In this document: positions 1 to 64,000 of the stretch, piece by piece
How the letters are laid out: each line of letters starts with the position of its first letter
How positions within the stretch are numbered: position 1 is the stretch's first letter
Origin: Candidatus Wolfebacteria bacterium
GTDB lineage: Bacteria; Patescibacteriota; Minisyncoccia; Phycocordibacterales; Phycocordibacteraceae
Assembly: GCA_002400985.2 (NCBI GenBank)
Contig: NVRX02000004.1
Span: 114,245 to 178,244 of the forward strand
Reading direction: 5' to 3'
Length of the DNA stretch: 64,000 nt
Made by a program: the position numbers and the translations under genes
Notes under the pieces: model-generated
Seen by the model: the letters and a program-made list of their open reading frames with translations, nothing else
Told to the model about the DNA's origin: nothing
The model's database searches: none

Positions 1-226
1 GTGTTGGACACTTGGAAGCAGATACCGCTAAGAAAGCACAAAGAAAAGTGTTTAATTTCATTTCACGCATTGTGCCAAAAGAAAGGATTGGTATGCAAGT
101 GACAGATTATTCAACCGTTACTGTAGGCCCCAGCACCATATATATTTCTCCAATTAAAAACATCTCTGAAAACACAAATATTTTAGCCACCCTCATTACG
201 TAGGCTGAAAACGTAGATATTGTAGG

Positions 227-254
227 CCGCCCCTCATTACGTAGGGCGGTTTTC
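227..254 (+). terminator. Rho-independent terminator-like hairpin
   Basis: CCGCCC (227-232) pairs with GGGCGG (244-249) and is followed by TTTT (250-253). Confidence 0.45.
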
Positions 255-319
255 ATATAAATAAACCTTGTAAATATTACAATAAAAGATGTCCGCATTT
301 AAGGTTATAGTACTTACAT

Positions 320-478
320 ATGAAAACAAAAGAAGATCTTATAAAGGCAGGGCCAAGCATTGGAGTCGGGCTTCTTGCGGGAATAGGGCTTGGTATTGCA
401 TTTAATAACATAGGGCTTGGTATTGCATTTGGTCTCATTTTTGGTTCGGCGTATAGCCAAACTATTGGAAAGAAATAG
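320..478 (+). CDS. Small glycine-zipper membrane protein (52 aa), hypothetical
   Basis: ATG at 320 and TAG at 476-478. Translation: MKTKEDLIKAGPSIGVGLLAGIGLGIAFNNIGLGIAFGLIFGSAYSQTIGKK. It is below the ORF-track cutoff and has a Gly/Ile/Leu-rich TM-like core with an internal duplicated IGLGIAF. Confidence 0.35.
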   Translation: MKTKEDLIKAGPSIGVGLLAGIGLGIAFNNIGLGIAFGLIFGSAYSQTIGKK

Positions 479-521
479 ACATTTCCCCTTTACCTCCTAT
501 CTACGCTATAGTATTTACACT

Positions 522-1052
522 ATGTCAGGACACAATAAATGGTCAAAAATTAAACACAAGAAAGCTATTACTGATGGAAAGAGGAGTAAAGTTTTCTCAA
601 AATATGCAAAGCTTATTGCTGTTGCAAGCAAGGCAGCTGGTGGAGACATAACAGATCCCGGTCTTCGGGCAGTTATTGAAAACGCAAAATCGGAATCAAT
701 GCCAAAAGACAATATCGAGCGAGCTGTTGCAAAAGGAGTAGACAAAGATGCTGCGGACCTCGAGGCAATCACATACGAATTTTATGGACCTGGAGGATTA
801 GCCTTTTTAGTTGAGACACTTACCGACAACAGAAACAGAACTGCGCAAGAGATAAAACACCTGCTCTCTAAAAGAGGGCTTTCTCTTGGAGAACCAGGAT
901 CTGCTGCATGGGCATTTGAAAAACAAGGAATGGAATGGATACCAAAAAACCCAATGGATCTTCCCACAGAGTCTCTTGAATCATTTGAGGCTCTCTTGGA
1001 AGCACTAGAAGAACAAGACGATATACAAGATGTCTATCACAACAAATCATAA
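522..1052 (+). CDS. yebC: YebC/PmpR family DNA-binding regulator (short form, 176 aa)
   Basis: The N-terminus MSGHNKWSKIKHKKA..DGKRSKVF is the YebC signature. The start is taken at internal Met36 of ORF 417-1052. yebC-ruvC synteny is conserved. Confidence 0.85.
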   Translation: MSGHNKWSKIKHKKAITDGKRSKVFSKYAKLIAVASKAAGGDITDPGLRAVIENAKSESMPKDNIERAVAKGVDKDAADLEAITYEFYGPGGLAFLVETLTDNRNRTAQEIKHLLSKRGLSLGEPGSAAWAFEKQGMEWIPKNPMDLPTESLESFEALLEALEEQDDIQDVYHNKS

Positions 1053-1527
1053 AACTGTTTTAGCCTGTGACCCAGGATATGATCGACTGGGTATTGCTGT
1101 AATTACAGGATCTGTGCACAACCACGAGCTTCTTTACTCTGCGTGTGCACAGACGGATAAAAAAGACACCCTGTCTAAGAGGTTGGCTGATTTACATAAA
1201 GAACTTCTTCTGATACTTACAAAATATAAACCTGATGTTATTGCCGTGGAGAAACTTTTCTTTTCAACAAACAATAAAAAGAGTGCCCTTGCTGTAGCAG
1301 AATCTCGAGGAATGATTCTTACGCTTGCGGGTATACACAATATTCCTGTAATAGAACATTCTCCACAAGAAGTAAAAATTGCAGTTACTGGATATGGAAA
1401 CGCTACAAAAAAAGACGTTATTCTTATGACGAAACGTCTCATTTCAGGAATTAATCCCAAAGCGCTTGATGATGAATATGATGCTGTTGCACTGAGTATT
1501 TGTGCCCTTGCTTCCTATAGACCATAG
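1030..1527 (+). CDS. ruvC: Crossover junction endodeoxyribonuclease RuvC
   Basis: LACDPGYDRLGIAVI, AVEKLFF and DDEYDAVALSICA motifs (RuvC acidic catalytic residues). It follows yebC with a short overlap. Confidence 0.85.
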   Translation: MSITTNHKTVLACDPGYDRLGIAVITGSVHNHELLYSACAQTDKKDTLSKRLADLHKELLLILTKYKPDVIAVEKLFFSTNNKKSALAVAESRGMILTLAGIHNIPVIEHSPQEVKIAVTGYGNATKKDVILMTKRLISGINPKALDDEYDAVALSICALASYRP

Positions 1528-1580
1528 AAAATCTTTCTTTGTACGTTGTGTTTTCTCATAGTCCCCGATATTATTGAAAA

Positions 1581-3671
1581 ATGAAACATTTGAAGCTCTT
1601 GAGAACACACCACCAAAAAGTACTTGCCATTTTATTTGGCACAGGCTTTTTTATGTCTGGTGTTCTTATTTTGTGGATTGCCCTCCTCCCCACCCCAGAC
1701 CTAAATGCATTTGAAGAACGAAAAGTTATTCAATCAACAAAAATATATGACCGTACTGGAGAATTTCTTTTGTATGATTTGAGCCAAGATATCAAACGAA
1801 GTCTTGTTCCTCTTTCAGATATTTCTCCTTTCATTCAAAATGCGACTATTGCAATAGAGGATGATCGTTTTTATGAACATTTTGGTATTCGGCCAATATC
1901 ATTTGTCCGAGCACTTCTTGTAAATATTACAAAAGGATCTTTTGTTCAGGGAGGGTCAACTATTACCCAGCAAGTTGTTAAAAACTCTATTCTCACAAGA
2001 GAAAAGAGTATTACTAGAAAATTAAAGGAGTGGATTATCGCTGTAAAACTTGAGAGAGTGTATTCAAAAGACCAAATACTTTCTGTATATCTGAATGAGT
2101 CTCCGTATGGAGGAAATTTATATGGTGTTGAAGAAGCTTCTCGTGCGTTCTTTGGAAAAAGTGCAAACGACACAAGTATTGCTGAGGCGGCGTATCTTGC
2201 AGCGCTTCCAAAAGCACCAACATACTATTCTCCATACGGAAATAACAGAGAACGCCTGGAAGATAGAAAGGAAACCGTACTACTTCGAATGTTTGAACTT
2301 GGTTTCGTAACAGAGGAAGATTATAACGAAGCAATTGCAGAAGAAGTTGTTTTCTTACCGCGTGGAGACCAAAGTATTAAAGCTCCACACTTTGTTTTTT
2401 ATGTACAAGAAAAACTTGAGCGTCTATATGGACCAAGAGTTCTTGAAGAAGGAGGCTTCGCTGTAATAACAACACTTGATTTTGATCTACAGCAAAAAGC
2501 TGAAGAGATCGTGCTCCGATATGCTCTTGCGAACTCAGAGCGACACGATGCAGAGAACGCAGCACTTATTGCAATAGATCCTGCAACTGGAGAGATTTTA
2601 ACCATGGTTGGTTCTCGAGACTATTTTGACCCAGACATTGATGGAAACTTTAACATTGCACTTGCTGAGAGACAGCCCGGATCAACCTTTAAGCCTTTTG
2701 TATACGCACAAGCATTAAAAGAAGGATTTACGCGAGATACTATTCTTTTTGATCTTCCCACTCAATTCTCGGCACGTTGTGATTCAGATGTATTTAACAG
2801 TGATGACGGATGTTATTCACCAAGTAACTATGACGACATTTTTAGAGGCCCAATGAAGCTCATTGATGCTCTCGCTCAATCGGTAAACGTTCCTGCTGTA
2901 AAACTTCTATACCTTGTTGGTATTCAAGATGTTATAAACCTTTCTTCAAGAATGGGTCTTACTACTCTTGTTGATCCAGCACGATATGGACTTTCTCTTG
3001 TTCTTGGAGGTGGAGAAGTTCGTCTTCTTGATATGACAAGCGCATACAGTGTTTTTGCAAATAAAGGTGTGCGAAATGATACTGTTTCTATTTTAGAAGT
3101 GCGAGACAAAAATAATACTGTTATATACCAACCAAAATATTCTCCCCGAACAGTTCTTGAAGAAAGTGTTGCCGCAGAACTAAACTATATGCTTTCAAAT
3201 AATGTTGCTCGTACTCCAGCATTTGGTGTAAATTCCCCTCTTTATTTCCCGGGATATGATGTTGCGGCAAAAACAGGAACAACCAATGATTACAGGGATG
3301 CTTGGATTATTGGATACACACCAAATATTGCAGTTGGTGCGTGGGCTGGAAACAATGACAATAGACCTATGGATAAAAAAGTTGCTGGTTTTATTATTGC
3401 TCCGTTGTGGAATGAGTTTATGAGAGAAGCTCTTCTTACTCGGCCTAAATCATTCTTTGGAGAGATTCCTGAAATACCTTCTGATCTTAAACCTATATTA
3501 CGAGGTGTGTGGAGTGTAGAAAACACAAACAACATTCCGTTTGTCCACTCTATTCTTCATTATGTTGAAAAATCAAACCCTAGAGGACCTCAACCTCTTG
3601 TTCCTGGAAATGATTCTCAATACGGACACTGGGAATTCTCAGTACAAAAATGGTTATTGGGTGAAGTTTAG
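1581..3671 (+). CDS. Class A penicillin-binding protein (glycosyltransferase + transpeptidase)
   Basis: N-terminal TM segment. GT51 motifs EDDRFYEHFGIRP and GGSTITQQVVKN. Transpeptidase motifs PGSTFKP (SxxK) and KTGTT. Confidence 0.9.
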   Translation: MKHLKLLRTHHQKVLAILFGTGFFMSGVLILWIALLPTPDLNAFEERKVIQSTKIYDRTGEFLLYDLSQDIKRSLVPLSDISPFIQNATIAIEDDRFYEHFGIRPISFVRALLVNITKGSFVQGGSTITQQVVKNSILTREKSITRKLKEWIIAVKLERVYSKDQILSVYLNESPYGGNLYGVEEASRAFFGKSANDTSIAEAAYLAALPKAPTYYSPYGNNRERLEDRKETVLLRMFELGFVTEEDYNEAIAEEVVFLPRGDQSIKAPHFVFYVQEKLERLYGPRVLEEGGFAVITTLDFDLQQKAEEIVLRYALANSERHDAENAALIAIDPATGEILTMVGSRDYFDPDIDGNFNIALAERQPGSTFKPFVYAQALKEGFTRDTILFDLPTQFSARCDSDVFNSDDGCYSPSNYDDIFRGPMKLIDALAQSVNVPAVKLLYLVGIQDVINLSSRMGLTTLVDPARYGLSLVLGGGEVRLLDMTSAYSVFANKGVRNDTVSILEVRDKNNTVIYQPKYSPRTVLEESVAAELNYMLSNNVARTPAFGVNSPLYFPGYDVAAKTGTTNDYRDAWIIGYTPNIAVGAWAGNNDNRPMDKKVAGFIIAPLWNEFMREALLTRPKSFFGEIPEIPSDLKPILRGVWSVENTNNIPFVHSILHYVEKSNPRGPQPLVPGNDSQYGHWEFSVQKWLLGEV

Positions 3672-3687
3672 AATTCTTTTTTCAATA

Positions 3688-4782
3688 CTAACGATTCATT
3701 GGCATAACAATATACACAAACGAAGTGTCTCCAATACCTTGAATACGTAGAGGTTTTCCGGGACCAGCAAAGGATAATTGTGTACTGTCTGACTGTATAA
3801 CTCCATATACATCAGATATATATTTATGATTAAAGTTTATTGCCATATCATCTCCCTCAAGAGCCGCTTGTACTGTTTCTATTGTCTCTCCAATATCCAT
3901 ATTTTGAGCAAGAAGAATGAATTTTTTCTCTTTTGGAGAAACATCAATAGAAACCTTTGAAAAACTATCACTAAATATTGCGATCTTTTTTAAAGCATCA
4001 AGAATATCTTGGGTAAGAATAGTTGCGTGAGTGACATAACTCTTTGGAAGAATTTGTGTATAGTCCGGAAAATTTCCTGTAGTTAATCTAGACGTTATAA
4101 ATCTACTTCCGGTATCAAACGTAACGTTATGTTCATCTAATGAAACAGATACTGTTTCTTCTCCATCTAAAATAGTTAATATGTCTGGAATATTTCTTGC
4201 AGGAATAAGTATTGGATCAAATTCATTACTTTTCTCTAAGGGAACCTTTTTTTCAGCAAGTCTAAATGAGTCTGTTGCAACACTTATAAGGCCTTCTTCT
4301 GTTCCTTTGAGGAAAACAGAAGCTAGCTCGGGTCTAATCATCGAAGGAGAAGCACAAAATGCCACGCTATTAAAACTTTGACTCAATTTAAGAGCAGGTA
4401 TTGTAAATGTGTTTCCACTTGCTTTAGGGAGCGTAGGGAAGTCCTCAGCAGATATTGTTTTTATTTTAGTTGACCCAAACTTTGTTTTTGCAGTAAGAAT
4501 ATCTCCATCACCTTTTAATGAAAGTACTCCATCACCTTTTAACGTACTTACGAAGCTTGTAAGTACTGCTGCAGGTATTGCAATTACTCCCTCCTCAGTA
4601 ACTTTTCCTGGAAGAGTATATTCAATTCCAACTTCAAGGTTTGTTGAACGAACTTTTACTTTATTATTTTTAGCACTAAGAACAATACAACCAAGTACAG
4701 ATAGTTGAGGATTTTTTTGTACAACGCGTGATACGCTCCTCACTGCGTTTTGTATATCCCTGTGTTTAATTTCTATATACAT
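3688..4782 (-). CDS. dnaN: DNA polymerase III beta sliding clamp
   Basis: 364 aa and immediately downstream of dnaA. Clamp-like three-domain length, with a C-terminus ..YIVMPMNR typical of DnaN. Confidence 0.9.
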   Translation of the reverse strand: MYIEIKHRDIQNAVRSVSRVVQKNPQLSVLGCIVLSAKNNKVKVRSTNLEVGIEYTLPGKVTEEGVIAIPAAVLTSFVSTLKGDGVLSLKGDGDILTAKTKFGSTKIKTISAEDFPTLPKASGNTFTIPALKLSQSFNSVAFCASPSMIRPELASVFLKGTEEGLISVATDSFRLAEKKVPLEKSNEFDPILIPARNIPDILTILDGEETVSVSLDEHNVTFDTGSRFITSRLTTGNFPDYTQILPKSYVTHATILTQDILDALKKIAIFSDSFSKVSIDVSPKEKKFILLAQNMDIGETIETVQAALEGDDMAINFNHKYISDVYGVIQSDSTQLSFAGPGKPLRIQGIGDTSFVYIVMPMNR

Positions 4783-5023
4783 AAGTTATTATTGTTATTA
4801 CTACTGTGGAAAGGTGGAAAAGTTAATTATATTCAGCTGCCCTGCCCTGCTTCAAACCCCCTGACTGTGGATAGTCTTGTTGAAGCAAAAAATATTTTTG
4901 TGGATAAGAAAAGGTTTTTACTATTTGATGTGGATAAGGGTGTTTTTGTCACCAGGTTATCCTCACTTTTTTTATTTCTTATCCACAAAGAGTTACTCAC
5001 AGTTTCCACAAGTATATCCACAC
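4783..5023. promoter_or_regulatory. Predicted oriC: DnaA-box cluster in the dnaA-dnaN spacer
   Basis: Perfect TTATCCACA/TGTGGATAA boxes at 4899-4907, 4929-4937 and 4979-4987. One-mismatch boxes at 4866-4874, 4957-4965 and 5014-5022. An AT-rich tract lies at about 4771-4800. Confidence 0.7.
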
Positions 5024-6379
5024 TTATACAAGTAGTCCCCGTACCTGATCTATCTCTTCACCAAGAACGGTATCAGTAAGAAGTTCTCTCTTTATCTTCT
5101 CACACGAATGAATAACTGTTGTGTGGTCTCTTCCTCCCATCTTACTCCCTATTGTTGGATAGGAAACACTGAAATCCTCTCGGAGAATGTACATGATTAC
5201 CTGTCTGGGGCGTACAATCTCCCTCCTTCGTGTTTTTTCATAAATGCTTTCCTCATCAATACCGTAGAACTCAGCAATTTTAGAGACAATATTTTTAACA
5301 GAAATAGAACGTTGAGGCTTACTTATTGTTTTAAGTATATTCTTTATTTCTGTCAGATTGGGAATCTCCCCCTTTAATTGTGAGTGACACACAATACTGT
5401 TGAGTATCCCCTCCAACTCTCGAATACTTCCCTTTGCTGTTGTAGCAATAAACTCAATAGTTTCTTGAGGAAGAACAATACCGTGTACTGTAGCCTTCTT
5501 TCGAAGAATAGATATTCTAGAGTCAGTATCTGGTTCTCCAATATCAACAATCATTCCCATAGAGAAGCGTGTTTGAAGCCTGTTTGCTAATTCAGGTATG
5601 TGATTAGGGTTTTTGTCTGACGAGAAAACAATTTGTTTATTGTTGTCGTGTAGGTAGTTAAACAAATGGAATAGTTCTTCTTGTGTTTTTTCCATCTTTG
5701 CCATGAATTGAATATCGTCCATGATAAGAAGATCATATTGACGATACTTCTCTCTAAATCTTTTCGCAGTACCGTTTGCTACTGAAGATTGAAATTCATG
5801 CACAAACTTTTCAGAAGCCAGATAAAACACTTTTCTATTTGGATACAGTCTTTTATACTCGTTTCCAACCGCTTGAATCAAATGAGTCTTTCCCCTACCA
5901 GTGTCACCATATATAAACAGTGGATTATAGGTGATTCCTGGGCGCTTTACCGCTGCTTGAGATGCTGCGTATGCAAGCTCATTAAAAGAGCCCACAACAA
6001 ACGAGTCAAACGTATATCGTGGGTTTAGATTGTCACTCTTGTTTATGTAGTACTGCTCAAGAGGAAGCTCCCCTGTTGCATTCTTTGTTTTGTATGATTT
6101 ATCTGCATGTCTTCTCTTTTCATCTCGCACAATAATGTATTCAACATTCCGTAGGTTTTCACTTACCCCAAGAACAATTTGAAGAATAAGTTTGTGGAAT
6201 TTTTTTATGTACCAATCTTTAAAAAACTGACTGGGTACTCCTATATAGACAACACTGTCATCTATCCGTACAATACCGCTGTCTTTAAACCAAGTGTTGA
6301 AATTTGCGGAAGAGATGGATAGTTCAACTTGAGCCAGTATCTTCTCCCAAAGTTCGCGCGTATCAATCTGAGTATTCAT
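5024..6379 (-). CDS. dnaA: Chromosomal replication initiator DnaA
   Basis: AAA+ Walker A GDTGRGKTHL, Walker B LLIMDDIQF, and a C-terminal DnaA-box binding domain (..GGRDHTTVIHSCEKI). Confidence 0.95.
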   Translation of the reverse strand: MNTQIDTRELWEKILAQVELSISSANFNTWFKDSGIVRIDDSVVYIGVPSQFFKDWYIKKFHKLILQIVLGVSENLRNVEYIIVRDEKRRHADKSYKTKNATGELPLEQYYINKSDNLNPRYTFDSFVVGSFNELAYAASQAAVKRPGITYNPLFIYGDTGRGKTHLIQAVGNEYKRLYPNRKVFYLASEKFVHEFQSSVANGTAKRFREKYRQYDLLIMDDIQFMAKMEKTQEELFHLFNYLHDNNKQIVFSSDKNPNHIPELANRLQTRFSMGMIVDIGEPDTDSRISILRKKATVHGIVLPQETIEFIATTAKGSIRELEGILNSIVCHSQLKGEIPNLTEIKNILKTISKPQRSISVKNIVSKIAEFYGIDEESIYEKTRRREIVRPRQVIMYILREDFSVSYPTIGSKMGGRDHTTVIHSCEKIKRELLTDTVLGEEIDQVRGLLV

Positions 6380-6387
6380 AACTATGT

Positions 6388-6393
6388 ATTATA
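6388..6393 (-). promoter_or_regulatory. -10 box TATAAT, 8 nt upstream of the dnaA ATG (leaderless-type promoter)
   Basis: The coding strand reads TATAAT-acatagtt-ATG (ATG at 6379). Confidence 0.4.
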
Positions 6394-6478
6394 AAGATAT
6401 ATACAAAAGTTTAAAGGTCTGGAGGAAACCTAGAGTAATTGCCATTTTAACAACAACCTGTTAATATCCTGTGGATAT

Positions 6479-6622
6479 ATGCCTAAAAGAACCTATCAAC
6501 CAAAGAAACGTAAGCGAGCAACAACGCACGGGTTTTTAGCGCGTTCAGCTTCTTCAAACGGTAAAAACATACTAAAAGCGCGGCGTCGAAAAGGACGAGC
6601 AAGTCTTTCAGTGTCTAAATAA
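6479..6622 (+). CDS. rpmH: 50S ribosomal protein L34
   Basis: Hand translation gives [47 protein letters not shown] (47 aa). It is absent from the ORF track because it is under 60 aa. TAATG overlap with rnpA. Confidence 0.9.
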
Positions 6623-6933
6623 TGCTTACAAAGAATCAACGACTTTCTCGCGACGAATTTACTGCGGTGTTTGAAAGTGGTACACGCATCCATGGAGATG
6701 CGTTTACTCTTGTGCTTTCCCCTACAACGGCTCTGCCAAAGGCTTCTACGGTAGTTTCAAAGAAGATTGCAGGAGGAGTTATTGCACGAAACCTCCTTAA
6801 AAGAAGGTTGTACAATGTGCTAAAAACAAATCTCTCACAAGATAGTATTCTTATAGCAAAGAAGGCTATAAAGGACAAAAAGTTTTCAGAATTATTAGAA
6901 GAGTACAAAAAACTACTAGAAAAGAGTAAATAA
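6622..6933 (+). CDS. rnpA: Ribonuclease P protein component
   Basis: The KNQRLSRDEF..F N-terminus is typical of RnpA. It sits in the rpmH-rnpA-yidC gene order. Confidence 0.85.
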   Translation: MLTKNQRLSRDEFTAVFESGTRIHGDAFTLVLSPTTALPKASTVVSKKIAGGVIARNLLKRRLYNVLKTNLSQDSILIAKKAIKDKKFSELLEEYKKLLEKSK

Positions 6934-6949
6934 GGTAAAATACACCACT

Positions 6950-7714
6950 ATGTTTTCAAATATTTTTCACGCAATAGCATACGATCCAATTTATAACTTT
7001 CTGGTGTTCCTTGTGGATATCATTCCTGGCGGGAGTGTTGGAGTTGCTGTTATTTTAGCTACTGTTGTTGTAAAAATCATTCTCTTCCCTCTTTCTCTTT
7101 CTGCTGTACGTACTCAAATGGTCTTAAAAACAGTACAGCCAAAAATAAAAGAGGTACAAGATAGGCTAAAAGATAAAAAAGAAGAAATGGCAAAGGAGCT
7201 AATGGCTTTATATAAAAAGTACAAAATAAATCCCTTCTCTTCTCTACTTTTGTTTATTATTCAAATTCCAATAATTATTGCACTATATTTGGTTTTCTTG
7301 CGCGAAGCATTTCCAGTAATAAATACAGATATACTATACTCATTCGTCCCTATTCCTGAGCTAATAAACCTTGATTTCTTTGGGTTTATTACGGTTACAG
7401 ACAGAAGTATCGTGCTTGCTCTTCTTGCCGGAATAACACAATTCTTTCAAGTTCGTTTTGCTATGCCAGCACCTGGCCCACGAAAGAAAGATGCAACAAT
7501 GAAGGAAGACATGGTTCGAAACCTTCAACTCCAGCTACGGTTTATGATGCCAGTTCTTATTACCATCTTCGCGTACATGATTTCAGCGGTTGTTGCTCTG
7601 TACTTCATTACAAGCAACCTATTTGCTATAGGGCAAGAACTCTACATGCGACAAACAGTAAAGAAGGAAAAGAAAGAAGAAGAGATTGCTACTGCCGAAG
7701 TAAAAGAAGTTTAA
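6950..7714 (+). CDS. yidC: Membrane protein insertase YidC (short, monoderm type)
   Basis: Multi-TM protein of 254 aa with a basic Lys/Glu-rich C-terminal tail. Position after rnpA. Confidence 0.88.
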   Translation: MFSNIFHAIAYDPIYNFLVFLVDIIPGGSVGVAVILATVVVKIILFPLSLSAVRTQMVLKTVQPKIKEVQDRLKDKKEEMAKELMALYKKYKINPFSSLLLFIIQIPIIIALYLVFLREAFPVINTDILYSFVPIPELINLDFFGFITVTDRSIVLALLAGITQFFQVRFAMPAPGPRKKDATMKEDMVRNLQLQLRFMMPVLITIFAYMISAVVALYFITSNLFAIGQELYMRQTVKKEKKEEEIATAEVKEV

Positions 7715-8895
7715 AGGTCAAACCCCCAAAGACTCCCGTCTCGTCTATTTATAAAGGTTAGGTATTCTTCATCAGAATCTATTGAAAGGTTTATTCCGTC
7801 AAATGGTCCACTTTCATCAAAGAAGGCAATAGCTTGTGCTGATCCTTCGTCTACAAAAATACGCCACAAGGAGTCATTAAATGAAACATATCCTTGGTAC
7901 CAGTGTTCAGGATAGTTTGCAGGGGGCACAATTTCAGGAACCATACAGTATGCTGTTGTTTCGCTTGCCCACACACACTTCTCAGGAAGTATAGAAAGAG
8001 GGAGGGGTCTCATATCTCCTGTTTCTCTGCTATATATAGAAGACATAAAGCTTCTGTCTGTAGATTCGCTAAAGATAACGTAATCTCCTGTTTTGTTTGG
8101 GAGAGCCGTAAGACCATTTTTGTTTCCAAGAATTCTTTGCTGTGTTTCATTTTCATAAAAATACAGTGCGCCAGCAAGTGAACTTGCTGGTTTTGTAAGC
8201 ACAGCAACAAAAGATTCTGCAAAAACAGGAACAGTAAAACTTAGAAGATTTGTTTCAAAAGATGACCTTTCTTCTCTTCCCTCATTGTTAAGGATAAATC
8301 CTTCACTTCCTCTGTCAGTAGAAGATACGGTAAGTAGAGAGTTGTCAGAGGTTTGAGTGGAAGGAAGATCAATATCTAAATATGACCCGACAAGAGAGCC
8401 ATCAACAATTTCTCCGAGGTATGTTTCTATTTCTCCATCTCCATTTATATATCGAAACACTAATTTGTTTGGATCGGTAAACCACCCCACCTCTTGGATT
8501 CCAGGAAATGTTGTATTGGATATTCTTTCAGATACATTTTCTTCTGGAGAATAAGAAAAGACATGCCCTGTCTGTTTGTCGACATACTGTACAAAAGTTG
8601 AGAGCCTTGCTTCTGTTGTGCTTCCTACTGCTACAAGTACTTCACTCGTGTATGCAGACGCACCAGCAACAGGGGCTTCATGTATTTGTGTAAGAGTCGT
8701 GCTCTCTTTTATGGGTGTACTGTCTACAACAAAATCAATGCTGTCGTCTTGAGTAATGGTTATTGGAGAACCGTCAAAATTGAATCCAGGATTTGCAGTT
8801 GTTGAGGAACCGTCTCGAAGTACAAAGAAATATACTCCACCGGCAAGGAGGATGAATATAAGAATGATGCTTAGGAATATTATTATTTTTTTCAT
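7711..8895 (-). CDS. Membrane-anchored extracytoplasmic protein, hypothetical (last gene of the VirB4 locus)
   Basis: N-terminal TM MKKIIIFLSIILIFILLAGGVYFFVL followed by about 360 aa of beta-rich sequence. It is translationally packed against the upstream gene (3-nt gap). Confidence 0.55.
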   Translation of the reverse strand: MKKIIIFLSIILIFILLAGGVYFFVLRDGSSTTANPGFNFDGSPITITQDDSIDFVVDSTPIKESTTLTQIHEAPVAGASAYTSEVLVAVGSTTEARLSTFVQYVDKQTGHVFSYSPEENVSERISNTTFPGIQEVGWFTDPNKLVFRYINGDGEIETYLGEIVDGSLVGSYLDIDLPSTQTSDNSLLTVSSTDRGSEGFILNNEGREERSSFETNLLSFTVPVFAESFVAVLTKPASSLAGALYFYENETQQRILGNKNGLTALPNKTGDYVIFSESTDRSFMSSIYSRETGDMRPLPLSILPEKCVWASETTAYCMVPEIVPPANYPEHWYQGYVSFNDSLWRIFVDEGSAQAIAFFDESGPFDGINLSIDSDEEYLTFINRRDGSLWGFDL

Positions 8896-8898
8896 AGT

Positions 8899-9852
8899 TT
8901 AATAAAAATCACATTTAATACTGCGCCCAGGGGCCAGATCTATGTGTTTAATTGGTGTCTCTCCTATATTGCTCAGTGTTGGATTTTTAAAAGTAAGTAA
9001 TTTGTCATTAAAGAGAGACAAAATTATGTCAATACCTTTGTTTTGTTTATCATCAGCTTTTTCACAAATGGCTGCTCCGGTTTTTCCAGACAAATTAAAT
9101 TGTGACAAAGGAGGAGCAATAACCGTTCCGTTTTCGTCATCTAAAGTAACAATAACTCTGGCAGACAAGAGTCGAGGAGCCAGATCGCAATAGGTTTGAG
9201 TAGAATCTGTGTTTCCGCTAGCGGTTAGTATTTTGGTCTTAACAATTCCTCCCGTTAACACACAACAATTTTCTAGTTCTCTGTTAGACATGACTGCCTC
9301 GTCCGGAAGATCACCATTTCTGATTGGAGAGATAATGTTCTTTGGTGTAAAGAAAAAGCCATCTCTAACTACCCTAAACTTTGTAGTATTCCACTGCACA
9401 GCGGAGCAAATTTCAGAATCTATCTCTCCTGGTTCAGGAAGAATTATCCCACCTCCCCCTTGTGACCCTTCGCTACTAAGTCTAGAAAGATTAAGGTCAA
9501 GGTTTAAGATATCTTGATTAATTACACCAAAGACAATAACAGGAGACAGAAGAAGCATAAGTCCCAGTATCGCTCGTGTAATAGCAGCCCTCCCTTCACT
9601 TTTATTCCCAACAACCTCGCTCGTCATATATTGGAAGCCTCCGTACATAATAACAAGCACTGCAAGTATTGCTCCAATACCAACTCCGTATTGATAAAGC
9701 TTGTTTACAAAGCTTCCAATGTTTGCTTGATCCTCGGGCTTTACCCCAATACCCGTAAGGGGCTCAACCGTAACAGCACCCTGTGCAAGTACATCAGGCG
9801 CAAAAATAAGAACGAGAGCAAGAAGTCCAAATGTGTAAAAGAATGTTTTCAT
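8899..9852 (-). CDS. TrbC/VirB2-like pilin module fused to a six-Cys C-terminal domain
   Basis: Start at internal Met (MKTFFYTFGLLALVLIFAPDVLAQ, a signal peptide). Two hydrophobic helices (YGVGIGAILAVLVIMYGGFQYM and AILGLMLLLSPVIVFGVI) flank a short basic loop, which is the VirB2/TrbC pilin architecture. A 180-aa tail with 6 Cys follows. Confidence 0.5.
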   Translation of the reverse strand: MKTFFYTFGLLALVLIFAPDVLAQGAVTVEPLTGIGVKPEDQANIGSFVNKLYQYGVGIGAILAVLVIMYGGFQYMTSEVVGNKSEGRAAITRAILGLMLLLSPVIVFGVINQDILNLDLNLSRLSSEGSQGGGGIILPEPGEIDSEICSAVQWNTTKFRVVRDGFFFTPKNIISPIRNGDLPDEAVMSNRELENCCVLTGGIVKTKILTASGNTDSTQTYCDLAPRLLSARVIVTLDDENGTVIAPPLSQFNLSGKTGAAICEKADDKQNKGIDIILSLFNDKLLTFKNPTLSNIGETPIKHIDLAPGRSIKCDFY

Positions 9853-9853
9853 A

Positions 9854-10852
9854 TTAGAAGTTAAATAAGCCTGTATTTTCAATACCAAAAGTAAACGAGG
9901 CAGAATCACCGCCTTGAAGGGTGACTTCTTGTGGATGCTCAATAGAAACACTTATCTGAGCCCTGCCTCTCCCGTTCCCTGCTTGCCTAAGGGTGATAGT
10001 GCCAAGATCGTCATTGGTGCTCGATACCCGTGTTCCATTAAGTTTCCATGCATACGTAATAGGAAGAGATTCTCTATATATTCCAGGCACATAAAATGGC
10101 TCTGCATTGATGGTAACCTCATCTGCATTGAGTTCTGTTTCATTTGCAAGAATATTTGTTGTGCTCAATCCAAGAAGAGGGTTAATGGCATATAGAAGCA
10201 CTTCAGGACGTTCAGTTTTAATACTGACAGATTTCCTTCCTTGAACTTTTCCATCTATGCTTGCAACATCGACACGAATATTCAGTCGCCTACTAAATGG
10301 AGCAGCAACAGTATTAAGAACATCTCTTCCTGCTCCAGATATTGATCCTTGAACAGTTCCATTTATTCTCCATGTATAAATAAAGTCTTTAGAGGTGTAA
10401 CCATTTCCAAAAGAAGGAGTGGCAATAATACGAACAGATGCTTTGTGGGTTGCAAGAGCCGCTCCTTTATATAGAGGAGGAGTATAGGTCTCTGCTTCAA
10501 CAATAAGATCAATTACTGAAGGGGTGATACTTATTGTGTGTGAAATAGTTTCTCCATTTCGTGTAGCAGTGAAAGAAACGTTTGTTTTTTCTCCAACATC
10601 TCCCACAAGAAATTCAACTGTTTTTAATCCTCTTCCCTCATTAATCACTTTTCCGTCTACACTCCACACAACTTGTGCTCGAGAAATATCAAAAGAATAT
10701 GTTTCCGCAAAGACAGAGACACTTTCTCCAGGATTTGGGAATAAAGGGGTTACTTTAAAATCAAAAGAACGCTCTACTTGTGCTGAAACAGGCAGAACAC
10801 TCACAAAAGAAAGCATTAAAAGTATACTAAAAATCCGTACAAGACCTTGCAT
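9854..10852 (-). CDS. Secreted protein with three tandem Ig-like repeats
   Basis: Signal peptide ending ..LPVSAQ. Three repeats of about 100 aa each contain W-x-(V/I/L)-(D/N)-G (VVWSVDGKVI, YTWRINGTVQ, YAWKLNGTRV). Confidence 0.6.
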   Translation of the reverse strand: MQGLVRIFSILLMLSFVSVLPVSAQVERSFDFKVTPLFPNPGESVSVFAETYSFDISRAQVVWSVDGKVINEGRGLKTVEFLVGDVGEKTNVSFTATRNGETISHTISITPSVIDLIVEAETYTPPLYKGAALATHKASVRIIATPSFGNGYTSKDFIYTWRINGTVQGSISGAGRDVLNTVAAPFSRRLNIRVDVASIDGKVQGRKSVSIKTERPEVLLYAINPLLGLSTTNILANETELNADEVTINAEPFYVPGIYRESLPITYAWKLNGTRVSSTNDDLGTITLRQAGNGRGRAQISVSIEHPQEVTLQGGDSASFTFGIENTGLFNF

Positions 10853-10874
10853 ATAGTGTTATGGTAGCACGCAT

Positions 10875-11312
10875 TTATTTACTAATTTTTGTTATTGTTT
10901 TAACGACCTTCCCCATAGGAGTAGCTTTTAGAAATACCTTAGGCACAAGTGATGCGGGGAAACCTTTTGTTCCATTTGCTTCAATGAGTGTAAAGAGAAC
11001 GTTTGCAGAAAGTATTGGTATAGCTGTTAAAAATGGCAGCGATTCAACAACAAGTCCTCCAGTTTTTCCCAAGAAAGACATGGGTTTTTTAATATTAAAG
11101 AAGGGTACGTTTAGAAATGCAAACCAAATAAGGAATAGTAAATATGCGAAGGCTGCCATTGGTAAGGCAACAGTAAAAGCAAGAACTTGAGTCACAATTG
11201 TAGGAAGAAAACCAAACATTGTTATAACAATTTGCATAAGGTCAAACATTCCGGCAACTAAAAGCATTGCGGCAGAATGAAGCACTCCTATTTTTGGCTT
11301 AACCGATTCCAT
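10875..11312 (-). CDS. Small polytopic membrane protein (about 4 TM), hypothetical
   Basis: 145 aa and dominated by hydrophobic helices. It overlaps the VirB4 gene stop by 14 nt. Confidence 0.55.
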   Translation of the reverse strand: MESVKPKIGVLHSAAMLLVAGMFDLMQIVITMFGFLPTIVTQVLAFTVALPMAAFAYLLFLIWFAFLNVPFFNIKKPMSFLGKTGGLVVESLPFLTAIPILSANVLFTLIEANGTKGFPASLVPKVFLKATPMGKVVKTITKISK

Positions 11313-13134
11313 TTTGTTGATTTGTTGCAGATAAACGCTCCTTCTCTCTCTTTATTGCAAGAAGCTGTGATGGGTCCGATGTGATAATTTGGTCTTCTGT
11401 GTACGAGGCAATTATTTTAATAGCTACATGCTTAAGGCCGGCAAAGAAAATACCCTCCCCCACCCCACTTTCGAGAAGAAGAAATTTTTCTTCTTCTGTT
11501 AGATTGAATACTTCTTGTAATTGATCAATAACAGTTGGAGACTGCTTCATGAGTAATTGCATAGAAGAGTTTGAAAGCATTGGTCGTCCGTATGGGGAAT
11601 TAAGGAAGTCGTCCACATCTTGCGTAAGGGCAGCAACACCCAGGAAGTATTTTCGACCCCGTTTTACCATGCTGTACAAGAATGAAGCAGTATCTTCATT
11701 TTTCATCATCCACCATGCCTCATCAATAACCAAAAGACGTTTCTTCAGATTCCTTCGCACAGCATTCCAAATGTGGTGCGTAATGATGTACATCGCAACA
11801 GGCTTAAGATCATCCTCCATGTCTCGTACAGAGAAAACAATAAATTGTTTATTGATATCAACGTTTGTTGGACGATTAAGGAATCCAGACCACGTACCAC
11901 GAGTATATTTTGAAAGTCTTTGCACGAGAGATTCCGACCCCTCCATTCCAGAAAGCACCATTTCAAAATCAGAGAGAAGAGGAACCTCCATATTTGAAAA
12001 GTCAGTCTCCCCTGTTATGTCCTTAAGGGCATATGTTTCTGCGATAGCTCTATCGACAATTGCATCCTCTTCAGGGGTAAGGCCTCCAAGCATGAGTCTG
12101 AAAAGTCCTACCAAGTTAATAATGTTTGATCGGAGAATATCTTTTGGCTCTTCACCATCTTGAAGTTTTGGAAGATCAAAAGGGTTCACATGATGCTCTG
12201 ATGAAAGAGAAATGTTGAAATATCTTCCTCCCGTTGCTGTTGCAAGCTGCTCATATTCTCTTTCGGGGTCAATAACGATTACGTCTGTACCAAACATAAG
12301 GGACCGGAGGATTTCAAGCTTCGCCGCATAACTTTTTCCTGCTCCAGATGTAGAGAGGGTTACAGAGTTGTAGTTTGGTAGGGAAAACCGATCAAAAAGA
12401 ATAAGACTGGCATTATGTCTATTAATACCGTATAAGATTCCCGAGTCACTTGTAAGGTCAAAAGAAGTAAATGGGAAAATACTGGAAAGAGGTGAAGAAT
12501 TAAGTTTTGAATGTACTGCTAGCTTGTCAGTTCCTGTAGGAATAACACTCTTAAGACCTTGTTCTTGCTGGAACAACGCAGGCTTAAGGTATACAAGCTT
12601 TGAGTCTAGAAGACCTCGTACTTCAGATTCTGTCTTGTCTAATTCTTCCCTCGTATTTGCGTAAAGCGTAATATATACTCCCACGTCAAAAAGTTTTTCT
12701 TGTGCTTGTTGTAGTTTATCTCGTAGATCTTCTAGGTCTTGAAATGCAGTGTCGAGTTTTGGGTCACGAACAAGGCCTTTTTGCTGACGATCTAGTATTT
12801 GACTCTGTACCTCGGCAACTTTCTTTTGGAACTTGCGTAGTGCTTGTGCGGTGTCTACTGGATGAATAAAAATTGATACATCTAGTACTTTGTCGAGATT
12901 TATAACAGGATCAAACCATCCTTGTGCCAAGAATCGTGGATATGAAATTACATACAGCGTTCTAATTATTTTTCCTCCCAATTCAATATCTTTTGAATTA
13001 ACTTTGAGTGCAGTAGGGGCAATAACGTCTTCAAAGGACAGGGCTCCTTGCTGGTATATGTCATTTGGAAGAACCGGCGTTATATCTACCGCGTCTTTTC
13101 CTTTGTTTTGTTTAAAAAAGTCTGTTAGTGCCAT
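11299..13134 (-). CDS. virB4: VirB4/TrbE-type type IV secretion ATPase
   Basis: Walker A LSTSGAGKSYAAK and Walker B LLVIDEAWWMM. N-terminal domain has the ..RTLYVISYPRFL.. pattern typical of VirB4. The start is taken at Met23 (ATG 13134), which abuts the upstream stop at 13136-13138. Confidence 0.85.
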   Translation of the reverse strand: MALTDFFKQNKGKDAVDITPVLPNDIYQQGALSFEDVIAPTALKVNSKDIELGGKIIRTLYVISYPRFLAQGWFDPVINLDKVLDVSIFIHPVDTAQALRKFQKKVAEVQSQILDRQQKGLVRDPKLDTAFQDLEDLRDKLQQAQEKLFDVGVYITLYANTREELDKTESEVRGLLDSKLVYLKPALFQQEQGLKSVIPTGTDKLAVHSKLNSSPLSSIFPFTSFDLTSDSGILYGINRHNASLILFDRFSLPNYNSVTLSTSGAGKSYAAKLEILRSLMFGTDVIVIDPEREYEQLATATGGRYFNISLSSEHHVNPFDLPKLQDGEEPKDILRSNIINLVGLFRLMLGGLTPEEDAIVDRAIAETYALKDITGETDFSNMEVPLLSDFEMVLSGMEGSESLVQRLSKYTRGTWSGFLNRPTNVDINKQFIVFSVRDMEDDLKPVAMYIITHHIWNAVRRNLKKRLLVIDEAWWMMKNEDTASFLYSMVKRGRKYFLGVAALTQDVDDFLNSPYGRPMLSNSSMQLLMKQSPTVIDQLQEVFNLTEEEKFLLLESGVGEGIFFAGLKHVAIKIIASYTEDQIITSDPSQLLAIKREKERLSATNQQNGIG

Positions 13135-13135
13135 A

Positions 13136-13777
13136 TTATATTTGGGTTTGTATGGGTGTTTCAAATACTCCAGGGTTAAATGATCTATATAAAAGCTCAA
13201 GAACAGCCTCAGTGTCTAATTGCGTCGTTCGTACACCAGAGGCAGCAAGACCCTGTGCAACGACTGCTGTTCGTTGTGACAGCTGCTGTACCTGTTCATT
13301 AAAACGCTGATCTGCTTCAGGACTTTTCTTACCCCCCTTTCCAAAGAAAGGTATAGAGCTTATTGCACTTGCTGCAGAAACAGATTGATATGGAACTATG
13401 ACGTAAAAATGTTTACGCATAACACTTGTTTGGTCTACAAACTGCTCAACAAAGCGAGTGTATTCTCGGAGTTGAAGTTTCATAAGGTCAGATTCTTGTT
13501 GTTCACTCTTACTCTCAAGAAGTTTTAGATATGGACGGATATCAAGTTCTCGAGAGTGTACAAGGATTTGTACTGAAAAATCTAAAGTGTTAAGAAAGGT
13601 TTGGAAAGCTCCAATAATTGCATTTTGCTCGTCCTCACCTTTTAAAGCAAAGTTAACAGAAGAAGCCATAAGAATGCTTCTAAGTCCTCCGTCCTTTAGT
13701 ATAAGAGTTCCATTTCGAACTTCTTGAACAGGAACAAATGATTGTGTTGCGTTAGTTGCCATGAATATTTTGTTCAT
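13136..13777 (-). CDS. T4SS-associated cytoplasmic protein; by eye resembles the extreme N-terminal segment of Gram-positive VirB4-type ATPases
   Basis: The pattern ..FVPVQEVRNGTLILKDGGLRSILMASSVNFALKGEDEQNAIIGAFQTFLNTLDFSVQILVHSRELDI.. It sits directly upstream of virB4, in a different frame. Confidence 0.4.
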   Translation of the reverse strand: MNKIFMATNATQSFVPVQEVRNGTLILKDGGLRSILMASSVNFALKGEDEQNAIIGAFQTFLNTLDFSVQILVHSRELDIRPYLKLLESKSEQQESDLMKLQLREYTRFVEQFVDQTSVMRKHFYVIVPYQSVSAASAISSIPFFGKGGKKSPEADQRFNEQVQQLSQRTAVVAQGLAASGVRTTQLDTEAVLELLYRSFNPGVFETPIQTQI

Positions 13778-14171
13778 CTTTTACATCAAGTGACCATGCA
13801 AGTGCACGTATTTTCTGCATAGCGTCTTGCTGGGGTGCCTGTAAAGAAGGTGTGGCAGGTTTTGTTTCTGGTGTCCCCTGCTTCTTTCCTTGACCTTGTT
13901 TTTTCCAGAGGTACATCTTTCCTCCTGTAAAAAAGAAAAAAGCACTCTCAAGGACTTCAATAAAAGGCTTGTTATCTATCTTAACGAATGCTAGCGCTCC
14001 TCCAAGGCCCAGAAATGGAAGGGATAGGATAAGTCCAAAGACGAATGGAAGAGAGAGAAGAAGTACTGCAGAAATTCCTGCAGCTCCTGCAAGGTAAATA
14101 AACTGTTTGAGTGTAAAGGGTCCAAAAATCTTGTCCTCTACTTCAATAAACTGAGGGACTTGGTACTGCAT
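13752..14171 (-). CDS. PrgI/VirB3-like small membrane protein
   Basis: MQYQVPQFIEVEDKIFGPFTLKQFIYLAGAAGISAVLL.. is the PrgI-family start (Y-x-V-P..ed-K-i-fG-lt-rQ), followed by two TM helices. It sits upstream of virB4, as VirB3 analogues do. Confidence 0.6.
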   Translation of the reverse strand: MQYQVPQFIEVEDKIFGPFTLKQFIYLAGAAGISAVLLLSLPFVFGLILSLPFLGLGGALAFVKIDNKPFIEVLESAFFFFTGGKMYLWKKQGQGKKQGTPETKPATPSLQAPQQDAMQKIRALAWSLDVKDEQNIHGN

Positions 14172-14191
14172 TGTGTTTAGTATACCGCGTA

Positions 14192-14695
14192 TTATTCAAT
14201 TGGTTCGCGGTATGGATCAATTGCATATTTTTTTTCAATCTTCTTTTCTTTTTTAGGTTCACTGTGGTTTTCTACAGCAATAACGGTAGGTTCCTCAGGT
14301 GTTTTGTGAGGCCCTTCTATTGCTTCTTCGTCTGCAAATACGTTAGGGACTGCTTCAGGTAGAGGTTTTTTATAAGATTCAACAATAGGCTTAAATATTT
14401 TTTCATTCATTTCATGAGCAATTTTATTCGCCTGCTCTTTAGAAATTCCAACAACATGAATTAATCTTTGTTCGTACTCATTTGGAGAAATTAAACCAAT
14501 CAACAAGAGAGTTGTTTGTATCTCAATTTTTGCAGCAATATCCAAATGAAGATCATGGTTTGCAACAATATTTTGCATAACTTGTGGGTACGCATCGCTA
14601 TGCAAATAATTTTTTATTTGAGGAGGAATATTAGGCAACTGCTCTTTTATAAGTGTTTGTAAATCTGACATATTATTCATCTTCTTTTTTATCAC
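14192..14695 (-). CDS. Hypothetical soluble protein in the VirB4 locus
   Basis: Open frame of 167 aa. The probable start is at an internal Met (14680 or 14671) to limit overlap with the upstream gene. No recognisable motif. Confidence 0.5.
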   Translation of the reverse strand: MIKKKMNNMSDLQTLIKEQLPNIPPQIKNYLHSDAYPQVMQNIVANHDLHLDIAAKIEIQTTLLLIGLISPNEYEQRLIHVVGISKEQANKIAHEMNEKIFKPIVESYKKPLPEAVPNVFADEEAIEGPHKTPEEPTVIAVENHSEPKKEKKIEKKYAIDPYREPIE

Positions 14696-16838
14696 TTCCT
14701 CCAGAACTTTCTTTCAGTGTGTTTATAAGTGTATCTAGGTTCTTTTTGTCACTACTTTTCTTGAGCTCCTTATTAATTGCTTGTGACGCAGCAAGTTTTC
14801 CAGCTGCACCTGTACCAGTAAGATGAATAGGGCCAGTTCTGTAATCTCCTGTTCGCCGTTCCGTATATTTCCCTGAAGCCTGAAGTTCTGTTTTGATATC
14901 TTTTACTTCTTCAAGTTCGCGTTCTAGGTTATCTATTTTTGTTTGCAGCAGATTTTTTCTTACTGCGCCTGTTTCTGCATCAAGCTTTGCTTTTTGAGTT
15001 TCAATTTCAGAAAGAAGATTTTTTATATCTGCCTCAGCCTTTGCTGCACCACTAGAAAGTTCTTTTTTGCGAATTTTACCAATAGCCTTTGGAATTTTAA
15101 GACCAATAATAGGAACAGTCGACACTTCATCTTCAAGTTTTTGAGCATATTCTTTTTGGGGTGTTTGATCAATAACTCTTTTATCATCTTTAAGTTTTTC
15201 CTTTGCTCTTGCCAAATTTTTTCGTACCTGGGCCTTTTCTCCTTCTGGTGTTTCAGGGTTTGTTAAGGTTTCTTTAGAAGTTTCTTCTAAGGTTTTAAAC
15301 TCATCTTTAAGTCGTGTCTTTTCACCGCGCTCTTCTCTAGTAAGACCAAGAGTTTTTGCATATTTTTTTTCATCCTTAACTCGTGCTTTAACACTGCTTG
15401 TAAAGCCTTCAACAGGTTTTCCGGCCACATTTTGAACAACCTTTTTTCCGAGCAATTTTCCAGCTCCAGCACGCCCATCAAAGCTTGAGTCTCCAACCTT
15501 ATCAAAAGATTTCGCAGTAAGGCGACCAACAGTGCTCCTCCCAAATTTTGAACTTCTAACTGCAGCTGATGCAGCTGATCCCGCTCTTCCAATAGTGCTT
15601 CTCCCTGCCAAGGCTACGGCACCTGAAGTAACTCCAGCAAGCCTTCTTGTTCCAAAGTTTTGTACGCTCATTGCAGCTTTTGCTCCAGATACCCCCATGT
15701 CACCTGCAACCTTTATGGACATAAAGAGTAGGCCAAGCGCAATAAGGAAAATAACGATAATATTCATGGAATCAAGATTTCCGTTTACAAATATTTCAGC
15801 AAAGCTTTGGTCGTTGGAATTTCCAAAGAAAGCACTTTCGCGTGCGCTATTGAGGAATAAGAGAGAGATGGATATGAGAAGAAGCAGTATTGGAGCAAAA
15901 AAGGCCTCTTGAATGAGGCTTTGCAGCCATTTATCAAAATGTTTTCGTGTGCTTGGGAGAATGTATGCTGCCATAGCTGGTCCAGAAGCAATCATGAGCA
16001 GGAGAAGTTTTATTATTCGCATGATAAGCAAGACTGCTCCAGCTAGAAATACAATTGCAGCTGCGGAAAGGAAAATAAATCCAAAGAATCCAAAAGCAAG
16101 AGCCCTTCCCCCATCACTTGCGCTTGTTCCTGTGAATATGCTGTTCTCGCTCCTTTCAAGTTCTCCCTGTCTTTCTCTCGCATTTGCCCCAAGTGTTGTG
16201 TCTACACTGTTTCCAAAAATACTTACAAGACCAAGTTGTTGAATAAATGCAGTGGCTATTCCCTGTTTAATTAAGCAGTTTTCCTCATTGTCGCACTCGG
16301 TTATAACTACACCGCTTTGGTTTAATATGGCCCCTGCAAACCCATGCGCAATATCAATTGTTGCTCTTGTAAAGAAAAGACTAAAGTTTATAAGTATGGC
16401 AACAGCAAGAAGGACTGGAAGAAGTTTTTTAATGTTGTATTGCTGAAGATTTAATATCGTTCCAATTCCTATTGCGAGGAATATAAATATAAAGAACATG
16501 TTTGCAACATCTCGGAGAACCGCCCAGGCAATGAGAACACCAGGTATGTTTGCGAGGCCTGCAAACTCGATAATGCTATATTTTATTCCAAAATTAAACA
16601 GTGCCCCTGCAACCCATAAGAATAGCGCTCCAATATTTAAGAAAAGTACCGCAATAGACTGCAGCAGTTTTGTAAAGTTTTTTTCAACAAATCCTACACT
16701 TCCTGTATTAGAAATGTCACTACTTGTTACTTGTGCCATTGCAACACCAAGATCAACAGAATTCACATCAATAACAACCGGCGCAACAAATGTTGCAAGC
16801 AGGAGGAGTGAAAAAATTGTTGTTATAAGTATTCGCAT
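14673..16838 (-). CDS. VirB6/TrbL-like polytopic membrane protein with a long Lys-rich coiled-coil tail
   Basis: Signal/TM segment, then about 8 hydrophobic helices over roughly 400 aa. This is followed by about 320 aa of K/E/A-rich predicted coiled coil (..KAEADIKNLLSEIETQKAKLDAETGAVRKNLLQTKIDNLERELEEVK..). Confidence 0.5.
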   Translation of the reverse strand: MRILITTIFSLLLLATFVAPVVIDVNSVDLGVAMAQVTSSDISNTGSVGFVEKNFTKLLQSIAVLFLNIGALFLWVAGALFNFGIKYSIIEFAGLANIPGVLIAWAVLRDVANMFFIFIFLAIGIGTILNLQQYNIKKLLPVLLAVAILINFSLFFTRATIDIAHGFAGAILNQSGVVITECDNEENCLIKQGIATAFIQQLGLVSIFGNSVDTTLGANARERQGELERSENSIFTGTSASDGGRALAFGFFGFIFLSAAAIVFLAGAVLLIMRIIKLLLLMIASGPAMAAYILPSTRKHFDKWLQSLIQEAFFAPILLLLISISLLFLNSARESAFFGNSNDQSFAEIFVNGNLDSMNIIVIFLIALGLLFMSIKVAGDMGVSGAKAAMSVQNFGTRRLAGVTSGAVALAGRSTIGRAGSAASAAVRSSKFGRSTVGRLTAKSFDKVGDSSFDGRAGAGKLLGKKVVQNVAGKPVEGFTSSVKARVKDEKKYAKTLGLTREERGEKTRLKDEFKTLEETSKETLTNPETPEGEKAQVRKNLARAKEKLKDDKRVIDQTPQKEYAQKLEDEVSTVPIIGLKIPKAIGKIRKKELSSGAAKAEADIKNLLSEIETQKAKLDAETGAVRKNLLQTKIDNLERELEEVKDIKTELQASGKYTERRTGDYRTGPIHLTGTGAAGKLAASQAINKELKKSSDKKNLDTLINTLKESSGGSDKKEDE

Positions 16839-16839
16839 A

Positions 16840-18216
16840 TTATGTACTACAGTTATTTAGAATATCTTCAGCTTCAGCAATAAGGGCATTTGCCTGTGTT
16901 TGTAGTAACGATGCTTGAATAGGACTTGCTTCTGTCGGTACGTCTCCAGCACCCAGAAGGCTTTGGTATTGTTGCGCAATCACGAGGTACTCTGAACGGC
17001 TGTTTGATTGCAATAGATCTCCAAGAAGTCTTTGCAATGTACGTACGCCACTTTCTATAGTTGAACGTAATGAAAGTGCCTCGGTTCGATGCCCAGAAGC
17101 TTCTTGAGAAATACTTTGTAGCCGAGCGAGATTTGCTGAGGTGCAGGTCCCTTGGGAAAGTCCTGTTGAGTAAAAACTGCTTGCACGTGCGGCATCAGAA
17201 ACTACTCTCTCAAGAGTTCTTTCTGCGGTAGTCCCACTACGGATTCCACTCTCAATTGTGTTTTCAAGTGTACTTCTATCTTCCTCGCTTACACCAGGAT
17301 TGTTTGTGCTATCAAAATATGAAGATCCTCCACCGTTTGATCTGCTTGTTCCAATGAGCCCTTGAGCCCCTCCAAGTGCCTGGCTTACAAGCTGGTTCAT
17401 AAGGGCTCCGATAATTTCATTGATGTCGTCAGCAACAAGTAGTCGATCCCTGCCTATTCCAAGAGAGTCATTGAGTTGGTTCTGGATAGTGTCTCCAGGT
17501 GTGAGTACATCTCCTGTACAATTTGGCTCTTGTTCCCCATTGAGACACTCTCTTTTAGATAAAAATCCTCCATTCCACTCAAGGAGCTGTCTTTCTCCTT
17601 CTAGTTGTCCAAAGATTCTCCCATCAAGCTCTTGTCGGAGATCAAGTGCCAGCAAGTAGGGGTTGTTTTGTGGTCGTGCAGTTACATTGAAGAATTGATC
17701 AAGGCCTCCTTGGGATAGGTCATTTTCTAAGAACTTCTCAACATTTCCTATTGCATCACTTAGTGTACAAGAGTATCTATCAGCAAGTGAGGAGTTTCCT
17801 CCAGCTTGATAGTATCCAACTTCCAGAGAGAATCTAATATCAGCAGAAAATGCTTCACACAAGAATCCCCCTCCCAATTCCTGTAAGAAGTTCCCTGCTA
17901 TATTGTCTGCAATGTCTACAAAGAACCTTCCGGGATTTTGAATAAATGCAGGACTTCCATTGAACCCAGAGTTTATCCACGTAACAATGTCTTGCGTCAT
18001 CTGCTCAAGAGCAATATTTGCAATCTGCCATGCAATACCATCGAGGACGTACTCCTTAACACTATCCAAAACAGTTTTTGCTGTAGTAATAGTATTTGTT
18101 ACTACATTTGGCCCAACTTCAACAACAGCAAATTGAGCATGTGCTTTTTCTGGAACCAATATCCCCCCACCAAGGACGGTTGTAGCAAAAAGAATTGTTA
18201 GAAGGATTTTTTTCAT
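16840..18216 (-). CDS. Secreted protein, hypothetical (VirB4 locus)
   Basis: Signal peptide MKKILLTILFATTVLGGGILVPEKAHAQ. 458 aa with several Cys. Its stop is 1 nt from the next gene start. Confidence 0.55.
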   Translation of the reverse strand: MKKILLTILFATTVLGGGILVPEKAHAQFAVVEVGPNVVTNTITTAKTVLDSVKEYVLDGIAWQIANIALEQMTQDIVTWINSGFNGSPAFIQNPGRFFVDIADNIAGNFLQELGGGFLCEAFSADIRFSLEVGYYQAGGNSSLADRYSCTLSDAIGNVEKFLENDLSQGGLDQFFNVTARPQNNPYLLALDLRQELDGRIFGQLEGERQLLEWNGGFLSKRECLNGEQEPNCTGDVLTPGDTIQNQLNDSLGIGRDRLLVADDINEIIGALMNQLVSQALGGAQGLIGTSRSNGGGSSYFDSTNNPGVSEEDRSTLENTIESGIRSGTTAERTLERVVSDAARASSFYSTGLSQGTCTSANLARLQSISQEASGHRTEALSLRSTIESGVRTLQRLLGDLLQSNSRSEYLVIAQQYQSLLGAGDVPTEASPIQASLLQTQANALIAEAEDILNNCST

Positions 18217-19145
18217 AGACCAAATGCTTGTCGAGCAGTAATGATTTCATCAATATTATAAATACTGCTACGTGAAAGCTCTTCATTGATAATAGAAATT
18301 GCCTCAGCAAGTCTGTTTGCTTCAGGTTGATATTCAGAAAGTACTGCAAGAGCATATACTGCATCATCAAACGTTGCAGAAAAGGCTTCTATAATTACAG
18401 AAAGCCTCATTGCTGATGTTATGAGTGCTGCGTGATTTGCTCGGAGAGTTGTAGGCGCTGCTAGTGCAGCCAATGTTTCTCCCAGTGTTTCATATCCTTG
18501 TGCAATCCGTGCAACATCAGACAGAAGAATGGCGTCATTTGCATCAAGAGCCCTCTCAAGCAAGATAAGTTCACTCTCTGTTACACCTGTTGGAGTTGCC
18601 TCTTGTGTAAGAAGCACTAGAGAAATGAAATATGTGCCAAGCGCCTCGTCAGTTGCAGAGACAGTTTTTACATTCAGTGGTGAAAATGCTTCTGGAAGGT
18701 TTGCAGACACACTATTTGTGAGTCGTGCTATCAACGCGTTTTTTTCTATGTCTGTTATCTCTCCATCCTCCTGATATTGAAGATATTCTCCAAAGAAGGT
18801 TCGGGAAAACTGTGAGGTGAAGTTGAGATCATCAAAATCTATAATTTCTTCAGGAGTTTTGTCTTTTGATCTGCTGGCTACATATTCTCCATCGAGAATT
18901 CCATCCCCATCGGTATCAATTACAAATGGATTTGTTCCCCATAGAGTTTCCTCCCAGTCGAGAAGGCCATCTCCATCGGAATCTTTTTCAATAATCTGGG
19001 CTTGAAGTGCAGAGGACGGTGACGCAACAGCTTGCTCGGCAAAGTTAACTGACGTACTTGTGTTTAAGAGAAATGCACCAGAAATAATCGCAACTCCCAA
19101 AATGAGCGCCGATACAATTCCTGTATGGTTTTTTAAATAATTCAC
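18213..19145 (-). CDS. Membrane-anchored protein with thrombospondin type-3-like Ca-binding repeats
   Basis: GTG start and an N-terminal TM segment. DSDGDGLLDWEE..NPFVIDTDGDGILDGEY are DxDxDG calcium-binding repeats. It is the first gene of the locus. Confidence 0.6.
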   Translation of the reverse strand: MNYLKNHTGIVSALILGVAIISGAFLLNTSTSVNFAEQAVASPSSALQAQIIEKDSDGDGLLDWEETLWGTNPFVIDTDGDGILDGEYVASRSKDKTPEEIIDFDDLNFTSQFSRTFFGEYLQYQEDGEITDIEKNALIARLTNSVSANLPEAFSPLNVKTVSATDEALGTYFISLVLLTQEATPTGVTESELILLERALDANDAILLSDVARIAQGYETLGETLAALAAPTTLRANHAALITSAMRLSVIIEAFSATFDDAVYALAVLSEYQPEANRLAEAISIINEELSRSSIYNIDEIITARQAFGL

Positions 19146-19161
19146 ACGCGTTACATATGTA

Positions 19162-19170
19162 AGTATAGCA
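19162..19170 (-). promoter_or_regulatory. Extended -10 promoter TGCTATACT upstream of the VirB4 locus
   Basis: The coding strand reads TGCTATACT, then 16 nt, then the GTG start at 19145. The identical 9-mer recurs at 33656-33664 and 53034-53042 ahead of other genes. Confidence 0.4.
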
Positions 19171-19193
19171 GTGTGAACCTGTATTCCTTGAGA

Positions 19194-19967
19194 CTATTTG
19201 TGCATAAGCAGCAAAATTTCTTTCCATGTTGAAAGTGAAACGTCTTCAGGCCGTGTCGTTCTATCAATTGGAAGCTTTTCTTCTGGTATAAGGTTTCGCA
19301 ATGTCTTTCCAATTTGCTTACGTTTTTCTCCAAATGCAGTGTGTAGCATGGTAAAGAACTCTTTTTCGTCTATATCTGCAAAAAAGTCTCCAGATATGTC
19401 ATAAATGGCTAAAATAGCTGAATCTACACCCGGTTTTGGGAAAAAAGAGCCTGCCTTCACTGTTTTTATATATTTTGGAGCGCCGTATGCTTTTACAGAG
19501 AGTGATAAAAGACTTTCTTTCTTACTTCGAGCTATGCGCTCCGCAACTTCTTTTTGCACCAAAAGAGAGATTGTAGAAGGTTTCTGCTCTCTCTCAAGGA
19601 ATGTGCGTATGATCTCCCCTGTTATGTAGTATGGAATGTTCGCAATAAGTTTGTATGGAGTTTTGTCAGGAGTATATTGCCGTACGTCCCCCTCAATAAC
19701 TTTCAATTGCCCACTTTGTATATGAGAGTCAAATTCTGTATATAAATAAGGTATGCACTCGGAATCTTTTTCAATTGCAATAACATGCGCCCCGGTACTC
19801 AAGAGTTCTCTGGTAAGCATTCCTTTTCCAGGGCCAATTTCAAGAACAGTATCATCTGCAGTTACTTTTCCAGCACTAACAACGGCACGGGCAATATCAA
19901 CGGACGTCAAAAAATGTTGACCCAGTGATTTCTTTGCTCGTATGTTATCTGATGCTTGGTATTCCAT
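19194..19967 (-). CDS. rsmA: 16S rRNA (adenine1518/1519-N6)-dimethyltransferase RsmA/KsgA
   Basis: KKSLGQHFL and the SAM motif VLEIGPGKGMLT. An ATG lies at 19967, and the track ORF extends to a TTG at 19985. Confidence 0.9.
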   Translation of the reverse strand: MEYQASDNIRAKKSLGQHFLTSVDIARAVVSAGKVTADDTVLEIGPGKGMLTRELLSTGAHVIAIEKDSECIPYLYTEFDSHIQSGQLKVIEGDVRQYTPDKTPYKLIANIPYYITGEIIRTFLEREQKPSTISLLVQKEVAERIARSKKESLLSLSVKAYGAPKYIKTVKAGSFFPKPGVDSAILAIYDISGDFFADIDEKEFFTMLHTAFGEKRKQIGKTLRNLIPEEKLPIDRTTRPEDVSLSTWKEILLLMHK

Positions 19968-21855
19968 AACTGTCTCCGTCTTCAATTATAAGGTGTGCTT
20001 CAGGAATGTCTTCAATAAATGATGACGGTATTGTTGCCAGCAGTGTTCCGTATAGACGTCTTTCCCGTGCAAGTGAAAGGTACACTTTTTTATGCGCTCG
20101 CGTAAGGGCTACGTAAAAAAGTCTGCGTTCTTCTTCCTCGTCCACAACATCATCACGCTTTTGTGGAAAAAGTCCTTCCTCCATCCCGGTAATAAATACA
20201 TGTGGGAACTCAAGACCTTTTGCTGCATGGATGGTCATCATCTTTATTCCAGCAGATGCATCTTTCATTGAGTCTTGTTCCCCCATAAGCGTTGCATCCT
20301 CAATAAGTTTTAGAATTCCTTCTTCTCCTATGTATCTATCGTATTGGCTTGCAACAGTCGCAAGCTCTTGGAGATTCTTGAGACGTTCTTCGTTCTCCTC
20401 TCCCCCCTTTTGGTAATGCGTTTTCATTCCAGTCATTTCAATAACATACCTGACGGCATCAGAGGGCTTCAGTACTGCAATGTCTGTTTTCATTCGGTCC
20501 ATCATGGCAAAGAAGTTTTGTACCTTCAGTCGCGCTCCAGCATTTAACTCTTCTGTTTTACCCTGTAGTACAGCCAGTTCTGTAACTTTCCCAATACCTC
20601 TTGCGGGCGAGTTGATAATACGAGCAAGGTCTACACTACTGTCACTCATAAGGGTATACCGCAGGTATGAAAGAAGGTCTTTCACCTCTTTTCGATCAAA
20701 GAATTTTGTTCCAAGCACTTGGTATGGGATTCCTGCATAGAGCATTGCTTCCTCAAGTACTCTTGATTGGAAGTTTGTTCGGTACAACACAGCAATATCT
20801 CCAGGCACGACATCTTCATCTATAAGTCCTCTGCAAAGCTCTGCAATAGTTCGTGCTTCATCCCCTTCTGTTGAACACATAAGCAGCTTCATAGGCTCCC
20901 CTTCTTCATTTTCAGTAAATGCAATCTTTTCTTTTCGATTAACATTCTTTTCAATTACTGCTTGTGCAGTTTTTACAATAGTTTTTGTTGAACGATAATT
21001 TTGCTCAAGAATAATAGTTTTGGCCTCTGGGTATTTCTTTTCAAAACTCATCAAGTGTTCAATGGTTGCTCCTCTCCACGAGTAAATGTTTTGATCAATG
21101 TCGCCAACTACAAAAATACTTTTATGGTTGGCAGCTAAAATGTGTAAAAGTTTCGATTGCACCCCATTAGTATCTTGGTACTCATCTATAAGAAGATGTT
21201 TAAATCTTTTTTGTAATGTTGTACGAACAGTTTCATCTTTTAATAAAAGTTGCACTGGCTTATTAAGGAGGTCATCAAAATCAAGGGCACTTTCTTTCGT
21301 AAGAGCTTTTTCATACCGTGCCCATACTTCTCCAACAGTTCGAAGGAAAAAACTTGTGCTTCTTTTACCCAGCATTTCTTCTGGAGTCTTCCCCGCCCCT
21401 TTTTCTTTAGAGATTCTTGAAAGGATCATTTTTGGCGCTACGTGTTTTTCATCAATATCCATCTCCTTTGTAATACTCTTAATAATCTTCATTGAGTCAG
21501 CACGATCGTATATCGGAAAGTATTTCTTTAGTCCAGCCTCAATATGGAACTCCCGAAGCATACGAACACCAAAAGAGTGGAAGGTTGTAACCAAAGGAGC
21601 TGTTTCGTGCCGTGCAGTTTCTGGGTGCTTCTGCATAAGGGTCTTTACGCGCTCGGCCATTTCCTTTGCGGCCTTGTTTGTGAAGGTTACTGCAAGAATT
21701 TCTCCTGGTGCTACACCATTATGGAGTAAATGAAGGATTCGATGTGTTAAAACTCTTGTTTTTCCACTCCCAGCACCTGCAAGAACTGCAATTGGTCCAA
21801 TGGGTGCGGTAACCGCTTCCCTCTGTCTTTCGTTAAGGCCTTCCAAATACATCAT
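19945..21855 (-). CDS. UvrD/PcrA-family ATP-dependent DNA helicase
   Basis: Walker A AGAGSGKTRVLTHRI, DEYQDT, and the helicase motifs ..TIHAAKGLEF.. and ..YVALTRA.. The start is taken at ATG 21855, which is preceded by TGCTATATT plus 7 nt. Confidence 0.9.
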   Translation of the reverse strand: MMYLEGLNERQREAVTAPIGPIAVLAGAGSGKTRVLTHRILHLLHNGVAPGEILAVTFTNKAAKEMAERVKTLMQKHPETARHETAPLVTTFHSFGVRMLREFHIEAGLKKYFPIYDRADSMKIIKSITKEMDIDEKHVAPKMILSRISKEKGAGKTPEEMLGKRSTSFFLRTVGEVWARYEKALTKESALDFDDLLNKPVQLLLKDETVRTTLQKRFKHLLIDEYQDTNGVQSKLLHILAANHKSIFVVGDIDQNIYSWRGATIEHLMSFEKKYPEAKTIILEQNYRSTKTIVKTAQAVIEKNVNRKEKIAFTENEEGEPMKLLMCSTEGDEARTIAELCRGLIDEDVVPGDIAVLYRTNFQSRVLEEAMLYAGIPYQVLGTKFFDRKEVKDLLSYLRYTLMSDSSVDLARIINSPARGIGKVTELAVLQGKTEELNAGARLKVQNFFAMMDRMKTDIAVLKPSDAVRYVIEMTGMKTHYQKGGEENEERLKNLQELATVASQYDRYIGEEGILKLIEDATLMGEQDSMKDASAGIKMMTIHAAKGLEFPHVFITGMEEGLFPQKRDDVVDEEEERRLFYVALTRAHKKVYLSLARERRLYGTLLATIPSSFIEDIPEAHLIIEDGDSYGIPSIR

Positions 21856-21862
21856 TACAGCA

Positions 21863-21871
21863 AATATAGCA
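21863..21871 (-). promoter_or_regulatory. Extended -10 TGCTATATT, 7 nt upstream of the helicase ATG
   Basis: The coding strand reads TGCTATATT-tgctgta-ATG. Confidence 0.4.
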
Positions 21872-21906
21872 TGTATTTTACTCTCCACCTCATACGCTCA
21901 AAAGGC

Positions 21907-21934
21907 CTTGACTAGAGGGTATTTGGTGCTAATA
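21907..21934 (+). promoter_or_regulatory. Sigma-70-like promoter (TTGACT - 16 nt - TGcTAATAT)
   Basis: -35 TTGACT at 21907-21912 and extended -10 TGCTAATAT ending at 21934. About 135 nt of leader precede the LysM-M23 gene. Confidence 0.45.
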
Positions 21935-22072
21935 TGCCACTTATCTGATAGATATGGATGCATGATACGTGGCTTAACAAAGCCATTAAGATTACGGAAG
22001 AATGGCTGAATAGACTAATTTCAACTTATAACTGAAAACTCACAGGATCCCGAAGGTGGCAAACACTTTCAG

Positions 22073-23095
22073 GTGACAGAAAATGCTAAAAAATTATCTC
22101 TCGGTCTTTTGATCGTTAGTTCAATTGTATTAGCAATTACCCCGCTTTTTGCCTCAGCGGGGATTTTAAGTAACTTGTTTGGCAGTTCTTCATTTCAGTT
22201 CAGCACGCCTCGTTTTTCTGTACATTCATCAAGTCTAACGCTTCTAAAGAGTGCAACAAACATCAATCCAAACCCAGCACAGGGTGGTGCTGACCTTACT
22301 ATTGTAGGAGGATCTGCCCTTATCGCAGAAGGTGGTGTAAATCCAGCAGTTTCTATACAAGAGTCTCAAACAGGCAAGATTAGCCTATATGTAGTGCGAG
22401 ATGGTGATTCATTATCTCAAGTTGCAAAAATGTTTGGTGTTTCTATAAATACTATTGTGTGGGCCAACAACTTACGTAGTGCCACAGCCATTTCCCCAGG
22501 ACAAACACTTGTTATTCTTCCTATCTCAGGGCTTAAATATGAAGTTAAAAAAGGAGACACATTAGCTAAAATCGCCAAGAAGTATAAAGGAGATTCTGAA
22601 GAAATAGCTATATTTAACGGTCTAGAAACAAATGCTTCTCTTGCAATAGGTGATGAAATAATCATCCCTGGTGGAGAAATGGCTGTAACAGTAAGCTCGA
22701 GAACACGAACACAAGCCCTTCGGGGAGCAGGAGGTCCTACATTTACAGGATATTATACAAAGCCAGTTCCAGGATCAACACGAACACAAGGGCTTCATGG
22801 CTACAATGCTGTTGATCTTGGCGCCCGTTCAGGAACATCTATTGTTGCTGCTGCAAGCGGAACGGTTATTATCTCTCGAGAAGGTGGATGGAATGGTGGA
22901 TACGGTAGTTACATTGTAATTTCTCACAATAACGGAACGCAAACACTCTATTCTCACAACTCAAGTAACATTGTTGGTGTTGGGCAGTCAGTGGTGAAAG
23001 GCCAGGTTATTGGATACGTAGGAAGTACTGGAAAGTCCACCGGCCCACACGTCCACTTTGAAGTCCGCGGTGCAACAAACCCATTTGCATACTAA
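22073..23095 (+). CDS. LysM-domain M23 family peptidoglycan endopeptidase
   Basis: Signal/TM segment and two LysM repeats (GDSLSQVAKMFGVSINTIVWANNL, KKGDTLAKIAKKYKGDSEEIAIFNGL). M23 motifs HGYNAVDL and GSTGKSTGPHVHFEV. GTG start. Confidence 0.88.
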   Translation: MTENAKKLSLGLLIVSSIVLAITPLFASAGILSNLFGSSSFQFSTPRFSVHSSSLTLLKSATNINPNPAQGGADLTIVGGSALIAEGGVNPAVSIQESQTGKISLYVVRDGDSLSQVAKMFGVSINTIVWANNLRSATAISPGQTLVILPISGLKYEVKKGDTLAKIAKKYKGDSEEIAIFNGLETNASLAIGDEIIIPGGEMAVTVSSRTRTQALRGAGGPTFTGYYTKPVPGSTRTQGLHGYNAVDLGARSGTSIVAAASGTVIISREGGWNGGYGSYIVISHNNGTQTLYSHNSSNIVGVGQSVVKGQVIGYVGSTGKSTGPHVHFEVRGATNPFAY

Positions 23096-23118
23096 AAACA
23101 CCCTCTCGGGTGTTTTTT
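23094..23118. terminator. Bidirectional Rho-independent terminator
   Basis: AAAAACACCC-tctc-GGGTGTTTTT. It lies between the convergent M23 and dksA-like genes. Confidence 0.7.
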
Positions 23119-23127
23119 AAAACTCAT

Positions 23128-23484
23128 TTAGTCATTCATGTGTGCTTTGCTCGTTCTTGCTGCAGGATTTGCATCAAGCCTGTCTTCTTCAATTTGCTCT
23201 CCTGATTTCTCACATATTCCATACGTTCCTTTTTCAATACGATCAAGCGCATTTACAACATTCTTATGTCGAGCTTCAAGTTCATTTAGAATTGCGCTTC
23301 GCTCCATAGATTCTTCATGGTTGTCAGCTAGTTCATTTTTATCAATGTCTAACTCACCATCATTTGCTGGAGTTGGTTCCCAGTCTTTTGGGTTGTTTGG
23401 ATTTTTTTGACCTACGCCTGACATCTCTCCTTCCAATTTCTTCTTCTCCTCTTCTAGGCGTACCTTATATTTTTCTGTATCCAT
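23128..23484 (-). CDS. DksA/TraR-family protein with a degenerate zinc finger
   Basis: Coiled-coil N-terminal part. C-terminus ..GTYGICEKSGEQIEEDRLDANPAARTSKAH matches the TraR/DksA C4 region, but only one Cys is retained. Confidence 0.6.
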   Translation of the reverse strand: MDTEKYKVRLEEEKKKLEGEMSGVGQKNPNNPKDWEPTPANDGELDIDKNELADNHEESMERSAILNELEARHKNVVNALDRIEKGTYGICEKSGEQIEEDRLDANPAARTSKAHMND

Positions 23485-23508
23485 ATAATGACAATGGTAC
23501 CAAACCTG

Positions 23509-25089
23509 CTACTCTCGCACAATTCGATCTGCAAGATCAAGAAAGGCCTCTTTTGTTCTTGTTATGAAAAGAATGTTTGGTGTTACAAAACCATATATAA
23601 GATGCGTGTTTCCATTTGCGTCATATAAGATGCGAGCATCACTCGTTTCTATTTCTTCATCCACAAACTGCTGGATGTATGGAGGCGTGGTTGTGCTTAT
23701 TGAAACTGTATCAAGTTCTCCAAAAAGTGGGCGCAATGCATTTGGCATGTCTGCCTCCCAAGACAAGAGACTTTTGAAACTTCTCTCAAAAGAAGTAACA
23801 GCAAGAACAAGTACTGGTTCCTTTTCTTCTCCAAGGATGCCAAGCATGCTCTGTGGGTAGACGCTCCGAGCAAGTGTTCCTGGAACAGAAGATGATTCAA
23901 GAAGAATATCTGAAAACGGTATTACCTCGGAACCTACTTCAGTTGGTATAGAAAAAGTTACATGGGTCAGCGCGTTTGCGAAAGGTGTTGGCACAGACGA
24001 AAGAAGATCTGCTAAGTTTGAGAGTGTAGGAATAGACGAGGCGCTTATTCGAGTTCTGTTTTCTGCGAACACGGGTGTCACTACGCGTGTTGGTGTAGCA
24101 ACAGGAGCAGTGTCTTGGCTAAGGAAATAGAAGGTGCCTGTTAGTGCGCCAACTCCAAGCACAACAAGAATAATTGCTATTGCAACAATCGGCTGTTTCT
24201 TTTTTAGAGACCGTTTTTTAGGCGCAGATTTTTTTGAATCCTGTTGCTTTGCAAGAACAGAAAGACGTGTGTCTTTTTGCTTTTTAATACCTCGGCGTGC
24301 GTCACTTGTGTACGTGCTCAGAGGGAATGGTTTTTTAAAGTCCTTCTGCTCTACAGGCATTTGTGGAGGAAGAGAAACTTCCGGAATACTTACTGTTACC
24401 TGCTTAGGTGGTGCAAATAGTGAATTCTTTGACACCGGGGAAACCTCCTTTTTGGGAAGTACTATCTTCGGAGGGGTTGGTGTAGCAACAGGAGCAGCTA
24501 CCTCTTTCTTTATCGGGGCTTTTGGTATTACCGGAATCCCTTCCAATTTCTTTGGCGGTATTACAGAGATTTTTTCTTTTGATACAGATTTTGATGCAGA
24601 TACAGAATCTTTTCCTGTTCCTCCCATAAGCCAAGCCATAGCTTTTTCAACAAAACTTTCTTTTGGAGTAGATGATTCTTCAATGGTAACAATGGGAGGC
24701 TTTGGTTTTGTGGGTGCAACCTTGTCCTCTGGAGGTGTATTAATAATTTGCTCAATATCTTCCTTTGTAAATGATTTTGTATTAGCAAGATCAATGGACT
24801 CTGTAGAAGTTATTTCTTCAAGGTAGTGTTTTTTCTCAGCTGCTTGTAGGTTTTCTTTTGGAAGTTCAACAGCTTTCTTTTTTGGAGTAGGTGTAGGAAT
24901 TTTTTCTGCCTTTGCAACATCGGGTGCGGGAGCCTTCTTTTTCTCTGCCTCTTGCTTTGGTGCACTCGTAGGCATTGCTACATCCTTCCCTAGTTTTGCA
25001 AGATCACTTTGGTATGTTCGTACAACCCTCTTGGGGGTTTTGGCTGGTGTTGCAAATTGTGGTTGCTTACTATTTATTTGTTCCTCCAT
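23509..25089 (-). CDS. Lys/Pro-rich single-pass membrane protein, hypothetical
   Basis: 526 aa. The N-terminal approximately 300 aa are K/P/E-rich and low complexity, followed by a TM segment (IVAIAIILVVLGVGALTGTFYFL) and a C-terminal globular domain. Confidence 0.55.
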   Translation of the reverse strand: MEEQINSKQPQFATPAKTPKRVVRTYQSDLAKLGKDVAMPTSAPKQEAEKKKAPAPDVAKAEKIPTPTPKKKAVELPKENLQAAEKKHYLEEITSTESIDLANTKSFTKEDIEQIINTPPEDKVAPTKPKPPIVTIEESSTPKESFVEKAMAWLMGGTGKDSVSASKSVSKEKISVIPPKKLEGIPVIPKAPIKKEVAAPVATPTPPKIVLPKKEVSPVSKNSLFAPPKQVTVSIPEVSLPPQMPVEQKDFKKPFPLSTYTSDARRGIKKQKDTRLSVLAKQQDSKKSAPKKRSLKKKQPIVAIAIILVVLGVGALTGTFYFLSQDTAPVATPTRVVTPVFAENRTRISASSIPTLSNLADLLSSVPTPFANALTHVTFSIPTEVGSEVIPFSDILLESSSVPGTLARSVYPQSMLGILGEEKEPVLVLAVTSFERSFKSLLSWEADMPNALRPLFGELDTVSISTTTPPYIQQFVDEEIETSDARILYDANGNTHLIYGFVTPNILFITRTKEAFLDLADRIVRE

Positions 25090-25137
25090 ATAAAAAGAAG
25101 TATCCTACTTGATACTTCTTAGTATACCCCCTCTCTT

Positions 25138-25656
25138 TTATTTTTTCCCTCGATATCCAATGAGGAACTTTTTTGGATCTTCTCCCATGTCATGAAAGTC
25201 ATGTACCGCTTCTTTGAATTTGCTTGAAGATGATCGTGCAAAACTCATTCCTTCTACCTGACATCCTTCATTTACACGAAGGTATTCAACAAGAGGGATA
25301 AAGTCTCCGTCTCCTGTTGCAAGGACAACAGCATCAAGTTTTGGTGCCATTGTTACTGCGTCAATTGCAAGTCCTACATCCCAGTCTGCTTTCTTTGCTC
25401 CACCGTAAAAAATCTGAAGATCTTTAGTCTTTGTTTCGATCCCCATTTTTCTAAGTGCGTCAAAGAATTGAGATTCTTCGCCTGATTCTGTACTGATAAC
25501 ATATGCAACAGCACGAACAAGTGTTCGTCCTCCTACTGCCTCCTTTAAAACGTTTGCAAAGTTAACTCGTGCTTTATACAAATGTTTTGCGCTGTGATAA
25601 AGGTTTTGCGCGTCAATGAAAACTCCAACACGCTGTGCCGGGTGTTTTATAGCCAT
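25138..25656 (-). CDS. NYN-domain (LabA/DUF88-like) protein
   Basis: RVGVFIDAQNLYHSAK...TLVRAVAYV...VVLATGDGDFIPLVEYL, the typical NYN/LabA pattern. The start is at an internal Met. Confidence 0.75.
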   Translation of the reverse strand: MAIKHPAQRVGVFIDAQNLYHSAKHLYKARVNFANVLKEAVGGRTLVRAVAYVISTESGEESQFFDALRKMGIETKTKDLQIFYGGAKKADWDVGLAIDAVTMAPKLDAVVLATGDGDFIPLVEYLRVNEGCQVEGMSFARSSSSKFKEAVHDFHDMGEDPKKFLIGYRGKK

Positions 25657-25735
25657 ATTAAAATTATTTACTTTATAAAATGTACAAATGCGAGACGTAC
25701 TGCCTCGCACGTATGATATCACACCAAATCTCCTC

Positions 25736-26002
25736 TTATTTCTTTAGCCCAAGTTTCTTAATAAGAGCATTGTAAGAACGTTTGTTCTTCTTTTCTAAGT
25801 ACTTCAAGTGCTTTCGCCTATCAGCAACCATGGCAAGAAGACCTCGTCTTGAGTGGTTGTCTTTCTTGTTTTTCTTAAGGTGCTTTGTAAGCTCCTCAAT
25901 TTGTTTACTCAAAATAGCAACCTGTACTTCAGGAGATCCAGTATCTGCGTCATGCCGCTTAACACCCTTTGTTGCAGCAGTTCTTTTTCGCTTTGTTAAC
26001 AT
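25736..26002 (-). CDS. rpsO: 30S ribosomal protein S15
   Basis: ..[50 protein letters not shown].. The start is at Met57 of the track ORF. Confidence 0.9.
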
Positions 26003-26090
26003 ACGTAAGTCGCAGAACAATAGCATGTGAGCCATATGTTGGCAAGTATATACAAAGTGAGTATTTTCCACAGTATGTGTCGCAAAACAT

Positions 26091-26099
26091 TGGTATACT
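26091..26099 (+). promoter_or_regulatory. Extended -10 TGGTATACT, 6 nt upstream of the recombinase ATG
   Basis: TGGTATACT-ctctgt-ATG (ATG at 26106). Confidence 0.4.
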
Positions 26100-26105
26100 C
26101 TCTGT

Positions 26106-27002
26106 ATGACAGCCGAAGAATTAAAGAGAAGATTCCTAGAATACCTTGAAATAGAGCGCGGAAGGAGCATAAAAACAATAGAAAACTATGACCATTACCT
26201 CACACGATTCTTTGAATATTCAAATGTTCAGAAACCGAGCCAAATAAGCGAAGAAAAAGTTCGAACATTTAGACTGTGGCTCAATAGGCAGGAAGGGACA
26301 AACGGTTTTCTTAAAAAGAAGACACAGAATTACTACTTGATTGCTCTTCGTGCATTTCTTAAATATGCTCAAAAGATAGAAGTTGCAACACTTTCTCCTG
26401 AAAAAATAGAGCTTGCAAAAGTTCCGCAGAGATCGATTGATCTTATAACGGTAGATGAGCTCAATCGCCTCTTATCAGCAACAGAGGGAAAGAGTGAGAG
26501 GTTACTTAGAGATAGAGCCATATTGGAGTTGTTATTTTCAACAGGGCTTCGTGTTTCTGAGCTTTGTTCCCTCAATGCAGATATAGATCTTTCTCGTGAA
26601 GAGTTTTCGGTTCGAGGAAAGGGTGACAAGGTGCGAGTAGTATTTGTCTCCCCTTCTGCAAAAAGTGCCGTAATGCAGTATTTAAAGTCTAGAAAAGATA
26701 TGGAAGAGCCTTTGTTTGTTTCGTATTCAAAAGCAGGAAAGAATGGAGGACGTCTCACTCCCCGATCAGTACAACGTTTAATAAAAACATACGCGGCAAA
26801 AGCAGGTATTACAAAAAAAGTTACTCCGCACATTATTCGGCATTCATTTGCCACTGATTTATTACAAAATGGTGCAGATATTCGATCGGTACAAGCTCTT
26901 TTAGGACATGCAAATATATCTACTACTCAAGTATATACTCACGTAACAGACTCTCATTTGAAAGACATACATAAGGCGTTTCATGGGAAACAAAGGGGTT
27001 AA
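26106..27002 (+). CDS. Tyrosine site-specific recombinase XerC/XerD family
   Basis: The catalytic region ..ATGLRVSEL.., ..[12 protein letters not shown].. and ..[16 protein letters not shown] (R..HxxR..Y). No flanking mobile-element features. Confidence 0.85.
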
Positions 27003-27613
27003 GGAGCAAAGGTTTTGTAGGCTTTCTCTACTATATTATCCCAAACAGGTCTTATTTCAGGCCATTCTTCTAAGTATTGATCCGCCCACTTATTATGGTC
27101 TATTTTCCATTGCTCAACATCTTCAGAGGTATATTTTAAAATCTTTACAGTTGAACCACCATTGAGGATGTTTGTTATTTTGGCAACAAGTTTATCAATT
27201 ACTTTTACAAAACGTGCCTCAGGAGTATCTTTTCTCTCATAAGATTCAATTGTTTCGTGCACCCAAGGGAAGTGCTCTCCAAATTGTGTTTGTATCTTTA
27301 ATAATGCAGCATGTTCATCGGCATCTTTCTTTTGTTGTGCATCAGGAGAAAGAGCTTTAAATGTCGGAACATCACCTGCATATACTTCAACAAGATCATG
27401 AAGTAGTGCAAACTCTACAACCCTTCCCCTATCAAGACGTGGGAGAAGGGTGTCTGCAAAAGAGCCTGCAATTAAGCCAAGCATGAAGGAATGGTCTGTG
27501 TCTGATTCACGTGTAACACCATCTTCATGGCACGTTACTCTATTAGTGCGGGCGAATTCAAGAGATATTTTCCCCATGGCAATCATTTTTTCAGTAAGCT
27601 CTGCGTTATTCAT
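26999..27613 (-). CDS. HD-domain phosphohydrolase (YfbR-like 5'-deoxynucleotidase fold)
   Basis: RESDTDHSFM...ALLHDLVEVYAGDVPT (the H..HD..D pattern). The start is taken at internal Met MNNAELTEK. Confidence 0.7.
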   Translation of the reverse strand: MNNAELTEKMIAMGKISLEFARTNRVTCHEDGVTRESDTDHSFMLGLIAGSFADTLLPRLDRGRVVEFALLHDLVEVYAGDVPTFKALSPDAQQKKDADEHAALLKIQTQFGEHFPWVHETIESYERKDTPEARFVKVIDKLVAKITNILNGGSTVKILKYTSEDVEQWKIDHNKWADQYLEEWPEIRPVWDNIVEKAYKTFAP

Positions 27614-27650
27614 ATACGTATATCTTACTACATATGATATTCTGTTCCAC

Positions 27651-28415
27651 ATGAAACTTGTCTCATGGAATGTAAACGGACTTCGTGCCATACATAGGAA
27701 AGAATGCTGGAAACCATTTTTAAAACTTAATGCAGATATTTTTGGTTTGCAAGAAATAAAGGCAGAAGAAGAACAGCTTCCTGAAGAAGTGCGTAATCCA
27801 AAGGGTTATTATGCTTATTTTAATTCATCTAAAACTCGTAAGGGGTACAGCGGAGTTGCGTTATATACAAAAGAAGAGCCTATTGAGGTCTTTGCAGACA
27901 TGGGTATCCCTGAGCTTGACCAGGAGGGACGCCTTATAGGGGCTGAGTTCAAAGATTTCTATGTATTTAACGTCTACTTCCCTAATGGAGGTGGAGGGCC
28001 TGAGAGGCTCGCATACAAGCTAGACTTTTATGATGCATTTCTTGAGTTTATCGAAAAAAAGCGCAGAGTTAAGCCAGTTATCTTTACTGGAGACGTAAAT
28101 ACTGCACATGAAGCAATAGATCTTGCTCGTCCTAAAGAGAATGCGAAGAATACAGGATTCTTGCCAGAGGAACGTGAATGGTTAGATGAGGTTGTTAGAG
28201 CGGGATATATAGATACATTTAGACACTTCTTCCCCACTAAAGCAGGTTCGTATAGTTATTGGGATATGAAGACAAGAGCAAGAGATAGAAATGTAGGGTG
28301 GCGCATTGATTATTTTTTTGCAAGTCAGGAACTACGGAAGAAATTAAAGAAGGCAGAGATACACAAAAACATTTTTGGCTCAGATCATTGTCCTATAAGC
28401 GTAACTTTGTCCTAA
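27651..28415 (+). CDS. xth: Exodeoxyribonuclease III (AP endonuclease)
   Basis: MKLVSWNVNGLRA.., ..IFGLQEIK.., ..FTGDVNTAHEAIDL.., ..WRIDYFF.. and ..SDHCPI. Confidence 0.9.
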   Translation: MKLVSWNVNGLRAIHRKECWKPFLKLNADIFGLQEIKAEEEQLPEEVRNPKGYYAYFNSSKTRKGYSGVALYTKEEPIEVFADMGIPELDQEGRLIGAEFKDFYVFNVYFPNGGGGPERLAYKLDFYDAFLEFIEKKRRVKPVIFTGDVNTAHEAIDLARPKENAKNTGFLPEEREWLDEVVRAGYIDTFRHFFPTKAGSYSYWDMKTRARDRNVGWRIDYFFASQELRKKLKKAEIHKNIFGSDHCPISVTLS

Positions 28416-28772
28416 AGGACACTTATCCCCAGGCATGTCCTTTACGTGTCCTATAGAAGGACTATAATCAATAGCAGAAAGACGTGTACATTATTGGATC
28501 TTTTACAGAGGAAAATATAGAATAATTCATTTTTGTAGCCGGGTATGTATATCCGCATCATAAATATAGGGTCTCCCTGACCCACCTGCCGAGCATGATA
28601 TCGTCTGGCGTATAAATGAATTAAAAGACTGTGCTTGTTTCGCACAATTTTACTCCCAAACAACTCACAACTCAAAATAACTCACGCGCTCAAAAAAATC
28701 TCAAACCATCTAGTTGTTCATTTAGTCTCTGCGAAACCATAAAGCATGGTCTTTTTTATACCTAAACCTAGG

Positions 28773-28798
28773 AAAACCTCGTTATATAACGAGGTTTT
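28773..28798. terminator. Perfect palindromic terminator hairpin
   Basis: AAAACCTCGTTA-ta-TAACGAGGTTTT. It lies 47 nt downstream of the cca stop and is flanked by A/T runs on both sides. Confidence 0.6.
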
Positions 28799-28845
28799 GT
28801 TACACATAAAACATGTTTCACGTGATACGAATGTTCTACGTGTAA

Positions 28846-30312
28846 CTAGGTTACGTGATGTTTTGAGCGAATATCCTTAATTGCTTGTTTTTCTTGTTCC
28901 TCTATTTTTATTTTTCCTGCGTCTGCAGATTTCTTGAGATCTTCAGGAGACATATTACTTAATTCTTCCGCTCTTTTTTCTAGTATTTCGGCAGTATTTA
29001 AAGATGGGTCATCAAGGACCTCTTCAAGTAGGGTATGGAGTATGTAGCCAATTTTTGGACCTGGTTTAACGTGTAACATCTCCATAAGGCGCAAACCATC
29101 AACCTTAAGCATTTTTACTGAAATAGGGTCTCTGAGTGCTTCTTCTACGAAGGATTTGTACTTTCTGAATCGAAATGGTTGCTCTTTTGGCCTTCCGGTA
29201 CCTACGCGATCACAAATCCGGAGATTTAATAAATCCCAAATGTTTTCTTCTCCAACATTTCTAATCATTCGACGTACAGCAGACATTGTAATGAGGTCAG
29301 GATCTGAGAAGAACATGTGCCAACGAACAAGTTTTGTAACTCGTTCAATGGTTTTCTTTGGAAACTTAAGATCCTGTAGAGCTTTTTTGGTTACACGTGC
29401 GCCCACCACTTCGTGGTTATAGAATGTATAATCGCCCTTAACCTCATCAAACCGCCGTGTTTCAGGCTTTGAGACGTCATGAAAGAGTCCTGCTAGACGT
29501 ATCTCCCATTCCCAGTTTTTGTCTGCACCGTGCTGCATGGTACGGATAAGGTGCTCAAATACATCAAATTTATGGGCCTGATTTTGTGAAATACCAACAC
29601 CGCGCTCCAAATCTGGCGCTATATATCTTAGAATGCCTAACTTTTGACACACAACTATAGCCATCATAGGTTCTTTAGACTTGAGAATACGAATAAATTC
29701 ATCTCGAATACGTTCTTTTGAGATATTTTTTAAATTACTGGCCGTTCGTGCAATTGCCGCTGCAGTTTCTCCATCAAGCGCAAAGTTTAGTTCTGCAGAA
29801 AGGCGAACAGCTCGCATCATCCGTAACGCATCTTCATTAAAGCGCTCATCTGCAACACCAACTGTCTTTAAGACCTTAGAAGCTATATCTTCTTGTCCTT
29901 TATAAAGGTCAACAATTTGTCCTTTAGATGGATCGTATGCAATAGCATTGATAGTAAAGTCACGGCGTGAAAGATCATCTTCAAGAGAAACTCCAAAAGA
30001 TACCTTGTCTGGGCGCCTACTGTCTGAATATCCTTCTTCTGAACGATAGGGAGTTACTTCAATTACTTTAAGAGATTCATCTTCTGTTTCAAGAGTTACT
30101 CCAACAGTTCCAAAGTCATTATTATAAAAGCTTTGATCAGGAAAGAGGGAAGTGATTTCTTCTGGTTTTGCATTGGTTGTTATATCCCAATCTTTTGGAG
30201 TTCTTCCTATAATAAGGTCACGTGTACAGCCACCGACAAGGTATGCGTCAAAGCCACCCTTTGAGAGAGTTTCTGTTACAAAAGTTACTTCTTTTGGAAT
30301 AGAGAATTTCAT
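28846..30312 (-). CDS. cca: CCA-adding tRNA nucleotidyltransferase with a C-terminal HD domain
   Basis: GGFDAYLVGGCTRDLIIGRTPKDWDITT (Pol-beta NT motif), ..RDFTINA.. and an HD region ..GLFHDVSKP.. The start is at MKFSIP. The longer track ORF reads through the antisense strand of a tRNA. Confidence 0.85.
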   Translation of the reverse strand: MKFSIPKEVTFVTETLSKGGFDAYLVGGCTRDLIIGRTPKDWDITTNAKPEEITSLFPDQSFYNNDFGTVGVTLETEDESLKVIEVTPYRSEEGYSDSRRPDKVSFGVSLEDDLSRRDFTINAIAYDPSKGQIVDLYKGQEDIASKVLKTVGVADERFNEDALRMMRAVRLSAELNFALDGETAAAIARTASNLKNISKERIRDEFIRILKSKEPMMAIVVCQKLGILRYIAPDLERGVGISQNQAHKFDVFEHLIRTMQHGADKNWEWEIRLAGLFHDVSKPETRRFDEVKGDYTFYNHEVVGARVTKKALQDLKFPKKTIERVTKLVRWHMFFSDPDLITMSAVRRMIRNVGEENIWDLLNLRICDRVGTGRPKEQPFRFRKYKSFVEEALRDPISVKMLKVDGLRLMEMLHVKPGPKIGYILHTLLEEVLDDPSLNTAEILEKRAEELSNMSPEDLKKSADAGKIKIEEQEKQAIKDIRSKHHVT

Positions 30313-30371
30313 ATACGTAGAGTAGTATATTTTTTGCATATTTCCTAGAAAAGACGTAGTATTGCGGGAAC

Positions 30372-30443
30372 GCACCTGTGGTGAAATGGATATCACAACG
30401 GTCTTCGGAACCGTTATTCTGGGTTCGAATCCTGGCAGGTGCA
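30372..30443 (+). tRNA. tRNA-Arg (anticodon TCG)
   Basis: Hand-folded cloverleaf. Acceptor GCACCTG/CAGGTGC, anticodon stem ACGGT/ACCGT with loop CTTCGGA, T-arm CTGGG-TTCGAAT-CCTGG. No encoded CCA. Confidence 0.75.
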
Positions 30444-30609
30444 CAAATAGGGGAGAGAGGGCTCTATAGAAGGAAGGAGTGCGCGTATACTACGCGTATT
30501 TCTCGTGTGCCATCAAAGGTAATGTGGTGTGTTACGGGCACCAGCTCTTTATACGAGTTGCTAATAGCCTTGTCACCCCCTAAATAAACACCAACGTAGC
30601 CCCTGTATT

Positions 30610-30635
30610 AAAAAAGCCCCGCACAAATGCGAGGC
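30610..30635 (-). terminator. Rho-independent terminator of the 30662-30976 gene
   Basis: The minus strand reads GCCTCGCA-tttg-TGCGGGGC followed by TTTTTT. Confidence 0.5.
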
Positions 30636-30661
30636 CATTAAAGCAATTAACAGATAAGATC

Positions 30662-30976
30662 TCAGTCTTTTTCCAAAGATTCAAGCATCAACTTTCCGAA
30701 TGATGCGTTTGAATGTATTCGGTTGGAAAGGAAACTTATATTTTGTTGTATCATCTCAAATTTAATTGGAAAAAGGTGGTAGCCTAGTGACTCAGAAGAA
30801 ACACCAAAAGAAACATCTGCTTCCGCAATTCGTTCTTTTGTTTTTTTGATAATAAATTTGCACTCATCATCAAGAACAAGGTCTGCTTTTGCTTCTTCAA
30901 GTATTTTAACAAGGTTGAAGAAACCTTTTTTTAGTGAGGGATAGACTTCCCTACAGTTTTTGATTTCATTTTGCAT
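30662..30976 (-). CDS. Hypothetical protein (104 aa)
   Basis: Open frame with an AAGGAAGAG purine-rich SD-like element about 9 nt upstream, and its own terminator. No recognisable motif. Confidence 0.45.
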   Translation of the reverse strand: MQNEIKNCREVYPSLKKGFFNLVKILEEAKADLVLDDECKFIIKKTKERIAEADVSFGVSSESLGYHLFPIKFEMIQQNISFLSNRIHSNASFGKLMLESLEKD

Positions 30977-31282
30977 TTTTTACTCTTCCTTTTCTACAAA
31001 ATTTCTATTTATACTCTAGTACATATTATAGAATGATTCTTAATAATTGTCAATTCTAGTAAAGCAATTACCTTACCAAGAAGATTTTAAGGTTTAAGAC
31101 ACACCCTCAAAAGTGTGGACAAACCTGTGTATAGTGGGGATAAAGGACACGTTTCTTTGTCCGATAAAAATAATTATGGCTTAGTAGAGCCATAAAGAAA
31201 AAAAGACGGAAAAGACAAATAAAAGACTTTTTCTGGAAGATAGCAGAATATGTATAGTGTGATAGTATTTCGGCACGCTGAT

Positions 31283-31353
31283 CGGAGCGTAGTATAGTGG
31301 TAGTACGCATCGTTTGGGACGATGTAGTCCGAGTTCGATTCTCGGCGCCCCGA
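31283..31353 (+). tRNA. tRNA-Pro (anticodon TGG)
   Basis: Acceptor CGGAGCG/CGCCCCG (one A-C mismatch), anticodon stem CATCG/CGATG with loop TTTGGGA, T-arm CCGAG-TTCGATT-CTCGG. No encoded CCA. Confidence 0.72.
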
Positions 31354-31382
31354 CAAGGTTTTATAGGCTTAAATTCTTTTTT

Positions 31383-32426
31383 ATGAATCTAGCATTAGAG
31401 GCAGTATATTTTGGCAACACAGTACAACAGTATCTAGAAGCAGCTGGCTTATTCATTGTAGCTTTTGTTGTATTTGGCATTGTGCAGTATTTGGTGGTAA
31501 ATCGTCTCGCTGCATATGCAAAAAAGAGCGCAACAACTATAGATGATGCTGCAATTCGTATTGTTCGAAGCATTAAGCCTGGATTTTTTGCATATATAGC
31601 ACTATTTCTTGGATACCAAAGACTCTCATTTCCTGTGCTTGTAGACAGTATTGCAGGAGGGATTCTTGTTATCTGGGCAGCGTATCAAATTGTTATTGCA
31701 CTTCAAATTCTCATTGATTACATCATTAGCAGGTGGCAAAGCGAAGATGATATAGCAACAACATCTGCATATGGATTCTTAGGAGGGATTGTAAAATCTA
31801 TATTGTGGGTTCTTGCCTTTGTTTTTGTACTCTCAAACTTTGGAGTAGACATAACAGCCCTTATTGCAGGTATTGGTATTGGAGGTATTGCAATTGCATT
31901 TGCTCTTCAGAATATTCTTGCAGATCTCTTTAGTTCATTCGCTATTCATTTTGATAAACCTTTTGTGCTCGGAGATACTATTAAGGTAGGGAAGCACACA
32001 GGAACGGTAGAAAAGGTTGGTATTAAAACAACTCGAATCAAATCTTTGCGAGGGGAAGAGGTTGTATTTTCAAACCAAAACCTTACATCAGATGTTATTC
32101 AAAACTTTGGAAAAATGGAAGAACGTCGAAATACATTTCAGTTTGGAATTCTGTACGAGACAGACCTTAAAAAAGTTCGAGCGGTACCAATGATGGTTGA
32201 GGGTATTTTCAAAAATATCAAAGACGTTCGTCTTGATCGTACACACTTTAAAACACTGGGGGATTCAGCACTTGTGTTTGAGGTTACATATTTTTCAACA
32301 AATCCAAACTACACATTCACTCTTGATGTGCAGCAGGAGATAAACCTTGGTCTTATGGAGCGATTTGAAAAAGAAGGCATTGAGTTTGCATATCCAACCC
32401 AGGTTATTTATTCAAAGAAGGGTTAG
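31383..32426 (+). CDS. Small-conductance mechanosensitive channel (MscS family)
   Basis: Multiple TM helices, then ..ALQNILADLFSSFAIHFDKPFVLGDTIKVGKHTGTVEKVGIKTTRIKSLRGEEVVFSNQNL.. (the MscS beta domain). The start is at MNLALEAV, after tRNA-Pro. Confidence 0.85.
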   Translation: MNLALEAVYFGNTVQQYLEAAGLFIVAFVVFGIVQYLVVNRLAAYAKKSATTIDDAAIRIVRSIKPGFFAYIALFLGYQRLSFPVLVDSIAGGILVIWAAYQIVIALQILIDYIISRWQSEDDIATTSAYGFLGGIVKSILWVLAFVFVLSNFGVDITALIAGIGIGGIAIAFALQNILADLFSSFAIHFDKPFVLGDTIKVGKHTGTVEKVGIKTTRIKSLRGEEVVFSNQNLTSDVIQNFGKMEERRNTFQFGILYETDLKKVRAVPMMVEGIFKNIKDVRLDRTHFKTLGDSALVFEVTYFSTNPNYTFTLDVQQEINLGLMERFEKEGIEFAYPTQVIYSKKG

Positions 32427-33582
32427 AGTTTTCCTAATACAGCAAGAAGAAGATCTCTCAAAGTGGGGAGGACTGTTTCTGTGAACTCCTCATATTCAGG
32501 CTGTATGTCGCCAAATGCATATGAAGCAAAACTTGTTCCGTGTTGCCCCGTAAAGCTCCGTGATATATGTCCGGTGCTAATGGCTCTAAGGTCTCTCTCT
32601 TGCGTACTTTCTTCAAGAGAGCTGGTAACTACAAGACCAATCAAACTACCGTCTGAGCGCACTACAGCACCTCCTGAGGCCCCTTGTTGTGCCAAAGGAA
32701 CACCGCCAAGTGATAATACATCTACGGTTGTTTGATTAAAGGTAAAAATGTCTTGCACTGTTCCTGCTGCAGATATTTGCACAAGGTTTCTCCGTATTGC
32801 ATCTGCCCCAAGGAAGCTCGCTGGATATCCTGCACTAATAACGGTTCCTCCGATAACTGCATCATCAAATGTTATAGGAAGAAAAGGAAATGTTTCAGGA
32901 AGGCTCGAAAATTCTGTTGCTTCGGTAATAGTAAGGAGTGCGAAGTCATCTTTGCCGTACCTTTAGGTTTTGTTTGAGAAATAGCTTCTTTATTTTCAAG
33001 AACCCAGAGAGGGGAGATGTACGCAAGATCTGCAATGTACGCATCGGTAGCTGGAGATCCTATTCGAACGGTACAGACAACACTGTCTTCAACAGGATAA
33101 TCCTTAAGAAGCAGGTGCTGTGCTATATGTGCATTGGTGAGAATAGTTCCCGAAGGATCAATAATAATTCCAGATCCAGAAATTGAGTTAATGGGTGACA
33201 GGGGAGTTGCTGTACAGAGAATGTTTACAAGAGCCGCTTGTATTTGTTTATTTACAATCTCAAGGTCTTTCGGAATAAAGCTTGGTGTTTCAGGTGCTAG
33301 CTCCTCTATGGGAATGGACACGGGTGTTTCAGTGGGTGCCGGCCCTATTTCTTCAGGTATTTCAACAGGTGCTACTTCTTCTATAAAAGAGGGTGTTTCA
33401 ATAGGGAGAGACGGAAGTTCTTCCTTTGTTTCTTCAACAACTTCAACAAGATCTGTCTCTGATTCAGCGGTAGTAGCTAGAATAGGTTCATTTATTTCAG
33501 TAAATAGGAAAAATCCAGATAGAAAGAAAAGAGTTCCTGTAATGATTGCTAAGATTGTAGAAGGTTGGAAAAATTTAGCCAT
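32423..33582 (-). pseudogene. Trypsin-like (S1C/HtrA-type) serine protease interrupted by a 1-nt frameshift
   Basis: The upstream ORF (32872-33582) has a TM anchor and the catalytic His (..GTILTNAHIA..). Shifting frame near 32955-32965 restores ..YGKDDFALLTITEAT.. (catalytic Asp). It then continues into ORF 32423-32782 with GASGGAVV (catalytic Ser). Confidence 0.7.
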
Positions 33583-33655
33583 ATATAAGCGTAGAGTATC
33601 AAATTATTGGCACTACTCAAATATATCTGTTTTGGGTAGACGAAAGAATTTCTTG

Positions 33656-33664
33656 TGCTATACT
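33656..33664 (+). promoter_or_regulatory. Extended -10 TGCTATACT
   Basis: The same 9-mer as at 19162-19170(-) and 53034-53042(+). About 58 nt upstream of the small acidic ORF. Confidence 0.35.
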
Positions 33665-33721
33665 CGCACGCAGTGCTTGGCGCAAGCCAGGCTTTCATTA
33701 TTTCTAGTGTATATACACAAT

Positions 33722-33862
33722 ATGGACGACGCAACACCAAACATGGACGCTCCAGCAACGGACGCTCCAGCAATGGAGACTCCTTCAGAGGACGCTCCAG
33801 CTACAGAGGCTCCTGCTGAGGCAGAGGCTCCTGCAGCAGAGGAGGCACCTGCTGCTGAGTAA
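33722..33862 (+). CDS. Acidic Ala/Pro-rich 46-aa micro-protein with a pentapeptide periodicity (hypothetical)
   Basis: MDDATPNMDAPATDAPAMETPSEDAPATEAPAEAEAPAAEEAPAAE. It has a 15-nt DNA periodicity. A promoter-like element lies upstream and a strong terminator downstream. Confidence 0.35.
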   Translation: MDDATPNMDAPATDAPAMETPSEDAPATEAPAEAEAPAAEEAPAAE

Positions 33863-33883
33863 GCAACTTGAGCCAACTCATAG

Positions 33884-33907
33884 AAAACCCACCGTCTGGT
33901 GGGTTTT
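33884..33907 (+). terminator. Rho-independent terminator
   Basis: AAAACCCACC-gtct-GGTGGGTTTT followed by CTT. Confidence 0.7.
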
Positions 33908-33941
33908 CTTATGTCAAAAATGTGATATATTTCTTTTCAAC

Positions 33942-34015
33942 GCGGGTATAGTTTAGTGGTAGAACATCTGCCTTCCAAGCAGAGGATGGGAGTTCGATTC
34001 CCCCTACCCGCACCA
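33942..34015 (+). tRNA. tRNA-Gly (anticodon TCC), CCA encoded
   Basis: Acceptor GCGGGTA/TACCCGC, anticodon stem TCTGC/GCAGA with loop CTTCCAA, T-loop TTCGATT, 3' ACCA. Confidence 0.82.
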
Positions 34016-34016
34016 G

Positions 34017-34053
34017 AACAAAAAGAACCAGCAATAGCTGGTTCTTTTTGTTG
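34017..34053. terminator. Terminator hairpin after tRNA-Gly
   Basis: AACAAAAAGAACCAGC-aata-GCTGGTTCTTTTTGTT. Confidence 0.6.
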
Positions 34054-34105
34054 TATAGATAAAAATAAAAGCGCCAGCTTTCAAGCGGACGCTTTTGTCC
34101 TTGCC

Positions 34106-34333
34106 TTACCTGTTTAAAAACGGGCAAATTGTAGAAGACAGAGCTTTTTCAGTAGCATTAGCTTTCGCAGCCTTTTTGTTGGAGCCTTCTCCAATAAAAG
34201 TTCCGAAGAAGGTTTTAACCTCCACTGTTACCACTGTCTCGTGGCAAGAGACTTTATTTTTTGTTTTTCCGAACACAATATTTAATCCAAAGTACCTTTG
34301 GTGTGTTTCGGAGAATGTTTGAATATCTATCAT
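34106..34333 (-). CDS. Small dsRBD-like protein (75 aa)
   Basis: The C-terminal ..GTFIGEGSNKKAAKANATEKAL.. matches the dsRNA-binding-domain G-x-G-x-S-K-K-x-A helix. AAGGAGG lies at 34343-34349, 9 nt upstream of ATG 34333. The longer track ORF would run through the hup terminator. Confidence 0.45.
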   Translation of the reverse strand: MIDIQTFSETHQRYFGLNIVFGKTKNKVSCHETVVTVEVKTFFGTFIGEGSNKKAAKANATEKALSSTICPFLNR

Positions 34334-34404
34334 AATGATATCCCTCCTTTCTGTGGTTAGAGTGCTATATATAGACGCTGTTGTCAAGTAGGTTGGTATT
34401 TGAT

Positions 34405-34447
34405 TAGGTAATAAAAAAGACCCCAATAGGGTCTTTTTTATTACCTA
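34405..34447. terminator. 19-bp perfect inverted repeat (hup terminator)
   Basis: TAGGTAATAAAAAAGACCC-caata-GGGTCTTTTTTATTACCTA. It lies 16 nt downstream of the hup stop. Confidence 0.7.
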
Positions 34448-34462
34448 GGTAAATAGGAGAGA

Positions 34463-34741
34463 TTACACTCCCTTCACTGCGTCCTTAAGTGCTTTTGCTG
34501 CACGGAACTTTGGTACTCGCATTGCGGGAATCTGAATTGATTCTCCTGTTCGCGGGTTTCGTCCTGTACGAGCTGCTCGCATCTTTGCTTCAAAGATTCC
34601 AAGTCCAGCGATTGATACTTCGTCACCAGCTGTAAGCGTAGTGATGATTGTTTCGATTACTGACTCCACTGATCGCTCAGCGTCAGCCTTTGTTCCACCA
34701 ACTGTTTCGTGAACGCGTGAGATTATATCTGCTTTATTCAT
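34463..34741 (-). CDS. hup: HU family DNA-binding protein
   Basis: MNKADIISRV....GLGIFEAKMRAARTGRNPRTGESIQIPAMRVPKFRAAKALKDAV. Confidence 0.92.
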   Translation of the reverse strand: MNKADIISRVHETVGGTKADAERSVESVIETIITTLTAGDEVSIAGLGIFEAKMRAARTGRNPRTGESIQIPAMRVPKFRAAKALKDAVKGV

Positions 34742-34829
34742 GTCTTAACTTTACTATTTATAAATGATCCCGGAAGGCATCTACTCAAAAGTATACCTAT
34801 AAAGCCCTATAAAGCGCAAGAGCTGTGAT

Positions 34830-36359
34830 TTAACGGGCAAATTCAACCACTCGATTCTCTCGGATGATATTCACCTTGATTTCTCCAGGATATCTAATGT
34901 CATGCTGTATCTTTGCGGCGATATCTCGAGCAAGTTTGTGTAGTTCAACATCTTTAATTTTTCCTGGATTCACGAATACCCGCACTTCTCTTCCTGCTTC
35001 AATGGCATAGCACTTCTCCACACCAGGGAATTCCTTTGCAATACGCTCTAGATCCTCCAAACGCTTCAAATAGTTCTCTGTGGTGTCACGTCGTGCCCCT
35101 GGGCGCCCTGCAGAGATGGCATCAGCAACCTGCACAAGGATAGATTCAGGTGTTTCATATGGATATTCCTCATGATGTGCCTGCATTGCTTTTATAACTG
35201 CCTCATCTACTTTAAATTTCTGTAGAACCCTTCGTCCAATTTCAACATGTGTTCCTTGCACTGCATGATCAAGTGCTTTTCCAATGTCATGGAGGAGTGC
35301 TCCCGCTCGTGCAACCGCAACATCTGCACCCACTTCTTCTGCAAGCATTCCTGCTATATGTGCCATTTCAATTGAGTGTTGGAGGATATTCTGCCCATAA
35401 CTTGTTCGGAAATATAGCCGCCCCAATAGCTTTATGAGCCCTGGAGGGAGATTGTGTACACCAGCTTCATACGCGGCTTCTTCTCCTCGACGCGTAACTG
35501 TTTGTTCAATCTCTAGTTTTGCCTTTACAACAGCTTCTTCTATTTTTGCAGGTTGAATTCTTCCATCAGCCAAAAGTCTTTCAAGTGCAAGTCGTGCGGT
35601 GTGTCGACGTATAGGATCAAATGAAGAGATGGTTATGTGCCCTGGCGTGTCATCAATAACAATATCTACACCTGTTGCTCGTTCAAACGCACGAATGTTT
35701 CGTCCTTCCTTTCCAATAATTTTTCCTTTTGTTTCATCGTTGGGAAGAGGGAATTGGAAACTCATCACGTCACTACTCACCGCATTCCCAAGTCGGTGAA
35801 TAACAGAGGTAATAATATTTTGGGCTTTTGCTTCAAGCTCTTTTCTTCCAACAGTCTCAAGCCGCTGCAACCGAAGCATAAGTGACTCTTCTTGGTCCTC
35901 CACAACCTCTTTTAAAAGTTCTTCTCGAGCCTCTTTCATTGAAAACTCCCCAATGTGCTCGAGTTGTTTTTCTCGTTTTTCTTTCAAATCCTCCACTTCT
36001 TCCTCCTGTCGCTCAAGAGTTGTTTTTTCTTGTTGTAGTCTGTCGCTTTCTCGATCAACATCACTTTGACGTTCATCAACAAGCTCTTCACGTTTAACAA
36101 GTCGGTGTTCTTTTTCTCGAACCTCTTCCTCTCGGATACGCACATCCTTAAGTTTTTCTTTTTCAATACGATCACCATCATCTTCCGCTTTATTTAAAAT
36201 ACGGCTCGCTCCTTCTTTTGCTTCAAGGAGACGTCGTTTAATCTCAAGCTCAAGTGAGCCGCTATGTCCCAATGCTACGAGCCACCGAAACACATATCCT
36301 AGGAGGATTCCAAAGATAAGTGATAGGGCAATCAATACAAATACTAATTTTAATGACAT
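34830..36359 (-). CDS. rny: Ribonuclease Y
   Basis: N-terminal TM segment, an E/R-rich coiled coil, a KH domain (GKIIGKEGRNIRAFERATGVD) and an HD domain (LLHDIGKA). Confidence 0.92.
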   Translation of the reverse strand: MSLKLVFVLIALSLIFGILLGYVFRWLVALGHSGSLELEIKRRLLEAKEGASRILNKAEDDGDRIEKEKLKDVRIREEEVREKEHRLVKREELVDERQSDVDRESDRLQQEKTTLERQEEEVEDLKEKREKQLEHIGEFSMKEAREELLKEVVEDQEESLMLRLQRLETVGRKELEAKAQNIITSVIHRLGNAVSSDVMSFQFPLPNDETKGKIIGKEGRNIRAFERATGVDIVIDDTPGHITISSFDPIRRHTARLALERLLADGRIQPAKIEEAVVKAKLEIEQTVTRRGEEAAYEAGVHNLPPGLIKLLGRLYFRTSYGQNILQHSIEMAHIAGMLAEEVGADVAVARAGALLHDIGKALDHAVQGTHVEIGRRVLQKFKVDEAVIKAMQAHHEEYPYETPESILVQVADAISAGRPGARRDTTENYLKRLEDLERIAKEFPGVEKCYAIEAGREVRVFVNPGKIKDVELHKLARDIAAKIQHDIRYPGEIKVNIIRENRVVEFAR

Positions 36360-36619
36360 ATATATTATGTTTCTCTACCCCGTATATAGGGAGGAGAAAT
36401 TTACTAACTAATGTATGTGTACTGTACCTGAAATGAATTTGTGACACATCTTGACATGCAGGAATAGTGCAGGCATAGTGAGGATATTGTTCTTTTACAT
36501 CTGGTCATAGCTATAAGGTACTAAAGTGTTGGTGTTTTATAGCTGTGACCACTCTGGTCTAGCTGTTATTTCTATCAGAAATAACAAAAACTCAACTATC
36601 AGTTGAAAAGGAGACCCTC

Positions 36620-37225
36620 ATGGGTAAATATAATAAATGGAATAGAGGTGAAGATGAAGCCTTGCTTAATAAATTGGGCGGGGAACAAACCGCTCGAGAT
36701 TTCTTGTCAGGGAAAATTGAGTTAGTAAAAAAGTCTCGTTTGAACTCAGTTTTATTTTCACTTCCAAAAGTCGTAAACCCACCTTTGTTGAGACAGGAAG
36801 GAGACGTCTGGCTTTCAACGTGTGCACACAAATTGTTTGTTGACTGTGAACCAGTCATAATGCCTGCCTGTGAGTACAGCTACTGGGATTTCCCAAGGCT
36901 GATGAATGACTCTGATATTCTGAGAGAAATTGGTCACGAATCAATTTTCAAAGACCTCAATAAACTTAGTGTTTTCATCAAACATTTGCAAAAAAAGCAA
37001 CCAAAAGGTGAGAAAGAGTTACTTTTGAGAACTGAACAGGAAAATATTTTTTATGTTTATGATCCTGATAATTTAAAGAAAGTTCTTTACGTCTCTGATA
37101 CCCGGTCTTTAGATCATAAAGACTGGGACATATCCATAGGTTCCACAGACTCAGAGCAACGGCGCTTTATTGGAAACCGTGTTTTTAGAAACTGTATAAA
37201 TTCAGATATCACAGTTATACTTTAA
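36620..37225 (+). CDS. Hypothetical protein (201 aa) with a canonical SD
   Basis: AAGGAG at 36608-36613, exactly 6 nt before the ATG. No recognisable motif. Two hairpins lie upstream at about 36503-36552 and 36565-36587. Confidence 0.55.
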   Translation: MGKYNKWNRGEDEALLNKLGGEQTARDFLSGKIELVKKSRLNSVLFSLPKVVNPPLLRQEGDVWLSTCAHKLFVDCEPVIMPACEYSYWDFPRLMNDSDILREIGHESIFKDLNKLSVFIKHLQKKQPKGEKELLLRTEQENIFYVYDPDNLKKVLYVSDTRSLDHKDWDISIGSTDSEQRRFIGNRVFRNCINSDITVIL

Positions 37226-37278
37226 ATCTTTGTTCCTATCCGATTCGTCGGGTAGGAGCTTTTTATATTTCGAAACCT

Positions 37279-37884
37279 CTACGAAGCTTTATTTTTATGA
37301 ACCTTATCTACAAGTCCGTACTTCTTTGCTTCATCTGCAGTCATAAAGAAGTCTCGATCCACATCAGAGGCTACTTTTTCAACAGGTTGACCTGTTGCCT
37401 TAGCAAGAATCCTATTTAGACGGTCCCTTGTTGAGAGAATATGCTTTGCGGTTATTTCAATATCACTTGCTTGTCCTTCAACACCTCCCCACGGTTGATG
37501 GATCATAACTTCAGCATTTGGAAGTGCGAAACGCTTTCCTTTCTTTCCTCCTGCAAGAAGTACTGCTGCAGCACTTGCTGCTATTCCTACACATACTGTA
37601 GATACATCAGATTTGATGTGGTTCATAGTATCGAGTATCGCAAGAGCTGCAGTTACTGAACCTCCTGGAGAGTTAATATAGATTTGAATATCTTTCTTTG
37701 AATCTTCAGCATCAAGAAAGAGAAGCTGTGCAACCATAAGGTTTGCTCCGTGATTGTCTATTGCTCCTCCAAGGAAAATAATACGTTCTTTTAAAAGTCT
37801 AGAATAAATGTCATATGCTCGTTCACCATACTGGCCTTTTTCAATAACCATTGGTACGAGGTTGTCGCTAATCTCTTTTTCCAT
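37279..37884 (-). CDS. clpP: ATP-dependent Clp protease proteolytic subunit
   Basis: ..[20 protein letters not shown].., the Ser motif [12 protein letters not shown] and the His motif MIHQPWGG. Confidence 0.93.
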
Positions 37885-37923
37885 AATATGGCCATACTAG
37901 CAGGGTGTGTACTTGTGTACAAG

Positions 37924-37947
37924 AAAAGCGCCCATGAGGGCGCTTTT
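37924..37947 (-). terminator. Rho-independent terminator
   Basis: AAAAGCGCCC-atga-GGGCGCTTTT. It lies downstream of the 37969-38358 gene on the minus strand. Confidence 0.7.
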
Positions 37948-37968
37948 AGAGAATAGACGAGAGTCTAT

Positions 37969-38358
37969 TTAGATTGCAAATTCTTGATCAATAGCATCAA
38001 GCTCTGCATCTAGGTCTGATAAATCACTTGCATTTATGTCTGCTTCAATTGCAGAAAGTGCATCTGATTCCTGTACTTCGGTAATAGCATCTACACCAGC
38101 TTCTGCTGCTGTTTCTGCCATTGTAAATTGTTCTTCAAGATCCGCTTCTGTTTTTGGAGATCCTGAGTACTTATCTCCAAAAATGAAGAATGCTCCAGCA
38201 AGAATAATTACAACAATTATTCCAAGTGCAATAAGAGCTGTTCCTCCACTATTTTCTTCTGCGGGAGCAGGTTGCTCCTGAGGCGCAGTTGGTTGAGGTG
38301 CCTCATTTGTAACTGGTGCTGCCTCTCCTTGTGTTGGTTGTTCGTTCATATTATTCAA
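37969..38358 (-). CDS. Single-pass membrane protein with acidic termini, hypothetical
   Basis: P/Q/A/E-rich N-terminus, a TM segment (ALIALGIIVVIILAGAFFIF) and a D/E/A-rich C-terminal tail. Confidence 0.5.
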   Translation of the reverse strand: MNNMNEQPTQGEAAPVTNEAPQPTAPQEQPAPAEENSGGTALIALGIIVVIILAGAFFIFGDKYSGSPKTEADLEEQFTMAETAAEAGVDAITEVQESDALSAIEADINASDLSDLDAELDAIDQEFAI

Positions 38359-39124
38359 CAGCGTTTAGAACGCTTGCAGATAGTTTAAGGTTTCTAATAG
38401 CTTCGACCGCATCACGCAATGACTCATGTGCATCTTTAAGTGCCTCTCGGGCTGTGCTTGCAGCTTCTTTTACTTTCGCAAGTGCTTCTCGTGGGTCTGT
38501 GGCAACGCTTCCATCTGCTCCAAGAGAGCTTGAAAGATCAACACTTGTGTTTGCAAGTATTTCAATCTGCGCTCGAGCATCAGAAATTGCTTCTTTTGCA
38601 TCGGCAAGTGCAGTACGTGCACTACTTACATCATTTCCATCTTCTTCAATTTTATTTAGGCGATCATCAAATCGATCTACGATCTGTTCAAGTCGATCTG
38701 CCATTGCACTCATCTTTCGTGACATTCGCTCAAGGTATTTTTCAATACGATCTTTTGCTCGGTCACTTAGTTTTTCACGAAGGTCAGCTTTTCTCTCAGC
38801 AAGCTTTTCCTTCCGCTCCTCTCTCTTTTCTTCAATATTCTCTTTCCGTCCATCTTCTGAGATACGAAGACGATCCTCTCTTTCTTCAGACACTATTCGT
38901 TCCTCTCGTTCTTCAGCTCGTTTTACATCACGTGTAGCGTCTATCTCTACACGGGTTGCTTCAAATTCTGCACGGTTTGCTTCTCGCTTTGCTTCAAATT
39001 CCACACGCGCTGTCTCCCGATCAACTGAGACAGTGCTTGCGTCTTGGGCAAGAGCAGGTGCTCCACCCAACAAAAAAGCAAGTGCAAGTGCAGCACCGCT
39101 TACACTTTTAAATGATTTCTTCAT
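38351..39124 (-). CDS. Secreted Arg/Glu-rich coiled-coil protein, hypothetical
   Basis: Signal peptide MKKSFKSVSGAALALAFLLGGAPALAQD, then repeated R-x-EFEA-x-R motifs and charged heptad-like sequence. Confidence 0.55.
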   Translation of the reverse strand: MKKSFKSVSGAALALAFLLGGAPALAQDASTVSVDRETARVEFEAKREANRAEFEATRVEIDATRDVKRAEEREERIVSEEREDRLRISEDGRKENIEEKREERKEKLAERKADLREKLSDRAKDRIEKYLERMSRKMSAMADRLEQIVDRFDDRLNKIEEDGNDVSSARTALADAKEAISDARAQIEILANTSVDLSSSLGADGSVATDPREALAKVKEAASTAREALKDAHESLRDAVEAIRNLKLSASVLNAVE

Positions 39125-39163
39125 GTATCGATACATATATAATTAATAAGGTCTGCATAAAGT

Positions 39164-39193
39164 ATAACAGCCTGGCATGTGCCAGGCTGTTAT
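39164..39193. terminator. Long palindromic hairpin downstream of ppa
   Basis: ATAACAGCCTGGCA-tg-TGCCAGGCTGTTAT. There is no strong U-run. Confidence 0.45.
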
Positions 39194-39219
39194 CTATCCA
39201 CTTATTGCAAAATAATGAG

Positions 39220-39738
39220 TTATTTTGCGTCTGTATACATTTGTACCCCTCTATCAAAAGCTTCTCGTGCTGATTTTGCGTCTGTAAAGCCGTTTGTCTC
39301 TACTTCTTTGTTTTGGATTTTTTTATATGTTCCAAAGAAGTGCTCGATTTCCTTAAGAGTATGAGGGTTTATGTCCCCAAGGTCTGTAATGGTATCAAAA
39401 CGAGGGTCTTCTAAGGGCACGGCAATTACCTTGTCATCTTTTTCTCCACCATCAATCATTGCAAGTATTCCTACAGGACGACACCTTACAAGGATTCCAG
39501 GTGCTAGGGGATATGTAGTGAGTACAAGCACATCAAGTGCATCTCCATCGTCCCAAAGTGTCTGGGGAACAAATCCATAGTCAAAAGGATAATCCTGAGC
39601 TGTGTGCATTACACGATCAAGTGCAATGAGTCCTGTTTTTTTATCAATTTCGTACTTATTCTTTGATCCTTTTGGAATTTCAATGATGACATTCATTTCA
39701 TCAGCTTTTCCGGGTTCAATATCATGTAATAGGTTCAT
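39220..39738 (-). CDS. ppa: Inorganic pyrophosphatase (family I)
   Basis: ..VIIEIPKGSKNKYEID.., ..DGDALDVLV.. and ..GEKDDKVIAV.. Confidence 0.92.
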   Translation of the reverse strand: MNLLHDIEPGKADEMNVIIEIPKGSKNKYEIDKKTGLIALDRVMHTAQDYPFDYGFVPQTLWDDGDALDVLVLTTYPLAPGILVRCRPVGILAMIDGGEKDDKVIAVPLEDPRFDTITDLGDINPHTLKEIEHFFGTYKKIQNKEVETNGFTDAKSAREAFDRGVQMYTDAK

Positions 39739-39756
39739 ATGATAGTAGTTATACCA

Positions 39757-41091
39757 TTAAGATTCTCTCTGCTTCTCCTCCTCTTCTGTTTTCTCTTCAA
39801 CCGCACCATCATCAGCATGTTTCACTGCGTCTTCAACAGTAAGTGTTGTTTCCTCGAGAGGTTCTTCCGTTACCGTCGCTTCCTCAACAGTACTTTCAGC
39901 TGCGGATTGTACAGAGGTGTCTATTTCAATGTTTGTAGGCTCTTTTACTTCTTCTTTTGCAACCTCTACAGCCGCTCCATCTGTCTCAGCGACATTGTCT
40001 CCTCCAAGAGATGCAATATCAATACTCCATCCTGTTAGTTTTGCAGCAAGTCGTACATTTTGTCCTCCCCGACCAATAGCAAGAGATTGCTGGTCTTCAG
40101 TAACGGTAACGGTTGCCTTGTGTTCCTTTTCATCAAGCTCTACTGAGGTTACTTCTGCTGGAGAAAGTGCGTCTTTTACAAAGAGCACTTCGTCATCACT
40201 CCACTCCATAATATCTATTCGCTCTCCTCCAAGTTCACTTGTTACGGTAGATACACGAACTCCTCGTTGTCCCACAAGAGATCCAACAGGGTCGATATGA
40301 CTATCTTCTGAAATAACCGCAAGCTTTGTACGGCTCCCTGGCTCACGAGCAATAGCTTTAATAACCACTGTTCCGTTGGCAAGTTCAGGTGCTTCAAGCT
40401 TAAACAACTCAACAACAAATTGAGGCTGTGCTCGAGACAAACGAAGGAATACTCCACGCGCTCCTTCATCTACTGAGTATAGGTAGGCCCTAATTCTCTC
40501 TCCTGTTCGGTATCTCTCCCCTCGAATCTGCTCTTCAAAAGGAATTATCCCTGTTGTTCGCCCAAGATCCACATAAATCATTCCGCGTTCTACACGTTGT
40601 ACGGTACCGGAAACAATTTCTCCCTCTCTTCCTGCAAACTCTTCAAGGATTGAACTCTTCTCTGCTTCACGAATCTTCTGAATAATTACCTGCTTTGCTG
40701 TTTGTGCAGCAATACGTCCAAAGTCTTCCTTTAGTTCAAGAGGGAAGGCAAGCTCAGAACCAAGTTCTGCATCTTTTTTCATCCTCTGAGCATCTTCTAG
40801 AAGAATATGCTTTTCAGAGTCGAAAAGTGTTCGTTCATCATCTTCTGCTCGCTCTTCTTCTGTATCAAAGTATACGAGTGACTCATCAACAACTTGTTTT
40901 ATCTGCTCAAATACAGGTGTTCCGACATTCATGTCTAAAGAAGAACGAATAATCTGGTTTCGTTTTCCGTATTCTTTCTTATACGCAGTAGCAAGTGCTG
41001 CTTCAATAGCTTCAATCATCTTTGTTCGAGGAATATTCTTCTCTTCCTCAAACTGATCGAGTACCGAGTTAATTACTTTTAAGTCAAACAT
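39757..41091 (-). CDS. nusA: Transcription termination/antitermination factor NusA
   Basis: An S1-like region (GEIVSGTVQRVERGMIYVDLG), KH repeats (..DPVGSLVGQRGVRV.., ..AIGRGGQNVRLAAKLTGW..) and an acidic C-terminal tail. Confidence 0.9.
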   Translation of the reverse strand: MFDLKVINSVLDQFEEEKNIPRTKMIEAIEAALATAYKKEYGKRNQIIRSSLDMNVGTPVFEQIKQVVDESLVYFDTEEERAEDDERTLFDSEKHILLEDAQRMKKDAELGSELAFPLELKEDFGRIAAQTAKQVIIQKIREAEKSSILEEFAGREGEIVSGTVQRVERGMIYVDLGRTTGIIPFEEQIRGERYRTGERIRAYLYSVDEGARGVFLRLSRAQPQFVVELFKLEAPELANGTVVIKAIAREPGSRTKLAVISEDSHIDPVGSLVGQRGVRVSTVTSELGGERIDIMEWSDDEVLFVKDALSPAEVTSVELDEKEHKATVTVTEDQQSLAIGRGGQNVRLAAKLTGWSIDIASLGGDNVAETDGAAVEVAKEEVKEPTNIEIDTSVQSAAESTVEEATVTEEPLEETTLTVEDAVKHADDGAVEEKTEEEEKQRES

Positions 41092-41459
41092 ATATAATAG
41101 GTGTTAAATTTTTGTAAAAATAATCGCCCGCAAATGCGGACGTAAATCAATACACAAATAGTACAGGTTTTTTGTGTAAAGTCAACGGATAATAAGGGTT
41201 TTTTATATAAAAAACCCGGCGGAGACATTCATTGTCTTCGACACCGGGCTTTACCTCCCCGAGAGGCTGTTTGTAGGAAACTAAGTGTTTATGCTTCCAA
41301 GCCTTTCCTCGGTAGGTAATCGCTTTGTGCTGTTTGCGTATTCAGTGACAGCACTGCAATAAAAGGAAAGTACAGTTTTAAACACTGTTTGTCAAGTTTT
41401 GACACCAAAAATAGGGGAGACGTACATATATAGGTGTCTATACGTGGTATCTTTTAGAT

Positions 41460-43208
41460 ATGAAAATCGATGAGCATCAACTCCATGAATTTATTGCAGA
41501 TTCAGGCCTTGTTTCAAAAAAAGATGTTGATGCAGCGGCTACAGAAGCAAAAAAGACAGGAAAGTCTCTTGGGGACATTCTTGTTTCTGGTGGCAAAATA
41601 GAAGAAAATGATCTCAGACGTATTAGTGCGTACGTATTAGGTATTCCGTTTGTAAATTTGAAAGATAAAAAGATCGACCCAGAACTACTTTCACTCATTC
41701 CAGAACCAATTGCACGCAATAATAATATTATTGTATATAACAAAAAAGATGGAGAGGTAGAGGTGGCCATGCTTGATACCAAGGACTTGGCAGCCATTGA
41801 TAATGTGCGAAAAAAGATTGGTCTTAAGGTTCGCGTACGCCTTACCGACGATGCATCAATCAAAAATGCACTACTTCAATATCAGAAATCTCTCAAAGAA
41901 GAGTTTGGTGACATTATTTCAAGAGAGAGTAAGTCAATAAAGGTTATAGATGAGAGTACTAAAGATAAGACAGAGGCAGAGCTTTTGAAGATCGCCGCAG
42001 ATCTCCCTGTTGTTCGTATCGTGGAGACACTGTTAAAGCACGCAATCATTCAAAAGGCATCAGACATTCACATTGAGCCAAGTGAGCATGAGGTAATAGT
42101 CAGGTACAGAGTCGATGGTCTATTGCACGATGCCATGACTCTTCCAAAAGAGGCAGGGCCTTCTATTGCAGCTCGTATCAAAGTACTTTCAAGTCTGAAG
42201 CTTGATGAAAAAAGACTTCCGCAAGATGGAAGATTTAAAATCGATAGTGACGGAGAGAAAGTTTCCTTCCGTGTATCAACACTGCCAACGTTCTATGGAG
42301 AAAAGGTGGTAATGAGGCTGTTGCGTGAAGGTGGTGGAGGTTTTTCACTCGACACCCTTGGGTTTCACGGACAAAATTTGGAGCGTATTCATCAGGCAAC
42401 ACAGCAGAAGACAGGGCTCATTCTTGTAACAGGACCAACAGGGTCTGGAAAAACAACAACGCTATACACTATTTTAGATATTCTTAATACGCCAGATGTA
42501 AACATCTCTACTGTAGAAGACCCTATTGAGTACCAAATGCCTCGGGTAAATCAAACACAGGTAAATCCTCGTATTGGTCTTACATTTGAATCAGGGCTCA
42601 GGTCTTTGGTACGACAAGACCCCGATATCATTATGGTGGGGGAAATTAGAGATAAAGAAACAGCGGCGCTAGCTATAAACGCAGCCCTTACCGGGCACTT
42701 GGTGCTTGCAACTCTTCACACAAACTCAGCTGCAGGTGCTATTCCTAGATTGTTGGATATGGGAGCAGAGCGATTTCTTTTGTCATCTACACTGCGGGTA
42801 ATAATAGGACAACGACTTGTTCGCAAACTCTGTGAAAAGAGAGAAGAGTACACTTTGAATAAAACAGCAAGAGATAAAATAGCTCGAACCGATCATTTTG
42901 ATGCTGCGTTTCAGGCTCTTGTAGAGGAGAAGCTTGTAAAACCAAAAAGCAGCATTGATGATGTCACGTTTTATCACCCTGTAAAAAGTTCAGAGTGTGA
43001 AAGTGGGTATGATGGACGAATTGGTATTCATGAAGTGCTACGAATGAGTGAGGGAATGCGAGAAATGATGATGCAAAATACAAATACGGATGGTCTTGAG
43101 GCTCAAGCACGAAAAGAGGGGATGCTTACTATGCTTGAAGATGGTTTATATAAGGCCGCAGTGGGAACAACTTCTCTCGAGGAAGTATTGCGAGTTATTT
43201 CAGAGTAA
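41460..43208 (+). CDS. pilB: Type IV pilus assembly ATPase PilB (GspE family)
   Basis: Walker A GPTGSGKTTTLY, Asp box ..DPIEY.., Walker B ..IMVGEIRD.., His box ..LATLHTN.. and an N-terminal GspE-N domain. Confidence 0.9.
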   Translation: MKIDEHQLHEFIADSGLVSKKDVDAAATEAKKTGKSLGDILVSGGKIEENDLRRISAYVLGIPFVNLKDKKIDPELLSLIPEPIARNNNIIVYNKKDGEVEVAMLDTKDLAAIDNVRKKIGLKVRVRLTDDASIKNALLQYQKSLKEEFGDIISRESKSIKVIDESTKDKTEAELLKIAADLPVVRIVETLLKHAIIQKASDIHIEPSEHEVIVRYRVDGLLHDAMTLPKEAGPSIAARIKVLSSLKLDEKRLPQDGRFKIDSDGEKVSFRVSTLPTFYGEKVVMRLLREGGGGFSLDTLGFHGQNLERIHQATQQKTGLILVTGPTGSGKTTTLYTILDILNTPDVNISTVEDPIEYQMPRVNQTQVNPRIGLTFESGLRSLVRQDPDIIMVGEIRDKETAALAINAALTGHLVLATLHTNSAAGAIPRLLDMGAERFLLSSTLRVIIGQRLVRKLCEKREEYTLNKTARDKIARTDHFDAAFQALVEEKLVKPKSSIDDVTFYHPVKSSECESGYDGRIGIHEVLRMSEGMREMMMQNTNTDGLEAQARKEGMLTMLEDGLYKAAVGTTSLEEVLRVISE

Positions 43209-43335
43209 TGCAAAAGAGTTAAAATTGACCCTTGGAAAGGAGAAATGTCTTTGGTAATAAATAATTTGTTATTACAAAGCTTGTGTGGTTCTCTTATATA
43301 AGATAACTAATCAATTTTATTAAAAGGAGAAGAAG

Positions 43336-43560
43336 ATGTTATTTTCAATTAATTTAATTTTTGCAATAGTGTTGATCTTTTTTGGAACATGTTTTCTTTA
43401 TCTAGGGCTTCATGTCCTATTTAACATGAATTCTGTTGAGCATGAGCGCGTGCGAAACGCCCTCAAGGTATTCAAGAAGACTGGATATGCTAAGCAGCAT
43501 GTTTTAAACCGCAACGGTTCAACCCATGAAATTCAACGTCTAAGAGTGCTTCCCGAATAA
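43336..43560 (+). CDS. Small membrane protein (74 aa) with a canonical SD, hypothetical
   Basis: AAGGAG at 43324-43329, 6 nt before the ATG. An N-terminal TM hairpin-like segment and a basic C-terminus. A long hairpin follows. Confidence 0.5.
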   Translation: MLFSINLIFAIVLIFFGTCFLYLGLHVLFNMNSVEHERVRNALKVFKKTGYAKQHVLNRNGSTHEIQRLRVLPE

Positions 43561-43567
43561 GTACTCT

Positions 43568-43615
43568 AAAGCCCCACTCACGAAACCACTTTAGTGGAAT
43601 TGAGAGCGGGGCTTT
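43568..43615 (+). terminator. Long imperfect hairpin/terminator after the small ORF
   Basis: AAAGCCCC (43568-43575) pairs with GGGGCTTT (43608-43615). An inner CCAC-ttta-GTGG stem is present. Confidence 0.5.
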
Positions 43616-43640
43616 ATCATTTGCATGATACATTTAAGGT

Positions 43641-44849
43641 GTGAAAAAGTTTTCATATAAAGCACAGAAAGCAGACGGAAAAATATATACAGGAACTCTC
43701 GAAGGAGAGAGTAAAACTGAGGTATATGCACACGTTGGAGCAGAAGGAGGGACCGTTGTTTCTATAAAAGTTGCCGGAGGAGGTTTTATACTCAAGCTAA
43801 ATAAACTTATCGGTGGGGTAAAGATGCAAGAAAAAATAGTGATAACCCGTACATTGGCAGCAATGCTCAAGGCGGGTCTTCCAATATCTCGTGCACTCAG
43901 TGTATTAGAGCGACAAAGTGCAAACCCTTTGCTAAAAGACACAATAAAAGAGGTGAACACAGATGTTTCAAAAGGACTTGGTCTGCATGAGGCACTAGCA
44001 AAACATCCGAAGATTTTTTCAAAACTATTTATATCAATGGTAAAGGCTGGTGAAGAGAGCGGAACACTCACAGAAGCTCTTCTTGTTATTGGAAAGCAGA
44101 TGGAACGGTCGCATAGTCTTATAACAAAAGTTCGTAGTGCCATGATTTATCCCGCAATCATTTTAATTGCTATAGGAATCATAACGGTGCTCATGCTTCT
44201 TTTTGTGGTGCCAACACTTACAAGTACTTTTGATGAGCTTGGAGTAGAGCTTCCTGCCATGACACAAGCAATTGTTTCTTCTAGTGCGTTCCTCCAGAAT
44301 AATTTCTTACTCGTGTTTGTACTATTCGCCCTATTCTTTGGAGTAATGTCATACGCTTTAAAGACGGAGCGTGGTTCAAAGATTTTTGGAGTGATAATAC
44401 TTCACCTCCCTGTTGTCTCTGTAATTGTAAAAGAAACATACACTGCCCGAACAGCCCGAACACTCGCCTCTCTTTTGGGTTCTGGTGTAGACATGCTTCA
44501 TGCTCTTGAAATATCTCAAGAAGTAATTGGTCATCCAAGTTATAAAAAAGTATTTACAGAATCACATGAACATGTGAAAAAAGGAGACTCACTTTCAAAA
44601 AGTTTTATGGAACACACAGAACTCTTTCCAATACTTATGGGCGACATGATTGCTGTAGGGGAAGAGACCGGGGCAGTATCAGACATGCTTTTGGAAGTGG
44701 CAGAGTTTTATGAAAATGAGGTCGAACGAAAAACAAAAGATCTTTCAACAATTGTTGAGCCGCTTTTGATGATGCTGATTGCTGGGGTGGTGGGAGTATT
44801 TGCCATGGCAATGATTGCTCCAATCTATTCAATTACTGAAAGCATTTAA
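43641..44849 (+). CDS. pilC: Type IV pilus platform protein PilC (GspF family)
   Basis: 402 aa with two GspF repeats and three TM blocks. GTG start. Position after pilB. Confidence 0.88.
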   Translation: MKKFSYKAQKADGKIYTGTLEGESKTEVYAHVGAEGGTVVSIKVAGGGFILKLNKLIGGVKMQEKIVITRTLAAMLKAGLPISRALSVLERQSANPLLKDTIKEVNTDVSKGLGLHEALAKHPKIFSKLFISMVKAGEESGTLTEALLVIGKQMERSHSLITKVRSAMIYPAIILIAIGIITVLMLLFVVPTLTSTFDELGVELPAMTQAIVSSSAFLQNNFLLVFVLFALFFGVMSYALKTERGSKIFGVIILHLPVVSVIVKETYTARTARTLASLLGSGVDMLHALEISQEVIGHPSYKKVFTESHEHVKKGDSLSKSFMEHTELFPILMGDMIAVGEETGAVSDMLLEVAEFYENEVERKTKDLSTIVEPLLMMLIAGVVGVFAMAMIAPIYSITESI

Positions 44850-44850
44850 T

Positions 44851-46587
44851 ATGAAGAAATTTTACACCAGAGGATTTTCTCTCATGGATGTGATTGTTGG
44901 TACCGCGCTTCTCCTTATTATTTTTATGGCACTCTTTGGAGTGTTTAGAGCATCTATTGCACTTACTGCTTCTGCAAAGGCTCGGGCAGGTGCAACATCG
45001 TTAGCGGTGGCACAAATGGAATACATTCGCTCACTTACCTATGCAAATACAGGGACTGTTGGAGGAATTCCCGCAGGGCTTATTGATGCAGATTTTGACA
45101 CTACCTTAAATGGACGTATATATACCACTCGGACATTCATACAGTATATAGATGATCCAGCAGATGGAGTTGGTGCTCTTGATTTTACGGGAATCATAAC
45201 GGATTATAAAAAAATAAAAGTAGAGGTTTCCTACTTTGTGAATGAACGAACAAAAGATGTTTCTCTTGTTTCCAATAGAACCCCAAAAGGAATAGAAACT
45301 ACTGAGGGAGGAGGAAACCTTTGGATTAATGTAAGTGATGCACTTGGAGATCCTGTTTCTTCCGCACAAGTTCATATACAAAATCCAAATACAGTCCCAA
45401 CAGTAGATCTCACTGCGTTTACGGGAGTGGGAGGATTTGTATTTTTGCCCGGAGCAGCTACTTCAACAGGATATAGGATTACCGTAAGTAAAAGTGGGTA
45501 TTCAACTACCGCCACATACGATCAAGACGCAATAAATGTAAGTCCAAGACCCAGGCATCTTACGGTTGTTGAGGCTGAGACAACACAGGGGACGTTTCCT
45601 ATAGACATACTATCTACATTACGTGTGCAGACATGGCAACAAATACAAAATGCATTTACAGAAGATACTTTCGTAAATGAAACCTCTCTATCTATCGCTA
45701 GCAGTACAGAGGCGGTAGGAGGAAATCTTGTATTAACAAATACTGCAGGTGTATATGATTCTTCAGGACATGCACGAAGCACAGCAATAGCTCCAACATA
45801 TGTATATGCATGGGATTTGTTTCAGGCAACAAGCACTGCTCCCGCAGGGACGAGTATTACGTATCAATTTTTATACGATAACGCTGGCACACCGACTTTT
45901 ATTCCAGATATTGATTTAGTAGGAAATAGTGTAGGGTTTTCTTCCCAAATTATTGATTTGTCTGGAGTTGCAACAAGTACGTATAGTTCGTTGTATATAG
46001 AAGCCTCATTTGAAACAAACGATACAGCTGCAACACCTTCAATAGATGAGTGGCGACTTGTATATAGTGAAGGCCCTGTGCCAATTCCGAATGTTTCATT
46101 TACCCTAGAAGGATCAAAGTCTATTGGAGAAGATATAGACGGATTAGATATTAAGAAAAATATAATACAAACAGCAACAGGCCCTGCGGGATGGAATGAA
46201 GTTTTAAATATAGAGTGGGATGGATACACACTTACAACAAGTGGCTATGACATAGGAGAGATTTGTGATGTGGATGATTTATCTATCAATCCAAATACTT
46301 CTGAAACAATAAACGTATATCTCGAAAGTGACAGCGTACATTCTCTGCGTGTATCTGTGCGCACAGATACTGGCGGGTTTATTGAGGGTGCTAGCGTTTC
46401 ACTCACTCGACCTGCATACAATTCAAGTGGAGCCTCAACTTCATGCGGGCAGACATATTTTGGAAGCCTTGGAAACTTCACGGATTACAATCTTTCTGTA
46501 GGGAAAGCGGGCTTTATTACAGAGGATATAGGCAGCATTGTTGTCTCAGGAGATACTGAAATTAGCATCATCCTTACAACCTCATAG
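44851..46587 (+). CDS. Giant pilin-like protein (578 aa) with a prepilin-type N-terminus
   Basis: MKKFYTRG|FSLMDVIVGTALLLIIF is class III signal-like, with Asp at +5 instead of Glu. C-terminal carboxypeptidase-regulatory-like beta domains are present (..GYRITVSKSGYST.., ..YNLSVGKAGFITE..). Confidence 0.68.
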   Translation: MKKFYTRGFSLMDVIVGTALLLIIFMALFGVFRASIALTASAKARAGATSLAVAQMEYIRSLTYANTGTVGGIPAGLIDADFDTTLNGRIYTTRTFIQYIDDPADGVGALDFTGIITDYKKIKVEVSYFVNERTKDVSLVSNRTPKGIETTEGGGNLWINVSDALGDPVSSAQVHIQNPNTVPTVDLTAFTGVGGFVFLPGAATSTGYRITVSKSGYSTTATYDQDAINVSPRPRHLTVVEAETTQGTFPIDILSTLRVQTWQQIQNAFTEDTFVNETSLSIASSTEAVGGNLVLTNTAGVYDSSGHARSTAIAPTYVYAWDLFQATSTAPAGTSITYQFLYDNAGTPTFIPDIDLVGNSVGFSSQIIDLSGVATSTYSSLYIEASFETNDTAATPSIDEWRLVYSEGPVPIPNVSFTLEGSKSIGEDIDGLDIKKNIIQTATGPAGWNEVLNIEWDGYTLTTSGYDIGEICDVDDLSINPNTSETINVYLESDSVHSLRVSVRTDTGGFIEGASVSLTRPAYNSSGASTSCGQTYFGSLGNFTDYNLSVGKAGFITEDIGSIVVSGDTEISIILTTS

Positions 46588-46606
46588 CACGTGCTAAAGT
46601 GAATGC

Positions 46607-47188
46607 ATGCGAGGATTTACTCTATTAGAAACTGTTGTAACCATAGCGCTTACAAGCGCGGTGCTTCTTGCACTGAGTACTTCTATTATTTTTTTCTACA
46701 GAACAAATGCGACTATTCTTGAGCAGGCAGGTGCCATTACAAGTGCTCGTCGTGGTATTGAAAATGCAATGAAAGACCTTCGAGAGGCAACCGTTGCTGA
46801 AGATGGCTCTTTCCCAATAGTTTCTGCTGGACCAAATGCCATTACATTTTATGCAGATGTTGACCAGGACAATTCTGTTGAGAGAATACGATACGATCTT
46901 TCAAACAACATATTGAGTAGGTATACACTTCAGGCAAGTGGAAATCCTCTGGAATACCTGGGGATAGAAACATTAAAAATTATTTCTGATAATGTGCGAA
47001 ATAGCTTTTTTGGTACAGATGTATTCACCTACTTTGATATAGAGGGAAATGATCTTGGTTCATCTCCTGCAGTACTAGATATTAAATTTATAACTGCAAC
47101 AATAACGGTAAATGTAAATCCAGAACGAGCCCCTGAAGAGTTTACTCTTACATCAAGTGCAACACTTCGAAATTTACGTGTCGAATAA
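46607..47188 (+). CDS. Pseudopilin/minor pilin with a canonical prepilin N-terminus
   Basis: MRG|FTLLETVVTIALTSAVLL (G-FTLLE with Glu+5). Confidence 0.72.
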   Translation: MRGFTLLETVVTIALTSAVLLALSTSIIFFYRTNATILEQAGAITSARRGIENAMKDLREATVAEDGSFPIVSAGPNAITFYADVDQDNSVERIRYDLSNNILSRYTLQASGNPLEYLGIETLKIISDNVRNSFFGTDVFTYFDIEGNDLGSSPAVLDIKFITATITVNVNPERAPEEFTLTSSATLRNLRVE

Positions 47189-47189
47189 T

Positions 47190-48614
47190 ATGTATAAAAA
47201 ACAAAAACAAGGAGGATACACAACATTGCTAGTAGTCGTGTTTGGAGGTCTTTTTGTATTAGCAATATCTGCATTGTCAGGACGGGTTCTTGTGGAGCAA
47301 GATGCAGAGCAGTCACGAATGAATAAAGCACAAGCAAGGTCAATCGCAGAGGCAGGTCTTGAGTATTACAAGTGGTTTCTGGCACATAATCCAAATGACA
47401 CACAAAACGGTACGGGGAGTGCAGGACCATATGTTATTGAGTATGAAGATTCAGAGAGTTCTGTGGTGGGAACGTATTCTCTGGACGTTACAGGTAATAC
47501 ACAGTGTGGTGCCATTACATCGATTGATATTAGTTCCACAGGTTGGTCACAGACTGACCCAACAATAAAAGCAACAATTACCGGAAGATATGCACAGCCA
47601 TCTGTTGCAGAATTTGCATATATTATAAATGACAATGTGTTTGTGGGAGATGATAGGCAAATATCTGGGGCCTATCACGCAAATGGAGGAATACGGTTTG
47701 ATGGTACAAGTAACTCACAAGTAACAAGTGCTATTGATACATGGCTTTGTACAAGTTCATTTGGCTGCTCTCCGGCATCTACAACACCAGGAGTGTTTGG
47801 GAGTGGGGGAGATAAAGATTTATGGGAATATCCAGCCCCTCAGTTTGATTTTACGGGAATAGCACAAGACTTTAATGGACTTCGTACTCTTGCTATAGCT
47901 GATGGTATTCACTATTCAGGATTTGGAGGACACACAGTTGAAGGGCGTGGTTATAAATTAGTGTTTAAAAGCGATAGGACGGTAGACGTATACAAAGTTC
48001 GGAGGTCAAGAGGGTATTATGGTCTCCATATAGGGGCTTCTGCTTTCGAAACAGACTATTATGTTCCTCGAGCTGGAAGAAGCACTCGCCTTGCAGGAAA
48101 CTTTCCTATTCCAGAAGATTGCGGACTCATTTATATAGAAGACAGAGTTTGGGTTTCAGGGGTTGTGTCTGGAAAAGTGACACTTGTTGTGGCAGACACT
48201 ACTCATGCAGGGTACGAGCCAACGGTGATTATTGAAGATGATCTTACGTATACGACAACAAATGGTGACGATGGTATTACTATTATTGCAGAGGGAGACA
48301 TTCATATTTCACCACTCTCTCCAGACAATTTAGACCTTCAGGGCATACTTGTTGCTCAGGAAGGGTATTTTGGAAGAAATTACTATACCTGTAACTCAGT
48401 TGGTGTATATAATATTCGAGACACACTCACTATGCTTGGGTCTATTATTTCAAACGGACGAGTAGGGACAAGATGGGGAAGCAGTACCGGGTGTTCTGGC
48501 TCTGGATATCAAAATAGAATTAACAATTATGATAGAAACCTTGCAACAGATCCTCCTGCCTTTACCCCTGTTGCTTCACCAGATTACCAGTTTGTTGAGT
48601 GGCGAGAAGACTAG
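47190..48614 (+). CDS. Large PilX-like / pilus-associated protein, hypothetical
   Basis: N-terminal hydrophobic segment MYKKQKQGGYTTLLVVVFGGLFVLAISAL with no Glu+5. 474 aa, last gene of the pilin block. The start is at an internal ATG abutting the upstream stop. Confidence 0.5.
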   Translation: MYKKQKQGGYTTLLVVVFGGLFVLAISALSGRVLVEQDAEQSRMNKAQARSIAEAGLEYYKWFLAHNPNDTQNGTGSAGPYVIEYEDSESSVVGTYSLDVTGNTQCGAITSIDISSTGWSQTDPTIKATITGRYAQPSVAEFAYIINDNVFVGDDRQISGAYHANGGIRFDGTSNSQVTSAIDTWLCTSSFGCSPASTTPGVFGSGGDKDLWEYPAPQFDFTGIAQDFNGLRTLAIADGIHYSGFGGHTVEGRGYKLVFKSDRTVDVYKVRRSRGYYGLHIGASAFETDYYVPRAGRSTRLAGNFPIPEDCGLIYIEDRVWVSGVVSGKVTLVVADTTHAGYEPTVIIEDDLTYTTTNGDDGITIIAEGDIHISPLSPDNLDLQGILVAQEGYFGRNYYTCNSVGVYNIRDTLTMLGSIISNGRVGTRWGSSTGCSGSGYQNRINNYDRNLATDPPAFTPVASPDYQFVEWRED

Positions 48615-48631
48615 CGTGCTAGGATACAAAT

Positions 48632-49366
48632 ATGATTATTGTAGGAAATTTTAAAAGTTATCTTGTACGCAAGGGGGACGCAGAGACAGTTGTAAAGGCT
48701 GCAGGAAAGCTCAAGACAAAACATAAAATAATTCTTGCTCCCTCTTTTGTTCATCTTGGGTACATTTCAGCAAAAAAACACAAAGTTGCACTTGCTGCGC
48801 AAAATCTTTCTATATTTGAAGGTGGGGCACACACTGGTGAGGTGTCAGCAGATGTCATTTTAGATAGTGCAGCAGAATATGTAATTGTTGGACACTCAGA
48901 AAGGAGAGCTGGGGGAGAAACAAATAGTATTGTTGCAACAAAAGTATGCCAGGCACTTGGTTCAAAGCTAAAGGTGGTTTTATGTGTAGGTGAAGCAGAA
49001 AGAGATAGTCATGCAACATACCTTTCATTTATTACAGAAGAAATAACATCCGCACTTAAGGGTGTTAAAGAGAATGATTTTAAAAATATTATTATTGCGT
49101 ATGAGCCAATTTGGGCAATAGGAAAAAGTGCTTCTGAGGCAATAACTACAGATGATCTCGAAGAGATGACATTGTTTATAAAAAAAATAGTTCATGAGAA
49201 CTATGGAGAAAAACAAGCAAAGGCGATAAAGATTTTGTATGGAGGTTCGGTAAATGCAGAAAATGTAAAAAGTCTAATGGTTCCTGGATTGGATGGTTTC
49301 CTTCCAGGAAGAGCAAGTGCTTCAAAAGAAACGTTAATAGCACTTATTGAAGCAATAGACTCATGA
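48632..49366 (+). CDS. tpiA: Triosephosphate isomerase
   Basis: ..VGNFKSY.., VGHSERR, IAYEPIWAIG and YGGSV. Confidence 0.9.
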   Translation: MIIVGNFKSYLVRKGDAETVVKAAGKLKTKHKIILAPSFVHLGYISAKKHKVALAAQNLSIFEGGAHTGEVSADVILDSAAEYVIVGHSERRAGGETNSIVATKVCQALGSKLKVVLCVGEAERDSHATYLSFITEEITSALKGVKENDFKNIIIAYEPIWAIGKSASEAITTDDLEEMTLFIKKIVHENYGEKQAKAIKILYGGSVNAENVKSLMVPGLDGFLPGRASASKETLIALIEAIDS

Positions 49367-50478
49367 AGAGATTAGAAGATATACCGATTTTAGAAAATGT
49401 GCCTGTGCTTGTACGGCTTGGGTTAAATGTTCCTCTTGTAGACGGAAAGCCTGCAAGCACCTTTCGCTTACGCAACTCTTTAAACACTATAAAGTTTCTC
49501 CAAAAAAAAGGAGCTCGCATAATTATCATCGGGCATATTGGAAGAGACCCATTTGCAACATTAAAGCCGGTGTATGAGTTTATGAGGACAAAAATTCCAC
49601 AAGTATCGTTTTCAGAACATTTGTTGGGATCATATGTGCGGGATCGTGTTGCCGCACTTATGCCAGGAGAAGTTCTTGTGCTTGAGAACTTAAGACGTAA
49701 CAAGGGTGAAATAGAAAATGATACAGAGTTTGCAAAAGAATTAGCTTCTCTTGCTGATGTGTTTGTTCAGGATGCTTTTGCTGTGTGTCACAGACACCAC
49801 GCTTCTATTGTTGGTATTCCAGAGTTCCTTCCTTCATACGCTGGCCGGACACTTTGTGCAGAAGTAGATTCTTTAAAAAAGGCTCTTGAACCAAAACGTC
49901 CTTCCATTGCAATTATTGGTGGTGCGAAGTTTGCAACAAAAGAACCTTTAATAGAAAAGCTTTTACATACATACGATCGAATATTTATCGGTGGAGCTCT
50001 TGGAAACGATTTATTGAAAGAGCGAGGATACCCAATAGGAAGGTCTGTTACTTCGGGGAATATAGGATCTCTAAAAATGTTAGCAAAAGACGCCCGTATT
50101 ATTGGCCCAGTAGATTTAGTTGTTTCTTCGGTGAAGGGTGGAGGAATACGACTGCCAAAAGAGGTTGGGGAGGAAGATATGATTTTAGACGCCGGGCCAG
50201 CAACAATTGAAATGCTGAAAGAATATATAGACGAAGCGAAGACCGTTTTGTGGAACGGTCCACTTGGATATTATGAAAATGGGTATACAGAAGGGACGCA
50301 CTCACTTGCAGAAGTTATTGCAGAAGCACAGACAGATGCAATCATTGGAGGGGGAGATACCGTTGCCTCTATCGAATCACTGGAGCTTGAACACAAGTTC
50401 TCTTTCATTTCCACTGGAGGAGGCGCAATGTTGGAATTCCTTACGCACGGCACACTCCCTGGAATTGAAGCTCTATAG
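49363..50478 (+). CDS. pgk: Phosphoglycerate kinase (short, 371 aa)
   Basis: ..VLVRLGLNVPL.., ..IIGGAKFATK.., ..GGGDTVA.. and ..STGGGAMLEFL.. ATGA overlap with tpiA. Confidence 0.9.
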   Translation: MKRLEDIPILENVPVLVRLGLNVPLVDGKPASTFRLRNSLNTIKFLQKKGARIIIIGHIGRDPFATLKPVYEFMRTKIPQVSFSEHLLGSYVRDRVAALMPGEVLVLENLRRNKGEIENDTEFAKELASLADVFVQDAFAVCHRHHASIVGIPEFLPSYAGRTLCAEVDSLKKALEPKRPSIAIIGGAKFATKEPLIEKLLHTYDRIFIGGALGNDLLKERGYPIGRSVTSGNIGSLKMLAKDARIIGPVDLVVSSVKGGGIRLPKEVGEEDMILDAGPATIEMLKEYIDEAKTVLWNGPLGYYENGYTEGTHSLAEVIAEAQTDAIIGGGDTVASIESLELEHKFSFISTGGGAMLEFLTHGTLPGIEAL

Positions 50479-50883
50479 AAGTTTTTTAATACTATTCAAA
50501 ACAATATCAGCCTCTCCAGCTAAATATTCTTTTCCCGGCCAGAGTTTTTTACCATCACCAATAAATCGAGGCATAATATGCACATGAAGGTGAAATACGA
50601 CTTGTCCTGCCGCAGGCTCATTGTTTATTCCGATATTTATTCCGTCGGCACCAGTAGCTTCTTTAATTTTTGGAGCAAGGAATCGAACTGTTTCCATTAC
50701 ATGGCCAAATGTTTTTTGATCAACAGAAAGAATGTTTCGAGTGGGTAATTTTGGTATTACTAAAGTATGACCTTTATTTATTGGAGCAATATCAAGAAAC
50801 GCAAATGTATACTCATTTTCATAGACTTTATGAGCGGGGATCTCACCTTTTAGAATTTTTTCAAAAATAGTGTCTTCGTTCAT
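50473..50883 (-). CDS. HIT-family (histidine triad) nucleotide hydrolase
   Basis: ..IFEKILKGEIPA.., ..AFLDIAPINKGHTLVIPK.. and the HLHVHIMP triad. Confidence 0.88.
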   Translation of the reverse strand: MNEDTIFEKILKGEIPAHKVYENEYTFAFLDIAPINKGHTLVIPKLPTRNILSVDQKTFGHVMETVRFLAPKIKEATGADGINIGINNEPAAGQVVFHLHVHIMPRFIGDGKKLWPGKEYLAGEADIVLNSIKKLL

Positions 50884-50895
50884 TAAAACTACTAT

Positions 50896-52608
50896 ATGAT
50901 AGAATCATCTCTAATGAAAATCTCTCTCAAAGAACAAGTTCCCAAAGAGGTTCGAAAGAACTTAGAAGACTACGATGACTTCGTAGCGCATCTCTTGTAT
51001 CACAGAGGTATTACAACTTCTAAAGATGCAAAGATTTTTCTTCAGCCAGATTTTGAAAGAGATCTTCACGATCCTTTCTTAATGTCTGGGATGGAAAAGG
51101 CGGTAGATCGCATTCTTGAAGCAATTGAAAAGAAAGAAAAGATAATTGTATGGAGTGATTATGATACGGATGGTATTCCGGGAGGAGTGCTCATGCATGA
51201 CTTATTTGCAAAGATAGGCGCGAATTTTGAAAACTATATTCCACACCGACATAATGAAGGGTACGGTTTAAATATTCCTGCTATCGAAAAACTAGCTGAA
51301 GGAGGCGCAAACTTACTTATCAGTGTGGATTCAGGCATTACAGATGTTACACAGGTAGAACGGGCAAATGAGCTAGGTTTGGATGTAATCATTACCGATC
51401 ATCACCTGCCTCAGAAAACACTTCCTCCTGCACTTGTTATTTTAAATCCAAAATTAAAAGACCAAACATATCCATTTAAGGATCTATGTGGGTGTGGTGT
51501 TGCATTTAAGTTGGCACAAGCACTCTTAAAGAAAGGTGATTTTGATATTCCTGAAGGATGGGAAAAGTGGCTACTTGATATGGCAGGCATAGCAACTGTT
51601 TCAGATATGGTTCCTCTTACGGGAGAAAATAGAGCCTTGGCATACTTTGGTCTTGTGGTGTTGCGGAAATCTCCACGGCCAGGATTACAACAGCTGCTAC
51701 GAAAAATACGAGTAAACCAAAGAACGATTACCGAAGACGATATCGGTTTCATGATTGGACCCCGTATAAATGCTGCTTCTCGAATGGGGGAGCCAATGCA
51801 AGCATTTGAAATGCTTTCTACAAAAAGTGTTGGAGAAGGAGCACAGCATGCCGCAGACCTAGAACGGATAAATGCTTCAAGGAAAGTTGCTGTTACAAAA
51901 ATTACAAAAGAAATAAAAAAGAAGATAAGTACAAAGAGTATGGATTCTCCTGTAATTGTTATGGGCAACCCACATTGGCGACCATCTCTTCTTGGTCTCG
52001 TTGCTAATTCATTAGCGGAAGAATATGAACGGCCAGTATTTCTTTGGGGAAAAGAAGGTAACGGACTTATAAAGGGTTCTTGTAGGACAGGGGCTGATGT
52101 AAACCTTGTGGATCTCATGGCCCAGGCTCCAGAAGTGTTTGATGGTTTTGGAGGACATGCGGCAGCAGGTGGATTCTCTATACGAGAAGAAGCAATACAT
52201 ACTATTGAGGAGAGTCTTTCTGCAGCACTTTTAAAACTTCCAAAAAATAAAACACAAAAGAATTTTGAAGCAGACTTGGAATTAGAAATAGATCAGGTAA
52301 ATAAAGAATTATTGGCAAAAATTTCAAAGCTTGCTCCCTTTGGTGTGGAGAATAAAAAACCTGAGTTCTTGTTTAAAAATATTACCCCATCAAGTGTTAT
52401 TTGGTTTGGAAAAGGAAAGGCTCATCTCAAGGCTATGTTTGAAACTAAGTCAGGAACAGTAGAAGCAATTGCTTTCTTTGCAAAGAGAGACCTTGGTGCA
52501 GATGCGAAGAAGCTTGTTGAAGGAGAAAAGATCTCATTACTCGCTGCTGTTGAATATGATTCATATAAACATGTTCCACGGCTACGCATTATAAAAGTGT
52601 TGACATAA
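50896..52608 (+). CDS. recJ: Single-stranded-DNA-specific exonuclease RecJ
   Basis: DHH motifs ..WSDYDTDGI.., ..SVDSGI.. and ..ITDHH.., plus a DHHA1 region ..GGHAAAGG.. An alternative start lies at 50914. Confidence 0.9.
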   Translation: MIESSLMKISLKEQVPKEVRKNLEDYDDFVAHLLYHRGITTSKDAKIFLQPDFERDLHDPFLMSGMEKAVDRILEAIEKKEKIIVWSDYDTDGIPGGVLMHDLFAKIGANFENYIPHRHNEGYGLNIPAIEKLAEGGANLLISVDSGITDVTQVERANELGLDVIITDHHLPQKTLPPALVILNPKLKDQTYPFKDLCGCGVAFKLAQALLKKGDFDIPEGWEKWLLDMAGIATVSDMVPLTGENRALAYFGLVVLRKSPRPGLQQLLRKIRVNQRTITEDDIGFMIGPRINAASRMGEPMQAFEMLSTKSVGEGAQHAADLERINASRKVAVTKITKEIKKKISTKSMDSPVIVMGNPHWRPSLLGLVANSLAEEYERPVFLWGKEGNGLIKGSCRTGADVNLVDLMAQAPEVFDGFGGHAAAGGFSIREEAIHTIEESLSAALLKLPKNKTQKNFEADLELEIDQVNKELLAKISKLAPFGVENKKPEFLFKNITPSSVIWFGKGKAHLKAMFETKSGTVEAIAFFAKRDLGADAKKLVEGEKISLLAAVEYDSYKHVPRLRIIKVLT

Positions 52609-52666
52609 TATATATATGTGTTAAAAATATAGCAACAAATGGAAACTAACAAAAAGGAGGATCCAA

Positions 52667-52996
52667 ATGTTAAATATAGTTCTTTCACTAGGTGAAAAAT
52701 CGACCAAACCAGTTTTGAAAGATTCAAAATCTTCCATGTTTCCTAAACCTGCAAAGTATGAGGTTGAAAGATGGAAAAATTGTGAGCCGTTCAAAATTCC
52801 TTTGGGTGAACCGGAGGTAGATAAATCTGGTGATTACAGGTGGTGGTGTAAGACAGAAGAAAATTTACTCCTTCTTATTCTGTGTGTTACGCACAAGGAT
52901 AGAAGATTGTATAGAGAAGGTAAAATTTTCCAAGTTAGAATTTACAGGAAAAACAGGAAAAAACCTTTTCGCAGAAAACTTACATTAGTAGCCTAG
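52667..52996 (+). CDS. Hypothetical basic protein (109 aa) with a canonical SD
   Basis: AAGGAGG at 52654-52660, 6 nt before the ATG. Trp/Cys/Lys-rich with no recognisable motif. Confidence 0.5.
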   Translation: MLNIVLSLGEKSTKPVLKDSKSSMFPKPAKYEVERWKNCEPFKIPLGEPEVDKSGDYRWWCKTEENLLLLILCVTHKDRRLYREGKIFQVRIYRKNRKKPFRRKLTLVA

Positions 52997-53033
52997 AAAA
53001 GTGCGGTCTTATATTTTATAGGGCTGCGCTTTC

Positions 53034-53042
53034 TGCTATACT
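53034..53042 (+). promoter_or_regulatory. Extended -10 TGCTATACT, 10 nt upstream of the rnhA ATG
   Basis: TGCTATACT-ttttaaaaat-ATG (ATG at 53053). Confidence 0.4.
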
Positions 53043-53052
53043 TTTTAAAAAT

Positions 53053-53472
53053 ATGTACACAATTTACACAGATGGAGGAGCAAGAGGTAATCCCGGTCCA
53101 GCAGGTGCTGGTGCGGTTATTTTTGATGCGAACATGAGAGCGGTGGTAGAAGCCTCTGAGTTTCTTGGTGTGCAAACTAATAACTGGGCAGAGTATGAGG
53201 CGGTTGTCCTTGGGCTCACAAAATTACAAGAGCTTGTTCCAGAAGATGAGCACGAGCAAACTGAAGTCACTCTTCGATTGGACAGCCAGCTGGTAGAGAG
53301 ACAGCTCATTGGCCAGTATCGAGTAAAGGACCCTGAACTCTATAAGCAGTATGTGAAAGTAAAAAATATCATGAATTCATTTCCAAAAATTATATTTGAA
53401 CATGTGCGTAGAGAAAAAAACAAAGAAGCAGATGCATTAGCAAATATTGCAATGGACGAAGGGTCTCTCTAA
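53053..53472 (+). CDS. rnhA: Ribonuclease HI family protein
   Basis: MYTIYTDGGARGNPGPAGAGAVI.., ..NNWAEYEAVVLGL.. and ..REKNKEADALAN (the DEDD pattern). Confidence 0.85.
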   Translation: MYTIYTDGGARGNPGPAGAGAVIFDANMRAVVEASEFLGVQTNNWAEYEAVVLGLTKLQELVPEDEHEQTEVTLRLDSQLVERQLIGQYRVKDPELYKQYVKVKNIMNSFPKIIFEHVRREKNKEADALANIAMDEGSL

Positions 53473-53475
53473 TAT

Positions 53476-54903
53476 ATGAATCTCTATGCAATAAGCATAG
53501 GATTTGTATTAGGTATTTTTGTAACAACACTGACAGAAGTCTCACCATTTATTTTGGTGTTTCTTTCCATTCCAGCACTTCTTTTGTTTGGGTATGGAAT
53601 TTTAGGAAAAATTCCAAAGGTAGTAATGGTAGGCCTTTTTATATTTGGAATTACTTTGGGTGGCATACGAGTGATTCCCGAGCTTGAAAGACCTGTGTCA
53701 TTGGACAGTTTTTTAGATACAGAAATAACCATTATAGGAAATGTTGTTGAAGAGATAGACGAGCGAGAAACACACCTTCGGCTTATTGTTGAGACCGAAG
53801 ATGTTCGAGTGCTAGTTACTACTGAAAAGTTTCAAACGCTTTCATTTGGGGACACTATTTCGGTAACAGGAACACTTGGAATTCCTGAGTCTTTCGAAAC
53901 AGATACAGGAAGAATATTTCAATACGATAAGTTCTTAGCAAAAGATGAAATATATTACACACTCCCTTTTGCAGAAGTTGAAATTCTGAAGGAAGGAACT
54001 GCTTCTTTCAGAGGTTTTTTGTTTTCAATAAAAAAATTTTTTCTAACAAATATTAAAGATTCAATACCAGAACCCCAATCTGCTTTAGGGGGAGGGATCA
54101 CTGTTGGTGCAAAACGCTCTCTAGGGGATGACCTACTTCACGCTTTTCAAGTAACCGGCCTTATACATATTGTGGTGCTTTCAGGATACAACGTAACAAT
54201 AATCGCTGAAGCCATTATGCGTTCATTGCGATTTCTTCCAAAACAAACATCACTCTTTATAGGCGCAGGAACAATAACGGTGTTTGTTTTTATGGTCGGT
54301 GCAGGAGCAACTATAGTTCGTGCGGGAATAATGGCTGTTCTTGCCTTGATAGCAAGGGCAACAGGACGAACATATGCACTCACGCGAGCTCTCATTATTG
54401 CCGGTATTATAATGCTTCTTATAAACCCTCTCATACTTGTATACGATCCATCTTTTCAACTTTCATTCATTGCAACACTCGGACTTATGTACGTTGCCCC
54501 ACATATAGAGAAATATATACCCTGGGTTACAGACAAGTTTGGTCTTCGAAATATTGTAGGTGCAACAATAGGAACTCAAATTGCAGTATTTCCTCTACTT
54601 CTATACTTAACAGGACTTCTTTCTCTCTCTTCTCTACCTTCAAACATACTTGTGCTACCAATTATTCCTTTTGCAATGCTTGCCACGCTCATCGCAGGGG
54701 TTTTCGGAAGTATTCCAGGTATTGGGTTTATTGTAGGAATACCCGCATACCTCATACTTTCGTATGTGGTTATTCTTGTTGAGTTTATTGCAGCCATTCC
54801 AGGTTCTTCTATTGTGTTGCCTGCGTTTCCATTTTGGGTAACAGCAAGTTTGTATGTGGGTCTAGCATTCTTTCTTTGGAGAAGAAGAAGTTTTTTGTCT
54901 TAA
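53476..54903 (+). CDS. comEC: ComEC/Rec2 DNA-uptake channel, N-terminal part (OB/DUF4131 + competence domain, no MBL domain)
   Basis: Polytopic membrane protein. ..TGLIHIVVLSGYNVTIIAEAI.. is the competence-domain signature. It ends before any metallo-beta-lactamase motif. Confidence 0.82.
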   Translation: MNLYAISIGFVLGIFVTTLTEVSPFILVFLSIPALLLFGYGILGKIPKVVMVGLFIFGITLGGIRVIPELERPVSLDSFLDTEITIIGNVVEEIDERETHLRLIVETEDVRVLVTTEKFQTLSFGDTISVTGTLGIPESFETDTGRIFQYDKFLAKDEIYYTLPFAEVEILKEGTASFRGFLFSIKKFFLTNIKDSIPEPQSALGGGITVGAKRSLGDDLLHAFQVTGLIHIVVLSGYNVTIIAEAIMRSLRFLPKQTSLFIGAGTITVFVFMVGAGATIVRAGIMAVLALIARATGRTYALTRALIIAGIIMLLINPLILVYDPSFQLSFIATLGLMYVAPHIEKYIPWVTDKFGLRNIVGATIGTQIAVFPLLLYLTGLLSLSSLPSNILVLPIIPFAMLATLIAGVFGSIPGIGFIVGIPAYLILSYVVILVEFIAAIPGSSIVLPAFPFWVTASLYVGLAFFLWRRRSFLS

Positions 54904-55472
54904 AGCCTTTTTGAAACTACCTCCCAATTCATGTTTTTCAAAATCACATCAAGATAAGCTCCTTTTTCTGCGGGCACATAATCAACCATGAAGGCGTGTT
55001 CCCACACATCTATAGCGCAGAGTATTTTTGTCCCTGCAAGCTGCCCGATCTCATGATCTGCAACAAAAGTTGTATGAATCTGGTTTTCTTTACTATCATG
55101 ACTTACAACAATCCATCCAATACCTCTTGTTCCTCCAACTTCTTTTATGTGTGTTAAGAAATTATCAAAACTTCCATATTTTTCCGACACGATTTCTTTA
55201 AAAGAGTCTGCTGCTTCTTTTTCTCCCCCTTCTAACTGTTCAAAGTAGTATTCATGCATTCGCATACCGTCAAATTCAAACGCAAAACGTCTTCTAAGTT
55301 CATCAATAACATATTGAGAAGTTTTTGCTTCTTTGAGTGATGCAATTTGCTCCTGAATAAGGTTCGTGTGTTTTACATATCCAGCATAGAGTTTCAAATG
55401 AACATCAATTTGTTTTTCAGATAGGCCTTCAATGGTAGGTAGAGTAAATTGTTTTTCTGTATAGAGTTTCAT
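54900..55472 (-). CDS. sod: Fe/Mn-family superoxide dismutase
   Basis: The C-terminal ..DVWEHAFMVDY......NWEVVSKRL matches the D-x-W-E-H-A-Y/F motif. The N-terminal His ligand context (..DVHLKLYAGYVKHTN.., ..MHEYYFEQL) is divergent. The start is at Met96 of the track ORF. Confidence 0.72.
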   Translation of the reverse strand: MKLYTEKQFTLPTIEGLSEKQIDVHLKLYAGYVKHTNLIQEQIASLKEAKTSQYVIDELRRRFAFEFDGMRMHEYYFEQLEGGEKEAADSFKEIVSEKYGSFDNFLTHIKEVGGTRGIGWIVVSHDSKENQIHTTFVADHEIGQLAGTKILCAIDVWEHAFMVDYVPAEKGAYLDVILKNMNWEVVSKRL

Positions 55473-56312
55473 ATGCGAGTATCGTACCATAGAGAAATGA
55501 TCCGAGCCGGTATAATTTTTTCCCTTGTTCTTGTTCAGGCAATGCTTCTGATAAGCATTCTTACACCAAAGAATTTCGCCATAGCATTTCTTGATGTTGG
55601 GCAGGGCGATGCTATTTACATACAGGCACCCAATGGAAATGACATGCTTATAGATGGAGGTTCTGGAGAGTCTGTATTGCGTGCGCTTGCAGGAGTTATG
55701 GATATTTCTGATAGAGAAATTAACGTTGTTGTTGCAACACATCCAGACAAAGATCATATAGGAGGACTTATCCCTGTGTTAGACAGATACTCCGTTACAC
55801 ATTTTTTAGATCCAGGGGTAGTAAACAACACTCTTGTATACAAAGAGCTTTCAAAACGTGTTGTAGAACAAACACAATATACTGTTGCTCGAAAAGGAAT
55901 GCGCATACATCTTGGTCCAGATACTGTGGCTGATGTTTTGTTTCCAAACAGAGACATTGAAGGAGATATAAATAATGCATCTGTTATTTTGAGAGTTTCG
56001 TATAAAAAATCTAGCATTTTATTAACAGGGGATGCAGGAAAGGGTGTAGAAAGAATTATTCTAGATGAAGATATTGAGAGCGACATACTCAAGGCAGGGC
56101 ATCATGGGTCAAAAACATCTAGTGACATTGTTTTCTTGAGAAAAGTGTCTCCAGAACATGTGATTTTGTCTGTGGGGGCACAAAACAGATATGGGCACCC
56201 ACATGTAAATGTGCTTTCAGCACTTGCTTCTATAGGGACAAACATACTTTCAACAGCAGAAGAGGGAACGATAGTATTCATAAGCGATGGAGAGTCTCTT
56301 GTGCGAAAGTAG
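55473..56312 (+). CDS. ComEC-type metallo-beta-lactamase domain protein (separate gene)
   Basis: An N-terminal TM segment, then FLDVGQGDAIYIQ.., ..VATHPDKDHIGGL.. and ..LKAGHHGSKTSS.. This matches the C-terminal nuclease domain of full-length ComEC. An alternative start lies at 55497. Confidence 0.8.
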   Translation: MRVSYHREMIRAGIIFSLVLVQAMLLISILTPKNFAIAFLDVGQGDAIYIQAPNGNDMLIDGGSGESVLRALAGVMDISDREINVVVATHPDKDHIGGLIPVLDRYSVTHFLDPGVVNNTLVYKELSKRVVEQTQYTVARKGMRIHLGPDTVADVLFPNRDIEGDINNASVILRVSYKKSSILLTGDAGKGVERIILDEDIESDILKAGHHGSKTSSDIVFLRKVSPEHVILSVGAQNRYGHPHVNVLSALASIGTNILSTAEEGTIVFISDGESLVRK

Positions 56313-56326
56313 TATAGTATTTATAT

Positions 56327-57064
56327 ATGATAGGCGTGTTTGATTCTGGTATTGGAGGACTTTCTGTATTGCGTGCGATACGAACGCGGTCTCCACAAGC
56401 AGATATAGTATATTTTGGCGATACAAAAAATGCTCCATATGGAAATAAAAGTGAAGAAGAGGTAAAGAAACTTTCCATAGAGAATATTCAAAGGCTGTTC
56501 AGCGAGGGTGCTACAGAAATTGTAAGTGCCTGTAATAGTATTTCTATTGCATTAGACGCTCCATTGCTCAGCACGCTCTCACTTTCAGAGCACAACTTTA
56601 TTGAAATGGTTGAACCTACTGTTTCTGCAATAAAAGAAAGAAAAGAACGTTCAATTTTATTATGTGCGACAAATGTGACAATACACTCAGGAATGTATCA
56701 AAGAAGTTTTGCTGGTCTTGGAAAACAGGTTGTCACACTTCCAATGCCTGAACTTGTTAAATATATTGAGTCAGGAAAAGACAAAGAAGATATAAAAACA
56801 CTGTTACATTCATATTTTAAAACAGTAGATCTATCCAAACACGAGCTTATTTTATTGGGGTGCACACATTACCCACTAGTATTAGATCTTTTCGAGGAAG
56901 TGCTAGAGGAGCTGCACGCTTCTGTTCTTGTGTACAACCCTTCTGCTGCAGTTGCCGCTGAGGTGGCTATAAAATTTAACTGTGAAGGGGGTGGAAAAAC
57001 AACTCTTTTATTTTCAAAGGAAACAGAGCAAACAAAAAAGACTCAGAAGAGTCTTTTTATTTGA
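56327..57064 (+). CDS. murI: Glutamate racemase
   Basis: MIGVFDSGIGGLSVLRAI.., ..YFGDTKNAPYG.., ..ACNS.. and ..LGCTHYPL.. Confidence 0.9.
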   Translation: MIGVFDSGIGGLSVLRAIRTRSPQADIVYFGDTKNAPYGNKSEEEVKKLSIENIQRLFSEGATEIVSACNSISIALDAPLLSTLSLSEHNFIEMVEPTVSAIKERKERSILLCATNVTIHSGMYQRSFAGLGKQVVTLPMPELVKYIESGKDKEDIKTLLHSYFKTVDLSKHELILLGCTHYPLVLDLFEEVLEELHASVLVYNPSAAVAAEVAIKFNCEGGGKTTLLFSKETEQTKKTQKSLFI

Positions 57065-57302
57065 TGAGTCGCGCTTTTTTCAATGTGGCGTATGCTCCGT
57101 TCTTCTTTATTTCTTTGAGGCCTGTTGTTGAGACAGTAATCGCAATTGATTTATCAAGTTCAGGTATGAAAATACGACGACGTTGCAGGTTTACCTGACG
57201 ACGACGCTTTCCTGTTGGATTAAACTTAGTAGCACGCGTACGGTTTGAGTAACCGCCGCCTACTTGTGAAGTCTTTCCTGTGATTGCACACTTTCGTGAC
57301 AT
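57057..57302 (-). CDS. rpmB: 50S ribosomal protein L28
   Basis: MSRKCAITGKTSQVGGGYSNRTRATKFNPTGKRRRQVNLQRRR.. Confidence 0.9.
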   Translation of the reverse strand: MSRKCAITGKTSQVGGGYSNRTRATKFNPTGKRRRQVNLQRRRIFIPELDKSIAITVSTTGLKEIKKNGAYATLKKARLIK

Positions 57303-57369
57303 AGTGGGCGTAGATTACTAGTAAATATGAATAATTGCAATAGGTAGAGAGAAAATGTGGTATATATAG

Positions 57370-58020
57370 ATGAGTATGTCTGAACTACTTCTTTTTACTG
57401 TTGTATTACTTATCATTTCAATAATTTTACATGAGATTGCGCATGGCTATGCCGCGTATGCTCTTGGAGATCCTACTGCAAAAAATGCAGGACGACTTAC
57501 TTTAAATCCACTACCCCATATTGATATTGTTGGGTCGGTATTAATTCCCGCATTTTTAGTTCTTACAAGTGCGGGATTCCTTTTTGGATGGGCAAAGCCT
57601 GTACCGTATAATCCTTTGAATCTAAAAAATCAGCGTTTTGGTGAAGGACTCGTTTCAATTGCGGGGCCTGCCATGAATATAGGTATTGCTATCATTTTCT
57701 CTCTGGTCATACGTTTTGGTTCTGGGCTTCCTGAGACGTTTATATCACTTGCTGCATTGGTTGTTCTTATAAACCTGTTTCTTGGCCTTTTCAATCTTAT
57801 TCCAATACCTCCATTAGACGGATACACGGTGCTTCGCTCAATACTCCCGTATAGGTTTGCCGTATCGTTTAGGAATTTTGAAAGAAAAGTTCAGTCGCTA
57901 GGTATATTGTCACTATTTCTATTTATATTTGTCTTTATATCTATTCTCTCAAATCCATTCTTTGCTCTCGTACAGCAAATATTTACTTTGTTCACTGGTA
58001 CATCACTGGGAAGTTTTTAA
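57370..58020 (+). CDS. Site-2 protease (M50) family membrane metalloprotease
   Basis: The HEIAHG zinc motif in the first TM segment, ..LTLNPLPHID.. and ..NLIPIPPLDG.. A second ATG at 57376 fits the upstream TGGTATATA box better. Confidence 0.8.
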   Translation: MSMSELLLFTVVLLIISIILHEIAHGYAAYALGDPTAKNAGRLTLNPLPHIDIVGSVLIPAFLVLTSAGFLFGWAKPVPYNPLNLKNQRFGEGLVSIAGPAMNIGIAIIFSLVIRFGSGLPETFISLAALVVLINLFLGLFNLIPIPPLDGYTVLRSILPYRFAVSFRNFERKVQSLGILSLFLFIFVFISILSNPFFALVQQIFTLFTGTSLGSF

Positions 58021-58064
58021 GCAACGTGATATAGAAAATAAAATATGGTACCGTATTGTTACGT

Positions 58065-60002
58065 ATGAGTAACTATTTTACTGGAATTACCTTGATTTCA
58101 GGCGTGTTTATGGCCAGCTTTTTTGTTGGCTTTTTCTATGTTTTTGCGGCTCCAGTAAATGTAACCTTTACTATTGATGGTGTAAGCACCTCAACGCTTA
58201 CTGCTGGTGAAACTGTTACATTTGCTATACAGCTTACAAATACTGATGAGGTAACGATGGATGGTGATTTTTCTATTTTAGATGAATCAGGCATTGAGAT
58301 TTCAGGGTTCTCAAATATATCCTGTGGAAATGGAGAAGATGTTTCTGCTCTCGCTATTGACCCAATAGTTTTCTGTTTTTGGGACCCTGTAATTAGTACA
58401 AGCGATGAGGTTTCTTTTGATATAACAATTGATACTGCAGGCACGTATACACTTCTTGTTTTTACATATACAGATGATCTAGATGATTTTGAAGGAATAG
58501 AAAAAGAATTCTCTCTTACAGTAGAGGCTGCAGCTGTAGAAAATCCATTTACCTTTTCTACAGGAACAACACGAGATCTTGATTCTGACGGGTACATAGA
58601 TACCGTAAAGCTTACATTTTCAGTAGACCCAGATCATTCTACCGTTGATATTTCTGACATTACCGTTGATGGATACACCGTTGTAGGTGTGAGTCAGTGG
58701 ACGAACCTTTTAGAGTTTGATTCTGACTCAATCAGAGTAGACCTTGCAGAGGGTTCCAATTTAGATGGTGGAGAAACTCCAAGCGTTACTATTTCAGGAT
58801 TTACTGATGGAGATGGAAATGCTATAGAAGCAACAACAGCAACACTTGTAGATAATGCTCCACCAGTAATGGTCTCAGCCCTTATTGCAGAAGATGGAGA
58901 ATCTATAGAGGTAACATTTAGTGAAGATATAAATGGAACAACAGTAAATAGCACAGGTACAGACTTCACGCTTTCAGAAAACTCAATAACGACAGCTGAT
59001 GAAACTTCTCCAGGAGTTGTAACGCTTACGCTTGGAGCAACAACCTCATCAACATCTATGGATGTAACTGTGGGAACTACTGACATTGATGATTTGGCAG
59101 GCAATACGACAAGTGAGCACACTGTTACAGCAACTCCTGCCCCAGACACAACACCAATTACTATTCAAGGTGTTGGGCTGACAACATCGGCGGCCTCTAC
59201 AGATTCTGTTTCGGAGGGAGATACTATTACCCTTACCTTTACACTTTCTGAACTTGCCAACACAAGCACAATAGGGATTCTTGATGAAAGCAATGTTTCT
59301 GTTGCAACAACAAGCACAACATATACTGCTATATATACGGTAGATGCAGATACTGCAGCAGGAGCAGCTACCTTTAGTATTTCTATAAAAGATGCAGCAG
59401 AAAATGAAACTGTGGCAACAAGCACTACTGATGGAAGCGCTCTTAATATTGTTGTAGAAGAAGAGGGTGGCGGAAGTGGAGGAGGAAGCAGCATCGCCTT
59501 TTCTATTGCACTTAGTGCATCAGACGGAGGACTCAACTTGATTTCATTGCCTGTATCTCCAAGTAATACAAGTATAGGAACTGTTCTTGGAAGTATTATT
59601 GGATCTGTTGAATCTGTGTGGACGATGATTGATTCACAGTGGTATGTGTACTACCCAGATAATGCGAATCTTTCAAATCTTGAAACCATGAATGCTGGGT
59701 ACGCGTACTACATAGAGGTCTCATCAGATGCGACACTTTCTGGAAGTGGAACTCTCTCTGCAATCACACGGACACTCTCAAGTGGGTGGCACATGGTTGG
59801 GTATCTGCAATCAGGCACAGACGCTACAGGAACTGTTTCTATAGATACTGCATTTTCTAGTGTTGGGCTTGCTGGAGTTGCATACAGTGAGCTTGTGGAG
59901 TATGAAGGAGGAGCACAAGTAGCATCTACAGATGTAGATCTTGGAGAAGGATTTTTCATGAATGTGGCAGGGAGTTCCGTAATACTGCAACGAACAATAT
60001 AA
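58065..60002 (+). CDS. Large Thr/Ser-rich secreted surface protein with Ig-like repeats, hypothetical
   Basis: An N-terminal signal/anchor, repeated beta-rich segments (..TVTFAIQLTN.., ..TITLTFTLSE.., ..AATFSISIKD..), a GGGSGGGS linker and a distinct C-terminal domain. Confidence 0.55.
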   Translation: MSNYFTGITLISGVFMASFFVGFFYVFAAPVNVTFTIDGVSTSTLTAGETVTFAIQLTNTDEVTMDGDFSILDESGIEISGFSNISCGNGEDVSALAIDPIVFCFWDPVISTSDEVSFDITIDTAGTYTLLVFTYTDDLDDFEGIEKEFSLTVEAAAVENPFTFSTGTTRDLDSDGYIDTVKLTFSVDPDHSTVDISDITVDGYTVVGVSQWTNLLEFDSDSIRVDLAEGSNLDGGETPSVTISGFTDGDGNAIEATTATLVDNAPPVMVSALIAEDGESIEVTFSEDINGTTVNSTGTDFTLSENSITTADETSPGVVTLTLGATTSSTSMDVTVGTTDIDDLAGNTTSEHTVTATPAPDTTPITIQGVGLTTSAASTDSVSEGDTITLTFTLSELANTSTIGILDESNVSVATTSTTYTAIYTVDADTAAGAATFSISIKDAAENETVATSTTDGSALNIVVEEEGGGSGGGSSIAFSIALSASDGGLNLISLPVSPSNTSIGTVLGSIIGSVESVWTMIDSQWYVYYPDNANLSNLETMNAGYAYYIEVSSDATLSGSGTLSAITRTLSSGWHMVGYLQSGTDATGTVSIDTAFSSVGLAGVAYSELVEYEGGAQVASTDVDLGEGFFMNVAGSSVILQRTI

Positions 60003-60003
60003 T

Positions 60004-60531
60004 ATGCGAGCAATACTATACATGTCACTATTTCTTATTCCGGCACTTGCGCTAGCTGCGCCGGGTATTCCTCATCAAGTGCACGGGACGGTAAAGGATT
60101 TTACAAGTGGAACATTAAACGCCTTTATTGATGGAAATATTGTAGGAAGTACCAGCATTCAAAGTGATGGAACATTTGGCACGGGGTCTAATTTGTTTTT
60201 TATATTAGATTCAAATAATACATACGCAGGAGAAACGGTTACGTTTAAAATAAGCACTGCTGCAGCAAATAGTTCTTTTGTGTTTCAAAATGGAGGCCTA
60301 AATGAAGTTGCTGTTGAGCTTATTGTTATAGGGGGAACATCAGGAGGGATTCCTGTAAGTACAACAACAACTTCTAGTAATGTTGTAGGGGACTTCAACG
60401 GAGATGGAACTATTGATATTCAAGATTACAATTTCCTTTTGGTACATTGGGGAACACCACAGGCTGATCTAAACGGAGATGGCACGACCGATATTCTCGA
60501 TTTTAATATTCTTATAGCTAACTGGTCATAA
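60004..60531 (+). CDS. Secreted dockerin-repeat protein
   Basis: A signal peptide. The C-terminal duplicated Ca-binding segments GDFNGDGTIDIQDYNFLLVHWG and DLNGDGTTDILDFNILIANW are a type I dockerin signature. Confidence 0.75.
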   Translation: MRAILYMSLFLIPALALAAPGIPHQVHGTVKDFTSGTLNAFIDGNIVGSTSIQSDGTFGTGSNLFFILDSNNTYAGETVTFKISTAAANSSFVFQNGGLNEVAVELIVIGGTSGGIPVSTTTTSSNVVGDFNGDGTIDIQDYNFLLVHWGTPQADLNGDGTTDILDFNILIANWS

Positions 60532-60532
60532 T

Positions 60533-61210
60533 ATGCGATTACTTCTTTTTACAATGTTGTTTACTCTTCCATTCGTGGTTCACGCTGCAAGTTTTACCTT
60601 TGAGGCGAATCAAATTGAAGTAGGCGAAAGCACTCAGGTAACATTGTATGTGTCTTCGGAGGAGTCGGTGTATACAGTAAAGGCTATAGTTGCTCTTGAT
60701 CAAAAAACATTGGCGATAGAAAGTATAGTTATTGGAAATGGGTGGCTTTCTCTTTCACAGCCTGGGTACGATTCTGTTTCTGAAGGACGTTTTATAAAAA
60801 CAGCGGGGTTCCCAGGTGGGCTTACTGCAAAAACACCATTTCTTACCTTTACAGTTACAAGGTTAACAAAAGGTGTGGGAGTCATTTCAATAGAAAGCAG
60901 TTCAAAAGCGTATGATAAGGACAGCCGTAACGTCGCAACAGTTTTTGATACAAAGACATTTGGAACATTTTCTCTACCTTCATTACCTGCCGCTTTTTCT
61001 ATCTCTGAAGACGTTTCGGAGCCAGAAATTATTGTAGAAGAGGAAGAAAAAGAACCTATTGTGGAGGTTGTAGATAAGATAAAGCTCCCGGCGGCAGTTA
61101 TAACTATTGATGGCGCACTTCCCGTGGTGCCACTAGCAATATTATTTCTAGTGCTTTTGGGTGGATTCGGAATCTATTTAGGTATAAGAAAAAGGAGAGA
61201 ACATAGATAG
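60533..61210 (+). CDS. Cohesin-like beta-sandwich protein with a C-terminal membrane anchor
   Basis: A signal peptide. ..FTFEANQIEVGESTQVTLYVSSEESVYTVKAIVALDQKTLAIESIVIGNGW.. is cohesin-like by eye. An acidic linker is followed by the TM segment LPVVPLAILFLVLLGGFGIYLGI and the basic tail RKRREHR. Confidence 0.5.
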   Translation: MRLLLFTMLFTLPFVVHAASFTFEANQIEVGESTQVTLYVSSEESVYTVKAIVALDQKTLAIESIVIGNGWLSLSQPGYDSVSEGRFIKTAGFPGGLTAKTPFLTFTVTRLTKGVGVISIESSSKAYDKDSRNVATVFDTKTFGTFSLPSLPAAFSISEDVSEPEIIVEEEEKEPIVEVVDKIKLPAAVITIDGALPVVPLAILFLVLLGGFGIYLGIRKRREHR

Positions 61211-61276
61211 AAGTACTTGCAAAGAGCGGCGTTAGATAGTAGAGTAGCCTCGTCTCGGGTTGGGACATTTTTAATT

Positions 61277-61684
61277 ATGCCAACAGTAAATCAACTAATA
61301 AAAAAGGCACGAAAAGATAAGGTTCGAAAGACTCGAACTGAAGCTCTTTCACGTGGATTTAATTCACTTAAAAACAAACCAACCGAATACCCATCTCCAT
61401 TCAAGCGCGGTGTATGTACAAAGGTAACTACAAAGACTCCACGTAAGCCGAACTCAGCTATTCGAAAGATTGCTCGTGTGCGTCTTACAAACGGAAGAGA
61501 GATTACGGCGTACATTCCTGGTGAAGGGCACACACTACAGGAGCACTCAGTAGTGCTAGTACGAGGAGGACGAGTAAAAGATATTGGAGTGAACTACACT
61601 GTTGTTCGAGGAAAGCTCGATGCAGTAGGAGTAGAAGGACGAAAGAACTCACGTTCTCGATATGGAGCTAAAAAATCTACATAA
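61277..61684 (+). CDS. rpsL: 30S ribosomal protein S12
   Basis: [13 protein letters not shown]...PKKPNSA(I)[33 protein letters not shown]. Confidence 0.95.
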
Positions 61685-61686
61685 AC

Positions 61687-62157
61687 ATGCGACGACCACT
61701 TAAAAAACAACGAACATGGCGACCAGACCCGAAATTCAATTCGGAGAAGCTTACACGGTTCATGAACTACGTAATGCTTGATGGAAAGAAAGAAACAGCA
61801 AAGTCTGTGGTGTATGACGCTTTTGATATGATCAAAGAAGCAGACAAGGACGCTGACCCAATGAGTATTTTTGATGAAGCAGTAAAGAATGCAGGGCCAC
61901 TTATGGAAGTACGGTCTCGTCGAGTGGGAGGTGCAAACTACCAAGTGCCACGTGAAGTTAGGGATGTACGTCGGATGAGTCTTGCATACCGTTGGATTAT
62001 CACTGCTGCACGAAAGCGAAAGGGAGTACCTATGGCACAAGCACTTGCAGAAGAGCTGAAGCTTGCAGCTTCAAATGAAGGAGATGCGGTAAAGAAAAAG
62101 GAGGATACACACAGGATGGCAGAAGCCAACAAGGCATTTGCTCACTTTGCGTGGTAG
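61687..62157 (+). CDS. rpsG: 30S ribosomal protein S7
   Basis: MRRPLKKQR...DPKFNSEKLTRFMNYVMLDGKKETA..., ..RRVGGANYQVP.. Position after rpsL. Confidence 0.95.
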   Translation: MRRPLKKQRTWRPDPKFNSEKLTRFMNYVMLDGKKETAKSVVYDAFDMIKEADKDADPMSIFDEAVKNAGPLMEVRSRRVGGANYQVPREVRDVRRMSLAYRWIITAARKRKGVPMAQALAEELKLAASNEGDAVKKKEDTHRMAEANKAFAHFAW

Positions 62158-62179
62158 AGAAACAGTTTAGATAAGAAAG

Positions 62180-62203
62180 AAAAGCACCCGAATGGGTGTT
62201 TTT
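62180..62203 (+). terminator. Hairpin with U-run between rpsG and fusA (terminator/attenuator)
   Basis: AAAAGCACCC-gaat-GGGTGTTTTT. Confidence 0.55.
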
Positions 62204-62281
62204 CCTTGCTTTTACTTCCACGTCTAGTATGCTAGCCACACAACGCGTTTGAGCGCTTTTATTTTTATTTAATAACAAAAC

Positions 62282-64000
62282 ATGGCACGAAAATACCCAC
62301 TAGATAGAGTTCGAAACTTCGGAATCATCGCACACATTGACGCAGGAAAAACTACGACATCTGAACGTATTCTTTTCTATACTGGTGTCTCACACAAAAT
62401 TGGAGAGGTACATGATGGAGAGACAGTAACAGACTGGATGGATCAGGAGCGAGAGCGAGGAATCACTATTACCTCTGCTGCTATTTCTTGTGGATATACA
62501 AAGACTGATGAGGATCAGGATGATGAGAGTTTGCGGACAAACTTCAATATCATTGATACTCCAGGTCACATCGACTTTACTGCAGAGGTAAAGCGATCTA
62601 TGCGTGTACTTGATGGTGCGGTAGTGGTATTTGATGGAGTGGCAGGAGTAGAGCCGCAGTCAGAGACTAACTGGCGATATGCAGAGGAAGCAAAGGTGCC
62701 ACGTATATGTTTCATAAACAAACTTGATCGAACAGGAGCTTCTTTCGAGCGCTCATACGAATCTATTGTTACAAGGCTTTCAAAGAAAGCAGTTCGTCTT
62801 CAGATTCCTATCGGAGAAGAAGGAGACCATGATGGAGCAGTAGATCTATTAAAGATGAAAGCATTCTACTTTGATGGAGACATGGGAGAAAACGTTCGAG
62901 AGGAAGAAATTCCTGAGAACCTAAAGGCAGATGCTGAAAAATTCCGAGCAGAACTTATTGAAAGGATTGCAGAGAATAATGACGATATGCTTGAAGATTT
63001 CCTTGAAGGAAAGGAGTTTACACTTGAGCAGCTTAAAACAGGTCTTCGTAAGGCGGTTATTGCCAATGCTATTTTTCCCGTGTTTACAGGATCAGCTCTA
63101 AAGAATAAAGGGGTACAGCTTGTACTTGATGGAGTTGTTGACTACCTTCCCTCTCCAGCAGACCTTCCTCCAGTAGTAGGAATTGATCCTAAGACAGAAG
63201 AAGAGATTACACGAGCACCATCAGATGAAGAGCCATTCTCAGCGCTTGCCTTCAAGTTGCAGACAGATCCGTTTGTAGGGTCACTTACTTTCTTCCGTGT
63301 GTACTCAGGTACCGTAAAGGCAGGAAGTTATATATTTAATGCATCAACAGGAAAGAAAGAACGTCTTTCTCGAATCGTGCGAATGATGGCTGATAAGCGA
63401 GAAGAGGTAGATGAAGTGTACGCAGGAGAGATCGCAGCTGCGGTAGGACTTAAGGATGTAAAAACAGCACACACTCTTTGTGATATAGATGCACCTATTA
63501 TCCTTGACCAAATTGTATTCCCAGAGCCAGTGGTGGCTATGCGTATTGAGCCAAAGACAAAGGGAGATCAAGAGAGACTTGGAATGGCTTTGCGTAAGCT
63601 TTCTGATGAAGACCCAACATTTAAGGTTACGTCTGATCCAGAGACTATGGAAACTATTATCTCGGGTATGGGAGAGCTACACCTTGAGATCCTTGTAGAC
63701 CGAATGAAGCGAGAGTTTAATGTAGAAGCAAATGTAGGACGTCCGCAAGTTGCGTACCGAGAAACTATCCAAGACGAGGCAGAAGCTGAGCACAAGTATG
63801 CAAAGCAGTCTGGAGGACGAGGACAGTACGGACACGTAAAGATCAGACTCGCACCCCTTAAAGAACTTGAGGAAGGAGCAAAGATCCCAAAGAATACAAA
63901 ACGTACTGATGAATTTGAATTTATCAACAATATTAAGGGAGGAGTTATTCCTCAGGAATTTATCCCTGCAGTTGAGAAGGGTGTAAAGGAAGCTATGGGA
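62282..64000 (+). CDS. fusA: Elongation factor G (partial; runs off the window end)
   Basis: Hand translation from ATG 62282 gives [35 protein letters not shown]...[17 protein letters not shown]...[10 protein letters not shown]. The frame is open to position 64000, so it is absent from the ORF track. Confidence 0.95.

Follow-up and report, generated by a model that had tools for sequence, protein, structure and literature searches.

An eleven-gene, VirB4-centred block between yidC and rsmA is very probably the Paceibacteria form of the chromosomal Patescibacteria-clade T4SS

The closest described relatives of the locus analysed here are the chromosomal T4SSs of the ultra-small Patescibacteria (CPR). 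Such a system is carried by 2,407 Patescibacteria assemblies, has no relaxase, is rarely linked to a coupling protein (T4CP) and lies near dnaA, dnaN, rnpA and ksgA, and the same 2025 survey reports VirD4-like homologues away from the locus in most Patescibacteria genomes (PMC12102498). The set of TrsD, PrgI, VirB6 and VirB2, the absent relaxase and the origin-proximal position have been published (PMC10633639; PMC12102498) and reviewed (PMC12857230), and published surveys found relaxases in just 103 of 3,035 genomes. For the epibiotic growth of Southlakia the T4SS is essential and comEC is not (PMC10633639; PMC12857230), and parasite-to-host tubular connections, maybe T4SS pili, have been described in a cultivated Microgenomatia strain (bioRxiv 10.64898/2026.06.21.733656). 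Neither the system nor the conclusion that it is non-conjugative is therefore new, both having been published in 2023 and 2025 (PMC10633639; PMC12102498; PMC12857230); what we add are a beta-propeller protein, a triple-repeat protein, the hypervariable C-terminus of the pilin, a DPYRE protein and a possible VirB5-position protein.

The window, by which we mean the whole 64-kb stretch of DNA analysed, contains eleven closely packed, co-oriented minus-strand ORFs at 7711-19145, here numbered g1 to g11 from the upper coordinate downwards, with gaps of 1-22 nt or overlaps at their junctions when the most plausible start codons are used. This is the layout given in the preliminary description, as are the flanks, with dnaN, dnaA, rnpA and yidC on one side and rsmA and uvrD on the other. 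The promoter proposed at the head of the block fared less well: an extended -10-like motif, TGCTATACT, can be read directly on the minus strand at 19170-19162, within the 48 nt that separate rsmA from g1, but it has no statistical weight, since the promoter scan gave fewer sigma-70-like sites in the sequence than in shuffled sequence (31 versus 36.5). Because uvrD and rsmA are co-oriented and directly upstream, with no terminator predicted between them and the block, transcription could possibly read through into the eleven genes. We consider it very probable that the block is the Paceibacteria form of the chromosomal Patescibacteria-clade T4SS, vertically inherited, derived from the MPF-FATA/CD1110 type and no longer conjugative.

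The encoded proteins include a membrane translocon set of a VirB6-like protein, PrgI/VirB3 and a split VirB4, plus a VirB2-type pilin. The motor g7 (11299-13134, minus strand as all eleven; 611 aa; ORF called to 13200, ATG at 13134 chosen) is a VirB4 ATPase of the MPF-FATA/CD1110 type, scoring 400.1 bits against NF045971 of the CD1110 family (cut-off 325) and E 2.7e-26 against PF19044; its Walker A (SGAGKS) and Walker B (LLVIDEAWW) motifs are directly readable and no other ATPase is encoded in the cluster. An assignment to CedB or CedD was rejected, as these models stayed far below their cut-offs (34 versus 700 bits). The TrsD-like g6 (13136-13777, 213 aa), equivalent to a detached N-terminal part of VirB4, matches TrsD and VirB4 N-terminus profiles at E 1e-8 to 1.5e-5 (TrsD NF041427 at 1.5e-5). 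Since g6 and g7 tile positions 2-131 and 179-733 of one CD1110 VirB4 model of 752 positions, together they represent one CD1110-type VirB4 split in two, a division into a TrsD-like part and a motor that is also seen in monoderm plasmids and chromids. With two TM helices and 30.5 bits against PF12666, past the Pfam cut-off of 27, g5 (13752-14171, 139 aa) is PrgI/VirB3-like, so that all three of these earlier assignments were borne out; g6 is present in 77 and g5 in 73 of 80 related loci. The VirB6/TrbL-like call for g3 (14673-16838, 721 aa) stands in part. The protein is polytopic (about eight TM helices) and ends in a long, charged coiled coil, but its own match to NF046089 (CD3337/EF1877, E 0.0016) is under the cut-off, and the likeness is carried over from its 21 orthologues, one of which matches TrbL_4 at 9e-7 and one TrbL at 0.0039.

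The pilin g10 (8899-9852, 317 aa; ORF called to 9951, ATG at 9852 chosen) combines a VirB2/TrbC-type pilin domain with a C-terminal domain of some 186 aa that is hypervariable. The pilin call held barely, with 26.8 bits against PF18895 (cut-off 26.6, a margin of 0.2 bits) and further matches to TrbC (E 0.0042) and the Mbov_0395 pilin-like NF045849 (E 8.5e-5). Over the N-terminal 131 aa it shares 56-77% identity with loci L001-L003, whereas in these genomes the C-terminal domain falls to 25% identity, is marginal or escapes detection; the orthologues vary in length between 123 and 512 aa. The membrane-anchored beta-rich protein of the preliminary description, g11 (7711-8895, 394 aa), is predicted to be an extracellular beta-propeller of TolB/WD40-like fold behind an N-terminal TM anchor. 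Its AF2 model (pLDDT 89.6, pTM 0.79) has propellers as top Foldseek matches in the PDB (tricorn, trilobed protease, TolB and WD40; E about 1e-8, TM-score 0.4-0.5); it occurs in 60 of the 80 loci, and none of its 110 homologues is functionally annotated, only one having any recorded Pfam domain. From the "triple-Ig" label of g9 (9854-10852, 332 aa; 69 of 80 loci) the signal peptide and the three homologous beta-rich repeats, each around 100 aa long (hhalign probability 92-95% between the thirds) remain, but the Ig fold is weakly indicated, by Hoc (E 0.011) and a weak Cadherin-like match of the orthologue in L081.

Upstream of the VirB4 half, g4 (14192-14695, 167 aa; probable start ATG 14671, chosen by orthologue alignment) has a soluble helical N-domain, a variable Pro-rich linker and an invariant C-terminal DPYRE, and gave no Pfam or PDB match. 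The window and 25 relatives each have a single DPYRE per locus, placed 3-7 residues before the C-terminus, and the gene that encodes it directly precedes prgI in every locus where the prgI position was available. The all-helical g2 (16840-18216, 458 aa), whose gene immediately precedes the VirB6-like one, is secreted as described, with a signal-peptide-like N-terminus. Its 99 homologues are all unnamed or hypothetical and, where the source is named, come from Patescibacteria or Parcubacteria; the AF2 model, which has an overall pLDDT of 70 and a helical bundle predicted confidently at 310-456, matches no fold in the PDB, and at the mature N-terminus three of 53 orthologues match DUF4141 (best E 5.6e-8), making g2 a possible VirB5/TraI-position component. 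The head gene g1 (18213-19145, 310 aa), restricted to loci that also have g2-g4, encodes a TM helix (residues 9-27), two TSP3-type calcium-binding repeats (DSDGDGLLDWEE and DTDGDGILDGE) and a helical extracellular region. The proposed calcium-binding-repeat membrane protein is upheld by this helix and by a profile of 16 orthologues that matches the repeat region of the Bap surface protein (E 6.5e-4), but g1 itself is borderline for PF18884 TSP3_bac (24.9 bits, cut-off 25).

Relatives of the VirB4 are encoded in 254 Patescibacteria genomes, and in the 80 loci kept from these for comparison VirB4 is 72-94% identical, which argues for vertical inheritance. UBA2103/UBA3533 stand at 92-94%, which places the window in a Paceibacteria genome, and a further 77 Patescibacteria loci, most of them under labels such as Paceibacteria or Kaiserbacteria, at 72-77%; the best plasmid VirB4 proteins among the matches listed reach 29-36%, and the annotated ones carry a CD1110-family or DUF87 label. 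Of all proteins in the neighbourhood VirB4 is the best conserved, being 94% identical to L001 where DnaA is 92% identical, and class-wide about 75% identical where DnaA is about 66%, which suggests purifying selection. The order dnaN-dnaA-rnpA-yidC-propeller-pilin-repeat protein-VirB4-TrsD-PrgI is common to most of the 80 loci, and dnaN-dnaA-rnpA-yidC-T4SS-(rsmA-uvrD) recurs in the class Paceibacteria. The complete 25-kb gene order is kept in distant Paceibacteria: Parcubacteria C7867-008 retains Xer-rpsO-NYN-...-LysM_M23-uvrD-rsmA-g1..g11-yidC in full, with g2 just 28% identical. The eleven-gene unit is nevertheless not universal, because g1-g4, the half with VirB6, does not adjoin virB4 in most loci of Kaiserbacteria type; joint function of the two halves may not hold in every case.

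Compared with the Patescibacteria-clade T4SS of Quinonero-Coronel et al. (2025, PMC12102498) we found no essential difference. Both are chromosomal, lie beside dnaA, dnaN, rnpA and ksgA/rsmA, have no relaxase or T4CP in the vicinity of virB4 and share VirB4, TrsD, PrgI/VirB3, VirB6 and a VirB2-like pilin; the accessory genes are unnamed there, and here they encode the propeller, triple-repeat, calcium-repeat, DPYRE-tailed and helical VirB5-position proteins, with a single pilin of variable C-terminal domain in place of a pilin array. The T4SS of Southlakia epibionticum ML1 (SEML1_0006-0019; Wang et al. 2023, PMC10633639), the only one for which essentiality is demonstrated, is likewise origin-proximal (locus tags 6-19), has pilins in the cluster and no recognised relaxase or T4CP, and shares in SEML1_0008-0013 the order VirB6-like, one or two genes, PrgI, TrsD-like, VirB4. 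It differs in having six tandem small pilins and two VirB6-like proteins, as well as an NTF2-like (VirB8-like) protein and a lysozyme/peptidase downstream of virB4, whereas our block has one long pilin, other accessory proteins and no recognisable NTF2-like or lysozyme gene. With monoderm MPF-FATA T4SSs (CD1110/CTn2, pGO1/pIP501, pCF10) it shares a VirB4 above the CD1110 equivalog cut-off, a TrsD of pGO1 type, a PrgI of pCF10 type and the lack of outer-membrane core components, but these systems are plasmid- or ICE-borne, have a relaxase, a T4CP, VirB1-like hydrolases and VirB8-like proteins, usually lack VirB2 pilins and have VirB4 proteins of 29-36% identity. A pilin-bearing CD1110-type cluster resembling our locus lies on the 898-kb replicon of Pontibacillus sp. 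ALD_SL1 (NZ_CP062975), in the order Mbov_0395-type pilin, hypothetical, 779-aa, 116-aa and 274-aa TrsD-like proteins, VirB4 and M23 peptidase, with no T4CP or relaxase annotated within 12 kb; it belongs to a Firmicute, its replicon is typed non-mobilizable, its VirB4 is 34% identical and it is not origin-proximal.

As previously stated, no T4CP, relaxase or VirB11 was found in the 64-kb window, whose other large P-loop proteins are only DnaA, UvrD and the type IV pilus PilB. This holds for the window only, since VirD4-like homologues are reported elsewhere in most Patescibacteria genomes; a VirD4-like gene may lie elsewhere in this genome and, less probably, so may a relaxase. The repeat search and the GC profile agreed with the description in revealing neither att-like flanking repeats nor a compositional break, and no tRNA gene adjoins the block. 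The statement that there is no integrase needs to be qualified, as a tyrosine recombinase, the only recombinase of the window, is encoded at 26106-27002, 7 kb beyond the block, but it is Xer-type (260.9 bits, cut-off 220) and belongs to the conserved backbone, with an equivalent position in C7867-008. Every test run agrees with a domesticated, non-conjugative VirB4-centred machine, which is supported by these absences, by the conserved gene order and by a VirB4 more conserved than DnaA.

In such a machine VirB4 would energise the extraction of pilin subunits and their polymerisation into a short tube or pilus that crosses the single membrane and the wall. Contact with the host cell would be made by the fast-changing C-terminal domain of the pilin and by the extracellular accessory proteins, and macromolecules could pass through the tube between epibiont and host, either as import of host nucleic acids or other macromolecules or as export of effectors. 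By analogy with Southlakia this passage would be needed for host-dependent growth; for the Paceibacteria systems we infer pilus formation, cargo and direction. That the apparatus solely exports protein effectors or is only an adhesive surface filament, with nothing imported, is conceivable but not likely. Effector translocators without a T4CP are known (Bordetella Ptl, Brucella VirB), Wang et al. offer protein export as one option (PMC10633639), several proteins of the cluster are secreted and the outer domain of its pilin is variable; however, effector-like or toxin genes and secretion-signal families were not found in or beside the block, the secreted proteins need no T4SS because all have Sec-type N-termini, and the extreme conservation of the motor would suggest a central trophic role.

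A DNA-uptake machine feeding ComEC, like Helicobacter ComB or archaeal Ced, appears unlikely. The window also carries ComEC, RecJ and a type IV pilus cluster, a ComEC-like gene is found about 2 kb upstream of prgI in Kaiserbacteria L014 (with SOD-like and M50 peptidase-like genes between), and the 2025 survey, which notes comF, recG and radA near the ABY1 T4SS, proposes that DNA or other macromolecules are imported (PMC12102498). This proximity may just reflect origin-side clustering, however, the Ced models failed as described, and deletion of comEC in Southlakia ends competence but not growth (PMC10633639; PMC12857230), so that the essential role of its T4SS is not ComEC-dependent transformation. 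An ordinary ICE or integrated plasmid remnant with relaxase, coupling protein and integrase outside the block, for which the conjugation-gene descent of VirB4, TrsD, PrgI, pilin and VirB6 and the nearby recombinase could speak, is highly improbable and largely refuted by the Xer type and backbone position of this recombinase, the missing repeats, GC break and tRNA gene, the position between yidC and rsmA in many genomes class-wide, the conservation of VirB4 above DnaA and the rarity of relaxases.

Within the block, g8 (10875-11312, 145 aa) is the small polytopic protein of about four TM helices that had been described, as the TM scan confirmed; profile searches found no family, and its sequence is conserved only in L001-L003, with a small membrane protein at the same position in L014 and L081. 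A VirB8-like or VirB1-like member was not recognised within the block, as had been noted, and a LysM-M23 peptidase encoded 3 kb upstream at 22073-23095 is a possible partner in the VirB1 role.

The eleven tightly packed, co-oriented genes proposed in the preliminary description were all recovered as open reading frames on the minus strand between 7711 and 19145, and, once the likeliest start codons are chosen, adjacent genes either overlap or stand 1–22 nt apart. Probable starts on this strand are ATG 13134 for VirB4, ATG 9852 for the pilin and, from the alignment of orthologues, ATG 14671 for the fourth gene of the block. The flanks are as had been described: dnaN, dnaA, rnpA and yidC border one end of the block, rsmA (ksgA) and uvrD its other end. 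At the downstream end yidC (+) and the last block gene (−) converge with a 4-nt overlap at 7711–7714, so that no space is left for a terminator between them. The promoter that had been placed at the head of the block is a more delicate case: the motif TGCTATACT is indeed present at 19170–19162 (−) in the 48 nt that separate rsmA from the head of the block, but sigma-70-like sites are not more frequent than in shuffled sequence (31 vs 36.5). No terminator is predicted between the block and rsmA or uvrD, both of which are co-oriented and lie immediately upstream. With promoter and terminator counts at or below the shuffled expectation the proposed promoter is neither supported nor excluded, and it is thus plausible but unproven.

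To look closer at the motor, we compared the block proteins with Pfam and NCBIfam models and found that the central assignments hold. The VirB4 ATPase (11299–13134, −) belongs to the CD1110 family (NF045971, 400.1 bits against a cut-off of 325), carries a TraG P-loop domain (PF19044, E 2.7e-26) and has an intact P-loop, as Walker A (SGAGKS) and Walker B (LLVIDEAWW) can be read directly. The 213-aa protein thought to resemble a VirB4 N-terminus matches TrsD (NF041427, E 1.5e-5), and its gene ends 1 nt upstream of virB4. On the CD1110 VirB4 profile it covers positions 2–131 and the ATPase positions 179–733, and together the two make up a single VirB4 divided between two proteins. The PrgI/VirB3-like protein was identified as such (PF12666, 30.5 bits against a cut-off of 27). 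For the polytopic protein with about eight transmembrane helices the match to the VirB6/TrbL family stays below threshold (NF046089, E 0.0016); two of its 21 orthologues match TrbL_4 (9e-7) or TrbL (0.0039), and its gene has the same position as the VirB6-like gene in Southlakia. Judged by these matches, its VirB6 identity is the weakest among the family-search assignments. The sequence shows that the block encodes a single-ATPase translocon made up of VirB6-like, VirB3-like and split VirB4 proteins.

The VirB2/TrbC-like pilin (8899–9852, −) passed its model PF18895 by a thin margin (26.8 vs 26.6 bits), with weaker matches to TrbC (E 0.0042) and to the Mbov_0395 pilin (NF045849, E 8.5e-5). It combines an N-terminal VirB2-like domain with a C-terminal part of about 186 aa, and these two parts differ strongly in their conservation: in close genomes whose VirB4 is 92–94% identical the N-terminal pilin domain still shows 56–77% identity, whereas the C-terminal domain shows 25% or is marginal or undetectable. 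As the orthologues also range from 123 to 512 aa in length, the outer domain is either swapped or evolves very fast.

We compared the best 80 of 254 matched Patescibacteria loci with a related VirB4, which are 72–94% identical to the VirB4 of the window. Highest are two UBA2103/UBA3533 'Patescibacteria group' genomes with 92–94% identity, one of them a complete chromosome of 578,798 bp (UBA2103, CP174360.1), followed by 77 further loci with 72–77%, of which many carry the label Paceibacteria, Kaiserbacteria, Campbellbacteria or Nomurabacteria. No other protein of the neighbourhood is as conserved as VirB4, not even DnaA (5024–6379): within the genus, against locus L001, identities are 94% for VirB4, 92% for DnaA, 84% for UvrD and 80% each for DnaN and YidC, and across the class, over all 80 loci, they are approximately 75% for VirB4, 66% for DnaA, 45% for YidC and 41% for DnaN. 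The best plasmid-borne VirB4 matches listed are only 29–36% identical and come mostly from Firmicutes and Actinobacteria, those annotated being labelled CD1110-family or DUF87, and none of the 5,000 best-scoring plasmid records reaches 60%. In several of the listed plasmid records a TrsD-like gene lies just upstream of virB4, with a PrgI-family neighbour in the single case where the annotation reveals it. By pairwise identity the window VirB4 would group with its Patescibacteria homologues rather than with those of plasmids or integrative and conjugative elements (ICEs).

The proposed comparison of synteny, carried out by tblastn with every window protein, revealed the order dnaN-dnaA-rnpA-yidC followed by the genes for the anchored propeller, the pilin, the triple-repeat protein, VirB4, TrsD and PrgI in most loci, and the remaining genes g1–g4 (calcium-repeat, secreted helical, VirB6-like and DPYRE-tailed protein) are adjacent together with rsmA and uvrD in about one quarter of them. 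In the Kaiserbacteria locus L014 the region upstream of prgI (5328–8632) carries M50 peptidase-like, SOD-like and ComEC-like genes instead of g1–g4, and genes of these families are found in the window at 53–58 kb (53476–58020), 40 kb away. The cluster is therefore bipartite, with a conserved motor-pilin module beside yidC and a VirB6-containing module whose adjacency is specific to some lineages, and it has been rearranged between lineages. Parcubacteria C7867-008 keeps the whole arrangement Exo_endo_phos-Xer-rpsO-NYN-...-LysM_M23-uvrD-rsmA-g1...g11-yidC, even though the secreted helical protein g2 is only 28% identical there.

Neither a relaxase nor a VirD4/TcpA-type coupling protein nor a VirB11 was found, as had been claimed, when 51 of the larger ORFs of the 64-kb window were searched with Pfam and NCBIfam and every reading frame of at least 150 codons was scanned for Walker A motifs. 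Apart from VirB4, DnaA, UvrD and a full-length PilB are the only large P-loop proteins of the window. An ICE was nevertheless considered, also because the window does hold a tyrosine recombinase (26106–27002, +) 7 kb from the block, which corrects the earlier statement that no integrase is present. It is an Xer-type enzyme (XerA model, 260.9 bits vs 220) and is found beside rpsO and an NYN gene at the same backbone position in the distant genome L081; score and conserved position identify it as a backbone gene, so that the statement stands for integrases of mobile elements. Direct and inverted matches flanking the block are short and at chance level, GC content shows no break across it, both as described before, and no tRNA gene was found near it. 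As the block occupies the same site across the class, its VirB4 is highly conserved and plasmid VirB4s are distant, we exclude an ICE; vertical inheritance under strong purifying selection is indicated. The reading as a domesticated, non-conjugative apparatus is therefore supported by the lack of relaxase, coupling protein, att-like repeats and GC break in the window and by the class-wide conserved position.

Other secretion types fit less well. With Pfam and NCBIfam no match to VirB9 or VirB10 was obtained, and the outer-membrane core VirB7/9/10 of VirB/VirD4 (MPF-T) systems was not recognised; for an archaeal Ced system CedB (NF041017) reached 34.1 bits against a cut-off of 700 and CedD (NF053655) 15.3 against 600. 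PilB as a hidden VirB11, being the sole T2SSE-family ATPase of the window, was rejected since it is a full-length PilB/GspE-type protein (582 aa, with MshEN domain) beside PilC and pilin-like genes. The type IV pilus cluster to which it belongs (41460–48614, +) represents another envelope machine within the window, and its further products are a 590-aa CarboxypepD_reg protein, one protein carrying an N-methylation motif and another of 485 aa without family. Within the block no VirB8-like (NTF2) or VirB1-like gene was recognised by sequence, in agreement with the preliminary description. A LysM-LysM-M23 peptidase is encoded at 22073–23095 (+), divergent from uvrD, with synteny kept in five of the compared loci (L002, L003, L074, L075 and L081). 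A VirB1-like part in wall remodelling is possible for this peptidase, but it equally resembles cell-division proteins of the DipM/EnvC/NlpD type.

Systems of this kind are known. Wang et al. (2023) described an origin-proximal type IV secretion system (T4SS) with pilins in Southlakia epibionticum (SEML1_0006–0019), in which relaxase and coupling protein are not recognisable and which is essential for epibiotic growth by Tn-seq, as shown only for Southlakia (PMC10633639). Quinonero-Coronel et al. (2025) found a monophyletic Patescibacteria VirB4 clade from 2,407 assemblies nested in MPF-FATA, the monoderm conjugation lineage, with TrsD, PrgI/VirB3, VirB6 and VirB2-like pilins near virB4, relaxases in only 103 of 3,035 genomes, mostly unlinked coupling protein homologues and, for Paceibacteria, dnaA, dnaN, rnpA and ksgA as frequent neighbours (PMC12102498). 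A FEMS review from 2025 lists the Patescibacteria systems as a new T4SS type (PMC12857230). The window locus shares with them VirB4, TrsD, PrgI, the pilin, the lack of a relaxase or coupling protein linked to virB4 and the position at dnaA, dnaN, rnpA and ksgA. It is the already published Patescibacteria chromosomal T4SS, and the conclusion of the preliminary description is not new; as the system has been described, surveyed over 3,035 genomes and reviewed, the locus is another example and not a discovery. Its general meaning is that ultra-small, host-dependent bacteria keep a secretion machine next to their origin, and that growth depends on it in the only cultivated case tested. For specialists the Paceibacteria form offers several leads, namely the anchored beta-propeller, the pilin with a variable domain, the cytoplasmic protein with a DPYRE tail and the bipartite cluster. 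Outside the Patescibacteria, a Pontibacillus replicon of 898 kb typed as non-mobilizable (L082; NZ_CP062975.1, 344313–370067) carries a VirB4-type cluster beside flagellar genes in the order Mbov_0395 pilin, hypothetical protein, 779-aa, 116-aa and 274-aa proteins, CD1110 VirB4 and M23 peptidase, with no annotated coupling protein or relaxase within 12 kb. Pilin-bearing FATA-type clusters lacking a coupling protein may thus exist in Firmicutes, too.

The block encodes several Sec-dependent extracellular proteins. The first (g1) has two TSP3-type calcium-binding repeats (24.9 vs 25 bits) and a profile match to the Bap repeat region. The last (g11) is an N-terminally anchored beta-propeller (AF2 model, pLDDT 89.6) with TolB, tricorn/trilobed protease and WD40 propellers as top Foldseek matches (E ~1e-8). 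In the protein described as triple-Ig (g9) three repeats were confirmed that are about 100 aa long and homologous to one another (hhalign probability 92–95%), but evidence for an Ig-like fold is weak. The small membrane protein g8, which is polytopic, evolves fast. Sequence and profile searches of the PDB with six block proteins (g1, g2, g3, g4, g9 and g11) gave nothing useful, the only matches being coiled-coil noise, one weak Ig-like hit and the Bap calcium-repeat region.

The secreted, all-helical protein g2 (16840–18216, −) was modelled confidently by AF2 only in its C-terminal helical bundle; the N-terminal two thirds have low confidence and the model found no Foldseek match below E 0.1. 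Three of its 53 orthologues match DUF4141 over the signal peptide and the N-terminus of the mature protein, as in AQWAVIDPVNLVQN. In Bacteroides conjugative transposons DUF4141 genes adjoin traJ (VirB6) (PMC10434189). As g2 lies directly upstream of the VirB6-like gene it is a candidate for a component in VirB5/TraI position, which we regard as a lead and not a finding. The soluble protein g4 (14192–14695, −), for which no family or structure match was found, consists of a helical N-domain, a highly variable Pro-rich linker and an invariant DPYRE near the C-terminus. This motif stands 3–7 residues before the stop, is found exactly one time in each locus, in the window as in 25 relatives, and its gene is immediately upstream of prgI in every locus with a located prgI (L001–L078). 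DPYRE could be a docking peptide.

Regarding the mechanism, VirB4 would power the building of a pilin tube through the monoderm envelope. Exposed on the filament surface, the C-terminal domain of the pilin would make contact with the host, and so would the propeller, the repeat protein and the calcium-binding protein. This contact is suggested by the fast change of the C-terminal domain against the conserved N-domain and VirB4. The apparatus may import nucleic acids or other macromolecules from the host, or it may export effectors. In a cultivated Microgenomatia strain that takes up host RNA, a 2026 preprint describes tubular structures from parasite to host which may be T4SS pili (bioRxiv 10.64898/2026.06.21.733656). 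A bolder joint reading, which we think improbable, sees the apparatus of Paceibacteria as the cell's main conduit for host macromolecules: a VirB2-type tube would display a rapidly replaced host-recognition domain at its C-terminus, g2 in VirB5 position would cap or prime the tube, and cytoplasmic coupling would be done by g4 and not VirD4, its DPYRE peptide docking on the split VirB4. If true, such a feeding role would explain why the motor is conserved more strongly than DnaA. By analogy with Southlakia, ComEC-dependent transformation is unlikely as the essential role.

Competence-related genes are present in the window with RecJ (50896–52608) and ComEC (53476–54903). A separate ORF with metallo-beta-lactamase fold (55449–56312) overlaps an opposite-strand ORF with SOD C-terminal domain (54900–55757), and ComEC may be split or rearranged. 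A 526-aa ORF without family (23509–25089, −) has a strongly negative AT skew and holds a perfect direct repeat of 22 nt, with copies at 24089 and 24476 that lie 387 nt apart; in the distant genome L081 the same position is taken by a 474-aa protein without Pfam match.
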